The position numbers and the translations under genes were made by a program. A stretch of DNA of 51,401 nt. It comes from Verrucomicrobiota bacterium (GTDB lineage Bacteria; Verrucomicrobiota; Verrucomicrobiia; Verrucomicrobiales; DEV007). Below, in pieces: positions 1 to 51,401 of the stretch. The stretch's first letter is position 1. Every line of letters begins with the position of its first letter. The notes below the pieces were generated by a model. That model saw only the letters and a list, made by a program, of their open reading frames with translations. It did no database searches and was not told where the DNA came from. The stretch is taken from contig JASFYY010000058.1 in NCBI GenBank assembly GCA_045046875.1, forward strand, positions 1 through 51,401, read 5' to 3'.

Positions 1-973
1 TCACATACACCGCAGGATGATCATCATTCTGACGAAAATCAGGCTTGGGCCAATTTCGATCCCTCTCCTTCTTAATAAAAGCCTCATAATCCTTCACCCG
101 CGTTTCCCATACACTAAATAATATATTCCGCCCATCACTCGCTCCACCCACTATCGGCACAGGAACAAAACGCATACCCAAACTGTTCTCAAATGGTTTG
201 TCCTTATTTGCCGAAGCGATCGGCGCTGCTGCTGCCACGCTACCTGCTCGCGGCGACGTTTTTTGGGGCATGACACTTTTCTCAGGAGACTTCGTCCGAA
301 CTGCAGCAAGTGAAGAAAAAATGCCCAAATCATCCAGAGCCTGTTTGCGATTCATCAGCATGGCCACCACCTTCTCTTCCTCTTTTTTTGCCACAATGGC
401 CTCTTCAATTTTATCAGCGACCGTCAATGCCTTTTGAATATTCTTCAAATCGATCTGATACTGGCCTAAAGCAATTTTGAGATCATCAACAATCTGATTA
501 CGACGTTTCATCTTTTCTTCATCGTAAATCACCCGCAATTTTTTCAGTTTATCAAACTTCAACTCCGGCACTTCTCCCGTCCTGAACCTTTTAGCCTCCT
601 CACGAATTTCTAAAACCTGATCCAACAATCCTTGTTGCTGCGCCGATTTCTCCAAAGTTTTCAGATGCATTGAATAAGTCACATCAAGATCAAAAAGGAT
701 TTTTCTGTAGCTTTTGATCCGACCTTCAAAATCCCACTTAGCGGTTTTTAAAGTTGGGTTCAGCTTCAAACTCAAACGAACCGCTTTGGACAATTCCTTG
801 AGCATAACCTTCGCTACGCCCCCGCTGTGTTTTAAGACCACCGTGCCTTCGTTTATTGATTGCACCTCGGCATTCTCATAAACTACTCCACTACCTGTTT
901 TCACCGTAACGCCGGCATAAGTCAGCGAAACCCAAAAAAAGCCTGACAAACTGGCAATAATAATCTTTTTCAT
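1..973 (-). CDS. Partial (runs off left edge) secreted protein: shared N-terminal module + FGE-sulfatase (SUMF1/C-type lectin fold) domain; paralogue of 4335..5855
   Basis: Not in the ORF track. Manual translation from ATG at 973 gives MKKIIIASLSGFFWVSLTYAGVTVKTGSGVVYENAEVQSINEGTVVLKHSGGVAKV...KDKPFENSLGMRFVPVPIVGG...FSVWETRVKDY...DDHPAVYV, in frame to the window edge. AGGAGG lies upstream. Closely similar to the 4335..5855 protein. Confidence 0.9.
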   Translation of the reverse strand, partial: MKKIIIASLSGFFWVSLTYAGVTVKTGSGVVYENAEVQSINEGTVVLKHSGGVAKVMLKELSKAVRLSLKLNPTLKTAKWDFEGRIKSYRKILFDLDVTYSMHLKTLEKSAQQQGLLDQVLEIREEAKRFRTGEVPELKFDKLKKLRVIYDEEKMKRRNQIVDDLKIALGQYQIDLKNIQKALTVADKIEEAIVAKKEEEKVVAMLMNRKQALDDLGIFSSLAAVRTKSPEKSVMPQKTSPRAGSVAAAAPIASANKDKPFENSLGMRFVPVPIVGGASDGRNILFSVWETRVKDYEAFIKKERDRNWPKPDFRQNDDHPAVYV

Positions 974-1053
974 ACACACATCCCCTCCTAAGCCTTAATT
1001 CCTTACCATCTTAAAAGTAATCACACCAGCTACAAATTCATCTGAACTAAGAG

Positions 1054-2604
1054 TCAGAGTTGATCAGCCAAAGCCTTGACCAGGTTTTTTTTATTCACCA
1101 CCACAATAGCCGGCCCGCCCTTGACGGTAGGGGCAAGAGGATATCGCCTTATGAGCTTACCGTTAATATCCAAGCGCAGAATTTCCCCTTGCGACATAAT
1201 AAAATAATTTTTCAGCGCCGCCACATAACGAATATCATTTGCCGCTGACAATCCGACTTCTTTTAAGTCAAAAAATGCGTTCACCATATCCCCTGTTTTC
1301 TGGGATATTTCCGGTATGATTGAACTTTCGGTATTACTAACAAAAAAATTCCCGTTATGCCCCACCGCAATCCCTGTCGATCTTTTCAAAGAAGGCTCAA
1401 TCCCCCTCATCACCCAAGTTGATTTTGCGCTGGAATTCCTCAATTTCATTTGAGCTATCCTGCCACCAAACACTTCGACGGCATAAACCTCATCTTCCAC
1501 AACATCCAGGCCTATCACATTGCCCATACCGTCAGCACCTATCATTCCCATCGGTTTACCCGCCTTCAAAGAAAAACGATAGACTATTCCAGCGGCATCA
1601 GCTGCTATGAATAACTCCTCCTTTTCGTTAATCCTCAGTTTACCAGCACCAAATTCACCCACTCTACCGCTCTGATCTTTCACATCAAACCCTCCCTCGT
1701 CTTTAGGGGTCAACGCAATCACATTCATCCCCCCATATCTCAGCCCCAGATAAATCACTCCAGATTTTCCAACAGCTATTCCACGCGGGCCGCTTTTCTC
1801 CTTAAATTCATGTAGAATCTTAACTTCCCCTGATTCCAAGTTAACTGAAGCTACCGCATCTGAGGCCATCGACGCGACCAAGACATAATATTCATCATCA
1901 CTCTCCTGATCCGTCTCAATCTGCTGTTTAGCTTTTTCAGGTGAACCCAGCAATGCCAACAAAGCTTCTTGATCTGTTAACACCTCACCTATACGTGCCC
2001 TCTCTTCGCGCACCTTGATAGCCTGTTCCAGATCGCCTTTTTTTGTTAGCGACACCTCAAGCTCACTGATACTTTTCTGATAAGCTGATAATTTTGATTT
2101 CAACAAAACCGCTTCCTTATTCCGTCGTTTCACTAACTGATCCTCATAAACTTGTCGTTTCCCTTTTAAATCTGAAAACGTTTTGTAATCGACCTCCCCA
2201 TGCTCAGTGAATTGCTTGAGTTCCTCACGCAACACTAATACTCTTTCAAGATTCCCCGAACGCCGGGCTTCATCTTCCAATCCCTGTAGATATTTACGAT
2301 ACTGATCATCCAATTTTTCAAGAGAAGATCTGGCATCACTTAGAATTTTTACAAAATCTAATTTCAACAAAGTTAAGTTCCGAGGGATCCTCAAAGCCAA
2401 TTGTGCCGAACGGGACAAATCCGACAAAGCTATTCTAGCTATGCCTGCATCGTGTTTAACCACTACGACATCCCCCTCCACTTCACTTAATTGCGCACCT
2501 TTATACGTTTCGCCATTTATTGTAGTAACGGTTACCGGCTCTTGTGCCGGCAATAACACTGCAATCCACAACCAGAAGAACGAGGCTATCCATTTTATTT
2601 TCAT
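1054..2604 (-). CDS. Secreted protein: shared N-terminal module + predicted beta-propeller (NHL/Vgb-like) C-terminal domain
   Basis: Signal peptide; VTVTTINGETYKGAQL..VVVKHDAGIARIALSDLS module; helical region GNLERVLVLREE/GDLEQAIKVREE; C-terminal repeats GPRGIAVGKSGVIY, STGIAVGHNGNFFVS typical of propeller blades. Confidence 0.8.
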   Translation of the reverse strand: MKIKWIASFFWLWIAVLLPAQEPVTVTTINGETYKGAQLSEVEGDVVVVKHDAGIARIALSDLSRSAQLALRIPRNLTLLKLDFVKILSDARSSLEKLDDQYRKYLQGLEDEARRSGNLERVLVLREELKQFTEHGEVDYKTFSDLKGKRQVYEDQLVKRRNKEAVLLKSKLSAYQKSISELEVSLTKKGDLEQAIKVREERARIGEVLTDQEALLALLGSPEKAKQQIETDQESDDEYYVLVASMASDAVASVNLESGEVKILHEFKEKSGPRGIAVGKSGVIYLGLRYGGMNVIALTPKDEGGFDVKDQSGRVGEFGAGKLRINEKEELFIAADAAGIVYRFSLKAGKPMGMIGADGMGNVIGLDVVEDEVYAVEVFGGRIAQMKLRNSSAKSTWVMRGIEPSLKRSTGIAVGHNGNFFVSNTESSIIPEISQKTGDMVNAFFDLKEVGLSAANDIRYVAALKNYFIMSQGEILRLDINGKLIRRYPLAPTVKGGPAIVVVNKKNLVKALADQL

Positions 2605-2631
2605 AACATCAAGGCAAACGTTTTTACGTAA

Positions 2632-4245
2632 CTATTTCTGCAATCCATAAATAGCAAACTGCCCTTCTTTTGCAGAAATCTTCAAATTCAACAACTTCCC
2701 CAAACGTCCCATCTCTCCATGAAGCGGAGCCGATTCCGGCGAACCTCCCCACGTTCTCCAATTCCCACTTTTTGATTGCAGCGCATAGCCCCAATAATCC
2801 AATCGAATAGTTCTCCCCTCCCTTTGTCCCTGAGGGACATTTTCAGTAGTATCACGACCCTCCATGAAAGAACCCGCCTTGAGAATACCTATACCAGTAA
2901 GCACCATATAGTCACTCTTGCCTGCTTCAAATCGAGCAATGTCATCATGCTGTCCCACCATCTCCGCCTCGCCACCTGCACGCCAGCACCACACGTTTCC
3001 TTTTTGATCCACTACCCACGCTATATTTTCTGACGCAGCAACAAACTTCGCGCCCTCAAATTGTTCTTGCAAAGCCTCTCTGCTTTTTGGATCCTTGTAC
3101 ATACTACCCCACAAGCTCAGCTTCCCCGAGCTCAACAAGGCTATTCCACTGCCACGCCCCAAACCGAATTGTTTTACATATTTCAAATCTTCTGGCGGAC
3201 TGTCATTTGGAGAATACGTCTCCCCTATCACGCTCACCGCGCCATCCAAATGGAAAACCGTCACGACACCTGCCCCTACCCGGAGCCACGAAACATTCTC
3301 CAAATCATCTTTCTGCAAAATTTTGTCACCTCTCGAGTAAAGCAAACTGCCATCTTTTTTGAGCGCCGCCCAAGACTCCCAATTTCCTTGCATATCAATG
3401 ACCTTACCGCTCTGCTTTTTACTGGGTATTGGAATGTTTGGCGAATCACCAATGCTCAAAACAATCATCGTGGCAGCCTTTCTCTTCGACATATCACCTT
3501 CAGGACCATAATAAGTCGCCCTGGGATCAGGCTCCGCCGCCCCCTCCTTAGCCTCCTGAGATGCAAACAGGCCCAGACCATCCAGTGCTTCTTTACGATC
3601 AGCTAACAAGACAATGACCTGCTCTTCCTTTTGTTTAGCTAAAATTGCTTCATCTACTTTTCCCGCAATGGTCAGCGACTTTTGCACAAATCGCAGATCT
3701 TTTTGCTGCTGCCTTAGGACAAGTTCCAAATCATCCGCGATGCTATTTTTGCGTTTGTTTTTCTCTTTATCATAAATCGCTCGTAACTTTATCAGTTTGT
3801 CATATTTCAAATCCAAACGAGCACCGCTGCGAAAACTCTCTATTTCCTTCCTAACTTCTAACACATGATCTAAAACACCTTCGATTTTTGAAGACTTCTC
3901 AAGTTTTTCCAAATGGCTGGCATAGGTATCATCCAAAGCTTCTATTCTTTTTCTGAACCCCTTGATGCTAGCATCAAAATCCCATTGAGCCATTTCCATA
4001 GTGGGCTCCAATTTCAATGCTTGCCTTGTCGCCCTGGACAAATCTGCTAAAGAAATCCTTGCCAAACCTCCTGCATGCCCCAATGACACCTGCCCTGCTT
4101 CCACTTTCTTGACCTCGGCATTTTTGTATTCCCTGCCACTCTCCGTCTTGATTGTGATCCCCGCAAACAGGTTACAAGACCAAATGAAAACAAAACCAAA
4201 AGCAACGATAAATAAAAAACGGGCTTTCAAGATAGAGACATTCAT
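2632..4245 (-). CDS. Secreted protein: shared N-terminal module + RCC1/BLIP-II-like repeat C-terminal domain
   Basis: Signal peptide; ITIKTESGREYKNAEVKKVEAGQVSLGHAGGLARISLADLS; GVLDHVLEVRKE/GKVDEAILAKQKE; C-terminal repeats AALKKDGSL, GIALLSSGKLSLWG, WVVDQKGNVWCW resemble RCC1 blades. Confidence 0.8.
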   Translation of the reverse strand: MNVSILKARFLFIVAFGFVFIWSCNLFAGITIKTESGREYKNAEVKKVEAGQVSLGHAGGLARISLADLSRATRQALKLEPTMEMAQWDFDASIKGFRKRIEALDDTYASHLEKLEKSSKIEGVLDHVLEVRKEIESFRSGARLDLKYDKLIKLRAIYDKEKNKRKNSIADDLELVLRQQQKDLRFVQKSLTIAGKVDEAILAKQKEEQVIVLLADRKEALDGLGLFASQEAKEGAAEPDPRATYYGPEGDMSKRKAATMIVLSIGDSPNIPIPSKKQSGKVIDMQGNWESWAALKKDGSLLYSRGDKILQKDDLENVSWLRVGAGVVTVFHLDGAVSVIGETYSPNDSPPEDLKYVKQFGLGRGSGIALLSSGKLSLWGSMYKDPKSREALQEQFEGAKFVAASENIAWVVDQKGNVWCWRAGGEAEMVGQHDDIARFEAGKSDYMVLTGIGILKAGSFMEGRDTTENVPQGQREGRTIRLDYWGYALQSKSGNWRTWGGSPESAPLHGEMGRLGKLLNLKISAKEGQFAIYGLQK

Positions 4246-4334
4246 TTGTTAGCAATCTAAGAGAAACTCACTTTCTGAGCAAGAGTCTATTTCACCCTGC
4301 TGTATAAAGTTCAACCATATCCCCATAAGCAAAC

Positions 4335-5855
4335 CTACTCCAACTCAAGCACGACTCTAAATCCGATGCTGCGAAAATTCTTATCTGGCGCCTGTGTCGC
4401 TCTATACGAAGAGAGCAGCGCATTAGGAAAATTACCCGCCCCCATCCAACACATACCTCGCACGACGCGCCTTTCTTTATTACTAGGATCAAACCACTCC
4501 TGACACCACTCCCATCCATTTCCGCTCATATCATACAAACCTAAAAAGTTTGGTTCAAAACTACCTACTGGAGCCGTACGGGAGAAATCATCCTCATACC
4601 CATCCAATTTAGGCCCCGGACTTGCCGGTATTGGATCCTTAACACTTTCTTCTCCATAAAAATTTCCAACTCCTTTTGGCGGAGGCCACTCTTTTCCCCA
4701 AGGGTAAATCCCTTTGACCTTTTGATGTTTAGTAGAGGGCAAAGCATCTGCGTCCTCCTCTTTTCCAATACCTACCGCACAACTCCATTCGTGGTCAGTG
4801 GGCAATCGATAAGTGTCATTCTCTCCTATTTTTTTCTCTTTACGCTCCTTTTCAGTCAACCACTCACAAAAAGCCCCTGCCTCAAGCCAACTCACATTCA
4901 CTGCAGGGTGATCCTCCTCTTGATCAAAACCGGGATAGGGCCAATCAATATCACGGTTCTTCTTGATGAATTGGCGATAATCCCTACGCCGCGTTTCCCA
5001 TATACTGAACAGTATTTTTTTACTATCGCTCGGCCCTCCCACAATCGACACTGGCACAAAGCGCATGCCTAGACTATTCTCAAAAGGTTTGTCCTTGCTC
5101 GCCGAATCAAGCGACGCTGATACCGCTGCACTGCCGAGGCTTGAAGCCGTAGAAGTTTTTTCTGAACTCGCCACTTTTTCTTTGATCTCGCCTGAAAAAA
5201 TACCCAGATCCTCCAGAGCCTGTTTACGATTCATCAGCATCGCCACTACTCGTTCCTCTTCTTTTTTTGCCACGATTGCCTCATCCACCTTATCCTCCAT
5301 CGTTAGAGCCTTTTGAACCCCCTTCAAATCGATCTGATACTGACCTAAGGCCAGCCTCAGATCATCGACGATCCGATTACGACGCTTCCTCCGCTCCCCG
5401 TCATAAATTGCCCTCATTTTTTTCAGCTTATCGTATTTGTATTCCGTTTGCGCCCCCATACGGAACGTTTTTAATTCCTTGCGCACCTCCAACACCTGAT
5501 CCAGCAGACCTCCGGCTTGCGCCTTTTTTTCCAGATTCCCCAGATGCCCGGCATAACTCACATCAAGATCAAAAAGTAATTTTTTGAAAATCTTGAGCTG
5601 CTGATTAAAATCTCCTTTTGCCGTCTCCAAAGTAGCCTTCACACCGAGCGCTCGACGTGCCTCTTTCGACAATTCCCGCAAAGGAACCTTGGCCACCCCC
5701 CCGCTGTGTTTCAACATCACGGCATCCTTCTCTACCGAAGTCACTTCAGCATTTTCATACACCACCCCACTGTTCGTCTTCACCGTAACCGCCGCAAAAA
5801 CGGTTGTCGCCAAAAACGCTACCAAAAAAATAACACCCGCACTGAGTTTTTTCAT
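4335..5855 (-). CDS. Secreted protein: shared N-terminal module + FGE-sulfatase (SUMF1/EgtB/PvdO, C-type lectin fold) domain
   Basis: ATG at 5855 (MKKLSAGV, signal peptide) preferred over the ORF-track start 5867. FENSLGMRFVPV, HPAVNVSW, YRLPTDHEW, PVGSFEPN.LGLYDMSGN.WEWC, RVVRG..W, IGFRVV are SUMF1-domain motifs. Confidence 0.9.
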   Translation of the reverse strand: MKKLSAGVIFLVAFLATTVFAAVTVKTNSGVVYENAEVTSVEKDAVMLKHSGGVAKVPLRELSKEARRALGVKATLETAKGDFNQQLKIFKKLLFDLDVSYAGHLGNLEKKAQAGGLLDQVLEVRKELKTFRMGAQTEYKYDKLKKMRAIYDGERRKRRNRIVDDLRLALGQYQIDLKGVQKALTMEDKVDEAIVAKKEEERVVAMLMNRKQALEDLGIFSGEIKEKVASSEKTSTASSLGSAAVSASLDSASKDKPFENSLGMRFVPVSIVGGPSDSKKILFSIWETRRRDYRQFIKKNRDIDWPYPGFDQEEDHPAVNVSWLEAGAFCEWLTEKERKEKKIGENDTYRLPTDHEWSCAVGIGKEEDADALPSTKHQKVKGIYPWGKEWPPPKGVGNFYGEESVKDPIPASPGPKLDGYEDDFSRTAPVGSFEPNFLGLYDMSGNGWEWCQEWFDPSNKERRVVRGMCWMGAGNFPNALLSSYRATQAPDKNFRSIGFRVVLELE

Positions 5856-5862
5856 AATCAAG

Positions 5863-6004
5863 ATCACACTACGCTATAATTTTTTTACAACCACTGATTT
5901 CACTGAAGAGGAAGTAAATTTGAAATAAAAAAGTAATATGATTCAGTGCTTATCAGTGTTCATCAGTGGTTTAATTCCTGATTCAAAAAATGTCGTGTAG
6001 TGTG
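5863..6004. mobile_element. MITE-like 142-bp element with imperfect terminal inverted repeats, flanked by a 7-bp direct repeat
   Basis: CACACTAC (5865-5872) and GTAGTGTG (5997-6004) are inverted and extend imperfectly into T/A tracts. AATCAAG occurs at 5856-5862 and 6005-6011. Internal inverted arms AACCACTGATTTCACTGA (5889-5906) and ATTCAGTGCTTATCAGTGTTCATCAGTGGTT (5941-5971). Confidence 0.55.
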
Positions 6005-6095
6005 AATCAAGGAATGCGTCAACATCACGCTAGCAGGACGATCCAAGCTCAGCCAGCTTCTACCATCTTTGGTCTTATTCGTGTCCACCTTAACT

Positions 6096-6120
6096 CGCCA
6101 TAGCTTATTAGCGACGGCGG
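6096..6120. repeat. Short REP-like imperfect hairpin downstream of the SDR gene
   Basis: CGCC-ATA-GCT-TATT-AGC-GAC-GGCG; sits between ATTCGTGTCCA (6077-6087) and TTGCGGTT (6121-6128), the two parts of a triad-type repeat arm. Confidence 0.4.
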
Positions 6121-6139
6121 TTGCGGTTCTCTTCCTCCC

Positions 6140-6910
6140 TCACAAAGCCCGGGCATACGCCCCTCCATCCACCAAAATCGTCGTCCCAGTGGTATAAGAG
6201 CCCGCCTCACTCGCCAAAAACAAAGCGGGGCCCGCCAGTTCCCTTGGTGTGCCCCAACGATCCAGTGCCGTCATATTGGAAAACTCTTTCTTCTCGGCAT
6301 CATTCAGCAAACTCATCGGCAAATCAGTGAGAATCGGACCGGGTGCTATACAGTTCACCGTGATGTTATGCGGCCCGAGATCCAAAGCACTCGCTTTAGC
6401 CATCCCGATCAAACCCGCCTTGGTCGCGGAATAAACATTCCGCGCCGGTTTTGATCCCAGGCCCAATACCGATGAAATATGAATCACCCGTCCCCACTTA
6501 CGCTCAATCATGCCCGGAACCACCGCGCGGGTAAGACGCATGCAAGAAGTCAAATTCAACTCCACAATCCGGTCCCAGTCTTCATCAACGATCTGATCGA
6601 TCGGCTGCGGCGTATTCGATCCGGCATTATTGACCACGATATCCACCTTGCCCAGACGCGAAATCGTTTCCGCCGCCAATTGGTCACTTGCCTCACGATC
6701 CCCCATATCCGTCACCATCCATTCCACCTTCACATCAAGACCGTCCCCCACTTCAGCCGCCGCGGCCTTGAGTTCATCTGCCGAGCGGCTGGCGATCATC
6801 ACGTCAGCGCCCGCCTCAGCGAAGCCCCGTGCCATCGCCTTGCCCAAGCCTTTGCTACCGCCCGTGACCAATGCCACGCGCCCGTCCAAATTAAAAAGAT
6901 CACAACTCAT
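6140..6910 (-). CDS. Short-chain dehydrogenase/reductase (gluconate 5-dehydrogenase/KduD-like)
   Basis: TGGSKGLG nucleotide-binding motif, NNAG, YSATK catalytic YxxxK, terminal VDGG. Confidence 0.92.
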   Translation of the reverse strand: MSCDLFNLDGRVALVTGGSKGLGKAMARGFAEAGADVMIASRSADELKAAAAEVGDGLDVKVEWMVTDMGDREASDQLAAETISRLGKVDIVVNNAGSNTPQPIDQIVDEDWDRIVELNLTSCMRLTRAVVPGMIERKWGRVIHISSVLGLGSKPARNVYSATKAGLIGMAKASALDLGPHNITVNCIAPGPILTDLPMSLLNDAEKKEFSNMTALDRWGTPRELAGPALFLASEAGSYTTGTTILVDGGAYARAL

Positions 6911-6997
6911 CCCCTTTAAAAACCCCGCCCACCGGCTTTGGCAAGTAAATTAGCAGTTTCACTTGTTTGCTTTTGACTGTATTTAGAGTCTTTCCAA

Positions 6998-8653
6998 ATG
7001 AATAACGCACTGCAACTCGATCCCCGTGACAATATCGCGGTCGCCCTCACTGACCTGGCCATCGGTGACTGCGTCAACCTGAATGACGCTTCGATAAAAA
7101 TCACCGAAGCCGTTCCCGCCAAGCACAAACTGGCGATGCGTGATTTTGCCGTCGATGACATCGCCATACAATATGGCGTGACCGTTGGTAAAATCACCCA
7201 AGCCGTGGCCAAAGGCGGACGCCTGACCCAGGGCAATCTGGTGCATCTCGCCGATCATTTCTCCGCCGATCAACACCGTGCCTCCGGTGAGTCCTGGCCA
7301 GCCCCCGATATTTCTGCCTGGCAAGATCGCAGCTTCGACGGTTTCCACCGCAGCGACGGTTCGGTCGGCACTGCCAATCACTGGCTGGTGGTGCCACTGG
7401 TCTTCTGCGAAAATCGCAATATCGAGGTCATGCGCGAGGCCTTTGATAAAACCCTCGGTTACGCCCGAGCCGACCACTACGAAAACTTCGCCAAAAAACT
7501 CGTCGAGCTGCATCGCTCCGGCGCCAAACGCGAGACCTTGTTGTCGACTGAAATGGACTCATCATCCACAACTCAAGCTGCCCCTGTTTTTCCCAACATC
7601 GACGGCGTACAGTTTCTCACTCACGGGCTTGGTTGCGGCGGTACCCGCAACGATGCACAAACCCTCTGCGGCCTGCTCGCCGGTTACATCACCCACCCCA
7701 ATGTCGCCGGAGCCACGGTGCTCAGTCTCGGATGCCAACATGCCCAGGTGCAAACCCTGCAAGAGGAACTCGACAAACGCGCTGCACAACTAGACAAACC
7801 CCTGCTCATTTTCGAACAACAGCAATGGCCCTCAGAACAAGCCATGCTCAGCGCCGCGATGCGCGAAACTTTTGCCGGATTGGTCGAAGCTAATCAAATC
7901 GAACGCCAACCCGCTCCGCTGTCAAAACTCACCCTCGGTGTCGAGTGTGGAGGATCGGACGGTTTTTCCGGCATCTCAGCCAATCCGTTGATCGGTCAAG
8001 TCTCCGATCTGCTGGTCGCACTCGGCGGCAGCTCCATTCTCTCCGAATTCCCCGAGCTCTGCGGAGTTGAGCAAAATCTGCTCGACCGCTGCGTCGATGA
8101 AAAAACCGCCCAGCGTTTTGCCCATCTGATGTCTGCTTACGCCAGCCGTGCCGCAGCCGATGGCGCGGGATTTGACCAAAACCCCTCTCCCGGCAACATC
8201 CGAGACGGCCTCACCACCGATGCGATCAAATCCGCCGGAGCGGCAAAAAAGGGCGGCACCTCTCCAGTCGTCGATGTGCTCGACTATCCAGAGAAGGTAA
8301 GCCAATCAGGTCTCAACCTGCTCTGCACTCCCGGCAGTGATGTCGAGTCCACCACCGCCATGGCTGGCGCCCACGCCAATATGATAGTATTCTCCACCGG
8401 TCTCGGCACCCCCACCGGCAATCCGATTTGTCCGGTGCTCAAAATCGCCACCAACTCCTCTCTTGCTCAGCGCATGCCTGACATCATCGACCTCGATGCC
8501 GGCCCCATCATCAGTGGTGAGACAAACATCGAAAAGCTTGCCGAGCAATTGCTCAACCTCATCATCGAAGTCGCTTCGGGCCGTGCGCAGAGCAAAGCCC
8601 AACAGCTCGGCCAAAAGGATTTCCTGCCGTGGAAACGTGACGTCTCTCTGTAG
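6998..8653 (+). CDS. uxaA: UxaA/GarD-family (altronate dehydratase-like) sugar-acid dehydratase
   Basis: N-terminal SAF domain (DNIAVAL, HKLA, QYGVTVG), HGLGCGG, LGCQ, ECGGSDGFSG, NPSPGN..DGL, FSTGLGTPTG. Exact substrate not certain. Confidence 0.88.
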   Translation: MNNALQLDPRDNIAVALTDLAIGDCVNLNDASIKITEAVPAKHKLAMRDFAVDDIAIQYGVTVGKITQAVAKGGRLTQGNLVHLADHFSADQHRASGESWPAPDISAWQDRSFDGFHRSDGSVGTANHWLVVPLVFCENRNIEVMREAFDKTLGYARADHYENFAKKLVELHRSGAKRETLLSTEMDSSSTTQAAPVFPNIDGVQFLTHGLGCGGTRNDAQTLCGLLAGYITHPNVAGATVLSLGCQHAQVQTLQEELDKRAAQLDKPLLIFEQQQWPSEQAMLSAAMRETFAGLVEANQIERQPAPLSKLTLGVECGGSDGFSGISANPLIGQVSDLLVALGGSSILSEFPELCGVEQNLLDRCVDEKTAQRFAHLMSAYASRAAADGAGFDQNPSPGNIRDGLTTDAIKSAGAAKKGGTSPVVDVLDYPEKVSQSGLNLLCTPGSDVESTTAMAGAHANMIVFSTGLGTPTGNPICPVLKIATNSSLAQRMPDIIDLDAGPIISGETNIEKLAEQLLNLIIEVASGRAQSKAQQLGQKDFLPWKRDVSL

Positions 8654-8731
8654 ATCGTATTTGAATATCCCGCTATCTCTGCTTATCTCCACTCACAGAA
8701 ACTTTCTTTAAAAAACCAACACCCACCATTT

Positions 8732-9601
8732 ATGAAACTCATTCGCCACGGACAAGCCGGACAAGAAAAACCAGGTCTTCAACTCGACGCCGATGGCGAT
8801 CACCGCATCGACGCTTCCGGCTTCGGCCAGGACTACGACGAAGCCTTTTTTGCCGATCCGGCCAATCTCGACCGCTTGAAAGAATGGGCTGATGCTAATG
8901 CTGACTCCGCACCTCGCCTCGGCGCTGACGTGCGTCTCGCCCCACCCGTTTCCCGCCCGGGAAAAATCGTCTGCATCGGTTTGAATTTCAGCGACCACGC
9001 CGAAGAAACCGGATTGGAAGTTCCTCCGGAACCCATCATTTTCTTTAAAGCCACCACCGCCCTCTGTGGTCCCAACGACAACCTGACCATTCCTAAAAAT
9101 GCGACCAAAACCGACTGGGAAGTCGAACTCGCATTTGTCATCGGCAAAAAAGCCTCATACGTCGAAAAAGAAAATGCTCTCGATCATGTCGCCGGTTATG
9201 TCTTGCACAACGATTATTCCGAACGCGCTTTCCAAATCGAACGCGCCGGCCAGTGGGTCAAAGGGAAATCTTGTGACACCTTTGCGCCGCTCGGCCCCTT
9301 CATCGCCACTCAGGACGAAATTTCAGACATCAACAACCTGCGCATGTGGCTGACCGTGAATGGAGAATCCAAGCAAGATGGCAGCACCAGCACCATGGTC
9401 TTTGATATTCCCACTATCGTCAGCTACCTCAGCCAATTCATGACCCTCGCCCCTGGCGACATCGTCACCACCGGAACCCCTCCCGGCGTCGGCATGGGAA
9501 TGGACCCTCAACAGTGGATCCAGGACGGAGATATGATCGAACTCGGCATCGACGGCCTTGGTTCTTCCAAACAAACCGCAGTGGCCTGGTCAAACGAATA
9601 A
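8732..9601 (+). CDS. Fumarylacetoacetate hydrolase (FAH) family protein
   Basis: KIVCIGLNF.DH, P.EPIIFFK, DWEVEL, NDYSER, W.KGKS.DTF.P.GP, GDIVTTGTP.GVG. Confidence 0.93.
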   Translation: MKLIRHGQAGQEKPGLQLDADGDHRIDASGFGQDYDEAFFADPANLDRLKEWADANADSAPRLGADVRLAPPVSRPGKIVCIGLNFSDHAEETGLEVPPEPIIFFKATTALCGPNDNLTIPKNATKTDWEVELAFVIGKKASYVEKENALDHVAGYVLHNDYSERAFQIERAGQWVKGKSCDTFAPLGPFIATQDEISDINNLRMWLTVNGESKQDGSTSTMVFDIPTIVSYLSQFMTLAPGDIVTTGTPPGVGMGMDPQQWIQDGDMIELGIDGLGSSKQTAVAWSNE

Positions 9602-9631
9602 CTCAATAGCTGCTCTGCTGAATAGCTCAGC

Positions 9632-9672
9632 AACTAAAAAGCCAAAGGTTAAACCCCTTTGGCTTTTTAGTT
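9632..9672. terminator. Bidirectional rho-independent terminator
   Basis: Perfect 17-bp inverted repeat AACTAAAAAGCCAAAGG / CCTTTGGCTTTTTAGTT with a 7-nt loop and A/T tracts, 30 nt after the FAH stop. Confidence 0.85.
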
Positions 9673-9697
9673 TTCCCTCTTACCTTTCTCTCGAAAT

Positions 9698-11341
9698 ATG
9701 ACATTCTCCACCTCTCAAGCACCCACCTGGTTTATAAAAAATTGCACCACCCTGCTCCTGCTGATTTTATCAATTGGCAAAGTCGAAGCAAAAGCACCCA
9801 ACATCCTCATCATCGTCGCCGATGACCTCGGTTACAGCGATCTCGGATCTTACGGCGGAGAAATCGACACCCCTCATCTGGATGCCCTGGCCAAGGGCGG
9901 CGTGCGCTTGACGCAATTCTACACCATGGGACGCTGCTGCCCCTCACGTGCCAGTATTCTAACTGGTCAATATCCGCATCGAGTGGGACTCGGTCACATG
10001 ACCCAGGACATCCATCAACCCGGCTACCGAGGGCAAGTTTCTGATCAAGCCCAAACCATCGCCCAAGTGCTCAAACCAGCCGGTTACCGCTCTTTCATTT
10101 CCGGCAAATGGCATCTGGGCACAGCGGATCCCACCCAACACGGCTTCGAAGAGTTTTACGGAACCCTGACCAGTGCCAAACGCTACTTTGATCCCGACCA
10201 TCTGATTAGGCTTCCCGAGGGGCGGAAAAAAATCACCTACCCTCCCGGCGAATTTTACGCCACTGACGCTGTCACTGATCATGCTCTCAGTTTTCTCAAG
10301 CAGGCTCATTCAAGCCCGCAAAAACCCTGGTTCATCTACCTTGCTTACAACGCCCCACATTTCCCTTTGCACGCCAGGCCTGAAGATATCGCCAAATATC
10401 AAGACCGCTTCCATGACGGCTGGGATGTATTGAGAAAAAAACGTCTCGCCAGGATGAAGGAACTCGGCATCATTGCCGAATCAACGGAACTCACTCCGCG
10501 CTCGCCCTATTGGAACTACGGCGAAAGCAAAACCGGTACTAATCCCGCCTGGAACTCCCTGTCCGAAAACCGTCGTCTCGATCTTGCCCGGCGCATGGCT
10601 ATCTACGCCGCCATGGTGGACCGCATGGATCAGCAAATCGGACGGGTTATTGACGAACTCAAATCAAAAGGTGAATTCAACAACACGCTGATCATGTTCC
10701 TCTCCGACAACGGCGCCTGCGCCGAATGGGATCCAAACGGTTTTGATATCAAATCGAGCAACCAGAATATCCTGCACGAAAAAAACAAACTGGATGAAAT
10801 GGGCAAAGCCGGTACATTTCACAGTATCGGATCCGCTTGGGCCAATGCCGCCAACACCCCTTGGAGGCTCTACAAGCACTTCAGTCACGAAGGCGGCATC
10901 AACTCTCCCTGCATCGTACACTGGCCAGCTGGTCTCGGGAATAAAGCCGGCAGAATCGATCACCAACCCGCCCACATCATCGACCTGATGACCAGCGCCA
11001 TCGCCGTCTCGGGAGCCTCTTACACCGGCACCCTTGATTTACCAGGAAAAAATCTGATCGCCCAGTTACAAAACGCTCAAACGACACAACGCACTCTCTA
11101 CTTCGAACACGAAGGCAACCGAGCTATTCGTGATGGTGATTGGAAACTGGTATCTTTAAGGGACCAGAGATGGGAACTTTACGATTTCTCCAAAACCCGC
11201 ACTGAACTGGAAAACGTCGCTGAGCAACACCCCGACATCGTCAAAAAACTCAACGCCAAATGGGAAACCTGGGCAAAAAAAAACCTAGTAACGCCATTAC
11301 CCACCGACTATCAGGTCGATTACCTACGCATCACCAAATGA
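9698..11341 (+). CDS. Arylsulfatase (Cys-type formylglycine sulfatase), secreted
   Basis: Signal peptide; PNILIIVADDLGYSD; CCPSRASILTG signature; GKWHLG; SDNG. Confidence 0.93.
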   Translation: MTFSTSQAPTWFIKNCTTLLLLILSIGKVEAKAPNILIIVADDLGYSDLGSYGGEIDTPHLDALAKGGVRLTQFYTMGRCCPSRASILTGQYPHRVGLGHMTQDIHQPGYRGQVSDQAQTIAQVLKPAGYRSFISGKWHLGTADPTQHGFEEFYGTLTSAKRYFDPDHLIRLPEGRKKITYPPGEFYATDAVTDHALSFLKQAHSSPQKPWFIYLAYNAPHFPLHARPEDIAKYQDRFHDGWDVLRKKRLARMKELGIIAESTELTPRSPYWNYGESKTGTNPAWNSLSENRRLDLARRMAIYAAMVDRMDQQIGRVIDELKSKGEFNNTLIMFLSDNGACAEWDPNGFDIKSSNQNILHEKNKLDEMGKAGTFHSIGSAWANAANTPWRLYKHFSHEGGINSPCIVHWPAGLGNKAGRIDHQPAHIIDLMTSAIAVSGASYTGTLDLPGKNLIAQLQNAQTTQRTLYFEHEGNRAIRDGDWKLVSLRDQRWELYDFSKTRTELENVAEQHPDIVKKLNAKWETWAKKNLVTPLPTDYQVDYLRITK

Positions 11342-11391
11342 CAATTGTAGGGCGACCGCTCCGATACCCACTTCAACCGCTCAAAGCCTAC

Positions 11392-12753
11392 TCACAACAA
11401 CTCAGCAATCGGTCGGTGCTGGTCCACCAGGTAATGCGGACGACCTGACAAATCAGTCACGGTGGTCGTATTGGCATTGATGCCAAGGTTTTTGTACAGC
11501 GTGGCGTGAACCTCCCCCATGTGCACCGGACGTTCAGTGGCCTCCGCAGCAATCCTGTCCGTCGCTCCAATCACCTGCCCCGTTTTCATTCCCCCTCCGG
11601 CAACAAATGCACAAGAAACTTTTGGCCAGTGATCACGACCAGCATCTTTGTTAAGCTTAGGTGTGCGTCCGAATTCCCCCCAAGCTACCACACTCACATC
11701 CTTGTCCATGCCGCGTTCATGCAGATCCTCAATCAGAGCGCTCAATCCCTGATCAAATAACGGAGCATGATCCTTCATGCCCGCAGTGTTTTTGGAATGA
11801 AAATCCCAACGGCCAAAGTTCAAAGTCACACAGCGAGCCCCTGCCTCCACCAGGCGCCGCGCCATCAAGAAATGCTCCAGGTTACGAGGCGCGCCATCCC
11901 CGTAATTGGTTGGCACCCCCTTGCCATAACGCTCACGCGTTTTGACATCTTCTTTTTCCAAATCCAAGGCTTCGAGTAATTTGGAAGAGGTCAACATCCC
12001 AAAAGCCTGTTGGGTAAAACCATCCATCTGGGCAACTTCGTTAACCGTATCCATCCGACGACGAAACGAATCAAATTCATCTAACAACGAACGTCGTTGA
12101 CTGAGTCGACCATAAGTTATGTCCTTCAATACCATGTCTTCCTTGGTCGGGCCCGAGTGCTTGAATGGCCCACGCGCCACTCCAAGAAAACCAGACTTGC
12201 CCGACGATCCGTAAGGAGGATGCCCTGCCCGGGGCGCCAGTCCCACAAAAGGCGGAATACCAGGGTCCACAGCTCCCTGTAATTCAGAAAGAACCGACCC
12301 AATCGAAGGCCAGCCTCCGGGCGGCTGGCCGATCATATTCAGAGTCGACCCCTTACGCCCGGTATAACACATAAAAGAATCATGGCTGCCGTTCGGAGCC
12401 CCGACAATCGAACGGATCGCCGTCCACTTGTCCATAATACCCGCCATACGCGGAAGCATCTCACCAATATGGATGCCTGGCACATTGGTCGGAATCGATC
12501 CAATGTCACCACGATATTCGGAAGGCGCATTCGGTTTGGGATCAACCAGATCCTGGTGCGGTGGAGCACCACACATATAAACCATGATGATTGCCTTGTG
12601 GGAACGCCCCACCCCCGCTTGGGCTTCAGCCTCGAGTAATTGGGGCAAGGCAGCTCCGCCCATACCCAAGCCTCCTATACGGAGAAAATCCCGTCGGGAA
12701 ACACCGTCGCAAAACCGACCACTACTCTGACCTATTATATCCAGCATAGACAT
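11392..12753 (-). CDS. DUF1501 domain-containing protein
   Basis: SRRDFLR twin-arginine-like start, G.PPHQD..DPKP, LMARRLVEAGARCV, WDFH, GEFGRTP, GRDHW, GGGMK.GQVIG.TD; PVC-typical family. Confidence 0.9.
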   Translation of the reverse strand: MSMLDIIGQSSGRFCDGVSRRDFLRIGGLGMGGAALPQLLEAEAQAGVGRSHKAIIMVYMCGAPPHQDLVDPKPNAPSEYRGDIGSIPTNVPGIHIGEMLPRMAGIMDKWTAIRSIVGAPNGSHDSFMCYTGRKGSTLNMIGQPPGGWPSIGSVLSELQGAVDPGIPPFVGLAPRAGHPPYGSSGKSGFLGVARGPFKHSGPTKEDMVLKDITYGRLSQRRSLLDEFDSFRRRMDTVNEVAQMDGFTQQAFGMLTSSKLLEALDLEKEDVKTRERYGKGVPTNYGDGAPRNLEHFLMARRLVEAGARCVTLNFGRWDFHSKNTAGMKDHAPLFDQGLSALIEDLHERGMDKDVSVVAWGEFGRTPKLNKDAGRDHWPKVSCAFVAGGGMKTGQVIGATDRIAAEATERPVHMGEVHATLYKNLGINANTTTVTDLSGRPHYLVDQHRPIAELL

Positions 12754-12821
12754 GCCCCCACTTTAGGTATTCAGCTAAGATCAGGGGGATTGCAACTTTG
12801 ACCCCATGAACGCCGCACCGT

Positions 12822-13649
12822 TCAATCAGCACTGCCTACAATCGGAAAACTACTGCCCTCTGCGCCCCATTCAGTCCACGAAGCGTCATACACAACGATT
12901 TCATCACGCCCACTGAGATCTGCCGCCAAAGCTATAATACAGGCCGTGACACCCGAACCGCAGGAGCAAAGTAAACGTTGTTGAGGATCGGCAAGAGCTG
13001 AAAAAATATCCTTCAGCTCATCAATCGGCTTCATTTTCCCCTCTTCAAGCAATTCCACATAAGGCAGATTTTTTGCCCCCGGCATGCAAGCCGCGTCAAA
13101 ACGATCCTTCGATCGCGCGTCCAGAATCGTCGTATCAGCATCATGCAAACGCTTGTGAACATGATCGGCACTGACAAATTTTTCGTTCTTTTGCGCTACA
13201 AAATCTCCCGGCACCGACAAATTCCTTGGCTCGTCATTCACAGTATAACCCGCCGCCTGCCAAGCCAACAAACCTCCATCGAGAACCGCAACCCGCTGAT
13301 GCCCCATGGCACGAAACATCCACCACGCCCGGCAACTCGAAAACATCGCATTGCTGTCATAGACCACCACCAGGCTGTCTTGCTTCACCCCCAGCTTGCG
13401 CACCGATTCGGCGAACAAATCCTCATCAGGTAACATGCGCGGCAGATGGGTTTCTTGATCCTTGATCTCACCATCATAGTCAAAAAAGCGCGCGCCAGGA
13501 ATATGCAAACCATGCCACTCTTCCCGCCCGCAACGCTCTTTCCCTGGCAAATGCCAAGAGGCATCCAAGACAATGATTCCCTCATCCCCAAGGTGTTGAT
13601 TCAGCCATTCAACCGATACCAGACTTCCGGGAAATTCACATTCAGCCAT
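12822..13649 (-). CDS. sseA: 3-mercaptopyruvate sulfurtransferase / two-domain rhodanese
   Basis: LVSVEWL, HIPGA.FFD, RAWWMF...GH..VAVLDGG, active-site CGSGVTAC, YD.SW.EW. Confidence 0.88.
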   Translation of the reverse strand: MAECEFPGSLVSVEWLNQHLGDEGIIVLDASWHLPGKERCGREEWHGLHIPGARFFDYDGEIKDQETHLPRMLPDEDLFAESVRKLGVKQDSLVVVYDSNAMFSSCRAWWMFRAMGHQRVAVLDGGLLAWQAAGYTVNDEPRNLSVPGDFVAQKNEKFVSADHVHKRLHDADTTILDARSKDRFDAACMPGAKNLPYVELLEEGKMKPIDELKDIFSALADPQQRLLCSCGSGVTACIIALAADLSGRDEIVVYDASWTEWGAEGSSFPIVGSAD

Positions 13650-13695
13650 AAATATTACTTCTGATTATGCAATCACAATCCACTTGAGAGCAGCT

Positions 13696-14280
13696 CTAGA
13701 ATCGCACGGTTTTGTAAGAGGTAACTCCGTTCACCAAGACCGGCTGGTAATACAAGCCGTTAAATATGTAGTAAACCACTCCATTCACCGTGGTCGCGGT
13801 TGCCCCGGGAGGCAAAACGGGAACGATTGCTCCAATCGGAGGTTCAGCCACGATATACCCACTATCGACCGGTTGGTAATAAGTGCCTCCGTAATAAGCA
13901 TACGGCGCGCCACTCACATAAACCGTAGAATAACCTCTCGGAGGCGCAGTGATCGCTGCTCCAACCACCGCACCAGCTACCATACCCACCGCCACACCGG
14001 CGGCCACCCGTCCATGCCCGTATCCATGGCCATAGCCGCGACCATACCGATTAACATCTACATCCACGTGACGGGATCGATTGACGTGCGTACTGCGATT
14101 GACATGCGTACTGCGATTAACCGATGTGCTACGGCTGACACTGCGGTGCCCTCCACCGCGGCTCACACTGCGACTACGGCTGACGCTGCGCCCGTGCGGG
14201 CGGGCATCAGCTGTGATAAGCGAAAGGCCTAATACTGCCACTGTGCCCAGAGAAAACCAATTATGTGCTTTTTTCTTCAT
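13696..14280 (-). CDS. Secreted low-complexity protein, DUF6515-like
   Basis: Signal peptide, RS/HVNRST and GYGH repeats, hydrophobic GVAVGMVAGAVVGAA, duplicated PP.GY.TV.V.G..Y.Y..G.YYQP module. Co-oriented with the operon. Confidence 0.75.
   Translation of the reverse strand: MKKKAHNWFSLGTVAVLGLSLITADARPHGRSVSRSRSVSRGGGHRSVSRSTSVNRSTHVNRSTHVNRSRHVDVDVNRYGRGYGHGYGHGRVAAGVAVGMVAGAVVGAAITAPPRGYSTVYVSGAPYAYYGGTYYQPVDSGYIVAEPPIGAIVPVLPPGATATTVNGVVYYIFNGLYYQPVLVNGVTSYKTVRF
14078..14121. repeat. 18-bp coding tandem repeat (about 2.4 copies) encoding VNRSTH
   Basis: CGATTGACGTGCGTACTG / CGATTGACATGCGTACTG / CGATTAAC. Confidence 0.85.
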
Positions 14281-14314
14281 GATCTATCTATTCTTTTAAG
14301 TTATTGCCGCTTGT

Positions 14315-15121
14315 TTATTTTTTCGGCGCGCCGTCCTTTTCACCTTCTTCTTCATTAGGTAAAACTTCAATTTTAAGAACTCCGGCAGGCGGATCAAAAG
14401 TGAACACGTATGCAGGCAAACTCAATCTTGTATCCCAGTCTGAAAACAATGCGATAAATTGCGGACGACCTTGCTCTTGCTTGAAAGTGATCACCACTTT
14501 CCTTATCGTCGGCACGGGACCTTCATTCACCCACGCCTGCCAATTAACGATTTCCCCTTGAAAGGCCACGTGATGACAAAGCTTGCCCAGCACTGGCTCC
14601 TTGCCGAGGTATTGCCCCGACTTAGCCTTGGCCGCCGCCCCCGCAAAAGGACGACTGATCAACAAATCTTCAAGCGGCATAGTGATGCCAAATTTTTCAT
14701 CCAATTTATCCAAGGTTTCTTCGATCGTCGCAGGAGCCGCAACACTGCCGTAATAACCCTTCTGATGATCCACCACACTCACACTCTTGCCATCATAATA
14801 AAAACTGCGTTTGGGTCTATCCGTTTTGACATCGATGCGTAAGCCATCCGGACGCCGGACTTTGACATCAGCCAACTTGCTGAACTGTAACATGGTGCCA
14901 TTTTCATCCTCAAGGTCCTGCCAGATTTCCGCCGATACAGAAAACTGCTTGGCAGCAGACAAATGATCAGCTGCACGTTTGAGGATTTTGACCGCCATCG
15001 GATCGATCGCTGGAGCTTCTTCTGCTTTGGCTTTGTCCTCTGCTAAAGCTAACAAAGGAAGCGATGCCACCCCCGCCAAGGTCAGTAACAGCAAGGATTT
15101 GAATTGATTGTGTTTTTTCAT
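14315..15121 (-). CDS. DUF2092 periplasmic protein (LolA-like fold predicted)
   Basis: Signal peptide; DP.A..ILK....L.A...FSV, V.RPD.LR, YDGK, P.TI...LD, P.EDLL, CHHVAF, WQ.W, F.F.PP.G. Confidence 0.82.
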   Translation of the reverse strand: MKKHNQFKSLLLLTLAGVASLPLLALAEDKAKAEEAPAIDPMAVKILKRAADHLSAAKQFSVSAEIWQDLEDENGTMLQFSKLADVKVRRPDGLRIDVKTDRPKRSFYYDGKSVSVVDHQKGYYGSVAAPATIEETLDKLDEKFGITMPLEDLLISRPFAGAAAKAKSGQYLGKEPVLGKLCHHVAFQGEIVNWQAWVNEGPVPTIRKVVITFKQEQGRPQFIALFSDWDTRLSLPAYVFTFDPPAGVLKIEVLPNEEEGEKDGAPKK

Positions 15122-15167
15122 AAAATTCAGCTAGGTAAAATTATCATCACTTTGCAGATTTGTCACG

Positions 15168-16955
15168 TTAAGGTTGATACCAAATCGGCGAAGTCCACGC
15201 CCGTTCCTGTATCGTAGCTTGCACATCCTTGAGCAATGGCAGCCCATTTCGAATCGCATCATAAGTGCTCCAACGAGGTGTTGGGATCTCAATAACCCGA
15301 GCGTAATAGAAAGCATGCTGTTCAGGATCAAAAGCTTCATCTTTCCATGTTCCCATAAGCTCCACGCCGCCGATGGTATTTTGATACTTGGCCGTTTTCA
15401 AATCCACCGTATTGCCAACCGACGGAAGCTTGCCCTCACTTCCAATCTCCCTCTTGCCCGCCCATACCACGTCGATGATTTTTTCATGCAGCTCTCCACC
15501 TTTATCCACCCAGCCTTTGATAATTTGAACCCGATCCAGATTCGCTCCGTCAACATCCTTCGTCGCGTAAACGGTAAAAGTAGGAGCCGCGCCAATCGAT
15601 CCTAGGTCTCCCCCCATAGGCACCCCGAATTCATACCCCTGTTTAACCATCGTCTTCACATCAGGAGGATCAGCAGGCAAATCCACCCCACCAAACAAAC
15701 GTACTTTGATCCGTGGACCACTGCTTGCAAAGGTCTCGCGTCTCTTCATCGCATCCCAAATCGCCGCCCGGGTATTTTCCGTCGCCCAGACTCCGGCAAT
15801 CGATCCGATGCTGAGATCCTTGCCATCGATCCAACCGGTCACATTACCCTTGCGTCGTGCCTCGACGCTTCCATCCTCCGGACCGTGTGCTCCGATAAAA
15901 CTGTCTTCAGCCACCGCAGACATAAGCCCGTTATGATTATCCGTGCCGCCTATAAAACCATACTTAAATGGATTCACTCCTAGTTTCTGCTCAAAACCCA
16001 GCCCTATTTTTAAACCCTCACGCACAAAATTCTTTTTCTTAAAAATGCGCCCACTCGAGTTTTGAATCGAATCCGCATTTTCAAAATTGGCAAACTCATC
16101 AGCTGCCCAGAACTTACGATGCACTTCGGAATTCCCCTTCACCTGCATCATCTCGATCAGTGGCTCGAAATGCTGGCGCCGTTGAGCATACTCCAGATCC
16201 ATCGGCGCACCAGCCGCATTGGTCGAAGGAAACATCATACCCTTGCTGGCATTGGAATTGTGGGGGATAGCCAGCGCTTTGATTCCTTTGCTCTCTTGTT
16301 TTTCCATCCATTCCCACAAACCATCCTCGCGATTCACATCAATGTAACTCACTGGAGCAGCGGGAACATTAGCATCTCGATAGATCACATTACGATGCAA
16401 ATTGGCACCCTTGGGAGCACCACTCCATTCAAATCCGATCAAGGCAGTGAACTTGCCGGGTTCATTATGTTTTTCCGCTGCATCGATAATGATTTGCCAG
16501 GCACTCTTCACCGTTTCCTGCCCTGCAAAAAACGGCGGATGCTGGGGATTCGCCCCCCGATTGGCGGAGATCACATATTCCATGAACCATTTCTGTCGTT
16601 CTTCAAGATCCGTCATCGAACGAAGGTCTTTCAATAGCTGCTGATCATGCCCCGGCGCCCCCTCATTGAGTGTCGAATACATCTCTCCGATGTATTCGGC
16701 ATGATCTGTCACCGCGGCGAAGTCCAGCGGACGTTTATGGGACACACTTTTCCCATTCACCATTACAGTCTCCCCTTTTGCGTAACGATAAGAGTCATTT
16801 GGAGTCAACCGTGTGCCTCCAAGATAAGCATCCAGTGAATAGGCTGTGTGCATATGGGTTTCACCAAAATAAGCATGGCGCTCGTCTTCTGCTTGAGCCG
16901 AATATAAACCGAAAACTCCACAAAAAACGGCAATAATGATATGATTCAATTTCAT
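15168..16955 (-). CDS. DUF3604 domain protein (PHP-like metallohydrolase), secreted
   Basis: YFGETHMHT, TDHAE, GFEWS, LHRNV, PHNSN.S.G, QVKGNSEVH, GGTDNH, TIQERAWTSPIWY. Confidence 0.9.
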   Translation of the reverse strand: MKLNHIIIAVFCGVFGLYSAQAEDERHAYFGETHMHTAYSLDAYLGGTRLTPNDSYRYAKGETVMVNGKSVSHKRPLDFAAVTDHAEYIGEMYSTLNEGAPGHDQQLLKDLRSMTDLEERQKWFMEYVISANRGANPQHPPFFAGQETVKSAWQIIIDAAEKHNEPGKFTALIGFEWSGAPKGANLHRNVIYRDANVPAAPVSYIDVNREDGLWEWMEKQESKGIKALAIPHNSNASKGMMFPSTNAAGAPMDLEYAQRRQHFEPLIEMMQVKGNSEVHRKFWAADEFANFENADSIQNSSGRIFKKKNFVREGLKIGLGFEQKLGVNPFKYGFIGGTDNHNGLMSAVAEDSFIGAHGPEDGSVEARRKGNVTGWIDGKDLSIGSIAGVWATENTRAAIWDAMKRRETFASSGPRIKVRLFGGVDLPADPPDVKTMVKQGYEFGVPMGGDLGSIGAAPTFTVYATKDVDGANLDRVQIIKGWVDKGGELHEKIIDVVWAGKREIGSEGKLPSVGNTVDLKTAKYQNTIGGVELMGTWKDEAFDPEQHAFYYARVIEIPTPRWSTYDAIRNGLPLLKDVQATIQERAWTSPIWYQP

Positions 16956-16981
16956 GATTTTTCGGTTTTTAGCTTAAGGTA

Positions 16982-17782
16982 TTAAAATGTTGGGAAAAGG
17001 GCAGTAAAAGTCAAAGTAACCGACCACTGAGACAAACTAGGTTCATCAATCAAATTGTATTGAGGATTGAGCGAAATCCGAGCAGGCATCTTGCCAATTT
17101 TAAGAACTTTTCCGATTTGAAACCCAATCGGCGCATTCACCCAACGACTGCTTTTCCAATCATAGGCAAACTGAAGATCACCTGCCGAAAGCGCCCACCC
17201 TTTACCCAGTTGATAAGCAATGATGGGTTGCAGTTGCGAGACCGCTGTATTGCTCCAGAACACATTCTGAGTGAACAAACCAACGTTCAGCTTCTTGCTG
17301 ACCTTGTAAACAGCACCAAGCGCCGGTCCAAGCACGTATTTGTCGGGCGCCCCACCGGTGGTATCAAAACTCATCACCGGCCCAATTCCCCAACGCCCCC
17401 AGTCCTGGTTAAACACCATCATATCAAAAACTGAAATCGCTCCCCAGCCCTCGTCGCCACGCCCATCCACTTGATAAGGAATCGTCAGACGTAAAATATT
17501 TGCTTGATCGAATATTTTAAGCGGAATCACCGGACGGAATTGAAAGACCGTGCGTGAATCCTCTTGCCCTATTCCTCCGCCATAAAAACCGCCCGTGTAG
17601 ATGCCTTGGAAATTCAATGCCATCAACGACGCTGTAGGATCGGTAGCTTTGGTAGAAAGATCATTGATACTACTTTTGACTACGGGTTTGTTTCCTGTTT
17701 CGAGATTTACCGCATTTTCCGCAAAAAGAGCGGTTGGTGTGAAAATCACAGTCATATATAGGAATACGCCTAGTATTTTCAT
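16982..17782 (-). CDS. Predicted outer-membrane beta-barrel ('neuromedin U'-like transporter family)
   Basis: Signal peptide, L..KATDPTASL, FRPVIP, WGIGP, LGPA, QPIIAY, WVNAPIG, amphipathic C-terminal strand ending in F. Confidence 0.7.
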   Translation of the reverse strand: MKILGVFLYMTVIFTPTALFAENAVNLETGNKPVVKSSINDLSTKATDPTASLMALNFQGIYTGGFYGGGIGQEDSRTVFQFRPVIPLKIFDQANILRLTIPYQVDGRGDEGWGAISVFDMMVFNQDWGRWGIGPVMSFDTTGGAPDKYVLGPALGAVYKVSKKLNVGLFTQNVFWSNTAVSQLQPIIAYQLGKGWALSAGDLQFAYDWKSSRWVNAPIGFQIGKVLKIGKMPARISLNPQYNLIDEPSLSQWSVTLTFTALFPTF

Positions 17783-17818
17783 TTTTTCTTAATGATATTT
17801 CACTTTGTTGTTAAAAAT

Positions 17819-19399
17819 TCACATCCCCAACCCAATGTCCTTCGGGGGGTATTTCTTGAATGTGGCCCCATGCGCCTTGAGTTTAGCCCCCAGTGTGGCC
17901 AGCCAGGCATTACGACGATGCCCAACGGGCATCTGCTCCTTCGGATCAATATAAAGGTTAAATAACCAAGGCGCTATCCCCACATTTTGAATCGTCGACA
18001 TATCAATATACATGTGGGTGGACTGCGGCAGCACTACCTTCACATGAGCCTTGTATTCACGCATGCGACAGGCCGTCAGCTGGGTTCCCCACCAGAAATA
18101 AACGGCTTCCCGTTTAGAGAGTCCTTGGTCGGCTAGTAAAAATGAGGTCTGATCAATGAAGTCATAATACTTGTCATCGGGCAGCGTATCGACGGAAACC
18201 CCGGCAAGGTTCAAAGCCGTGCCAAAGAGATCCATCAGGTCGAACAGTTCATCACTTTCACGCCCCTCTTTGATCATACCTTTCCAATAGGCAATACCAG
18301 GAATGCGAACCCCTCCTTCAAAAGTAGTGCCTTTTGCTCCTCTAAACGGCGTGTAACCACCGTCCGGCCAGGCATCCATCTGCGGTCCATTGTCGGAGGT
18401 GAAAAACACAAAAGTGTTTTCCAGCACACCCGCTTGACCGAGAGCTTTCATAATTTCACCCACATGCAAATCCACTTCAGCGACCGCCTCTTTGTAGGCA
18501 TATTTCGCGGCACTAAGAGATCCGAGATCCGGGTTAGAAAAATTATCCGCATGCACTTTCATAAAACAGTGTTCAATGAAAAAAGGCTTATCCCCCTTCG
18601 CAGCCTCCTTGATTTTCTTGATGGTAAAATCAGCAAGCACCTTATCGGCACGCCCCATATCTACAGTGGATTGGATCTGACTGATTTTTTCCGTTTTGCC
18701 GCCTTTGAATCCGTGGGTCAAGTGGTTGTCTGGAGCGATGCCTTCGAAAGCCGCAAGTTTTCCCGGGTCATTGACGAGGTCGGGGTAACGACGCGGATCA
18801 ACGCTCTGGGAAATTTCTTTTTGAGCTGGATAGTAGCCATAATATTCATCGAATCCAACATCGTGTGGACGCATCCCCTTATTCTCACCAATGTGCCATT
18901 TACCCGTAAGCAGGGTATAATAACCCGTGTCACTGAGTAAAGCGGCGAGGGATCTTTCATCGGCCCAGGGATTCTTGGTAAGTTTGTCTCCCGCTAGGAT
19001 CGGGCGGATGAGCCCAGTGCGAAATGGAATGCGTCCGGTAAGAATAGCCGAACGTGTCGGGGTGCAGGTATGTTGCGAATAACATGAAGTGAGTTTGAGT
19101 CCTTCCCGCGCAAGCCTGTCGATGTTCGGAGTCGCAGCGCCAATAGCAGCGCCCCCTCCATAACAACCAGGATCCCCATAGCCCATGTCATCAACGATAA
19201 TCCAAAGAATATTCGGTTTTTTCCCAGTTTTCTTTTCCAAAGCAGCAAGCTTGGCAGCAACTGCTTTGTCCTGCGCTGGACGAGGAATGGCAGGCTCTCT
19301 ATTTTCAGCCGTGCGCACAGAGCGGTCAAGACCAGCTTGAGCTATTGTCGTGATAAGACTAAGAGCAAAAAGAACTGTGCAAGCTTGTTTGGTTTTCAT
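17819..19399 (-). CDS. Arylsulfatase (Cys-type), secreted
   Basis: ATG 19399 (MKTKQAC) preferred because the 19441 start overlaps the upstream gene. KPNILWIIVDDMGYGD, CTPTRSAILTGR, GKWH.G, SDNGP, FEGGVR.P. Confidence 0.92.
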   Translation of the reverse strand: MKTKQACTVLFALSLITTIAQAGLDRSVRTAENREPAIPRPAQDKAVAAKLAALEKKTGKKPNILWIIVDDMGYGDPGCYGGGAAIGAATPNIDRLAREGLKLTSCYSQHTCTPTRSAILTGRIPFRTGLIRPILAGDKLTKNPWADERSLAALLSDTGYYTLLTGKWHIGENKGMRPHDVGFDEYYGYYPAQKEISQSVDPRRYPDLVNDPGKLAAFEGIAPDNHLTHGFKGGKTEKISQIQSTVDMGRADKVLADFTIKKIKEAAKGDKPFFIEHCFMKVHADNFSNPDLGSLSAAKYAYKEAVAEVDLHVGEIMKALGQAGVLENTFVFFTSDNGPQMDAWPDGGYTPFRGAKGTTFEGGVRIPGIAYWKGMIKEGRESDELFDLMDLFGTALNLAGVSVDTLPDDKYYDFIDQTSFLLADQGLSKREAVYFWWGTQLTACRMREYKAHVKVVLPQSTHMYIDMSTIQNVGIAPWLFNLYIDPKEQMPVGHRRNAWLATLGAKLKAHGATFKKYPPKDIGLGM

Positions 19400-19413
19400 G
19401 ACTTTGTTTTTAA

Positions 19414-20358
19414 CTAAAATTTGAACAGCAATTTGAACCACACATAATTCCCCTGTAGTCGGTCGCGAGTTTCAAATTCGTGTAACCATTTCAACTCACC
19501 TATCACGTCGACATTGCCGATTTTTCCTGCGTAAGATAAAACCGGACCGAAACCTGCCGTGCGCCCTTTGAAGTCTCCTAGTGCCGCCCCCGACCCGCTA
19601 TCTCCCGTCACTTGCTCATACCAATATCCATTGACCCCCACTCCCGCCAAACCGCCCAACAATGGCAAATGCTGCGCCAGCGTGCCATCAACATGAATCT
19701 GGGTGCCGGTTTTGTAATGGGTATCATCATTCTCAGTGTTGAAATCAGCACCGGTAAAAACAGAAGCTTCAATCCCATTCTTCTGGCCAAAATACATAAA
19801 ACCCACCGTCGGTTCGATGGTCCAATAATTTTTACCCGTATTCGCCAGACGCCCCACCTTGTATCTCCCTGTCGGCGCATAAATACCTAGTCGGTAATTG
19901 ATGCTGAAGTCATCACTGAGTTTCTGATTCAACATAAAAGGCATCAACACGATATCCCCTACTCCCTCGATGCTATCCGATCGCCGAACCGGCCCCACAT
20001 TCGCTGACACATCCATCGACACCCAGGGAATCGTTGTGCTCATGGCAAAACTCAAGTTATCTCCAATCTCAAAAGAACCCGGCCGCCAGAACAAAGTAAG
20101 TCCATTGGCCCAGGAACTTGCCTTCACTCCGAAAGCCGCCTGCCCCGCGATCGGAATCGCCCGCCGAGCATCAATGGTTCCGTCATACCAAAGCAGATTA
20201 TAGCGTGCGATAAAAGTTTCCTCTGTAGCAACGGCATCCACAAAAGAACTCATCGAACCGGGCAGGTAATGACCTGCGCCCCCCTCTTCCGATTGCAGTG
20301 GAATAAGGTTTAATATATTAATGACGACAATTAAAAGCGGGAGAATTATTTTTTTCAA
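19414..20358 (-). CDS. SphA / phenol MetA-pathway family outer-membrane beta-barrel
   Basis: TTG start, signal peptide, EEGGAGHYLPG, G.GD, YAPTG.Y..G.LAN.G.N.WT.EP, Q.TGDSGSGA.LG, terminal WFKLLFKF. Confidence 0.82.
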   Translation of the reverse strand: MKKIILPLLIVVINILNLIPLQSEEGGAGHYLPGSMSSFVDAVATEETFIARYNLLWYDGTIDARRAIPIAGQAAFGVKASSWANGLTLFWRPGSFEIGDNLSFAMSTTIPWVSMDVSANVGPVRRSDSIEGVGDIVLMPFMLNQKLSDDFSINYRLGIYAPTGRYKVGRLANTGKNYWTIEPTVGFMYFGQKNGIEASVFTGADFNTENDDTHYKTGTQIHVDGTLAQHLPLLGGLAGVGVNGYWYEQVTGDSGSGAALGDFKGRTAGFGPVLSYAGKIGNVDVIGELKWLHEFETRDRLQGNYVWFKLLFKF

Positions 20359-20467
20359 AACTTACTTTTATAGTTAACTGTTAAACTAATTGCCATTCAA
20401 GCGATCAACTCCCCAATTGTAAAGCTATAAAATATATTTGCAAAAGTTATTTGATTTTATACAAACG

Positions 20468-20482
20468 ATAAGTTTTATTTAT
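20468..20482. promoter_or_regulatory. Putative LysR recognition box (T-N11-A)
   Basis: ATAA-GTTTTAT-TTAT dyad in the AT-rich divergent region, just before the LysR ATG (20486). A second inverted pair TATAAAAT (20426-20433) / ATTTTATA (20454-20461) lies nearby. Confidence 0.55.
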
Positions 20483-20485
20483 ACG

Positions 20486-21391
20486 ATGCTTGACCTCAAA
20501 AAACTGAATCACTTTTCCACAGTGGCAAAACACGGCAGTCTTAGCAAGGCTGCCAGCGCGCTGGGACTAACCCAACCTGCCTTGACTCTGAGCATCCGAA
20601 AATTAGAGCAAGAGCTGGACTGCACCTTGTTTGATCGATCCCATGGATTTGAATTGACAGGTTTTGGACACCAGTTACTGAGCACAACAGACAAGGCTCT
20701 CTCTCAAGCCAGCGATATTGAGCAAGAAATCCAACTGTTACGTTTAGGAACGAAAGGCAAACTAAAGATCGCTTGTGGTCCCAGTGTGGCTGAATATTTG
20801 ATCGGTCCAGCCATAGCCAGTTTGCTGCGGCAAGGTATTGATCTGGAAGTCCAAATTGACATCTCCTCCATTAACACCAGCACTCAGCTATTACTGCAAC
20901 GCGAAATTGATTTTGCTGTAGTTGAAACTTCCGCAATCAAAGACTTCCTAGAGTTTGAAATCACTCCACTTCCACCTCAGGAGATCATTTTTTTTGCACG
21001 CAAGGATCATCCTCTCACTAAGAAAAAAAAAATCAGCCCTAAAGATTTTTTCTCCTACCCACTCGCCGCTTCTGATCTACCTCCCTGGGCCATCGACTGG
21101 ATACGCGAAAACCGACCAGATAGCGCAAAAAAACTAGGGCTGCAAATACGCTGCGCTCACCATAACCTGCTCATTCAAACGGTCGCTGCAAGCGATGCGA
21201 TCAGTGCCGCGCCGAAAGCGGTCATTGCAGAGTCAATGCAAAGTGGCAAAATTGCCCCTATCCTCTTTAAACCCGCCAGTATGTTCAACCATGCAGGAAT
21301 TGTATTTTTAAGGGATCGCCAACTGAGCAAGTCCACTCAGAGATTAATCGACAGTATCAAAGAAACCGCCACGATGTCCTCCTCACCTTAA
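20486..21391 (+). CDS. LysR-family transcriptional regulator
   Basis: ATG 20486 (MLDLKKL..F..VAKHGSLSKAA..L..TQPALT.SIRKLE..L...LFDR) helix-turn-helix, then a substrate-binding domain. Divergent from the SphA-arylsulfatase operon. Confidence 0.93.
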   Translation: MLDLKKLNHFSTVAKHGSLSKAASALGLTQPALTLSIRKLEQELDCTLFDRSHGFELTGFGHQLLSTTDKALSQASDIEQEIQLLRLGTKGKLKIACGPSVAEYLIGPAIASLLRQGIDLEVQIDISSINTSTQLLLQREIDFAVVETSAIKDFLEFEITPLPPQEIIFFARKDHPLTKKKKISPKDFFSYPLAASDLPPWAIDWIRENRPDSAKKLGLQIRCAHHNLLIQTVAASDAISAAPKAVIAESMQSGKIAPILFKPASMFNHAGIVFLRDRQLSKSTQRLIDSIKETATMSSSP

Positions 21392-21560
21392 GCACCCACC
21401 CATCAACACACTCACTGCCCAACCCGGCTAAAACAGATCACGCTACACGACAGTTTTACAAATAAGTGCGCTGAACAAGTTTTTACACCTTTATCTTGGC
21501 TCGAACCAACCAAACTAACCTTAAAGATCAGTAAAAAAGTTAATTGTCACTAATGCAATA

Positions 21561-23473
21561 TCATTTCGATGGCGCGTACCAGATCGGCGAAGTATACGCA
21601 CGCTCCTGGGTGATCATAGGAACATTTTCATCCATCTTAATCCCGAAACGTTTGGCTTCATAAGCTGTCCACCTCGGCGTCGGAATTTCGATCACCCGTG
21701 CATAATAAAATGCTGCTTGCCTGGCATCAAAATCAGGATCATACCAAACAGTGATCAACTCCGGGGCACCGATGGTATTCGTCCACGTTGCATTTTTAAC
21801 ATCAACCGTATTCCCAACGGCTGGCAGTTTACCATCCTTCCCGGGTTTGCGACCATCACTCCAGGCGACATCATAGACCTTCTCATAGGTCTCCCCTTTT
21901 GCATCCATCCAACCTTTAATGATCTGGACACGATCAAGATTGCCACTGTAGGGATCTTTCAGAGCAGCAACCAGAAAACCGGGAGATTTCCCCTTTGGAG
22001 CATCCGTCATATCTCCTCCCATCGGCACGCCTTTTTCATAACCCGCGGATGCCGGCAATCGAGACAAGGCATCTTCTTTCACGAAATCCCAACCGCCAAA
22101 AAAGCGCACGGTCATGCGGGGCCCTGTAGTCGAATAAGTCTCCTTTCGCTTCATCGCATCAAAGATGGCTTCGCGAGTATTTTCCGTTGCCCAAACAGCA
22201 GCATAACCTCCCGCTGCTTGTTGCCAGCCTTTGATGGAAAACTTCGGATCAGGAGCCTCAATCACCATGTGTTCCCAACGATGAGGCTCCGGTTCAACCC
22301 CTGAATGTTTACCGAAAAAATTCTCTTCTTCAACCGCCGCCATTGCGGTATGGGAATCCGTGCTACCAATCAAGCCGAACTTGTAGGGGTTCACACCCAG
22401 CTTGCGTTCCAACTTCAATCCTGTTTTGAGCGCTTCGCGGGTGTATTCCCATTGCAACATTTCGGGTTTTTTCGCCACGGTCCCATTGAGGTTGGATTTA
22501 TCCCAGGTCTCGTAATTGGCGAACTCATCATTCGGCGATAACATCGGATGGGCTTCACTGTCCCCTTTGATCTGGGTGGCTTCAATAAGCGGTTCATCTT
22601 AATCCTCAATGCAGCCAATTCTTTGCTCAGAGGTTTGCCGTCAAAATTCTCAACGGTGAACATGCGACCATTACTCAAATTTCCATTATGAGGAATCGCC
22701 AACACTTCTTCTCCCGTTTTCTTTTCAAAGCCCTGCAAATACCGCCACAGGTCTTCCGGGTTTTTGCTATCGAATTGAGAAAAAGGAATCGTCTGGTTGG
22801 CAGCGCTTGAATCACCACGAAAAATCACGTTGCGATGGATATTATCCCCACCGATCGCTGTCCACTCAAAACCAATAAGGGCAGTGAAACGACCGGGGTC
22901 GTTATATTCGTCCGCTAGGGAGGTGTAAGCATGCCAAGCGTTTTTGATAGCTTTATCATTTTTGATCAGAGGTTTGTCACCAGACAAAGAAGCGACGATT
23001 TCCATCGCAGTGGCAAATATTCTGTCCGTATCCCCACTTTTCAGTTCTCCATACCACTTCTTGCCATATTTAGTGCTGAGGATTTCAGGATCGCCACTCA
23101 ACAACTGCGGCATCAATCCATACATTTCTGCGTGATCTGTAATCACCAGAAAATCAAGCGGACGTGAAAGTTTAGCCCTTAATCCATGAGTAGTGGTGAT
23201 CTCCTCTCCTCTGGCAAAGCGAAAAGCATCCTCCTGCCCCACTCGACACATCGTGCCTGCATCAACCGAAACGGCGGTATGCAGATGTGTGTCACCAAAC
23301 AGAATCTTGGTTGGAAAATTACGCCCCGCATAAGGAGAATATTCCTTTTTTGCAAGAACGGCTACCCCCTCCTTGCTGGGTTTTTCATCGGCTTGGGCGA
23401 GGCCAGCCCACAGCCCCGAAACCATAACAAGACAAGATCCAAAGATTTGATTGAATTTGCTTTTCATTTGCAT
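21561..23473 (-). pseudogene. DUF3604 protein split by a 1-bp deletion near 22595 (pseudogene or sequencing error)
   Basis: ORFs 22415..23473 and 21561..22544 are the N- and C-halves. Adding one G (ATG GAA CCG) restores [18 protein letters not shown], matching EPLYESTQIKGDGEAH in the paralogue, and gives a 637-aa protein. Confidence 0.88.
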
Positions 23474-23484
23474 ATTCCAACTAA

Positions 23485-24444
23485 CTAAAACTGATAGACT
23501 ATCTTAAACCAAATATAATCGCCTTTGACACGCCGCTCGGTCTCAAGTTCAGTCAACCACCGCACCTCTGCCACCAAGCTATTGTCTCCCACTGGCAGAA
23601 TATAACTCAGCACTGGACCTAAGCCAACCGTGCTAGCTTTGTTATCACCAAGCCTGGCCCCACTGCCACTATCTCCAGTGATCTGCTGATAATAAAAAGC
23701 CTCCGCTCCGATACCGAGAAAACCTTTACCCAGCGGCAATAGCTGCTGCACAGTGGTGTCTGCATGAAAAATGGTTCCGTTGCGGTAATTCGTATCCTTA
23801 TTCTTAGTGCTAAAAGCAAACCCGGTATGAAGGGCGGCATTGAATCCCGTCTTAGCATTATTGTAAGATCCACCCACAGTTGGATCAAAAGTCCAATGAT
23901 TCAGTCCGGGATTAGCGAGACGCCCTACTTGATAATCACCAGTCGGAGCGTAAACGGGCAGCATAGCGTTGATTTGCCAGTCGTTAATTTCCCATGCCAT
24001 CATAGCTGGAATAATCAGTAAATCCCCAATCCCGTCAGCTTTGTCAGTGCGTATTCGACTACGACCCGTCAAGGTGACATTCGCACTGACATCCATCCAG
24101 ACGTAGGGCAAAAAAGCTCCCAGCGAATAATGAGCACCGAGGAATTTTTGATCAAAGGTATAAAGCGAACCTACGGTAACCGCGTCACTGGTCGCGCTGA
24201 GCCCCCCAGCGAGCACTCCCGCCACCGGCAAGGTCTTTGCCGCTGACGCATCGCCGTCATAGTGCAAATACATCGTTTCCAATACCCAACCTCCTTTGGT
24301 CGGCGGAAGATCAATAAGGCTCGCAACTCCTCCCGGAATATAATGCCCCGCACCGCCTTCTTCAGCTTGGCTGACAGGAGCAAAGACGGATGCTGCCACG
24401 ACAGCCAAAACTGCCAGATAATTAATTAATCGATGTAGTTTCAT
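23485..24444 (-). CDS. SphA / phenol MetA-pathway family outer-membrane beta-barrel (second copy)
   Basis: EEGGAGHYIPG, DGIGD, YAPTGDYQVGRLANPGLN.WT.DP, QQITGDSGSGA.LG, terminal WFKIVYQF; paralogue of 19414..20358. Confidence 0.82.
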   Translation of the reverse strand: MKLHRLINYLAVLAVVAASVFAPVSQAEEGGAGHYIPGGVASLIDLPPTKGGWVLETMYLHYDGDASAAKTLPVAGVLAGGLSATSDAVTVGSLYTFDQKFLGAHYSLGAFLPYVWMDVSANVTLTGRSRIRTDKADGIGDLLIIPAMMAWEINDWQINAMLPVYAPTGDYQVGRLANPGLNHWTFDPTVGGSYNNAKTGFNAALHTGFAFSTKNKDTNYRNGTIFHADTTVQQLLPLGKGFLGIGAEAFYYQQITGDSGSGARLGDNKASTVGLGPVLSYILPVGDNSLVAEVRWLTELETERRVKGDYIWFKIVYQF

Positions 24445-24487
24445 GATTATTTTGAAGCCTTAATGATTACCGATGTGATAAACAAAC

Positions 24488-26389
24488 TTATTTCGAAGGA
24501 CTATACCAAATGGGTGCCGTGTAAGCGCGCTCTTGGGTCGTCATTTTTACTTTTTTCGGCATCTTGATGCCAAAACGTTTCGCCTCATAAGCCGTCCAAC
24601 GAGGCGTAGGAATCTCAATCACACGAACATAATAAAAGGCACGCTGCTTGGCGTCAAAATGGGGGTCTTTCCACACCGCAATCAGCTCGGGATCACCGAT
24701 GGTATTGCGCCAGGTCGCCTTTTTCACATTGACCGTATTGCCCACTGCTTTTTTGCAGCGACCATCCTCACCGATCTTGCGATCATCTGATACCGCCACA
24801 TCGTAAACCCGCTCCTCCGCTTTGCCGTCTTTACCTACCCATCCTTTGATGATCTGAATCCGATCCAGATTGCCACTCATCGCATCTTTCATCGCAGCGA
24901 CTAAAAACGTCGGTGACTTGCCTTCGGGAGCGGCTGACAGATCGCCACCCATCGGCACCCCCTTGGAATATCCAGCCTCAGCTGGCATCCGGGTCTCGGT
25001 ATCTTCTTCATTAAAATCCCATCCTCCAAAAAAGCGCACGACCATGCGCGAACCAGTGGTAGCGTAAGTTTCCTTACGCTTCATCGCATCCCACAGGGAA
25101 GCTCGAGTATTCTCCTTGGCCCATACCGCAGCAAAACCAGAAGCCGCCATTTGATAGCCCATGATTTTCCCGTTCTCACCACCAATCACCACATGCTCGG
25201 CACGATGTTTGTCCGGCTCGACTCCTGAGTGTTTACCAAAAAAGTTATCCTCTTCGACTGCTGGCAAAGAAGTGTGGGAATCGGTGCTTCCCACTTGACC
25301 AAATTTATAGGGATTGACCCCGAGTTTCTCTTCAAATTCCAACCCGCGTTTGAGACCAGAGCGAGCATACTCCCCCACCAGCATCGCATCCGTTTTTGCC
25401 TCGCTCATATCGAGATTACCCAGGTCCCAGGTTTCGTAATCGGCAAACTCGTCATCCGGCGAAAGCAAACCATGCGCCTCTCCATCCCCTTTGATCTGTG
25501 TGCTTTCATACAGCGGCTCCCAACGCTGACGCCGCTCAGCGTAATCCTTGGTGATTGGTCCACCGGCTTGAGTCTCCACATCAAACATCATGCCATTGGA
25601 CAAGTTACCATTATGGGCAATTGCCAAAACCTGGCCTCCTGTTTTTTCCTCATAAGCCGCCATCGCCTGCCACAGCTTTTCAGGATCGCTGCTGTCTGCC
25701 AAAGTGTAGGGCAGCGTCATGCTAGCTTTGTCCCCGTTGTCTCGGTAGATCACATTGCGATGCAAATTGTTCCCTTTAACCAATGACGTCCATTCATAAC
25801 CAATCAAGGCTGTAAACTTACCCGGTTCATTGTATTTCTCAGAGGCATCGATCACGCTCTGCCAAACCGGCTTCATCATTACCGGATCATTGGTTGGCCA
25901 GGGAAATTTCCCTTGTGAAAAAAGCGTGATAATTTCCAGAGAAGCGTTCACCGCATCTTTCCCGCCGTTTTTGATTGCCCGATTCCAGCGTCTCCCCTCC
26001 TCTTTATTCATCACCTTCGGATCTCCCTCAGCAAACAACGAGAAAAAACCCATACCATCCGAGTGATCGGCCACCACCACAAAATCAAGCGGGCGGGCCA
26101 GCTTCGCTTGATAACCACCCGAAGCCGTAACTTGCTCCCCACGACAAAAACGATAGGCCTCGTCGAGTCCCAGACGATTACCAAAAGTCCCCGCATCCAT
26201 CGACAGGTCGGTGTGCAAATGGGTATCGCCAAAATACACGTTAGTCGGATAAGCCCGATTAACGTAAGGCGAAAACTCCTTTTTAGGAAGTTTCATATCC
26301 TTTTTCTCCATCTGCGCATCGGTTTGCGAATAAAGGCAAGAAAGTGATGAGTTCAGGAGACAAAGGACGATAACAACAGACTTTTTCAT
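24488..26389 (-). CDS. DUF3604 domain protein (PHP-like metallohydrolase), secreted
   Basis: YFGDTHLHT, ADHSD, GYEWT, LHRNV, AHNGNLSNG, QIKGDGEAH, GSTDSH, TTQERAYTAPIWY. Confidence 0.9.
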   Translation of the reverse strand: MKKSVVIVLCLLNSSLSCLYSQTDAQMEKKDMKLPKKEFSPYVNRAYPTNVYFGDTHLHTDLSMDAGTFGNRLGLDEAYRFCRGEQVTASGGYQAKLARPLDFVVVADHSDGMGFFSLFAEGDPKVMNKEEGRRWNRAIKNGGKDAVNASLEIITLFSQGKFPWPTNDPVMMKPVWQSVIDASEKYNEPGKFTALIGYEWTSLVKGNNLHRNVIYRDNGDKASMTLPYTLADSSDPEKLWQAMAAYEEKTGGQVLAIAHNGNLSNGMMFDVETQAGGPITKDYAERRQRWEPLYESTQIKGDGEAHGLLSPDDEFADYETWDLGNLDMSEAKTDAMLVGEYARSGLKRGLEFEEKLGVNPYKFGQVGSTDSHTSLPAVEEDNFFGKHSGVEPDKHRAEHVVIGGENGKIMGYQMAASGFAAVWAKENTRASLWDAMKRKETYATTGSRMVVRFFGGWDFNEEDTETRMPAEAGYSKGVPMGGDLSAAPEGKSPTFLVAAMKDAMSGNLDRIQIIKGWVGKDGKAEERVYDVAVSDDRKIGEDGRCKKAVGNTVNVKKATWRNTIGDPELIAVWKDPHFDAKQRAFYYVRVIEIPTPRWTAYEAKRFGIKMPKKVKMTTQERAYTAPIWYSPSK

Positions 26390-26519
26390 GATGGTTTTAT
26401 TTCTCAGATAAAATAGAAAAACAACAAAGCCGTGTCAACGCTATATGAAAATAAAAGAATATTGTGTATTCGTTTCCATCTCAAAATTTAAGCTTGCCCT
26501 CTTTACACACCCTGTATCA

Positions 26520-29258
26520 TTACTCTACCAGCTCGTGAATCGTATTCTGAATCACTCGCTCGACATCTTGCCCGTCAGCTCCCTTTAATTTGCAGATCAC
26601 CTCCATCCCCCAGGTTTTCGGCAAATCAGGTATATGAATAGTCAGCGTTTTGCGATCTTTTGCCAAATCCACACGACTCACTTTGATCGCACGTTCATTA
26701 TAATGATCCGAACCATATTTTGCCGACCGTTTCAGATCCCAGACCTTAACCGCGAAGTTTTTTGCTTTCGCTGTAGACGAATCCAGCTCATCACTGAACT
26801 CAATCACCATCGCGCCCTTCTTTGCTTTTAACTCCAGCGGCAAATAAGCCGGTTTGCCAGTATAACGAATACGATAAAACCCTCCGCCCTGATCCAGTTG
26901 CTGGGTGCCCCAGGCAGCCATACCACAGACATAAAGCTGCCCATCGTCCGGATTAAAACGTCCACGCATAATTCCTGTCGGCAGATCGGGAATCGGCAAG
27001 CGGCACAAACCACCCTGCGGCTGGCCATTTTCCAAAAACTCATGCGGCACGATCTCGAAACGCCCGTGTCCATATGACAAGTTCAAAAGCTTGCCATTCA
27101 ATGCACCCCACGACTCGCTCTCGATCCACAGCAGTTCCGATGGCGAACGGTCAAAAGGTTTGTCCACCCAGCAAAGTGGCTGTTCCATCGCCGAATCAGA
27201 AGAATCCTTCGATGCGCCGTAACTATACATATTGCCGTAAAACCCGCCCCGCTTGACCCAGTTGATCCGGTTCATCGGATTCCAATGCCCCTCCTGATCA
27301 GTGACAATAAAAGTGCCGTCCGGATTGAGACAAACGCCATTGGCCGCACGAAAGCCATTGGCGATAATTTCACTTTTGCTCCCGTCCGCACTTACTTTGA
27401 TCAAAGTCCCATGTTGCGGCACCAGTGGCGCTTTGGCATGACGGGCACTTTTGGCATAATACAAATTGCCCTCGTCATCCGACTGCAAGCCCATCGCAAA
27501 TTCGTGAAAGTGTTCGGTCACCTGATGATCACTGTTAAAACTCTCGTAAAAATCCGTCTCTCCATCTCCGTTGAGATCATTCAAGCGAACAATCTGGTCC
27601 CGGCAGGTGACATAGATTTGTTCATTGATGATTTTCAGGCCCAGCGGTTGAAACAGCCCTGAAGCAATCCGCTTCCAAGTCACGATATTGTTTTTGCCGT
27701 TCAAACCCGACACCTTCCAGACATCACCGTCCCAACAACACAACACTGCTTCGTTACCGCCAGGCAGGAAATCCAAGCCACTGGTGCGGATTCGACTTTT
27801 CCAGGGATTGACTACCGGCCGCGTCAGTCGATCAAAAGCAAAAGCCCCCTCTTCACTGCTATGCACCACCAAAGCGGATAATTCCTCCGGCCAATGAGAA
27901 GGGCCTCCTTGGGTCAAAGGCTTAAGATCCTCGGCAGCCGCTGCTTTTCCTGCGATTCTGTTGAGCTCCTTGCTGTCTTCTTTTGCCAAAAACAATTCTA
28001 AATTCAAGGGCGTATCCGCCGCCGCAATACGCACAGTCCGATAGGTCCCATCCTCGATAATTTTCGCTTTTGCCTGGGCAGACAAAACCACTCCCCTTCC
28101 TTTCTCCGCTGCCCGCAGAATCAAATCCGTCGATGATTTGCCAATGTTCAATACCCGCACAAACACCGGCATCTCCGCTTCATTTTTTTCCAAGCGATAA
28201 CTCTCCAATATCGAAGCATCACCGACCGTGTAGGAAATCACCACCCGTGAACCATGATAATACAGTCCTCGATAATGTCCCCACGATCTCGGCAAGGGAC
28301 CGAAACGTCGCCCATCGAGACCTTCAATCCGCAAATCATCAAATTCGCCCGTCGCCGGATTTGCCCAACCCGGTCCGTCAGGCAAATCAAATTGCAATTC
28401 CCCCACCGTCTTCGGATGCTTCCGGTGTTTGCCGTTATAAGAAATCCCATTCCAATCGATAAAACCTTCTCCCGTCCATGCCCCTGCTAATCGCAGCGTA
28501 TCATGTTCAAACCCCACCCAGGCTCGACCCGCGCCCACACCACCGGGGCCCGCATCCAAACGAATCGCAATGGTCTTAAACGCGGTGTTGGCATTCGGTG
28601 ACAACAGATCAGGCTCCGGTTGACCGCTGCGGGACATGATCCGTTGCTCTTTTGTCATCACGGGAGCGGGTAAAGTATCCGGCGCCATCATCTGGTAAGT
28701 GTAGATCTGAAAATTGCCATAGTCCTGATCCTTCCACGGCTCCCGAATCACCGGCTTGGGCCCTTTGGAACTTCCTTTTGGCAAACCCGCCAGATATTCA
28801 TCCGTCAACTTCGTCCACTGTGATGGATTGGAATCCTTGAGATACACACTGCGGATATAATGGATCACATCGTATTTTTGCTCAGGAACCAGTTGCACCT
28901 GCGGAATCATCAAACGCCAACCCCTGGTCAAAGTCTGGTACATGGTATAAGGATCCTTGCCGTGCTGAAACTTCCCTTCCCCAAATCGCAAAGCCTGGGC
29001 AATCGAGCCTGGCAGATTGAGATCACCGTGGCAGTTCTGACATATCGATCCATATATTCGCTTGCCCCGCTCCAGCGATTTTTCATCCCAGGCTCGAATC
29101 AATCCCGCATGATCAATCTCCTTTTCATAAGCTGGCAGAGCCGATAGTGGCAACAAGGGTGCACCCGGAGGCAGTGAAGCGACATCACCCTGTGCCGAAA
29201 TGTAAACGGTTCCAATAAAGAGGGCGGCGAAAATACCGGCAAAAGGAAAAAAACGCAT
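26520..29258 (-). CDS. c-type cytochrome + DUF6797 + beta-propeller (glucose/sorbosone dehydrogenase-like) protein
   Basis: ATG 29258 (MRFFPF, signal peptide) preferred over 29297. CQNCH heme-binding motif; ASGLFQPLG, DLNGDGETD, HEFAMGL, GFRAANG, DQEGHW motifs of PVC heme/propeller proteins. Confidence 0.8.
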   Translation of the reverse strand: MRFFPFAGIFAALFIGTVYISAQGDVASLPPGAPLLPLSALPAYEKEIDHAGLIRAWDEKSLERGKRIYGSICQNCHGDLNLPGSIAQALRFGEGKFQHGKDPYTMYQTLTRGWRLMIPQVQLVPEQKYDVIHYIRSVYLKDSNPSQWTKLTDEYLAGLPKGSSKGPKPVIREPWKDQDYGNFQIYTYQMMAPDTLPAPVMTKEQRIMSRSGQPEPDLLSPNANTAFKTIAIRLDAGPGGVGAGRAWVGFEHDTLRLAGAWTGEGFIDWNGISYNGKHRKHPKTVGELQFDLPDGPGWANPATGEFDDLRIEGLDGRRFGPLPRSWGHYRGLYYHGSRVVISYTVGDASILESYRLEKNEAEMPVFVRVLNIGKSSTDLILRAAEKGRGVVLSAQAKAKIIEDGTYRTVRIAAADTPLNLELFLAKEDSKELNRIAGKAAAAEDLKPLTQGGPSHWPEELSALVVHSSEEGAFAFDRLTRPVVNPWKSRIRTSGLDFLPGGNEAVLCCWDGDVWKVSGLNGKNNIVTWKRIASGLFQPLGLKIINEQIYVTCRDQIVRLNDLNGDGETDFYESFNSDHQVTEHFHEFAMGLQSDDEGNLYYAKSARHAKAPLVPQHGTLIKVSADGSKSEIIANGFRAANGVCLNPDGTFIVTDQEGHWNPMNRINWVKRGGFYGNMYSYGASKDSSDSAMEQPLCWVDKPFDRSPSELLWIESESWGALNGKLLNLSYGHGRFEIVPHEFLENGQPQGGLCRLPIPDLPTGIMRGRFNPDDGQLYVCGMAAWGTQQLDQGGGFYRIRYTGKPAYLPLELKAKKGAMVIEFSDELDSSTAKAKNFAVKVWDLKRSAKYGSDHYNERAIKVSRVDLAKDRKTLTIHIPDLPKTWGMEVICKLKGADGQDVERVIQNTIHELVE

Positions 29259-29317
29259 GAGGCAACAGTATCGAAAAACGCAGCAGGCGCAAGCCACTGC
29301 CAGGTCACAGCGTCACA

Positions 29318-30712
29318 TCAGCCTGGTTGCAAAATTTTCTCCACCACTTTCTCGCCCGATACAATTGAATCCGCCAAGGAAATCCCATCGCGGCAATGCC
29401 CCGCTAAATGAATGCCGCTATGCCCCGCTTCAAAGTCCTCCATCACTTGCAAAAACCTGCCATAACCGACCTCATACTGGGGAATCGCTTTTTTGTACAA
29501 AAAACTGTGCTGGAAAACCGGAGCGCCCTTGATCCCATAGATCGAGCACAGATCCTTCAAAACCAGTTCCACCCGCTCTCCTTCCGGCTTCAAAGCCAGT
29601 TCGGGAGATCGCGCACCGCCCACATAGGTCGTCAACAGCACATGACCTTCAGGAGCCCGTTCGGGAAACAAGGACGACGTGAACAGCGTGCCCAGAGTGC
29701 TCACCTTCTCCACTTCAGGATTCAATGTTCCAAAACCATTCAGCGAATGCTCCACCTGCTCGCGGCGAAAACCCAATACCACACTCGACACCGGCGGATA
29801 GACAATTTCAGCCAAGGCTTTCAACGGCTGCTCGGCACCTTTGCCCTCACCGGAATAGGGGAAAATCAAAGTCGCCAAACGATGCGCCGGTAGAGCCAGG
29901 ATCACATCATCAAAAAAATCCACCACCACCCCTTTATTACTCTGGATAGACCAACGGCCATCTTCGGTTTTCCCAATACTCGTCACCTCATTGCCTAAAC
30001 GCAAACGCCCCTGCAAATTATTAGCCAAAGCATCCGTCAACACCTGCAACCCACCATCAAAAGACAACTGCTTGGCCCGATCCTTGGTCACCCGCCCCTC
30101 CTTGCGTCGCTGACGCGCACCGAGAATCTGACCCTTGATCATCGATCCATACTTCTGCTCCAAAGCATACAATTTCGGGAAGCCAAATTTAACCGACAAG
30201 TTCTCCGGATCTCCTGCATACACTCCGGCGACAAAAGGATTGATCGCATAATCCAAAAACTCCTGTCCCAAACGACGACGAACAAAATCCGCCAGGCTCT
30301 CTTCCGCTGCGTCCGGCGGCAGGCGCGAGCGAAAAGGCTCAGCCGCCAAAGCCAATTTGGCAGAAAAAGAAAACAGCTTGGTTTTGAGAAAACCCGCAGC
30401 AGAAGAAGGCAACATCATAGGTTTGCCCTTTTTGAGAATAAACCGCGTGCCACCCAGTGGCGAAGCGTCACGTCGACGATCGGCTATGCCCAGATCCTCA
30501 TCCTCCACCAGACGCGTGATCGCCGCAGAAGTCTCCAACATCGTATTCGGCCCACACTCCGCCAACCAGCCGTCCCGCTCCACCGAACGGATCACCCCGC
30601 CCGCTACGTCCCCCGCTTCAAAAAGGGTCACCTCGTGCCCCGCCTGTTTCAGGCGAAACGCCGCGGTCAATCCAGTGATGCCCCCGCCTATGACTGCCAC
30701 CTTTTTTTTCAT
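29318..30712 (-). CDS. hemG: Protoporphyrinogen oxidase (FAD-dependent, HemY-type)
   Basis: VAVIGGGITGL, E.GPNT, GVYAGDPE.LS, AIPQY; overlaps the hemN stop by 4 nt. Confidence 0.92.
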   Translation of the reverse strand: MKKKVAVIGGGITGLTAAFRLKQAGHEVTLFEAGDVAGGVIRSVERDGWLAECGPNTMLETSAAITRLVEDEDLGIADRRRDASPLGGTRFILKKGKPMMLPSSAAGFLKTKLFSFSAKLALAAEPFRSRLPPDAAEESLADFVRRRLGQEFLDYAINPFVAGVYAGDPENLSVKFGFPKLYALEQKYGSMIKGQILGARQRRKEGRVTKDRAKQLSFDGGLQVLTDALANNLQGRLRLGNEVTSIGKTEDGRWSIQSNKGVVVDFFDDVILALPAHRLATLIFPYSGEGKGAEQPLKALAEIVYPPVSSVVLGFRREQVEHSLNGFGTLNPEVEKVSTLGTLFTSSLFPERAPEGHVLLTTYVGGARSPELALKPEGERVELVLKDLCSIYGIKGAPVFQHSFLYKKAIPQYEVGYGRFLQVMEDFEAGHSGIHLAGHCRDGISLADSIVSGEKVVEKILQPG

Positions 30713-32085
30713 ATCGCCTGCGAAAACCGTCCCTTTTTACCCGCAATCAAATACTCGTCAAAGCGCATCGCGATGATGCGGATAAATAAACGCCCCAAGT
30801 CCGTCACCACCAACTTGCCCGCCTGACGCTCCACCACCCCATCCACTTCCAAGTCATCCAACGAAGCCAGCTCGGCAGCAAAGTGTTTTTCAAAATCGAG
30901 CCCCAACAATTCCGACATCGCCGCGTAGTCCAGTTCCAAATCACACATCAGCCGCATAATGGTCTGACGCCGAATACTGTCCTCAGCAGTCAGAATATAA
31001 GCCTTCGACAGCGGCAAACGCCCGGCATCCAGATCGGCATAATAATCTGGCAGTTCCTTTTTATTTTGCCAGTATATATCCTCCGCCTGGGAGATCGACG
31101 ACATCCCGTAGGAATAAATATCCACCCCGCCCTTGGTGCTGTAACCCTGGAAATTACGCTGCAAAGTTTTCTCCTGCTGAGCCACCGTCAACTCGTCATC
31201 CTCACGCGAAAAATGATCCATCCCAATATAGCGGTAACCATTGGCATTGAGCTTTTCAATCGTCAACTTCAACAGCTCCAGCTTCACCTCCGCCGACGGC
31301 AGAATATCATCCGTCAGAATCTTCTGTGCCGGTTTGATCCATGGCACATGGGCATAACTGAACACCGCAAAACGATCCGGTTGCAAACTCAACACCTCAT
31401 CCAGAGTCTTTTCAAAAGACTTCACCGTCTGGTGAGGCAACCCATAGATCAAATCAATGTTCACCGACTCAAAACCATAGTCACGCACCCACTGCACCGT
31501 CTGTGCCGTCATTGCAAAGGGCTGGATGCGGTGAATCGCCTCCTGCACCCGGGGATCATTGTCCTGCACCCCCATCGACGCTCGGTTGAAACCCACCTCC
31601 GCCAAAGCCTGCACCTTCTCCTCCGTCAAGCGCCGAGGATCCACTTCCACCCCCGCCTCCAGATCCGGACGAATCTTAAAGCGCGATTGCACCATCTTCC
31701 CCAAACGCAAAATCTCCTCCGCCGTCAAAAAAGTCGGCGTACCACCACCCAGATGCAACTGCGCCACCTGCCGGTCCGCATGGATTTTCTCCCCCATCAG
31801 ATCCATCTCTTTTTCGAGATAATCCAGATAAACCCGGCTCTTGTCCTGCACCGTCGTGATCACCGTCGTGCAACCACAAAACCAGCACAAACTCTCACAA
31901 AAAGGCAGATGGAAATACAAGGACAAATCGCGCGCAGTCCCCTCATTATTAGCCGCAATATGAGCATCCCAATCCGCCTGCTCAAAATCCTCGGAAAAAT
32001 GAGTCGCCGGAGGGTAAGAAGTATAACGAGGCCCCGGAACATTAAATTTCCGCACCAAATCCAAATCCACATTCATTTTTTGCAT
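30709..32085 (-). CDS. hemN: Oxygen-independent coproporphyrinogen III oxidase (radical SAM)
   Basis: GPRYTSYPPA, YFHLPFCESLCWFCGC, GGGTPT, DLIYGLP.QT, IGMDHF, LQRNFQGY. Confidence 0.96.
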   Translation of the reverse strand: MQKMNVDLDLVRKFNVPGPRYTSYPPATHFSEDFEQADWDAHIAANNEGTARDLSLYFHLPFCESLCWFCGCTTVITTVQDKSRVYLDYLEKEMDLMGEKIHADRQVAQLHLGGGTPTFLTAEEILRLGKMVQSRFKIRPDLEAGVEVDPRRLTEEKVQALAEVGFNRASMGVQDNDPRVQEAIHRIQPFAMTAQTVQWVRDYGFESVNIDLIYGLPHQTVKSFEKTLDEVLSLQPDRFAVFSYAHVPWIKPAQKILTDDILPSAEVKLELLKLTIEKLNANGYRYIGMDHFSREDDELTVAQQEKTLQRNFQGYSTKGGVDIYSYGMSSISQAEDIYWQNKKELPDYYADLDAGRLPLSKAYILTAEDSIRRQTIMRLMCDLELDYAAMSELLGLDFEKHFAAELASLDDLEVDGVVERQAGKLVVTDLGRLFIRIIAMRFDEYLIAGKKGRFSQAI

Positions 32086-32092
32086 AGTAAAA

Positions 32093-32139
32093 TAGGCTGA
32101 TGATAGGCTATAGGTTTTTAGGCTGAAGGCTGCAGGTCA
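32093..32139. repeat. Degenerate heptamer array (TAGGCTG-like)
   Basis: TAGGCTG, TAGGCTA, TAGGTTT, TAGGCTG, AAGGCTG, CAGGTCA. Confidence 0.6.
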
Positions 32140-32205
32140 AAATCCCCAATCTCATCCTCATTCCTAAGTGTTTTTCCTTACCTTACTTTATTTATTTATT
32201 TTCCC

Positions 32206-32306
32206 CATCTTATCCGTGCTCATCCGTGCCATCCGTGGTTCACCTCTTTATTCTTAATTTTCTCATCTTATCCGCGCTCATCCGCGTCATCCGCGGTTCA
32301 CCTCTT
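32206..32306. repeat. Two 43-bp direct copies of a triad repeat arm
   Basis: 32206-32248 CATCTTATCCGTGCTCATCCGTGCCATCCGTGGTTCACCTCTT and 32264-32306 CATCTTATCCGCGCTCATCCGCGTCATCCGCGGTTCACCTCTT (4 mismatches). Confidence 0.9.
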
Positions 32307-32310
32307 CAAC

Positions 32311-33384
32311 CTAATTTTTCACTCTCTCCACCAGACTCTCGATACACTCCAACTTACACTCAGGGGTCACCCCATGCCCGAGATTAAAAATATGTCCACC
32401 AAAGCCATTCAGTGACTCCATAAGCCGACCCGCCTCCCGCGCCACAATCTCCGGTGTCGTTCGCAACAAATAGGGATCCAGATTCCCCTGTATCCCCACC
32501 CCTTGTGGCAGCTCCGGCCGCAGCGCCGCTATGTCCACCGTCCAATCCACACTCAAAACCGAAGCCCCCGTCGAAGCCAGCCCCTTCCAATTGCTGTTCA
32601 CTCCCTTGGCAAAAACAATCACCGGTGGCGCATTTTTCAAACCAGCAATAACCTCGCCGATCCAACGCCCCGAAGCGGCCATAAAATCACCCGCCGCCAG
32701 ACCTCCTCCCTGAGTATCAAAAATCTGCAAGGCATCGACCCCCGCATCGATCTGCATCTGCAAATACTCCGTGACCGCTACCGTCAACTTGCCCATCAGT
32801 CGCTCGAACAACTTTGGCTCGGAATAATACAAATCCTTAGCCTTCAAAAACTCCTTGGCGCTGCCACCCTCCATCATGTAGTTCGCCAGCGTCCACGGTG
32901 CCCCCGAAAATCCAATCAAACCCGTTTCATCGCCCAGAGCCGAACGAATCATCGGCAGTGCCTTGCCCACATAATCCAAACGATCCGCGACTCCTTTTTC
33001 ATTCAAGCGGTCAATCTCCGCCGCCCCATCCACCGTGAACTCCATCTCGATCCCGCCCTGCTCGCGGAAGCCATATTTCTGCCCCATTGCCTCCGAGATC
33101 ACCAGGATATCGCTGAACAAAATAGCCGCATCAAAACCAAAACGCTCAATCGGCTGCAGCGTCACCTCGGTTGCCAGCTCAGGCGTGCGCACCATCTCAA
33201 CAAAGCTGTGTTTTTCCTTTAAGGCCCGGTATTCCGGCAGCACCCGCCCCGCCTGGCGCATCAGCCACAGCGGCGGACGCCCCGTATTTTGACAGCGTAG
33301 CGCCTGCCTGAATCTCTCGCGATTGCTCACGCCCCCAAGCCCATCAACGGCTCCCTTGTTTTCTTTAAAAACTTCACTCGACAT
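32311..33384 (-). CDS. hemE: Uroporphyrinogen decarboxylase
   Basis: PLWLMRQAGR.LPEY, DAAILFSDIL, IGFSGAPWTLA.Y, QGNLDP, IFNLGHG. Confidence 0.96.
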   Translation of the reverse strand: MSSEVFKENKGAVDGLGGVSNRERFRQALRCQNTGRPPLWLMRQAGRVLPEYRALKEKHSFVEMVRTPELATEVTLQPIERFGFDAAILFSDILVISEAMGQKYGFREQGGIEMEFTVDGAAEIDRLNEKGVADRLDYVGKALPMIRSALGDETGLIGFSGAPWTLANYMMEGGSAKEFLKAKDLYYSEPKLFERLMGKLTVAVTEYLQMQIDAGVDALQIFDTQGGGLAAGDFMAASGRWIGEVIAGLKNAPPVIVFAKGVNSNWKGLASTGASVLSVDWTVDIAALRPELPQGVGIQGNLDPYLLRTTPEIVAREAGRLMESLNGFGGHIFNLGHGVTPECKLECIESLVERVKN

Positions 33385-33582
33385 AAATCAACAGACCTCG
33401 TTCCAGTCCACGCCCACCATGGCACAAAAACTCCCAAGCACCTAAAAGGAAGTTCCAAAACCTGCTCTTGCGCGCCCCCCGTAAAACAAATTTCCATATT
33501 TGTTTCTTCAAACCATTTCCAAAGCCAAATTCCCCACAATATTCCCGTGCATTCCCCCCATTCATAGGGAAAGCTACCCGCC

Positions 33583-34725
33583 ATGAAACTCTCAATCTCT
33601 TTTTTCGCCACCGCCCTCTCGCTCTTAATCTCCACCAGTTCGCTACGCGCTGAAAAACAATGGGTCTATTTTGGCACCGCAGGGGGCGACGCCAAGGGCA
33701 TCTACGTTTCCAGCTTCGACAGCGAAAACGGCGAACTCAGCGAAGCCAAACTGGCCTCGGAAGCCAACCGCCCCGGATTTCTCGCCATCCACCCCAACCA
33801 CCAATACCTTTACGCCATCGCAAGCGCCATCCCCGGTCACGAAGCCAAGGAAACCGGCGGCCTCAGTGCCTATACCATCAATGCCAAAACCGGCGAGCTG
33901 ACTTTGATCAACCAACAACCCTCCGGCGGTCGTGGCCCCTGCCATGTATCACTCGACCATAAAGGACGGGTGGCGCTGGTCGCCAACTACAGCGGCGGCA
34001 GCACTTCCTCAATTGGCATCAATTCAGACGGATCGCTCAAAAAACCCGCCAGCTTTTTCCAACACGAAGGTTCCAGCGTCAATGAAAAACGCCAGAAAGG
34101 CCCCCACGCCCATTCCGCCAATCCCGGCCCCAATGATAAATTCGCTTTTGTCGCCGACCTCGGCCTGGACAAAGTGATGATCTACAAGCTTGACCCAAGC
34201 ACGGCCAAAATGGAAAAACACGGAGCGGGCATCGTTCCTCCCGGCTCAGGACCACGTCACTTTGCTTTTCACCCCAACGGCAAGTGGGCTTACACCAACG
34301 GCGAGATGCTGATGACCGTCACCGGCTTCAACTTTGATCCCGACAAAGGCACGCTCACCCCCTTTCAAACCATCGGCACCGTGCCGGAAGGCATCGACTT
34401 CACCGGCCTCTCCACCGCCGAAGTCCAGGTTCATAAAAGCGGCAAGTTCCTCTACGTCTCCAACCGCGGCCATGATACCATCGCCGTTTACACCATCAAT
34501 CCCGCTAGCGGCCAACTCACTTTTGTCGAACGCGAAAACATCCAGGGAGAAACCCCGAGGAACTTCGGCATCGACAATACTGGTAAATTCCTGCTCGCCG
34601 CCGGACAAAAATCCCACACCATCGCGGTCTTCAAGATCAATCAAAAAACCGGTGAACTGGATTTCACCGGCAATAAAATCAAAGTCCCCACCCCCATTTG
34701 CGTGAAGTTCCTGGATAAAAAATAA
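33583..34725 (+). CDS. pgl: Lactonase family beta-propeller (6-phosphogluconolactonase-like), with signal peptide
   Basis: GPCHVS, VANY.GG, RQ.GPHAH, DLGLD, GSGPRH..FHP, LYVSNRGHD, PRNF. Confidence 0.85.
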   Translation: MKLSISFFATALSLLISTSSLRAEKQWVYFGTAGGDAKGIYVSSFDSENGELSEAKLASEANRPGFLAIHPNHQYLYAIASAIPGHEAKETGGLSAYTINAKTGELTLINQQPSGGRGPCHVSLDHKGRVALVANYSGGSTSSIGINSDGSLKKPASFFQHEGSSVNEKRQKGPHAHSANPGPNDKFAFVADLGLDKVMIYKLDPSTAKMEKHGAGIVPPGSGPRHFAFHPNGKWAYTNGEMLMTVTGFNFDPDKGTLTPFQTIGTVPEGIDFTGLSTAEVQVHKSGKFLYVSNRGHDTIAVYTINPASGQLTFVERENIQGETPRNFGIDNTGKFLLAAGQKSHTIAVFKINQKTGELDFTGNKIKVPTPICVKFLDKK

Positions 34726-34740
34726 GCCACTCGAACATCA

Positions 34741-34758
34741 AGTCCGACTCGTCGGACT
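34741..34758. repeat. Short palindrome after the lactonase gene
   Basis: AGTCCGA-CTCG-TCGGACT followed by an A-tract rather than a T-tract, so not a canonical terminator for the + strand. Confidence 0.5.
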
Positions 34759-34813
34759 CAAAAAAAACTACCGCAACCAAAACACACGTAGTCAAAACTC
34801 ACAGTGTGCGGAT

Positions 34814-35059
34814 ATGGATGAGGTCTTCTTATTTCTAATCAAAGCGGGGTTCCGGTTTTGCATCCTCCTTGTGGTATTCCCCTTTGCGGCACTTTTTGCG
34901 ACTCCTTTTATTTTGATGGCAGCAATACCCGCAAAAGAAAAAAGTGAGTTTTTGATTAACTGCCAAAGTAATGCCGCCGAGACTTACCTCGCTCGCGTTT
35001 TCCAAAAATACACAAAGTTACTCGATTATTTCCTCTCAGGCTGGGACACAGGAATATGA
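34814..35059 (+). CDS. Small hypothetical membrane protein
   Basis: 81-aa ATG ORF filling the intergenic gap; one long hydrophobic segment; no recognised motif. Confidence 0.5.
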   Translation: MDEVFLFLIKAGFRFCILLVVFPFAALFATPFILMAAIPAKEKSEFLINCQSNAAETYLARVFQKYTKLLDYFLSGWDTGI

Positions 35060-35095
35060 ACCCGACGCTCCCTTCTTCATCACTTCACTCCTTGT

Positions 35096-36064
35096 TCAAT
35101 CTTCAATATTCTTCCCCCTTTTCCAAATCTCCGTCTCTGGATAAAAAGCCTGCCAGGCAAACCAAAAAGCCTTCACCACCGGAATCGAAGTGACTCCGTC
35201 TGCTTCAAAAGCTTTCATTTGCCGGGTATCCCTTTCATAGATCACTTTGATCTTATCCCCTCCGACTTCCACTTCGATCAACTCGTCACGGGGCATGCCG
35301 CGCATAGGGAAGGCCATGGTTTTACCCTTGTGGATCACTCCACTGACATAGGATTTCCTGGGCAACTCTTTTCTCGTAAACGGAACAGGAAACATCGTCT
35401 CAGGACTATCAAAATAAGCACCGTAACCCGAACTTTGATAATTACGCATGAAGCCCGTATCGGTGGAGAGAACCTCGCCTTGCGGGTATTTTTTCTTCCA
35501 CGTTGCGAAGCTCATTTGCTCACTTGGCAGCCACTTCAGCGCCTTGCCCACATTCGGTCCGGACACCGATTTCATCCCTAGTTGAGTCCACAAACTCTGG
35601 GTCTCACGGTCATACATCAGCACGTCGCTTTGATATAACAAACCAGACACCCCGAAAACCAAGTCCTTGTCCCCAATCCTTGATTCGAAAACCATCGCCG
35701 ACGCACACAGCGGACAATAAGTCACCATAATGGCCTGCCCCTCATACTTGTCATTAACAATCTCGTGCTGGATCAAAACCCGGATCGGATAAGCCCGGGT
35801 CTCGCCATTTTTCCCGGTAAAACTGATCACCGTCTCCCCGTCCCCCATAAAGTCCACCTTCTCCGCAGGCAAAAATTTCGGACGATCTATCGCCGGAATG
35901 CCATCCTTGCCAACCCCTCCGTCTAAAATATCCTTCACCGGGATACTTGCTTTCGAAACATCAAAGCCGTTTGGACGCTCCTCACCCGAAGCTCCACAGC
36001 TCACGGTCAATCCGACCAACCACACTCCAAAAAACCAGCGATATTTCAACATTGCAGCACTCAT
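35096..36064 (-). CDS. DUF3179 domain protein (probable lipoprotein, Cys form)
   Basis: GG..KDGIPAID.P, RAYP...L..HEIVND, TYCPLC, FGVSGLLY.S..LMYDR.T.SLW.Q, FWFAW.AFYP; lipobox-like LTVSC. Confidence 0.88.
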   Translation of the reverse strand: MSAAMLKYRWFFGVWLVGLTVSCGASGEERPNGFDVSKASIPVKDILDGGVGKDGIPAIDRPKFLPAEKVDFMGDGETVISFTGKNGETRAYPIRVLIQHEIVNDKYEGQAIMVTYCPLCASAMVFESRIGDKDLVFGVSGLLYQSDVLMYDRETQSLWTQLGMKSVSGPNVGKALKWLPSEQMSFATWKKKYPQGEVLSTDTGFMRNYQSSGYGAYFDSPETMFPVPFTRKELPRKSYVSGVIHKGKTMAFPMRGMPRDELIEVEVGGDKIKVIYERDTRQMKAFEADGVTSIPVVKAFWFAWQAFYPETEIWKRGKNIED

Positions 36065-36178
36065 TGGATCAACAGACGACAGCCCACAAATTTACCTTAC
36101 ACCCACTTCCCACCTTCTTCTGTTCCTTATTCAATATTGCTTTCGGGTGGCATCCTCCAACTGTCTCGCAGACCCGGC

Positions 36179-36400
36179 TCAACATTCCTCTCCGCCTAGT
36201 CCATGTTCGATGATCTGACGCGCTTCCTCTTCGTCTTGCTCAAAGACCTGCAAACGAACTCCGCTCTTCCCCATAAACAAATAAGGAGTCAGTCCTGCAC
36301 TATATTCATCAGGAATAAAAGCCTCTATCCCGGCCGAACCCAACAACAGCTTCAGACTTTGCGCCTGTTGAATGTTTCCCAAGTTGGCGACTGTAACCAT
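36179..36400 (-). CDS. DUF2007 (putative signal-transducing) small protein
   Basis: A...K.LL.SAGI.AFI.DE ... GVRLQV...D.EEAR.I pattern. Confidence 0.75.
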   Translation of the reverse strand: MVTVANLGNIQQAQSLKLLLGSAGIEAFIPDEYSAGLTPYLFMGKSGVRLQVFEQDEEEARQIIEHGLGGEEC

Positions 36401-36408
36401 GTTTATGC

Positions 36409-36984
36409 CTATTTTTTGCTCAAAGCACTGCGTACCAAATCCTTGAAGGGTTTTTTGACCGCTTCCACCGACGCATCCGGCCCAAAAAGTTTCACAAAAA
36501 CATTACCCTGGCTGCTCTCGACCACCGCTCCAAGCAGAGTGTAATTGGGACGCGCGGTCTTTTTACCGGCAAAAGGCCCACCCGACGACTCCATGTAAGT
36601 TCCCGATGCTGTGAGGAAAGTCACTTTGGTTCCATTGATCTCAAGCGCTTCGGATTCAGACTTCGGCTGCCCTTGGAACTGTCCCACCCAGCGTTTTAAG
36701 TTATCACCGGTATCCCCCCCCTGTCCCTGACCGAAATAATAGAACACCACATGCACGTTATCCAGTTTTTGCTCCTCGGTGAATTTGTAAGTCAGCTCAC
36801 CCGCGCGCATCGAACTGCTGCTCGGTTTTTCCACCCATGGTTTACTGTATTTAAAAATGAAGGATCCCGCCATCACCTTGCCGGGTTTGGCGTCCTCGCC
36901 CTGAGCGGTAAAGTTAACGCTGGCAAACACCGCCATCAGTAAAGCTGCTTTTTTAAGAGTCAAAGTCATGGTTCGAATAGTCAT
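36409..36984 (-). CDS. Hypothetical secreted/periplasmic protein
   Basis: Signal peptide; W......S.MR, YFG.GQGG...NL.RW..QF, GTY...GGP, LLGAVV, FVKL.GP pattern seen in PVC proteins. Confidence 0.8.
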   Translation of the reverse strand: MTIRTMTLTLKKAALLMAVFASVNFTAQGEDAKPGKVMAGSFIFKYSKPWVEKPSSSSMRAGELTYKFTEEQKLDNVHVVFYYFGQGQGGDTGDNLKRWVGQFQGQPKSESEALEINGTKVTFLTASGTYMESSGGPFAGKKTARPNYTLLGAVVESSQGNVFVKLFGPDASVEAVKKPFKDLVRSALSKK

Positions 36985-37099
36985 GCCGTGAATCTAAACC
37001 CGTTTCCCCCGTCTCTGCCAAACAATATTTGCACTTCCCTCGCATTTATTTTTCCCGTCTCTGCTCGATAACTCTGTTTTTACTAGCAAATCCCCCATC

Positions 37100-39505
37100 A
37101 TGATGCCTTATTTTGCCACCATGATCGCCAAAACCTTATCCCCCCTCCTTGCTCTCGTTTTTGCTACAGTCGGCCCCCTGCAGCCCTCACTTGTAGCCCA
37201 ACAAAAAGAGCCAAGCACACCACCCTGGGCGGTATTAAAAAAAGCCCCCGATCAAAATCCACTGCCCCACACCAAAGCACTGACCGATACCAGCGACCTC
37301 AGTTCGAAAATGATAGCGGGCATTGACCGTTTTCTGCTCAAGCAAATTGAGCTGGCAAAAACAAATCGAGCAAAAAACTGGCAACGGGATCTTTCTTCTC
37401 ACGAAGCTTACGCAAAATCCATCGAAGGAAAAAGAAAGCAGCTGGCTGCCATTTTGGGCATGACGGATACCATCGTTGAAGGGCGTTTTTCTATCGTTAC
37501 GGATTCATCCATTCGTCTCCTCTCCCCCGCATTCAGCGTCGATGAAATCAGCTGGCCTGTTTTAGATGATATAACGGGCAGTGGCATCTTACTTCACCCA
37601 ATAATCACACGTTTAGATTCAACTCCTCGGGGAAACATCATCGTCATCCCCGATGCCGACCAAACACCCGAAGACCTGATTTCTTCCGACACCCCCGCTG
37701 GCAACTATGCGCAAATGTTAGTTCGATCTGGTTATAAAGTTCTCATCCCCACCCTCATCAACCGTGCATCCAACCAATGGACCCTGAGCAACCGGGACTG
37801 GGCCCACCGCCCCTCCTTTGAGCTCGGCCGCACTCTGGCCGGATACGAAGTGCAAAAAATCATCTCCGCCATCAACATTCTACAGCAAAATTCGGAAGAC
37901 AAAAAACTCCCTCTTGGTATCATCGGTTGGGGCGAAGGTGGACGCCTGGCTCTCTATGCCGGAGCCCTCGATCCTCGCATCGACAGCACCGCCGTCTGTG
38001 GTTATTTTGCCTCGCGTCAAAATCTCTGGCAGGAACCCGCCGACCGCAATACCTTCGGCCTGCTCAAGTCCTTCGGTGACGCCGAGATCGCCAGCCTCAT
38101 TGCCCCTCGCTCCCTGATCATCGAAAACGGCAAATACCCCAGCTACTATTATCGTGCCAATGCCAAGGACGGACTGGAATCCAAAGAGGATGGTTACACC
38201 CAATTCAAAGGCAAACCGGGCATGCTGGTCACTCCCGCTAAAAAAGAAGTCCAGGCTGAATTCAAGCGCGCCCAGAGTTTTGTCGCAGGGCTCAAACCAA
38301 CAAAACCCACGCTCAAACTAATCGAATCCGATAGCGCGGTGTCAGACAAAACACTCAGTGCTTTTATCAACTCCCTCAATCCTGAATCCACTCTGAACAA
38401 GCAAAAACAAACCCTGAAACTGCCTTCACGCCAACACGCCGCCGGGCGTCACGACCAGCAACTAAACGAGATCCTGCGCCACAACCAGCGCCTGCTGCAA
38501 CTCGCCTACGAATCCAGAATCTCCTACATGAAAGACGTCAAAACCGACTCCATGGAGAATTTCGAAAAATCCACGCAAGCCTATCGCAAAAAATTCGCCG
38601 AGGACGTCATCGGCGAATATGTCATCGGCCTGCTGCCGCCCAACGCTCGCTCACGCAAATATGAAGTCGGGCCAAAAACCGTCAGCTATCAGGTCGAAAT
38701 GGACGTCTTCCCCGATGTCACCGCCTACGGCATCCTCACCCTACCCAAAGACCTGAAACTCGACGGTTCGGAAAAACGCCCGGTAGTGGTCACCCAACAC
38801 GGGCTCGAAGGACGTCCGCGCCACACCACTGGCGAGGAAAAATACAAAGCCTACAAATCCTTTTCCACCCATCTGGCCGAGCGCGGATTCATCACCTTTG
38901 CGCCGCAAAACCCCTACGTGCTGTTTGACCGCTTCCGCACCCTGCAATTCAAATCCCAGTCGATCGGCAAAACCCTGTTCTCCATTGCCGTGCCCCAACA
39001 CCAGCAGATCACCAACTGGCTGGCAAAACAACCCTACGTCGATGGCAAGAACATCGGCTTTTACGGCATCTCCTACGGCGGTAAATCCGCCATGCGCATC
39101 CCTGCCCTGGTCACCAACTACGCGCTCTCCATTTGCTCCGCTGACTTCGGCGAATGGGTATGGAAAACCGCCGCCACCGACCAGCGCTCGCTGCGTTACA
39201 GCTACGCCAACAAGGGCGAATACGAGATCTGGGAGTGGAACCTCGGCAGCACCTTCAACTACGCCGAAATGGCCCACCTCATCTGCCCGCGCCCCTTCAT
39301 GGTCGAGCGTGGACACTTTGACGGTGTCGAACCCGATGACCGCGTCGCCCAGGAATACGCCAAAATCCGCTACCTCTACGCCGCCCAACTGAAAATCCCC
39401 GAACGCACCCGCATCGAATACATTCTCGGTCCTCACGCCATCCACGAACAAGGCACTTACGACTTCCTTCACCAGCACCTCAACTGGCCTGCTCCAAAAA
39501 AATAA
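37100..39505 (+). CDS. Tandem alpha/beta-hydrolase (dienelactone hydrolase/acetylxylan esterase-like), secreted
   Basis: Two hydrolase-like halves: GIIGWGEGG (no Ser) and GFYGISYGG (GxSxG nucleophile elbow); QHGLEG; ICPRPFMVERG. Confidence 0.8.
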   Translation: MMPYFATMIAKTLSPLLALVFATVGPLQPSLVAQQKEPSTPPWAVLKKAPDQNPLPHTKALTDTSDLSSKMIAGIDRFLLKQIELAKTNRAKNWQRDLSSHEAYAKSIEGKRKQLAAILGMTDTIVEGRFSIVTDSSIRLLSPAFSVDEISWPVLDDITGSGILLHPIITRLDSTPRGNIIVIPDADQTPEDLISSDTPAGNYAQMLVRSGYKVLIPTLINRASNQWTLSNRDWAHRPSFELGRTLAGYEVQKIISAINILQQNSEDKKLPLGIIGWGEGGRLALYAGALDPRIDSTAVCGYFASRQNLWQEPADRNTFGLLKSFGDAEIASLIAPRSLIIENGKYPSYYYRANAKDGLESKEDGYTQFKGKPGMLVTPAKKEVQAEFKRAQSFVAGLKPTKPTLKLIESDSAVSDKTLSAFINSLNPESTLNKQKQTLKLPSRQHAAGRHDQQLNEILRHNQRLLQLAYESRISYMKDVKTDSMENFEKSTQAYRKKFAEDVIGEYVIGLLPPNARSRKYEVGPKTVSYQVEMDVFPDVTAYGILTLPKDLKLDGSEKRPVVVTQHGLEGRPRHTTGEEKYKAYKSFSTHLAERGFITFAPQNPYVLFDRFRTLQFKSQSIGKTLFSIAVPQHQQITNWLAKQPYVDGKNIGFYGISYGGKSAMRIPALVTNYALSICSADFGEWVWKTAATDQRSLRYSYANKGEYEIWEWNLGSTFNYAEMAHLICPRPFMVERGHFDGVEPDDRVAQEYAKIRYLYAAQLKIPERTRIEYILGPHAIHEQGTYDFLHQHLNWPAPKK

Positions 39506-39510
39506 CTCCC

Positions 39511-40497
39511 ATGACAAGCTCAAATACCACTCCTTCCAAAATTGTTTTTCTCGATGCCGGCACCACCGATATCGGAGATCTGGATTTTTCTAAAATCGAA
39601 AAACTAGGCAAGTTCAACTGCCACGATCTAACTCTGCCCAGCCAAATCATCGAGCGCCTCAGTGACACCCAAATCGTTCTCAGCAACAAAACCGTCATCG
39701 ACAAAAACATCATCAAATCCTGCCCCCAACTCAAACTCATCCAAGTGGTTGCCACCGGCTACAACAACATCGACATCGAAGCAGCCCAACAACACAACAT
39801 CGCCGTCTGCAACGTCAGTGGTTATTCCACCCCGGCGGTGGCCCAGCACACCCTCACCCTGTTGCTCAACCTCGCAACCCAAATCCATCGTTATGCGACA
39901 GAAGCCACCGAATGGCCCCAGTCGCCCTACTTCACCCGCCTCGACCACCCAATCAGCGAGCTCGCCGGCAAGACCCTCGGCATCGCAGGAATGGGAACCA
40001 TCGGCTCTCTGGTTGCCGACCTGGCCGAAGCCTTCGGCATGAACGTGATCGCCTTGCAACGAGAAGGCCAATCCCCAGCACCCGCCAGCTCGGCCAAACG
40101 CCCACGAGTGAGCCGCGATGAATTTTTCTCCACCTGCGACGCCATCTCGCTGCACTGCCCGCTCACCCCGGACACCCATCATCTGATCAACCCGGACAGC
40201 CTCGACCGGATGAAGTCAAGCGCCTTCCTCATCAACACCGGACGCGGGGACTTGATCGACGAAAGCGCCCTGGCCGACGCCTTACGAAACCACAAGATCG
40301 CCGGAGCAGCACTCGACGTCCTCTCCAGCGAACCCCCACCAACCGACCACCCCTTGCTGGCGGCAGACCTCCCCAATCTCATCATCACCCCACACACCGC
40401 CTGGGCCTCCCGCGAAGCCCGCCAACGCCTACTCGACGGAGTAGCCAGCAACATCCAAGCCTTCCTCTCCGGCAAATCCCAAAACCGACTAGATTAA
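39511..40497 (+). CDS. D-2-hydroxyacid dehydrogenase (glycerate dehydrogenase/HprA-like)
   Basis: KIVFLD, ATGYNNID, VAQH, G.GTIG, SLHCPLT, INTGRG.L.DE, LDVL..EPP, TPH.AW.S.EAR. Confidence 0.92.
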   Translation: MTSSNTTPSKIVFLDAGTTDIGDLDFSKIEKLGKFNCHDLTLPSQIIERLSDTQIVLSNKTVIDKNIIKSCPQLKLIQVVATGYNNIDIEAAQQHNIAVCNVSGYSTPAVAQHTLTLLLNLATQIHRYATEATEWPQSPYFTRLDHPISELAGKTLGIAGMGTIGSLVADLAEAFGMNVIALQREGQSPAPASSAKRPRVSRDEFFSTCDAISLHCPLTPDTHHLINPDSLDRMKSSAFLINTGRGDLIDESALADALRNHKIAGAALDVLSSEPPPTDHPLLAADLPNLIITPHTAWASREARQRLLDGVASNIQAFLSGKSQNRLD

Positions 40498-40501
40498 AAA
40501 G

Positions 40502-40521
40502 AACCGCGAATAAACGCGAAT
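40502..40521. repeat. Left arm of a triad-type inverted repeat
   Basis: AACCGCGAATAAACGCGAAT; its reverse complement ATTCGCGTTTATTCGCGGTT matches the arms at 41034-41134. Confidence 0.75.
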
Positions 40522-40547
40522 AAGATTTGTTATAACAAGAGCCCCCT

Positions 40548-41027
40548 TCAAGCCAATCGGGCAGAAGCGGCCCTCAAAGCATTCATCTGCTCTTCCGTTA
40601 AACGAAACTCTTCGTTACTCCCGGGGTTCACAACAACTCCTTCAACGGATTCAAATAAAGCCGACAAAGCCTCTCCAGAAAGATCAATAGTTTGGAATGC
40701 AAAAACTCGATCACGCTGTTTGGAATAGGATCCCGTAAACAATTCCCGGTTTTCCATAGTCGTGAAAATTGCCAATGCATGAGAGTCATGACTGGCGAAC
40801 ATCGGAGAAAAATCATCAGGATCGAAATTCATATAGCTCTCTATGTAAGCTAACAGTTCAACTTCATCGAAATCTGTTTGCAAACCCTCTTGTTCTTCTA
40901 ATCCTGCTAAATAGAATGTAGTTCCTAAAAAATGATCTACAAAAATGTCCACCTCGGACTCATGCGCATAATCAATCAACCTCTTACCAGTGAATAAGCG
41001 TTTAAGTAATTTTCTCATTTTTTTCAC
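40548..41027 (-). CDS. SseB-like hypothetical protein (AT-rich)
   Basis: 159-aa acidic ORF; ALAIFT and GVVVNPGS resemble SseB N-terminal domain motifs. Start is GTG 41027 or ATG 41018. Confidence 0.65.
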   Translation of the reverse strand: MKKMRKLLKRLFTGKRLIDYAHESEVDIFVDHFLGTTFYLAGLEEQEGLQTDFDEVELLAYIESYMNFDPDDFSPMFASHDSHALAIFTTMENRELFTGSYSKQRDRVFAFQTIDLSGEALSALFESVEGVVVNPGSNEEFRLTEEQMNALRAASARLA

Positions 41028-41033
41028 TCTCCC

Positions 41034-41134
41034 ATTCGCGTCTATTCGAGCCCCTCATTTCCCTCCTCCCCTCCTATTCGTGTTTCTTAGTGTCCATTCG
41101 TGGTTCTCCCCTTTCCTCTCTTTCATTCGCGGTT
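41034..41134. repeat. Right arms of the triad-type inverted repeat (three degenerate copies)
   Basis: ATTCGCGTCTATTCGAG (41034-41050), ATTCGTGTTTCTTAGTGTCCATTCGTGGTT (41076-41105), ATTCGCGGTT (41125-41134). Confidence 0.75.
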
Positions 41135-41137
41135 CCC

Positions 41138-41479
41138 TCAATCAAACCACTCATCCTGTGGATCAAACTTCGGCACCGGCACATTGATAATTTTCAGTTT
41201 CCCCACCGCCCGATGCCGGCAACCGGGTTTGATCATCACCGCCATGCCCGGTTTCAAAGGAAAACTCTCACCATCCAGCTCCATCATGCCTTTCCCCTCC
41301 AGCACATAATAAATCTCAGTCATCTTCTTATGATAATGAAGCTCACTGTCCTCCTTGATCGTCGTCACATGCATTGACGCCACCCCATCCGCATCCTCCA
41401 TAAAGGCCCGCTTCGAAGAACCACAAGGACAAGGCGTGCCCTCAATCTCCGCAAAATCAACCATCTCAAACTTCTTCAT
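41138..41479 (-). CDS. Cupin domain protein
   Basis: HYHKKMTEIYYVLEG.G and IKPG.RHRA cupin motifs; N-terminal CPCG. Confidence 0.88.
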   Translation of the reverse strand: MKKFEMVDFAEIEGTPCPCGSSKRAFMEDADGVASMHVTTIKEDSELHYHKKMTEIYYVLEGKGMMELDGESFPLKPGMAVMIKPGCRHRAVGKLKIINVPVPKFDPQDEWFD

Positions 41480-41501
41480 ACGATCTCCTTTATTCTAACT
41501 C

Positions 41502-42710
41502 CTAACTCCTGTCCCCCAACTTCTCCAAAATATAACGATCACAAATTTCAAAATAGACCAACATCGAATCCACATCAATCCATTCATCCTCCCCATGCAA
41601 ATTGCCCACTTCAGGGCGGGACAAAATCACCGGTATTCCCTGTTGGGCAAAAAAACGTCCGTCACTCCCTCCAGAAGCATGGATCAACTCCACCTCTTCT
41701 CCCGTCACTTCAGTCGTCAGCTCAACAAAACGTTTGTCCGGCGCCAGATGACTCGGCTCCGCGGCGATGATAACCTCAAGCTCAATCCCTTCGCCCAACA
41801 AACTGCCCAGCTTTTCCATCACCAGCTCCACCGTCCAAGGCGGAGGGAAACGAACATCCAAAGCTGCCGTTGCCACTTCTGGAATGCAATTCACACTGTC
41901 GTTGGGAGTCTCCATCATCGTCAGCGAACAAGTCGGATACCAATGAGGATCACTTTCCAGAACCTCCTTTGACTTTGCCGCCCCGGACTCTTGCCCTTCC
42001 TTCCGCTTATTTGAATCCTGCTTGAGATTCATGGGCAGGGTGCCCATGCTACGCTGATCCTCAAACCAGCTCAACACGTCCGGCAGACGTCTCACTAATC
42101 GTTCCAGAGGATTATCCGCCAACCACGGCCGCGCCGCATGAGACGAATGTCCCCGAGAGCTCAGCCGTAAATGCAACACTCCCTTTTCCTCCACCGTGAT
42201 CCGGTTCAGTGAGCCTCCATCAGGAATAATCGCCACCCCGCAACTCAAACCCAATTTCTCCACCAAACACTTAACCCCAGCCTCACCCCCGCGCTCTTCA
42301 TCAGAAGTGACCGCCAAACCCAAGGACAAACCCGGTTGAGCACAATGCCACTTTCTGAACAATTCCAACAAAATCGCCAACTGCCCTTTCATATCACCCG
42401 CCCCCGCACCGACAATGCGCCCATCCTTCACCTCGGATCGATAACTCTCGCTCTGCGGGTGCTCCACCACGTCCAGATGAGCATTCAACAAAATCTCAGG
42501 ATGTTCAATCCCCTGTGGTAAAACCAGCAACGATTCATAACCATTAAACTGATGGCTCTTCAAAACCACCCCCGGCACCTCGTCCAAATAATTGCGTAAC
42601 AACTGGAAACACCGCGCCCGCTCCGCCGGATGCGAATCGGTGCTCTCTATCACCATCAAATCCCGCGTCAAACGAATCAACTCCGCCCGTAAAGCCGTCT
42701 CGTTACTCAT
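41502..42710 (-). CDS. M20-family metallopeptidase/amidohydrolase (ArgE/DapE-like)
   Basis: NAHLDVV, G.GAGDMKG, SDEERGG, EEKG, G.SSHAA.PW, GGSDGRFF, LHGEDEW. Confidence 0.9.
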   Translation of the reverse strand: MSNETALRAELIRLTRDLMVIESTDSHPAERARCFQLLRNYLDEVPGVVLKSHQFNGYESLLVLPQGIEHPEILLNAHLDVVEHPQSESYRSEVKDGRIVGAGAGDMKGQLAILLELFRKWHCAQPGLSLGLAVTSDEERGGEAGVKCLVEKLGLSCGVAIIPDGGSLNRITVEEKGVLHLRLSSRGHSSHAARPWLADNPLERLVRRLPDVLSWFEDQRSMGTLPMNLKQDSNKRKEGQESGAAKSKEVLESDPHWYPTCSLTMMETPNDSVNCIPEVATAALDVRFPPPWTVELVMEKLGSLLGEGIELEVIIAAEPSHLAPDKRFVELTTEVTGEEVELIHASGGSDGRFFAQQGIPVILSRPEVGNLHGEDEWIDVDSMLVYFEICDRYILEKLGDRS

Positions 42711-42738
42711 AATTTCTAATTCACAATTCCCAATTCCC
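42711..42738. repeat. Heptamer array filling the intergenic gap
   Basis: AATTTCT AATTCAC AATTCCC AATTCCC. Confidence 0.65.
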
Positions 42739-42740
42739 CG

Positions 42741-44126
42741 TCAATCCCTAACCAACTCCATAGCTATCGGCAGATCCGCTTCCGCCAGATCCAACAATTG
42801 GTGACAAGCGGCCGGAGTATCGGCCATGCACAAAAACTGACCCTTATGCACCAGACCATCCTCGCCAAAATTAAAATTAATCGGCACCACGCCGCCTTTC
42901 ATCCCCGGCATATAAAGATGCCCCGGACGATCCAACATATCCAGTAACACATCACCAGACTGGGGCTCGGACAAACGCAAATTACGCAACAACCAAGCCC
43001 CCCCTTTCTTCAAATGCCGAGCCAATACCGAGGGATACGTTGCCCCGGTCACCCGCGCGTTGATCTCACAAACATAGACCTCCGTCTCCTGCGCGCCCTC
43101 CCGATCCACCAGAATAAAATCCACGCTGGCCGTGCCACGGTACCCCGTCCGATGCAACCACTGACCCGCAATGCCCGACTGTCGCAGCAACTCCTGCTCC
43201 AGACTCGGTTCCTCGTGCAAATAAGCAGGCGGTGATTCATTGCCTTCGTGAATACTGGCCGCGCTCAGAATCTGCTCCGTGATATCATAAAGACACACCT
43301 CGTCTTCGTTCAAAAACAACTGCACACTGGGACTGCGCATATTACCCACCCCCTTTTCGCCTATTTTCAACCACGCCTGCACCAGCACATCGCCCTCGAA
43401 AAAATAATGCTGCGGCACCTCGATCGTTGCCATCCCTTCATCCAACTCCACCTTCATCATGCCGATGCCCGACGCCCCGATCTGCGATTTGATCACCGCT
43501 TCACTGTATCCCGCATCCCGCAAACGCAACAAAGCAGCTTTCACCTGCTCATTATCTCCAGCCGTTTCCGTCAGTGCCACCGGCAGACCGCTCTGCTGCA
43601 AATACTGATGCAGCAGATATTTGTTATTTCCACTCTGACTGCCCTTCGCCGTCGCCACGGTTTTTTTATCCACCGCCCCGGCGATCAATGCCAGCGTCTG
43701 GTCGGTCACATAACCGTCTACCCAACGAGCATCGTGTTCTTTTACCCGCTGGATACAAGCAGGCATTTGCCGCCCCTCGGCCAGTTCTTTTCCGGTCGCC
43801 TCATAATCCGCATGTTCGAGAATCATCAAGTCGGGCAAACTCAGCCCCAAACCCTGGGTAAAATAACGGCACAAATGTTCATCCGGTTCCCGTTCGAGAA
43901 TAAGCAAACTGTTCTCACGCCGATAGATCAAATTGAGAATCGGAATCAAACGCCCCCCATAGGAATCAATCTCCCCCACTTCATTTGCCAGATTCTGGAT
44001 TTCCTCTTCATTGCCAAAAAACAAGCCCAGCAAGTTGGCAAAAAAAACCGCCTGCCGATCCCAAAACCCGGGCAGCTGACCGGGCTGGGCAATAACTTTG
44101 ATATCCGATAGAGCGTCTTTAACCAT
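42741..44126 (-). CDS. ATP-grasp fold protein (putative amide/peptide ligase)
   Basis: ATG 44126 (MVKDALSD) preferred because the ORF-track extension crosses repeats and the divergent gene. GNNKY, VIKSQIGASGIG loop, VQAWL, SPSVQ, HEGN, G.ASVDF, CEINAR.TGATY (ExNxR). Confidence 0.78.
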   Translation of the reverse strand: MVKDALSDIKVIAQPGQLPGFWDRQAVFFANLLGLFFGNEEEIQNLANEVGEIDSYGGRLIPILNLIYRRENSLLILEREPDEHLCRYFTQGLGLSLPDLMILEHADYEATGKELAEGRQMPACIQRVKEHDARWVDGYVTDQTLALIAGAVDKKTVATAKGSQSGNNKYLLHQYLQQSGLPVALTETAGDNEQVKAALLRLRDAGYSEAVIKSQIGASGIGMMKVELDEGMATIEVPQHYFFEGDVLVQAWLKIGEKGVGNMRSPSVQLFLNEDEVCLYDITEQILSAASIHEGNESPPAYLHEEPSLEQELLRQSGIAGQWLHRTGYRGTASVDFILVDREGAQETEVYVCEINARVTGATYPSVLARHLKKGGAWLLRNLRLSEPQSGDVLLDMLDRPGHLYMPGMKGGVVPINFNFGEDGLVHKGQFLCMADTPAACHQLLDLAEADLPIAMELVRD

Positions 44127-44166
44127 TCCTACCCCCACTCTACAAAAGCCACCCCGTTTGCCAACT

Positions 44167-44202
44167 GCTGATTCAATTGAAATAGCTGATTCAATTGAAA
44201 TA
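44167..44202. promoter_or_regulatory. Perfect 18-bp tandem duplication containing the palindrome TTCAATTGAA (possible operator)
   Basis: GCTGATTCAATTGAAATA x2 (44167-44184, 44185-44202) in the divergent intergenic region. The repeat is observed; the regulatory role is inferred. Confidence 0.5.
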
Positions 44203-44219
44203 TTGCGAAACCAAAAAAC

Positions 44220-44247
44220 ATCTGTGAAATCCGTGTGATCTGCGGTT
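44220..44247. repeat. Triad repeat arm
   Basis: ATCTGTG-AA-ATCCGTG-TG-ATCTGCGGTT. Confidence 0.7.
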
Positions 44248-44259
44248 AAAATCCTTATC

Positions 44260-47241
44260 ATGCAGCGCATAAAACTTCCCGCCCCCCAACTACCCATTCA
44301 TTTCCTGCCCTTCCTCATGGCGATCACTCTCGCCACCACCGCCCTGCTCACGGCACAAGAAGCTCTCCTGCCGCCCGAACAAGCCGCCGCAAGCATGCAG
44401 GTACCCGAAGGGTTCTCCGTCAGCTTGTTTGCTGGCGAGCCCGACCTCAAACAACCCATCGCCTTCTGCATTGACGACCGTGGACGCCTGTGGGTCGCCG
44501 AGGCCAACAACTACCCGGACAAAAAAGCCGGCCTCAATGACCGCATCCTGATCTACGAAGACAGTGACAACGACGGCCGCTTCGACAAAAAAACGGTCTT
44601 TTACGATCAACTCGAATACGTCACTGGCATCGAAGTGGGTTTTGGTGGCGCCTGGGTGATGTCACCGCCGAATTTCTATTTCATCCCCGACCGCAACGGT
44701 GACGACATCCCTGACGGCAAACCGGAAATCCTGCTCGACGGTTTTGGCACCGCTTTCAACGCCCACAATATCGCCAACGGATTCTCCTGGGGCCCGGACG
44801 GTTGGCTCTACGGATGCCATGGCCGCACCAACTGGTCCTTACCAGGCAAACCCGGCACACCGGAAAAAGACCGCACTCGTTTTGACGGCGGTATCTATCG
44901 CTACCACCCCACCCGCCACGTCTGGGAACCCTTTTCCGACGGCACCACCAATCCCTGGGGTATTGACTTCAACGACTACGGTCAGGCCTTCACCTGCAAC
45001 TGCGTCAATCCCCACCTCTTTCACATGATCCAAGGAGCCCACTACGATCCATGGCGCAATCGTGAATCCAGCCAGTTTGCCTATCAACGCATCCAGTCCA
45101 TCGCCGATCACCTGCACTACGCCGGCAGCTCACACACCCTGAACCGTGGCACCCGCACTGAGCTGGAAGTTGGTGGTGGCCACGCCCACTGCGGCACGAT
45201 GATCTATCTCGGCGGCTCGTGGCCAAAAAAATACCGCAACACCGTGTTCATGAACAACACTCATGGTCGCCGGATGAACAACGACATCCTGCGGCGACAG
45301 GGCTCCGGTTACACCGCCTCGCACGGTGGCAACCTGCTGGTCTCGCAAGACCCCTGGTTCATGGGAGTGACCATCCGTTACGGCCCCGACGGCTCCGCTT
45401 TTGTCAGCGACTGGTCGGATACCGGAGAATGTCACAGCATCAAAGACACCCGGAAAAACACCGGCAGATTATACAAAATCACCTACGGGGAAAAACAAGC
45501 GCCCAGCGAAGATTTGAGCCAAAAAAGCAATTCTGATTTGGTCTCCCTGCAGTCCCACCAAAATGACTGGTGGGTTCAACACGCCCGCCGCCTGTTACAG
45601 GAACGTGCCGCCACGGGTCAAGACATGCAAAGTGTTCACCTTCAACTGCGTGAACTGCTAAATCAAAACCCCGACCCTACCCGTCAACTGCGCGCCCTGT
45701 GGGCCTTGCACGTCACCGGAGGGGCTGATCCAACCCTGCTGACTGATTTGCTCGACCATAACAATGAATATGTCAAAGCATGGGCGATTCAACTGCTCAA
45801 CGAAAAATCCACTGCCCCGGCAAAAGCACTGAGCAAGTTCGCCTCGCTCGCCGCCAGTGATCCCTCCCCCTTGGTGCGGCTCTACCTCAGCAGCGCCCTG
45901 CAACGCCTGCCTGCAGAACAACGCTGGCCGATCATCGCCGCCCTGGCCGCTCATGGTGAAGACGCCGATGATGCCAATCTTCCGCTGATGCTCTGGTATG
46001 GGACCGAACCGCTGATTCACAACGATCCCGCACGTTTTATCCAAATCATCAAACAAGCTCGCATCCCCCTGATCCGCCGCCACATTGCCCGACGGGCCAG
46101 TTCACAAATCCCGGTCAAAGCGAAGTCAGCACTTAACGAGCTGCTTGTTTTACTCAAAAGCAGTGATACAAACACCCGCATCGACATCCTCACTGGCATC
46201 AACGAAGGACTGGTCGGTCGGTCGCAAGTCCCCATGCCATCTGAGTGGAGCGGGATCTACCCGGGTTTATCAAACAGTAAAAGCTCCCCATTACGCGAAC
46301 AAGCCACCCTGCTGGCTCTGACCTTTGGTGATGGCGCAGCTCTCTCCAATTTGCGCAAACTGGCAGCGGACACCGCAGCCGATGAAAACATTCGCCGGCG
46401 CACAATCGAAGCTCTGGTGAAAAACAAGGATGAAAAGCTACCCCAATTGCTGATCACTCTGCTCAAAGACCCCGCCACCCGCCAAAGCGCGGTCAAAGGA
46501 CTGGCCAAGTATGATCATCCACAAACCGTTACCTCCATCATCGCCGCCTACCCCGGCTTTGACCCTGCCTGCAAACAAGATGCGGTGCAAACCCTCGCCT
46601 CGCGCCCTCAATGGGCTGAGCAATTGCTGCAACAAATCCAGCAGCAACAAATCCCCAAAACAGACATCCCCGCTTTCACCCTGCGCCAGATGGCCGGTTT
46701 CAAAAAAGCACCCATCGATCAAGCGATCAAAAAAATCTGGGGACAAGTGCGCCCCACCGCCAAGGACAAGGCTCGCCTAATCGCTCGTTTCAAAAAACAA
46801 TTCACCCCGGCGGTGATCGAAAAAGCCGACCCCGCAAACGGCCGTTTGATGTTCCAACGCAACTGCATGGCCTGCCACCAACTTTTTGGTGAAGGCACCG
46901 AAATAGGGCCCGACCTCACCGGCTCGGATCGCCGCAATCTCGATTACGTGCTTGAAAACGTGATCGATCCCAACGCCTTTGCCGCCAAAGATTACCAGAT
47001 CACCACCATCGAAAGCAAAGACGGACGACTGATCACCGGCATGATCAAATCAGAAACTCCCAACGCCGTCGCCATCCAGACCCTCAACGAAGAACTCATC
47101 ATCGCTCCCAGTGAAATCAAATCCCGCAATGCTTCCCCGCTCTCCATGATGCCCGAAGGCCTCGTCACCACCATGAGCAACGAACAATTTCGCGACCTGA
47201 TCAGTTACCTAGCCAGCGACCACCAAGCCCCCACCAAATAA
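44260..47241 (+). CDS. PVC-type heme-binding CxxCH protein (membrane-bound dehydrogenase-like propeller + HEAT-like repeats + cytochrome c)
   Basis: VPEGFSVSLFA.EP, D.RGRLWV.E, WGPDGWLY, NPWG.DF, GPDG...VSDW, RLRALWAL repeats, CMACH, IGPDLTG, SMMPEGL. Start may be ATG 44317. Confidence 0.88.
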   Translation: MQRIKLPAPQLPIHFLPFLMAITLATTALLTAQEALLPPEQAAASMQVPEGFSVSLFAGEPDLKQPIAFCIDDRGRLWVAEANNYPDKKAGLNDRILIYEDSDNDGRFDKKTVFYDQLEYVTGIEVGFGGAWVMSPPNFYFIPDRNGDDIPDGKPEILLDGFGTAFNAHNIANGFSWGPDGWLYGCHGRTNWSLPGKPGTPEKDRTRFDGGIYRYHPTRHVWEPFSDGTTNPWGIDFNDYGQAFTCNCVNPHLFHMIQGAHYDPWRNRESSQFAYQRIQSIADHLHYAGSSHTLNRGTRTELEVGGGHAHCGTMIYLGGSWPKKYRNTVFMNNTHGRRMNNDILRRQGSGYTASHGGNLLVSQDPWFMGVTIRYGPDGSAFVSDWSDTGECHSIKDTRKNTGRLYKITYGEKQAPSEDLSQKSNSDLVSLQSHQNDWWVQHARRLLQERAATGQDMQSVHLQLRELLNQNPDPTRQLRALWALHVTGGADPTLLTDLLDHNNEYVKAWAIQLLNEKSTAPAKALSKFASLAASDPSPLVRLYLSSALQRLPAEQRWPIIAALAAHGEDADDANLPLMLWYGTEPLIHNDPARFIQIIKQARIPLIRRHIARRASSQIPVKAKSALNELLVLLKSSDTNTRIDILTGINEGLVGRSQVPMPSEWSGIYPGLSNSKSSPLREQATLLALTFGDGAALSNLRKLAADTAADENIRRRTIEALVKNKDEKLPQLLITLLKDPATRQSAVKGLAKYDHPQTVTSIIAAYPGFDPACKQDAVQTLASRPQWAEQLLQQIQQQQIPKTDIPAFTLRQMAGFKKAPIDQAIKKIWGQVRPTAKDKARLIARFKKQFTPAVIEKADPANGRLMFQRNCMACHQLFGEGTEIGPDLTGSDRRNLDYVLENVIDPNAFAAKDYQITTIESKDGRLITGMIKSETPNAVAIQTLNEELIIAPSEIKSRNASPLSMMPEGLVTTMSNEQFRDLISYLASDHQAPTK

Positions 47242-47248
47242 CCAATTA

Positions 47249-47276
47249 TCCTACCTCCTACCTCCTGAATCCTTCT
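47249..47276. repeat. Heptamer array between convergent genes
   Basis: TCCTACC TCCTACC TCCTGAA TCCTTCT. Confidence 0.65.
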
Positions 47277-49175
47277 TCACCCCCTTCGCTGAAACGACTC
47301 AATCGCTTCATACTCAGCCATGCCCAACTGATCGTAACGTTTCGCCGTGGTCTGATTCCGACCTCTCGAATCCAGCTCATCCTGACTGATCGACTGGAAT
47401 TTACGAATCGCCTCACTTTTAAGTTCCAACTGCTCGGGGCTCATTGGCACCGCCATGTCGATCTCATAGGAATTCATTTCGCTCTCTTTACCGCGATACA
47501 ACCAAACCCGGCAATCGCCCACCCAGCTTTCATCCTTAAAGCGCTCAAGCGCATCTTCAATCGAGCGATAACAAAGCGTCTGCAAAGCAGAGGGATCCGC
47601 CAAATGACCGGTAGCATAAATCTGATGAGGTTGATATTCCTCCAGCAAAGCCGCAGTGCAATCCACATCTTCATCGGTCATCTGAAACTGACGGTAACGG
47701 CCTTTTTCATAAAAGGGCAGATCCTGAAAAACCACCGCCTCCGATTCCAAACCACAAACCAGTGCCGCATCGCGAACCTCCCCACGCAAAATCAAAGCTT
47801 TCAAGCGTTTAACATCTTCCGAGTCATCTCCAAATAAGCCCTTTTCCTCCAGTTGTGCCAACACCTGACTGGCATATTCCCCCCCTGCAGAGCTGGTATT
47901 ATCTCCAATGACCTGAGCCATTTCCTGCAACACCGCAGCAAACTTTTGCGCCGCCAAATCAGGCACCCGAAGGCTACCCGAAGTTTGCACCGCCAACTTC
48001 ACTTCATGCCCCTGCTCAACCAACCTATGAATGGTGCCACCAAGAGACATCACTGCATCACTGGGCTCAGGACTGAAAATCAACACCCGCTTAGGGTGTG
48101 GCTCGGCGCGTTCCGGACGTTGGGTATCATCAGTTCCCGGTTTGCCACCGGGCCAACCGGTGATGGTGTGTTTCACCAAATCAAACACACTAATGTTCAC
48201 ATTATAAGCGCGCCCACTCGCGGTGAGGATTTCACCCGCACCACTTTCATTATAATCCTCATCAACCAAGCGCAGAATAGGTTTTTCAAAACGATGCGAC
48301 AACCAGGTGACCGCACGTTTGATCATTTTGCGATCCCATTCCACCGAACCCACCAACCAAGGCAAATGCATGCGCGTCAGTTGTGAAGACGCCGCTTGGT
48401 CCACCAAAAAAGTCGCATTGTCATGCTCTTGCAAGAAACTCGCCGAAATCCGATCCGTCACTTTGCCTTCCACCGCCTGCTGCACAATTTCAGCCTTATT
48501 GCCACCCCAAGCCATCAGCACCAAGCGCTTGGCCCCCAGAATCGTGCCCACCCCCATAGTGATCGCATGACGTGGTACATGCGCTTCACCCAAAAAGTCG
48601 GCCGCAGCATCACGACGTGTGATGCGATCCAAAGTAATCATTCTCGTTCGCGAATCCCGTGACGAACCCGGCTCATTAAAACCAATATGTCCGGTCCGAC
48701 CAATACCAAGAATCTGCAAATCAATACCACCTGCCTCTTCTATCCGCTTTTCATAATCCAGACAGGACTCATACACCGCATCCAGTGACACCGTGCCGTC
48801 AGGGATATTGATATTCTCTTGCGGAATGTCGATGTGATCAAACAACTGCTCCCGCATGAAGCGGTTGTAACTCTCACGATGATCAGGCGCCAGACCATGG
48901 TACTCATCGAGATTAAAAGTGATTACATTTTTAAAGCTCAACCCCTCCTGCTGATGCAAACGAATCAGCTCCTTGTAAAAAGGAACCGGAGTCGAACCTG
49001 TCGCCAGCCCCAAAACCACGTTTTTATTCTCGCCCTGTCGTTGACGGATCAGATCCGCAACCTCTGCGGCGAGTTGACTGCAGCCCGCGCTGGAGTCTTT
49101 CACGATCACCGTACGAGTTTTCTCGTAAAGTTCTTTTTGTGTCTGTTGTTTGCCTGGTGAATCGAGTATGCTCAT
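47277..49175 (-). CDS. nagB: Glucosamine-6-phosphate deaminase, long form fused to a degenerate LmbE/PIG-L-like domain
   Basis: VLGLATGSTP, TFNLDEY, GGIDLQILGIGRTGHIGFNEPGS, AITMGVGTI, SFLQ.H; C-terminal ITGWPGGKP and LGMAEYEAIE of the long NagB type. Confidence 0.93.
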   Translation of the reverse strand: MSILDSPGKQQTQKELYEKTRTVIVKDSSAGCSQLAAEVADLIRQRQGENKNVVLGLATGSTPVPFYKELIRLHQQEGLSFKNVITFNLDEYHGLAPDHRESYNRFMREQLFDHIDIPQENINIPDGTVSLDAVYESCLDYEKRIEEAGGIDLQILGIGRTGHIGFNEPGSSRDSRTRMITLDRITRRDAAADFLGEAHVPRHAITMGVGTILGAKRLVLMAWGGNKAEIVQQAVEGKVTDRISASFLQEHDNATFLVDQAASSQLTRMHLPWLVGSVEWDRKMIKRAVTWLSHRFEKPILRLVDEDYNESGAGEILTASGRAYNVNISVFDLVKHTITGWPGGKPGTDDTQRPERAEPHPKRVLIFSPEPSDAVMSLGGTIHRLVEQGHEVKLAVQTSGSLRVPDLAAQKFAAVLQEMAQVIGDNTSSAGGEYASQVLAQLEEKGLFGDDSEDVKRLKALILRGEVRDAALVCGLESEAVVFQDLPFYEKGRYRQFQMTDEDVDCTAALLEEYQPHQIYATGHLADPSALQTLCYRSIEDALERFKDESWVGDCRVWLYRGKESEMNSYEIDMAVPMSPEQLELKSEAIRKFQSISQDELDSRGRNQTTAKRYDQLGMAEYEAIESFQRRG

Positions 49176-49282
49176 AGTATGCTTTTACGCGATCACGTTA
49201 TATACAAACCCTTGCTCTGACAACACAGAACCTCATATTTGAAAACGATTTATTCCTTGCCCTCCTATACCGACACCTTTTC

Positions 49283-50722
49283 ATGAAAACACTCCACTCA
49301 CAGCTCAAACAAATTTTCTATCCCCTGTTTTCCGCAGCTCTTTTATTATCCCCCACCTTCACCCAAGCGGCACTGACCCAGCCCAACTTCATTGTCATTT
49401 TTGCCGACGACCTTGGATACGGCGATCTCTCCTGTTTTGGCCACCCCACCATCACCACCCCCAATCTTGATCAAATGGCCGCCGAAGGTCAGAAGTGGAC
49501 CAACTTCTATGTCGCCGCCTGTGTCTGCACCCCCAGCCGCGCCGGGTTACTGACGGGTCGCCTGCCGATCCGCAACGGTATGTGCTCGGACAAACGCCGC
49601 GTGCTCTTCCCCAACTCGGCTGGCGGCCTGCCGCCTTCCGAAATCACCATCGCCAAATTTCTTAAACAAAAAGGATACCAGACCGCAGCCATCGGCAAAT
49701 GGCATCTGGGGCATCTGCCTGCCTACCTGCCCACCTCCCATGGTTTTGACTCCTACTACGGCATCCCCTATTCCAATGACATGGATCGCATCGTCAAAGG
49801 TTCCAATATCGACCTCGCTAACAAAGAAGATTACAAAGCCTACGACCTGCCGCTGATGCGCAATACCGAGGTCATCGAACGCCCGGTCGACCAGCGCACC
49901 ATCACCCGCCGCTACACCGAAGAAGCAGTCAAGTTCATACGCCAGGCGCAGGCTAAAGGAGATCAAGCCAAACCCTACTTCATCTATCTCGCCCACAACC
50001 TGCCGCACGTACCCTTGTTCCGTTCCACCAAATTCAAAGACAGCAGCCTGGCCGGCATCTACGGAGACGTGATCGCGGAAATCGACTGGTCGGTTGGACA
50101 GGTCATGGCAGCAGTCAAAGAAGCCTCGGAAAAATCACCGCAGGCGCAAACCTACGTGATCTTCACCTCCGACAACGGCCCCTGGCTGACTTATAAAACC
50201 CACGGGGGCTCAGCCGGTCTGCTGCGTGACGGCAAAGGCTCCACCTGGGAGGGCGGCATGCGCGAACCCACCGCCATGTGGGCCTGGCCCAAGCAGTTGA
50301 AAAGCGGAGTGGTTCAGCAGATGGGCAGCACCCTCGATCTGCTGCCTACCTTCGCCGGTTTGATTGGCGAAGAAGTTCCCAGTGACCGCACCTACGACGG
50401 CTACGACCTCTCACCCGTGCTGCTCGGCACCGGTCCCAGCCCGCGAAAGGAAATGTTCTACTACCACGGCGAGCAACTGTTTGCCGTGCGTTCAGGGCAA
50501 TACAAAGCCCACTTTAAAACCAAAACATCCTACGTGAAAGGCCAGAAAATGGTCGAACACAATCCGCCTCTGCTCTACCACCTCGGACACGACCCCAGTG
50601 AAAAATACGATATTGCCAAAGATCATCCTGATATCATCGAACAAATCAAAAAACTGGCTGAGCAGCACCGCAAAGGCATCAAACCCGTCGAAAACCAACT
50701 GACAAAAAAAATCGCAGATTGA
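49283..50722 (+). CDS. Sulfatase (Cys-type, arylsulfatase A/GALNS-like), secreted
   Basis: Signal peptide, PNFIVIFADDLGYGD, CTPSRAGLLTGR, GKWHLG, YYGIPYSNDM, TSDNGPW, WEGGMREP. Confidence 0.93.
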   Translation: MKTLHSQLKQIFYPLFSAALLLSPTFTQAALTQPNFIVIFADDLGYGDLSCFGHPTITTPNLDQMAAEGQKWTNFYVAACVCTPSRAGLLTGRLPIRNGMCSDKRRVLFPNSAGGLPPSEITIAKFLKQKGYQTAAIGKWHLGHLPAYLPTSHGFDSYYGIPYSNDMDRIVKGSNIDLANKEDYKAYDLPLMRNTEVIERPVDQRTITRRYTEEAVKFIRQAQAKGDQAKPYFIYLAHNLPHVPLFRSTKFKDSSLAGIYGDVIAEIDWSVGQVMAAVKEASEKSPQAQTYVIFTSDNGPWLTYKTHGGSAGLLRDGKGSTWEGGMREPTAMWAWPKQLKSGVVQQMGSTLDLLPTFAGLIGEEVPSDRTYDGYDLSPVLLGTGPSPRKEMFYYHGEQLFAVRSGQYKAHFKTKTSYVKGQKMVEHNPPLLYHLGHDPSEKYDIAKDHPDIIEQIKKLAEQHRKGIKPVENQLTKKIAD

Positions 50723-50735
50723 TTCACTTCCAGCT

Positions 50736-51302
50736 TTGAACACTCCTGCCCACGGCATCCTCAACCTGATCGTTCTCGATCACTCCAAAGGAACAAAAAG
50801 CCTCACTCTGCCCATTGCCCTCGGAGCCATCCTCCCCGAGGCCCCCATCCTGCTTTTTTGGTTTGTCCAAAAAATCGTCCTCTCCAAACCGGAGGCCTTG
50901 ATCTGGGCCATCCTGCATGACCGTCCAGCCTGGCAATTGTCGGTAGATCTGCTCAACTCCATTCCCATCGTCATCGTCGCGCTGCTGATCAGTGCCGGGA
51001 TGAAACACCCCTGGTTAACCGCATTATTCGCCAGCATGGGACTGCATTTACTCTGCGACCTCCCTTTCCACGGCAAAGAAGCACTGGACCACCTGCTATC
51101 CTTCAATCATTGGCAATTTGAATACTGCATCTCCTACCGCGAATCCGCCACCGGCGAAGCCTGGTATTATTTCAGCGAAATCATCTTCCTATTACTCGGC
51201 ACCATCTACCTGCTACGCAAAAAGACCACCCCCACCCGCATCGCCGCCGCCCTCTTTGCCACCACCTACACCCTCAGCCTACTATACGCCTGGACCCCCT
51301 AA
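50736..51302 (+). CDS. Hypothetical membrane protein (membrane-bound metal-dependent hydrolase-like)
   Basis: TTG start; MNTPAH, GAILPE, HLLCDLPFH motifs; several hydrophobic helices. Confidence 0.7.
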   Translation: MNTPAHGILNLIVLDHSKGTKSLTLPIALGAILPEAPILLFWFVQKIVLSKPEALIWAILHDRPAWQLSVDLLNSIPIVIVALLISAGMKHPWLTALFASMGLHLLCDLPFHGKEALDHLLSFNHWQFEYCISYRESATGEAWYYFSEIIFLLLGTIYLLRKKTTPTRIAAALFATTYTLSLLYAWTP

Positions 51303-51309
51303 CAAATTA

Positions 51310-51333
51310 GGGGTCAGGCAACAATTCTTGACA
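51310..51333 (+). repeat. GGGGTCAG...TTGACA REP-like element
   Basis: GGGGTCAGGCAACAATTCTTGACA (GTCA/TGAC inverted core) directly upstream of a RAYT-like N-terminus. Confidence 0.45.
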
Positions 51334-51356
51334 AATGTATATTCCCAGGGAAAATC

Positions 51357-51401
51357 GTGCCTAGAGATAGGCGGAGAATCTTGCCCAATAATTCAACATT
51401 C
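51357..51401 (+). CDS. Partial (5' end only): possible REP-associated tyrosine (Y1/HUH) transposase
   Basis: GTG-initiated frame MPRDRRRILPNNSTF open to the window edge; resembles the MPRxxR...Y/F-H start of RAYTs. Only 15 codons are visible. Confidence 0.4.
   Translation, partial: MPRDRRRILPNNSTF

Follow-up and report, generated by a model that had tools for sequence, protein, structure and literature searches.

The characterised enzymes nearest to the DUF3604 family in fold are phosphodiesterases. According to PMC11656708, Sb-PDE and No-PDE, which are trinuclear-zinc diesterases, have a single homologue of solved structure, 3E38 (BVU_3505). This group resembles DUF3604 in its PHP barrel, its H,H,D,H,E,H,H,D,H trinuclear set and its two-domain layout, whereas DUF3604 proteins are ~600 aa long with large insertions and identity to 3E38 is only 10-13%. 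The described barrel-plus-PHP pair is McbT-McbA of the carbaryl upper operon in Pseudomonas sp. C5pp, which acts on a carbamate ester; mcbT, whose product is 31% identical to SphA, adjoins and is co-transcribed with the gene for the periplasmic hydrolase McbA, and the cluster contains a LysR gene (PMC11302072). PsFucS1 (7AJ0) is a sulfatase of subfamily S1_13, for which no other specificity had been established according to PMC8484680, and BT4655 from Bacteroides thetaiotaomicron is described on genetic evidence as a putative formylglycine-independent glucosamine N-sulfatase outside the known families (PMC10154612, PMC9067506). DUF3604 itself has been placed in a module with a PPIase and a HupE/UreJ-2 protein (anglerase-type permease, PMC12537917), and a LolA-superfamily placement of DUF2092 has been proposed before (PMC4520260). 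According to a published statement, no metal binding or activity is reported for DUF3604, and no occurrence of the identifiers PF12228 and IPR022028 was found in the literature searched.

The block of DUF3604, barrel and sulfatase genes lies in a window of 51,401 nucleotides, the whole stretch of DNA that was analysed. ORF and Pfam/NCBIfam profile analysis of the window confirmed its gene order and family assignments (Table 1), including the leading DUF3604 gene, the terminal DUF2092 and DUF6515 genes and the sseA-like gene just downstream. Signal peptides of the block proteins were called by eye on hydrophobic N-termini. The original prediction described nine co-oriented genes and one divergent LysR gene; the minus-strand order is real, but the LysR gene is divergent only from the barrel 2-sulfatase run and is convergent with the DUF3604-A/barrel 1/DUF3604-B run, so the block consists of two units and not one. 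Intergenic gaps within both minus-strand runs are 11-46 nt, and a promoter and terminator scan found a TTGACA-17-TATTTT site 5' of DUF3604-A and, upstream of barrel 2, a weak site, both as consensus matches only. The rhodanese gene lies 46 nt downstream of the DUF6515 gene, its product has an N-terminus that is not signal-like, and it is found 3' of DUF6515 in 3/4 congener loci; the DUF6515 gene follows DUF2092 in several genera. Among the repeats listed, which cover 20 out of at least 60 direct families and 25 of 46 inverted pairs, none stood out as bounding a cassette, and the longest direct-repeat families are matches between paralogues. Base composition gave no clear signal of horizontal transfer, with block genes at 46-55% GC against 51% for the genome.

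Table 1. Features of the DUF3604 block, with coordinates in the window.
Feature	Coordinates	Strand	Details
DUF3604-A	24488..26389	-	633 aa, intact; Pfam PF12228, E 2e-245, 816 bits
SphA/COG4313-type outer-membrane barrel 1	23485..24444	-	319 aa; PF13557, E 4e-51, 175 bits
DUF3604-B	21561..23473	-	frameshifted; PF12228 in two pieces, 259 and 488 bits
LysR regulator	20438..21391	+	likely start ATG 20486
SphA/COG4313-type barrel 2	19414..20358	-	314 aa; PF13557, E 1.5e-50, 173 bits
Formylglycine S1 sulfatase	17819..19441	-	likely start ATG 19399; PF00884 168 bits; CTPTR motif
Third predicted outer-membrane barrel, unnamed family	16982..17782	-	no Pfam/NCBIfam match; ESM Atlas neighbours
DUF3604-C	15168..16955	-	595 aa, intact; PF12228 723 bits
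DUF2092 protein, predicted LolA-fold periplasmic carrier	14315..15121	-	Pfam and structure model
DUF6515 protein, Arg/Ser/Gly-rich N-terminal half	13696..14280	-	Pfam
SseA-like two-domain rhodanese	12822..13649	-	NF008557 209 bits against a cut-off of 250

All three DUF3604 copies had been expected to keep the HxH, DH, E, H and DxH residues. DUF3604-A and -C do so and possess all nine PHP ligand positions, but in DUF3604-B a one-base frameshift near 22597 leaves two separate ORFs, 23473-22415 and 22544-21561, and its motifs are complete only on read-through across the break (X), with the DxH motif in the second ORF. Relatives' contigs have an additional base at this position, and none of the 116 sulfatase-family ORFs of the source assembly is split; the break thus reflects either a recent loss or an error confined to this site of the assembly. 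An indel-prone assembly was rejected on the same count, and a programmed frameshift was rejected because the frame is continuous in relatives and the site shows no slippery run. Sequencing runs compared with the block gave word shares of only 5-6%; no RNA run was listed, and no reads of the source strain were found. DUF3604-B is 58% identical to A, and DUF3604-C is 46% identical to both; the copies fall into three clades, with C in a clade separate from A and B, and a recent local duplication was rejected on these grounds. A search of 400 further genomes from the phylum, with only three candidates scored in each, gave no match to DUF3604-C at E 1e-120.

Sequence and profile searches of DUF3604 against PDB chains returned no match up to E 1. 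A structure model of DUF3604-A (pLDDT 94.8) exhibits a PHP barrel (mature-model residues 11-409) followed by an Ig/FN3-like domain, and its best-scoring fold matches are PHP-domain proteins: 3e38 (Z 16.5, rmsd 3.5, 229 aligned) and 2anu (Z 16.2, rmsd 3.3, 209 aligned) rank first and second, and RNase AM, EndoQ and histidinol phosphatases were also matched. The original prediction had proposed a fold search of this kind and had read the ligand pattern as that of PHP/amidohydrolase-type metal centres, and the predicted fold and the ligand set support this reading: the DUF3604-A ligands H57, H59, D65, H109, E199, H210, H259, D370 and H372 form the full nine-ligand set of No-PDE/3E38 in kind and order, and each is at least 94% conserved in 70 diverse alignment rows of the family. 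R211, N260, N262, S264 and K300 are conserved as well. DUF3604 is thus predicted from the model to be an exported PHP-fold protein with an Ig-like domain, and the conserved ligands point to putative three-metal enzymes. PsfC (7rty; Z 13.9, rmsd 3.8, 214 aligned), an oxidative diiron enzyme, ranks third among the fold matches and raises the alternative that the PHP site carries out iron-dependent oxidation instead of hydrolysis. This alternative is very improbable, as the full nine-ligand hydrolase set is retained, no redox partners were found among the annotated recurrent neighbours of DUF3604, and the family is present in Desulfobacterota.

The remaining genes of the block encode predicted uptake components and a sulfatase. 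Three barrels had been proposed; barrels 1 and 2 pass PF13557 and are 44% identical to one another, with no sequence match of barrel 1 to solved COG4313 members, but the third has no PF13557 match at E 0.1 and is a barrel by model only. It lies near an ESM Atlas 'putative transporter' cluster, 13% of which carry PF13557, with features of 0.96-0.97 and a TM of 0.83 to an outer-membrane protein model, and is probably a COG4313-like outer-membrane barrel. The DUF2092 model (pLDDT 88.7) matches 4mxt with Z 17.1 (rmsd 2.6, 175 aligned), and the protein is predicted to be a LolA-fold periplasmic carrier with an unclosed barrel and a helical lid; its likeness to the LolA superfamily carriers (4mxt, E. 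coli LolA, LprG/LppX) lies in this predicted fold. The PF00884 match and CTPTR motif bear out the assignment of the CxPxR arylsulfatase as a formylglycine sulfatase. Its best solved match is PsFucS1 (7aj0), at E 1e-164 over nearly the full length, with the next match at 1e-52; the present block differs in having no glycoside hydrolase, lyase or SusCD-type genes. The sulfatase has no close paralogue in the source genome (next best 34%), and none of its four close Pseudomonadota homologues adjoins DUF3604. The proposed LysR control has partial support from gene context: the closest homologue of the regulator faces a DUF2092-DUF6515-SphA-barrel-sulfatase-sulfatase array and the second closest faces a sulfatase gene, but here the divergent orientation covers only the barrel-sulfatase run. 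No homologue was found in 5/5 congeners with the block LysR as query.

The barrel/DUF2092/DUF6515 set also recurs without DUF3604, with sulfatases or an alpha/beta-hydrolase-like gene in its place (the latter near 6/20 DUF2092 loci), suggesting a modular uptake-and-hydrolysis block. The claim that DUF3604 occupies a sulfatase slot therefore stands only as far as a hydrolase slot, since an alpha/beta-hydrolase-like gene is found in the same gene set. We consider it somewhat more probable than otherwise that the block is a modular periplasmic scavenging unit of barrels, a LolA-like carrier and head-group-removing hydrolases. The predicted barrels would admit amphiphilic molecules, the DUF2092 protein would likely hold or ferry the greasy part of the imported molecule, and the exported hydrolases would likely strip an anionic head group (sulfate or phosphate). 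The S1 sulfatase would act via formylglycine and DUF3604 via its predicted three-metal PHP site, at which, by analogy with other PHP enzymes, metal-activated water may attack an S-O/S-N or P-O bond. LysR may control the barrel-sulfatase run, and a PPIase-HupE pair encoded elsewhere may load metal into DUF3604.

Alternatively, DUF3604 could be a counterpart of McbA, which works behind the McbT channel, and cleave aromatic or lipid compounds at carboxyl ester, carbamate or amide bonds. The shared pairing of an SphA-like barrel with a neighbouring periplasmic PHP-like hydrolase, the reported location of an essential His of McbA in a predicted PHP-like domain (PMC8292978) and the alpha/beta-hydrolase-like genes near DUF2092 are consistent with this reading, and 13/28 DUF3604 proteins weakly match the CehA/McbA profile NF038032. 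The best of these matches, however, reaches 27.1 bits against a cut-off of 80, with none for DUF3604-A and 14 bits for DUF3604-C, and a profile comparison with the true NF038032 member of the source genome aligned only the first motif, with a probability of 6%. The present block also differs from the McbT-McbA cluster in containing a sulfatase, DUF2092 and DUF6515 and no aromatic catabolic genes, and no ring-cleavage genes were found among the annotated recurrent neighbours of DUF3604. An McbA-like role is accordingly quite unlikely, and a carboxyl ester or amide is given equally little weight as the substrate.

The neighbourhoods of DUF3604 were compared across genomes using 40 loci drawn evenly from Pseudomonadota. 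A sulfatase lies within 5 kb in 5/40 loci against 0.49 expected and within 10 kb in 6/40 against 0.89, an enrichment that agrees with the original prediction and is measured against uniform gene placement, when accessory genes cluster anyway and related genomes are not independent; the other 35/40 loci lack a sulfatase at the 5-kb distance. PF00884 is present in 24/28 DUF3604-positive genomes (114 hits) and 39/80 negative genomes (76 hits), with no match at E 1e-30 in the other four positive genomes. Among the sulfatases neighbouring DUF3604, 17/23 belong to two clades, one PsFucS1/S1_13-like and one like 1hdh, which hold only 5/112 sulfatases of the source genome. This genome has 67 sulfatases by strict motif and 113 ORFs by HMM, and the chance rate of one sulfatase per 12.7-kb stretch is 13%, so adjacency at one locus proves little. 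At the genome level DUF3604 goes together with DUF2092 (19/21 related genomes with full DUF3604, 6/40 without), but an SphA-type or 16982-type barrel lies directly upstream of only 8/172 DUF3604 copies and a COG4313-like barrel within 5 kb of 2/40 loci. The repeated barrel-then-hydrolase order is present here, and such layouts recur across phyla, but it is not a rule of the DUF3604 family, where a PPIase downstream is far more frequent (51/187). The PPIase (26/40) and HupE (25/40) are the commonest partners within 5 kb, and they carry no information about sulfate. Contexts are scattered over the DUF3604 tree, on which no subfamily-specific sulfatase context was seen; in clade C a barrel lies near 4/6 members and PPIase/HupE near 0/6, too few to use.

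These data raise the possibility that the neighbourhood is an accretion site for exported proteins, where DUF3604 is independent of the barrels and sulfatase and has only the PPIase and HupE as true partners. The block is not a conserved unit, its makeup differing in every congener: the same chromosomal site holds one, two or three DUF3604 genes of differing clades, SphA, sulfatase and LysR genes may be present or absent, and a 91% orthologue of DUF3604-A lies alone elsewhere. Most DUF3604 loci, moreover, are without sulfatases and barrels. Both partner genes of the described PPIase-HupE module, DUF3604's commonest context, are absent from the present block by profile search; the pair is encoded elsewhere, in trans, in congeners G001 and G005, and HupE is the first gene of contig C103 of G000, where the gene upstream is cut off. 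Simple accretion is nevertheless unlikely, given that a small, constant set of families and one pair of sulfatase clades recur in Verrucomicrobiota, Desulfobacterota, Pseudomonadota and metagenome loci, and a DUF3604-sulfatase-SphA-barrel arrangement is also found in another phylum (locus L194).

Within the scavenging unit, the leading candidate for the DUF3604 substrate is a sulfate ester or sulfamate, with a phosphoester close behind; both assignments are tentative, the latter somewhat more so. The strongest rival holds that DUF3604 is an exported phosphodiesterase/phosphatase, similar to Sb-PDE/No-PDE, which scavenges phosphorus from lipid-like or organophosphate diesters and has uptake genes in common with sulfatases for no other reason than that both enzymes handle anionic amphiphiles. 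The fold matches to 3e38, RNase AM, EndoQ and histidinol phosphatases argue for this reading, as does the lack, in the literature searched, of any link between the PHP domain and sulfatase activity. No paper linking COG4313 with sulfatases was found either. The low identity to 3e38, the enrichment beside two sulfatase clades, the genome-level co-occurrence with PF00884 and the lack of any phosphate-uptake family among the annotated recurrent neighbour clusters argue against it, and we regard it as doubtful. BT4655 resembles the role proposed for DUF3604 as a sulfatase outside the known families, itself known from genetics and not biochemistry; PF12228 matched 0/14 control genomes, B. thetaiotaomicron among them, so any kinship between the two would be distant. 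Sulfatase activity of DUF3604 is a reasonable hypothesis.

DUF3604 is a large, little-studied family, with 10,535 representatives at E 0.001 and 1,681 at 1e-30, a frequency of 29/401 in Pseudomonadota, 8/201 in Desulfobacterota and 12/201 in one further phylum, and close homologues at about 60% on plasmids of cultured Sinorhizobium and Rhizobium; Sinorhizobium meliloti is one such cultured carrier. In its fullest form, which is as doubtful as the phosphodiesterase reading, the proposal makes DUF3604 a widespread family of PHP-fold sulfatases or sulfamidases that are exported and do not depend on formylglycine. They and the S1_4- and S1_13-like sulfatases would replace one another in a common barrel/LolA-like uptake set for sulfated amphiphiles (sulfolipid, steroid, aryl or alkyl sulfates), and a dedicated PPIase-HupE pair would mature them. 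If true, PHP-fold sulfatases would form a further sulfatase family, one independent of formylglycine maturation, and genome-based counts of sulfate-ester turnover would change. Even as a phosphoesterase or esterase, the assignment would put a name to a common exported enzyme and supply a cargo for the COG4313 barrels and DUF2092.

All ten genes of the original prediction were recovered in the claimed order by ORF and family search of the window, and intergenic gaps are 11-46 nt within the two minus-strand runs of the block. The LysR regulator is present, but its orientation is divergent with respect to the second run and convergent with the first, and the block therefore comprises two units, not the single LysR-controlled unit proposed. 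A strict sulfatase motif has a 13% chance of occurring in a random 12.7-kb stretch of this genome, which contains 113 sulfatase-like ORFs. The three DUF3604 (PF12228) copies, A, B and C, share 58, 46 and 46% identity and fall into three separate clades on a tree, with the closest named relative of A labelled Verrucomicrobiales. Only A and C are intact, and not all three as claimed, since the frame of B is broken by a one-base frameshift. At this position relatives' contigs, of which one is about 89% identical, carry one base more, and none of the 116 sulfatase-family ORFs of this assembly is split; B has either been lost recently or contains an isolated error. Given split copies elsewhere, loss of single DUF3604 paralogues may be common.

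Locations of the features discussed (window positions unless a genome, contig or locus is named; G000, this genome; other G numbers, further genomes; L, fetched loci)
Feature	Location	Strand	Observation
Block	13696-26389
DUF3604 copy A	26389-24488	-
DUF3604 copy B	23473-21561	-	frameshift near 22597
DUF3604 copy C	16955-15168	-
Third barrel	16982-17782
925-aa protein	26520-29297	-	cytochrome c motif at the N-terminus, DUF6797, propeller-like region; immediate upstream neighbour of the block here and in congeners G002 and G005; marks insertion site
Three low-GC ORFs	1054-5867	-	about 44-45% GC, 510-537 aa; two without Pfam match, third with C-terminal FGE-sulfatase domain
S1 sulfatase	9698-11341	+	clade differs from block sulfatase; flanks the locus in G005
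S1 sulfatase	49283-50722	+
Related clusters without DUF3604	G000:C8:68400-73850 (L231); G000:C72:26600-33700 (L232)		types barrel-DUF1254-sulfatase(CTAGR)-DUF1254-barrel and alpha/beta-hydrolase-barrel-unnamed-gene
Unnamed family, about 290-400 aa	L155:6741-7604 and 9 other loci		no Pfam match; recurs next to DUF2092, third-barrel family and DUF3604
360-aa protein	L042:11712-12791 and 8 other loci		no Pfam/NCBIfam match; often between DUF3604 and PPIase
Split or decayed DUF3604	L052, L125, L185, L215, L225; G023:C2:141576-143213

Sequence and profile searches of DUF3604 against solved structures returned no match. A model was built from 133 sequences (pLDDT 94.8), and in a fold search the trimmed chain resembles PHP enzymes from about residue 11 to 409 (Z-scores: 3e38, 16.5; 2anu, 16.2; PsfC, 13.9; EndoQ, 13.1; RNase AM, 9.8) and Ig/FN3 domains from residue 407 to 594. 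H57, H59, D65, H109, E199, H210, H259, D370 and H372 are each at least 94% conserved across 70 diverse rows and match the nine No-PDE/3E38 ligands, as set out in a section of PMC11656708, in kind and order. The anticipated PHP-type fold is thus borne out by the model, with a predicted metal site. A table in PMC11925237 lists Chlamydia CT_425 as DUF3604, and a passage of preprint 10.64898/2026.10.18.759936 predicts the metal site and states that no activity is reported. The nearest characterised fold relatives favour phosphoester cleavage, a tentative possibility for DUF3604 that ranks only slightly below a sulfate ester or sulfamate. Cleavage of a carboxyl ester, carbamate or amide, modelled on the mcbT-mcbA pair described in parts of PMC11302072 and PMC8292978, is improbable; DUF3604 falls below the CehA/McbA (NF038032) cut-off, with weak matches in 13/28. 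Shorter PHP proteins of this genome (C64/L249, C28/L247, C16/L245) match the DUF3604 profile with E-values of 1e-13 to 1e-14 and NF038032 weakly, one of the set being a true NF038032 member (202 bits); they are a possible bridge between the two families. DUF3604 fusions with additional N- or C-terminal regions also occur (P0161, P0164, P0167, P0209, P0215), one of these SnoaL/KSI-like and one a leucine-rich repeat (2082 aa).

Among 401 evenly drawn Pseudomonadota genomes, full-length DUF3604 was found in at least 29 (up to three candidates scored per genome). Within 5 kb of 40 fetched Pseudomonadota loci (two from the centre genome and two near-duplicates left out) lie PPIase in 26, HupE in 25, sulfatase in 5 and a COG4313-like barrel in 2. 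PPIase, sulfatase and barrel number 12, 1 and 2 at 13 Planctomycetota-type loci, 9, 3 and 1 at 20 Desulfobacterota-type loci, 9, 9 and 8 at 20 loci of Verrucomicrobiales relatives, and 32, 4 and 12 on 79 metagenome contigs, many of them short. The gene immediately upstream of DUF3604 is an SphA-type or 16982-type barrel in 8 of 172 copies with room, and that immediately downstream (n=187) is PPIase in 51, DUF2092 in 5, SphA in 4 and sulfatase in 3. The PPIase-HupE pair is absent from the block; it sits elsewhere in congeners G001 and G005, and the matching HupE of this genome is the first gene of contig C103. Part of PMC12537917 proposes HupE/UreJ-2 fusions as metal-capture permeases. The 360-aa protein is an unnamed fourth member of the DUF3604-PPIase-HupE module.

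Placement was evaluated for 40 loci from 28 genomes (centre genome excluded) against 114 matches to PF00884, a profile that includes non-sulfatase relatives as well. Of these loci, 5/40 have a sulfatase no more than 5 kb away and 6/40 one no more than 10 kb away. Uniform placement would predict 0.49 and 0.89, a liberal null because accessory genes cluster, with kin not independent. PF00884 is present in 24/28 DUF3604-positive and 39/80 negative genomes (80 of 372 negatives checked), with genome size and habitat uncontrolled. On a tree of 23 neighbouring sulfatases (at least 440 aa) and 112 from this genome, two clades take 17 of the former but 5 of the latter. One is PsFucS1-like, and PsFucS1 is also the best solved relative of the block sulfatase, which has no close paralogue among this genome's sulfatase-like ORFs. 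The other lies nearest 7all and 1hdh, the latter being P. aeruginosa AtsA. A portion of PMC8484680 relates this AtsA to an S1_4 enzyme and places PsFucS1 in subfamily S1_13. Given the enrichment and two-clade bias, the DUF3604-sulfatase link is real and selective, yet a minority context; the predicted sulfatase enrichment holds, whereas the typical context differs, PPIase and HupE being far commoner and barrels rare.

The block is modular. Congener loci read DUF3604-SphA-sulfatase-DUF3604-DUF2092-DUF6515-sseA (G001), DUF3604-SphA-DUF2092 (G005) and DUF3604-DUF2092 (G002), their first DUF3604 being a different paralogue from A, which stands alone elsewhere in G003; on one public contig B adjoins DUF2092 directly. 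LysR occurs in 0/5 congeners and 2/60 relatives. Opposite the closer homologue lies DUF2092-DUF6515-SphA-barrel-sulfatase-sulfatase, a sulfatase-only run that G045 shares, and the 18 kb examined there hold no DUF3604; the second homologue faces a sulfatase. G437 carries barrel-sulfatase-SphA-DUF1254-sulfatase, and Desulfofustis contig L194 DUF3604-sulfatase-SphA-barrel. DUF2092 is found in 19/21 related genomes with full DUF3604 versus 6/40 without. At 20 further DUF2092 loci, picked for lying apart from DUF3604, a barrel (8), sulfatase (5), alpha/beta-hydrolase-like gene (6) or DUF1254 (4) lies within 6 kb. Such swapping indicates that the proposed shared hydrolase slot exists, although it is not sulfatase-specific, taking at least three enzyme types, one a non-sulfatase.

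Two block barrels are PF13557 members in Pfam; the third lacks a family match, its barrel nature coming from ESM Atlas only. The predicted DUF2092 fold resembles LolA (model and fold search), as a passage of PMC4520260 proposed earlier. Together, barrels, sulfatase and DUF2092 suggest a hydrophobic or amphiphilic cargo. The system would, with somewhat better than even probability, perform channel-fed hydrolysis, in which barrels feed amphiphilic compounds to the periplasm and DUF3604 cuts a bond via metal-activated water. That bond may tentatively be a sulfate ester or sulfamate, from the sulfatase context and the genetic precedent of BT4655 in sections of reviews PMC10154612, PMC9067506 and PMC11980591; PF12228 has no match in the B. 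thetaiotaomicron control genome. An oxidative DUF3604 enzyme is very improbable. It is conceivable, if rather unlikely, that DUF3604 proteins are exported, formylglycine-independent PHP-fold sulfatases or sulfamidases, matured by PPIase-HupE and swapping with S1_4-/S1_13-like sulfatases. LysR-regulated systems that pair a channel with a periplasmic hydrolase are already known in kind; a search of the open-access literature turned up none that brings in DUF3604, DUF2092 and DUF6515 together. For DUF3604, the locus contributes a sulfatase link that has been measured and is clade-selective, and it displays the family's swapping into a sulfatase-linked envelope cluster.
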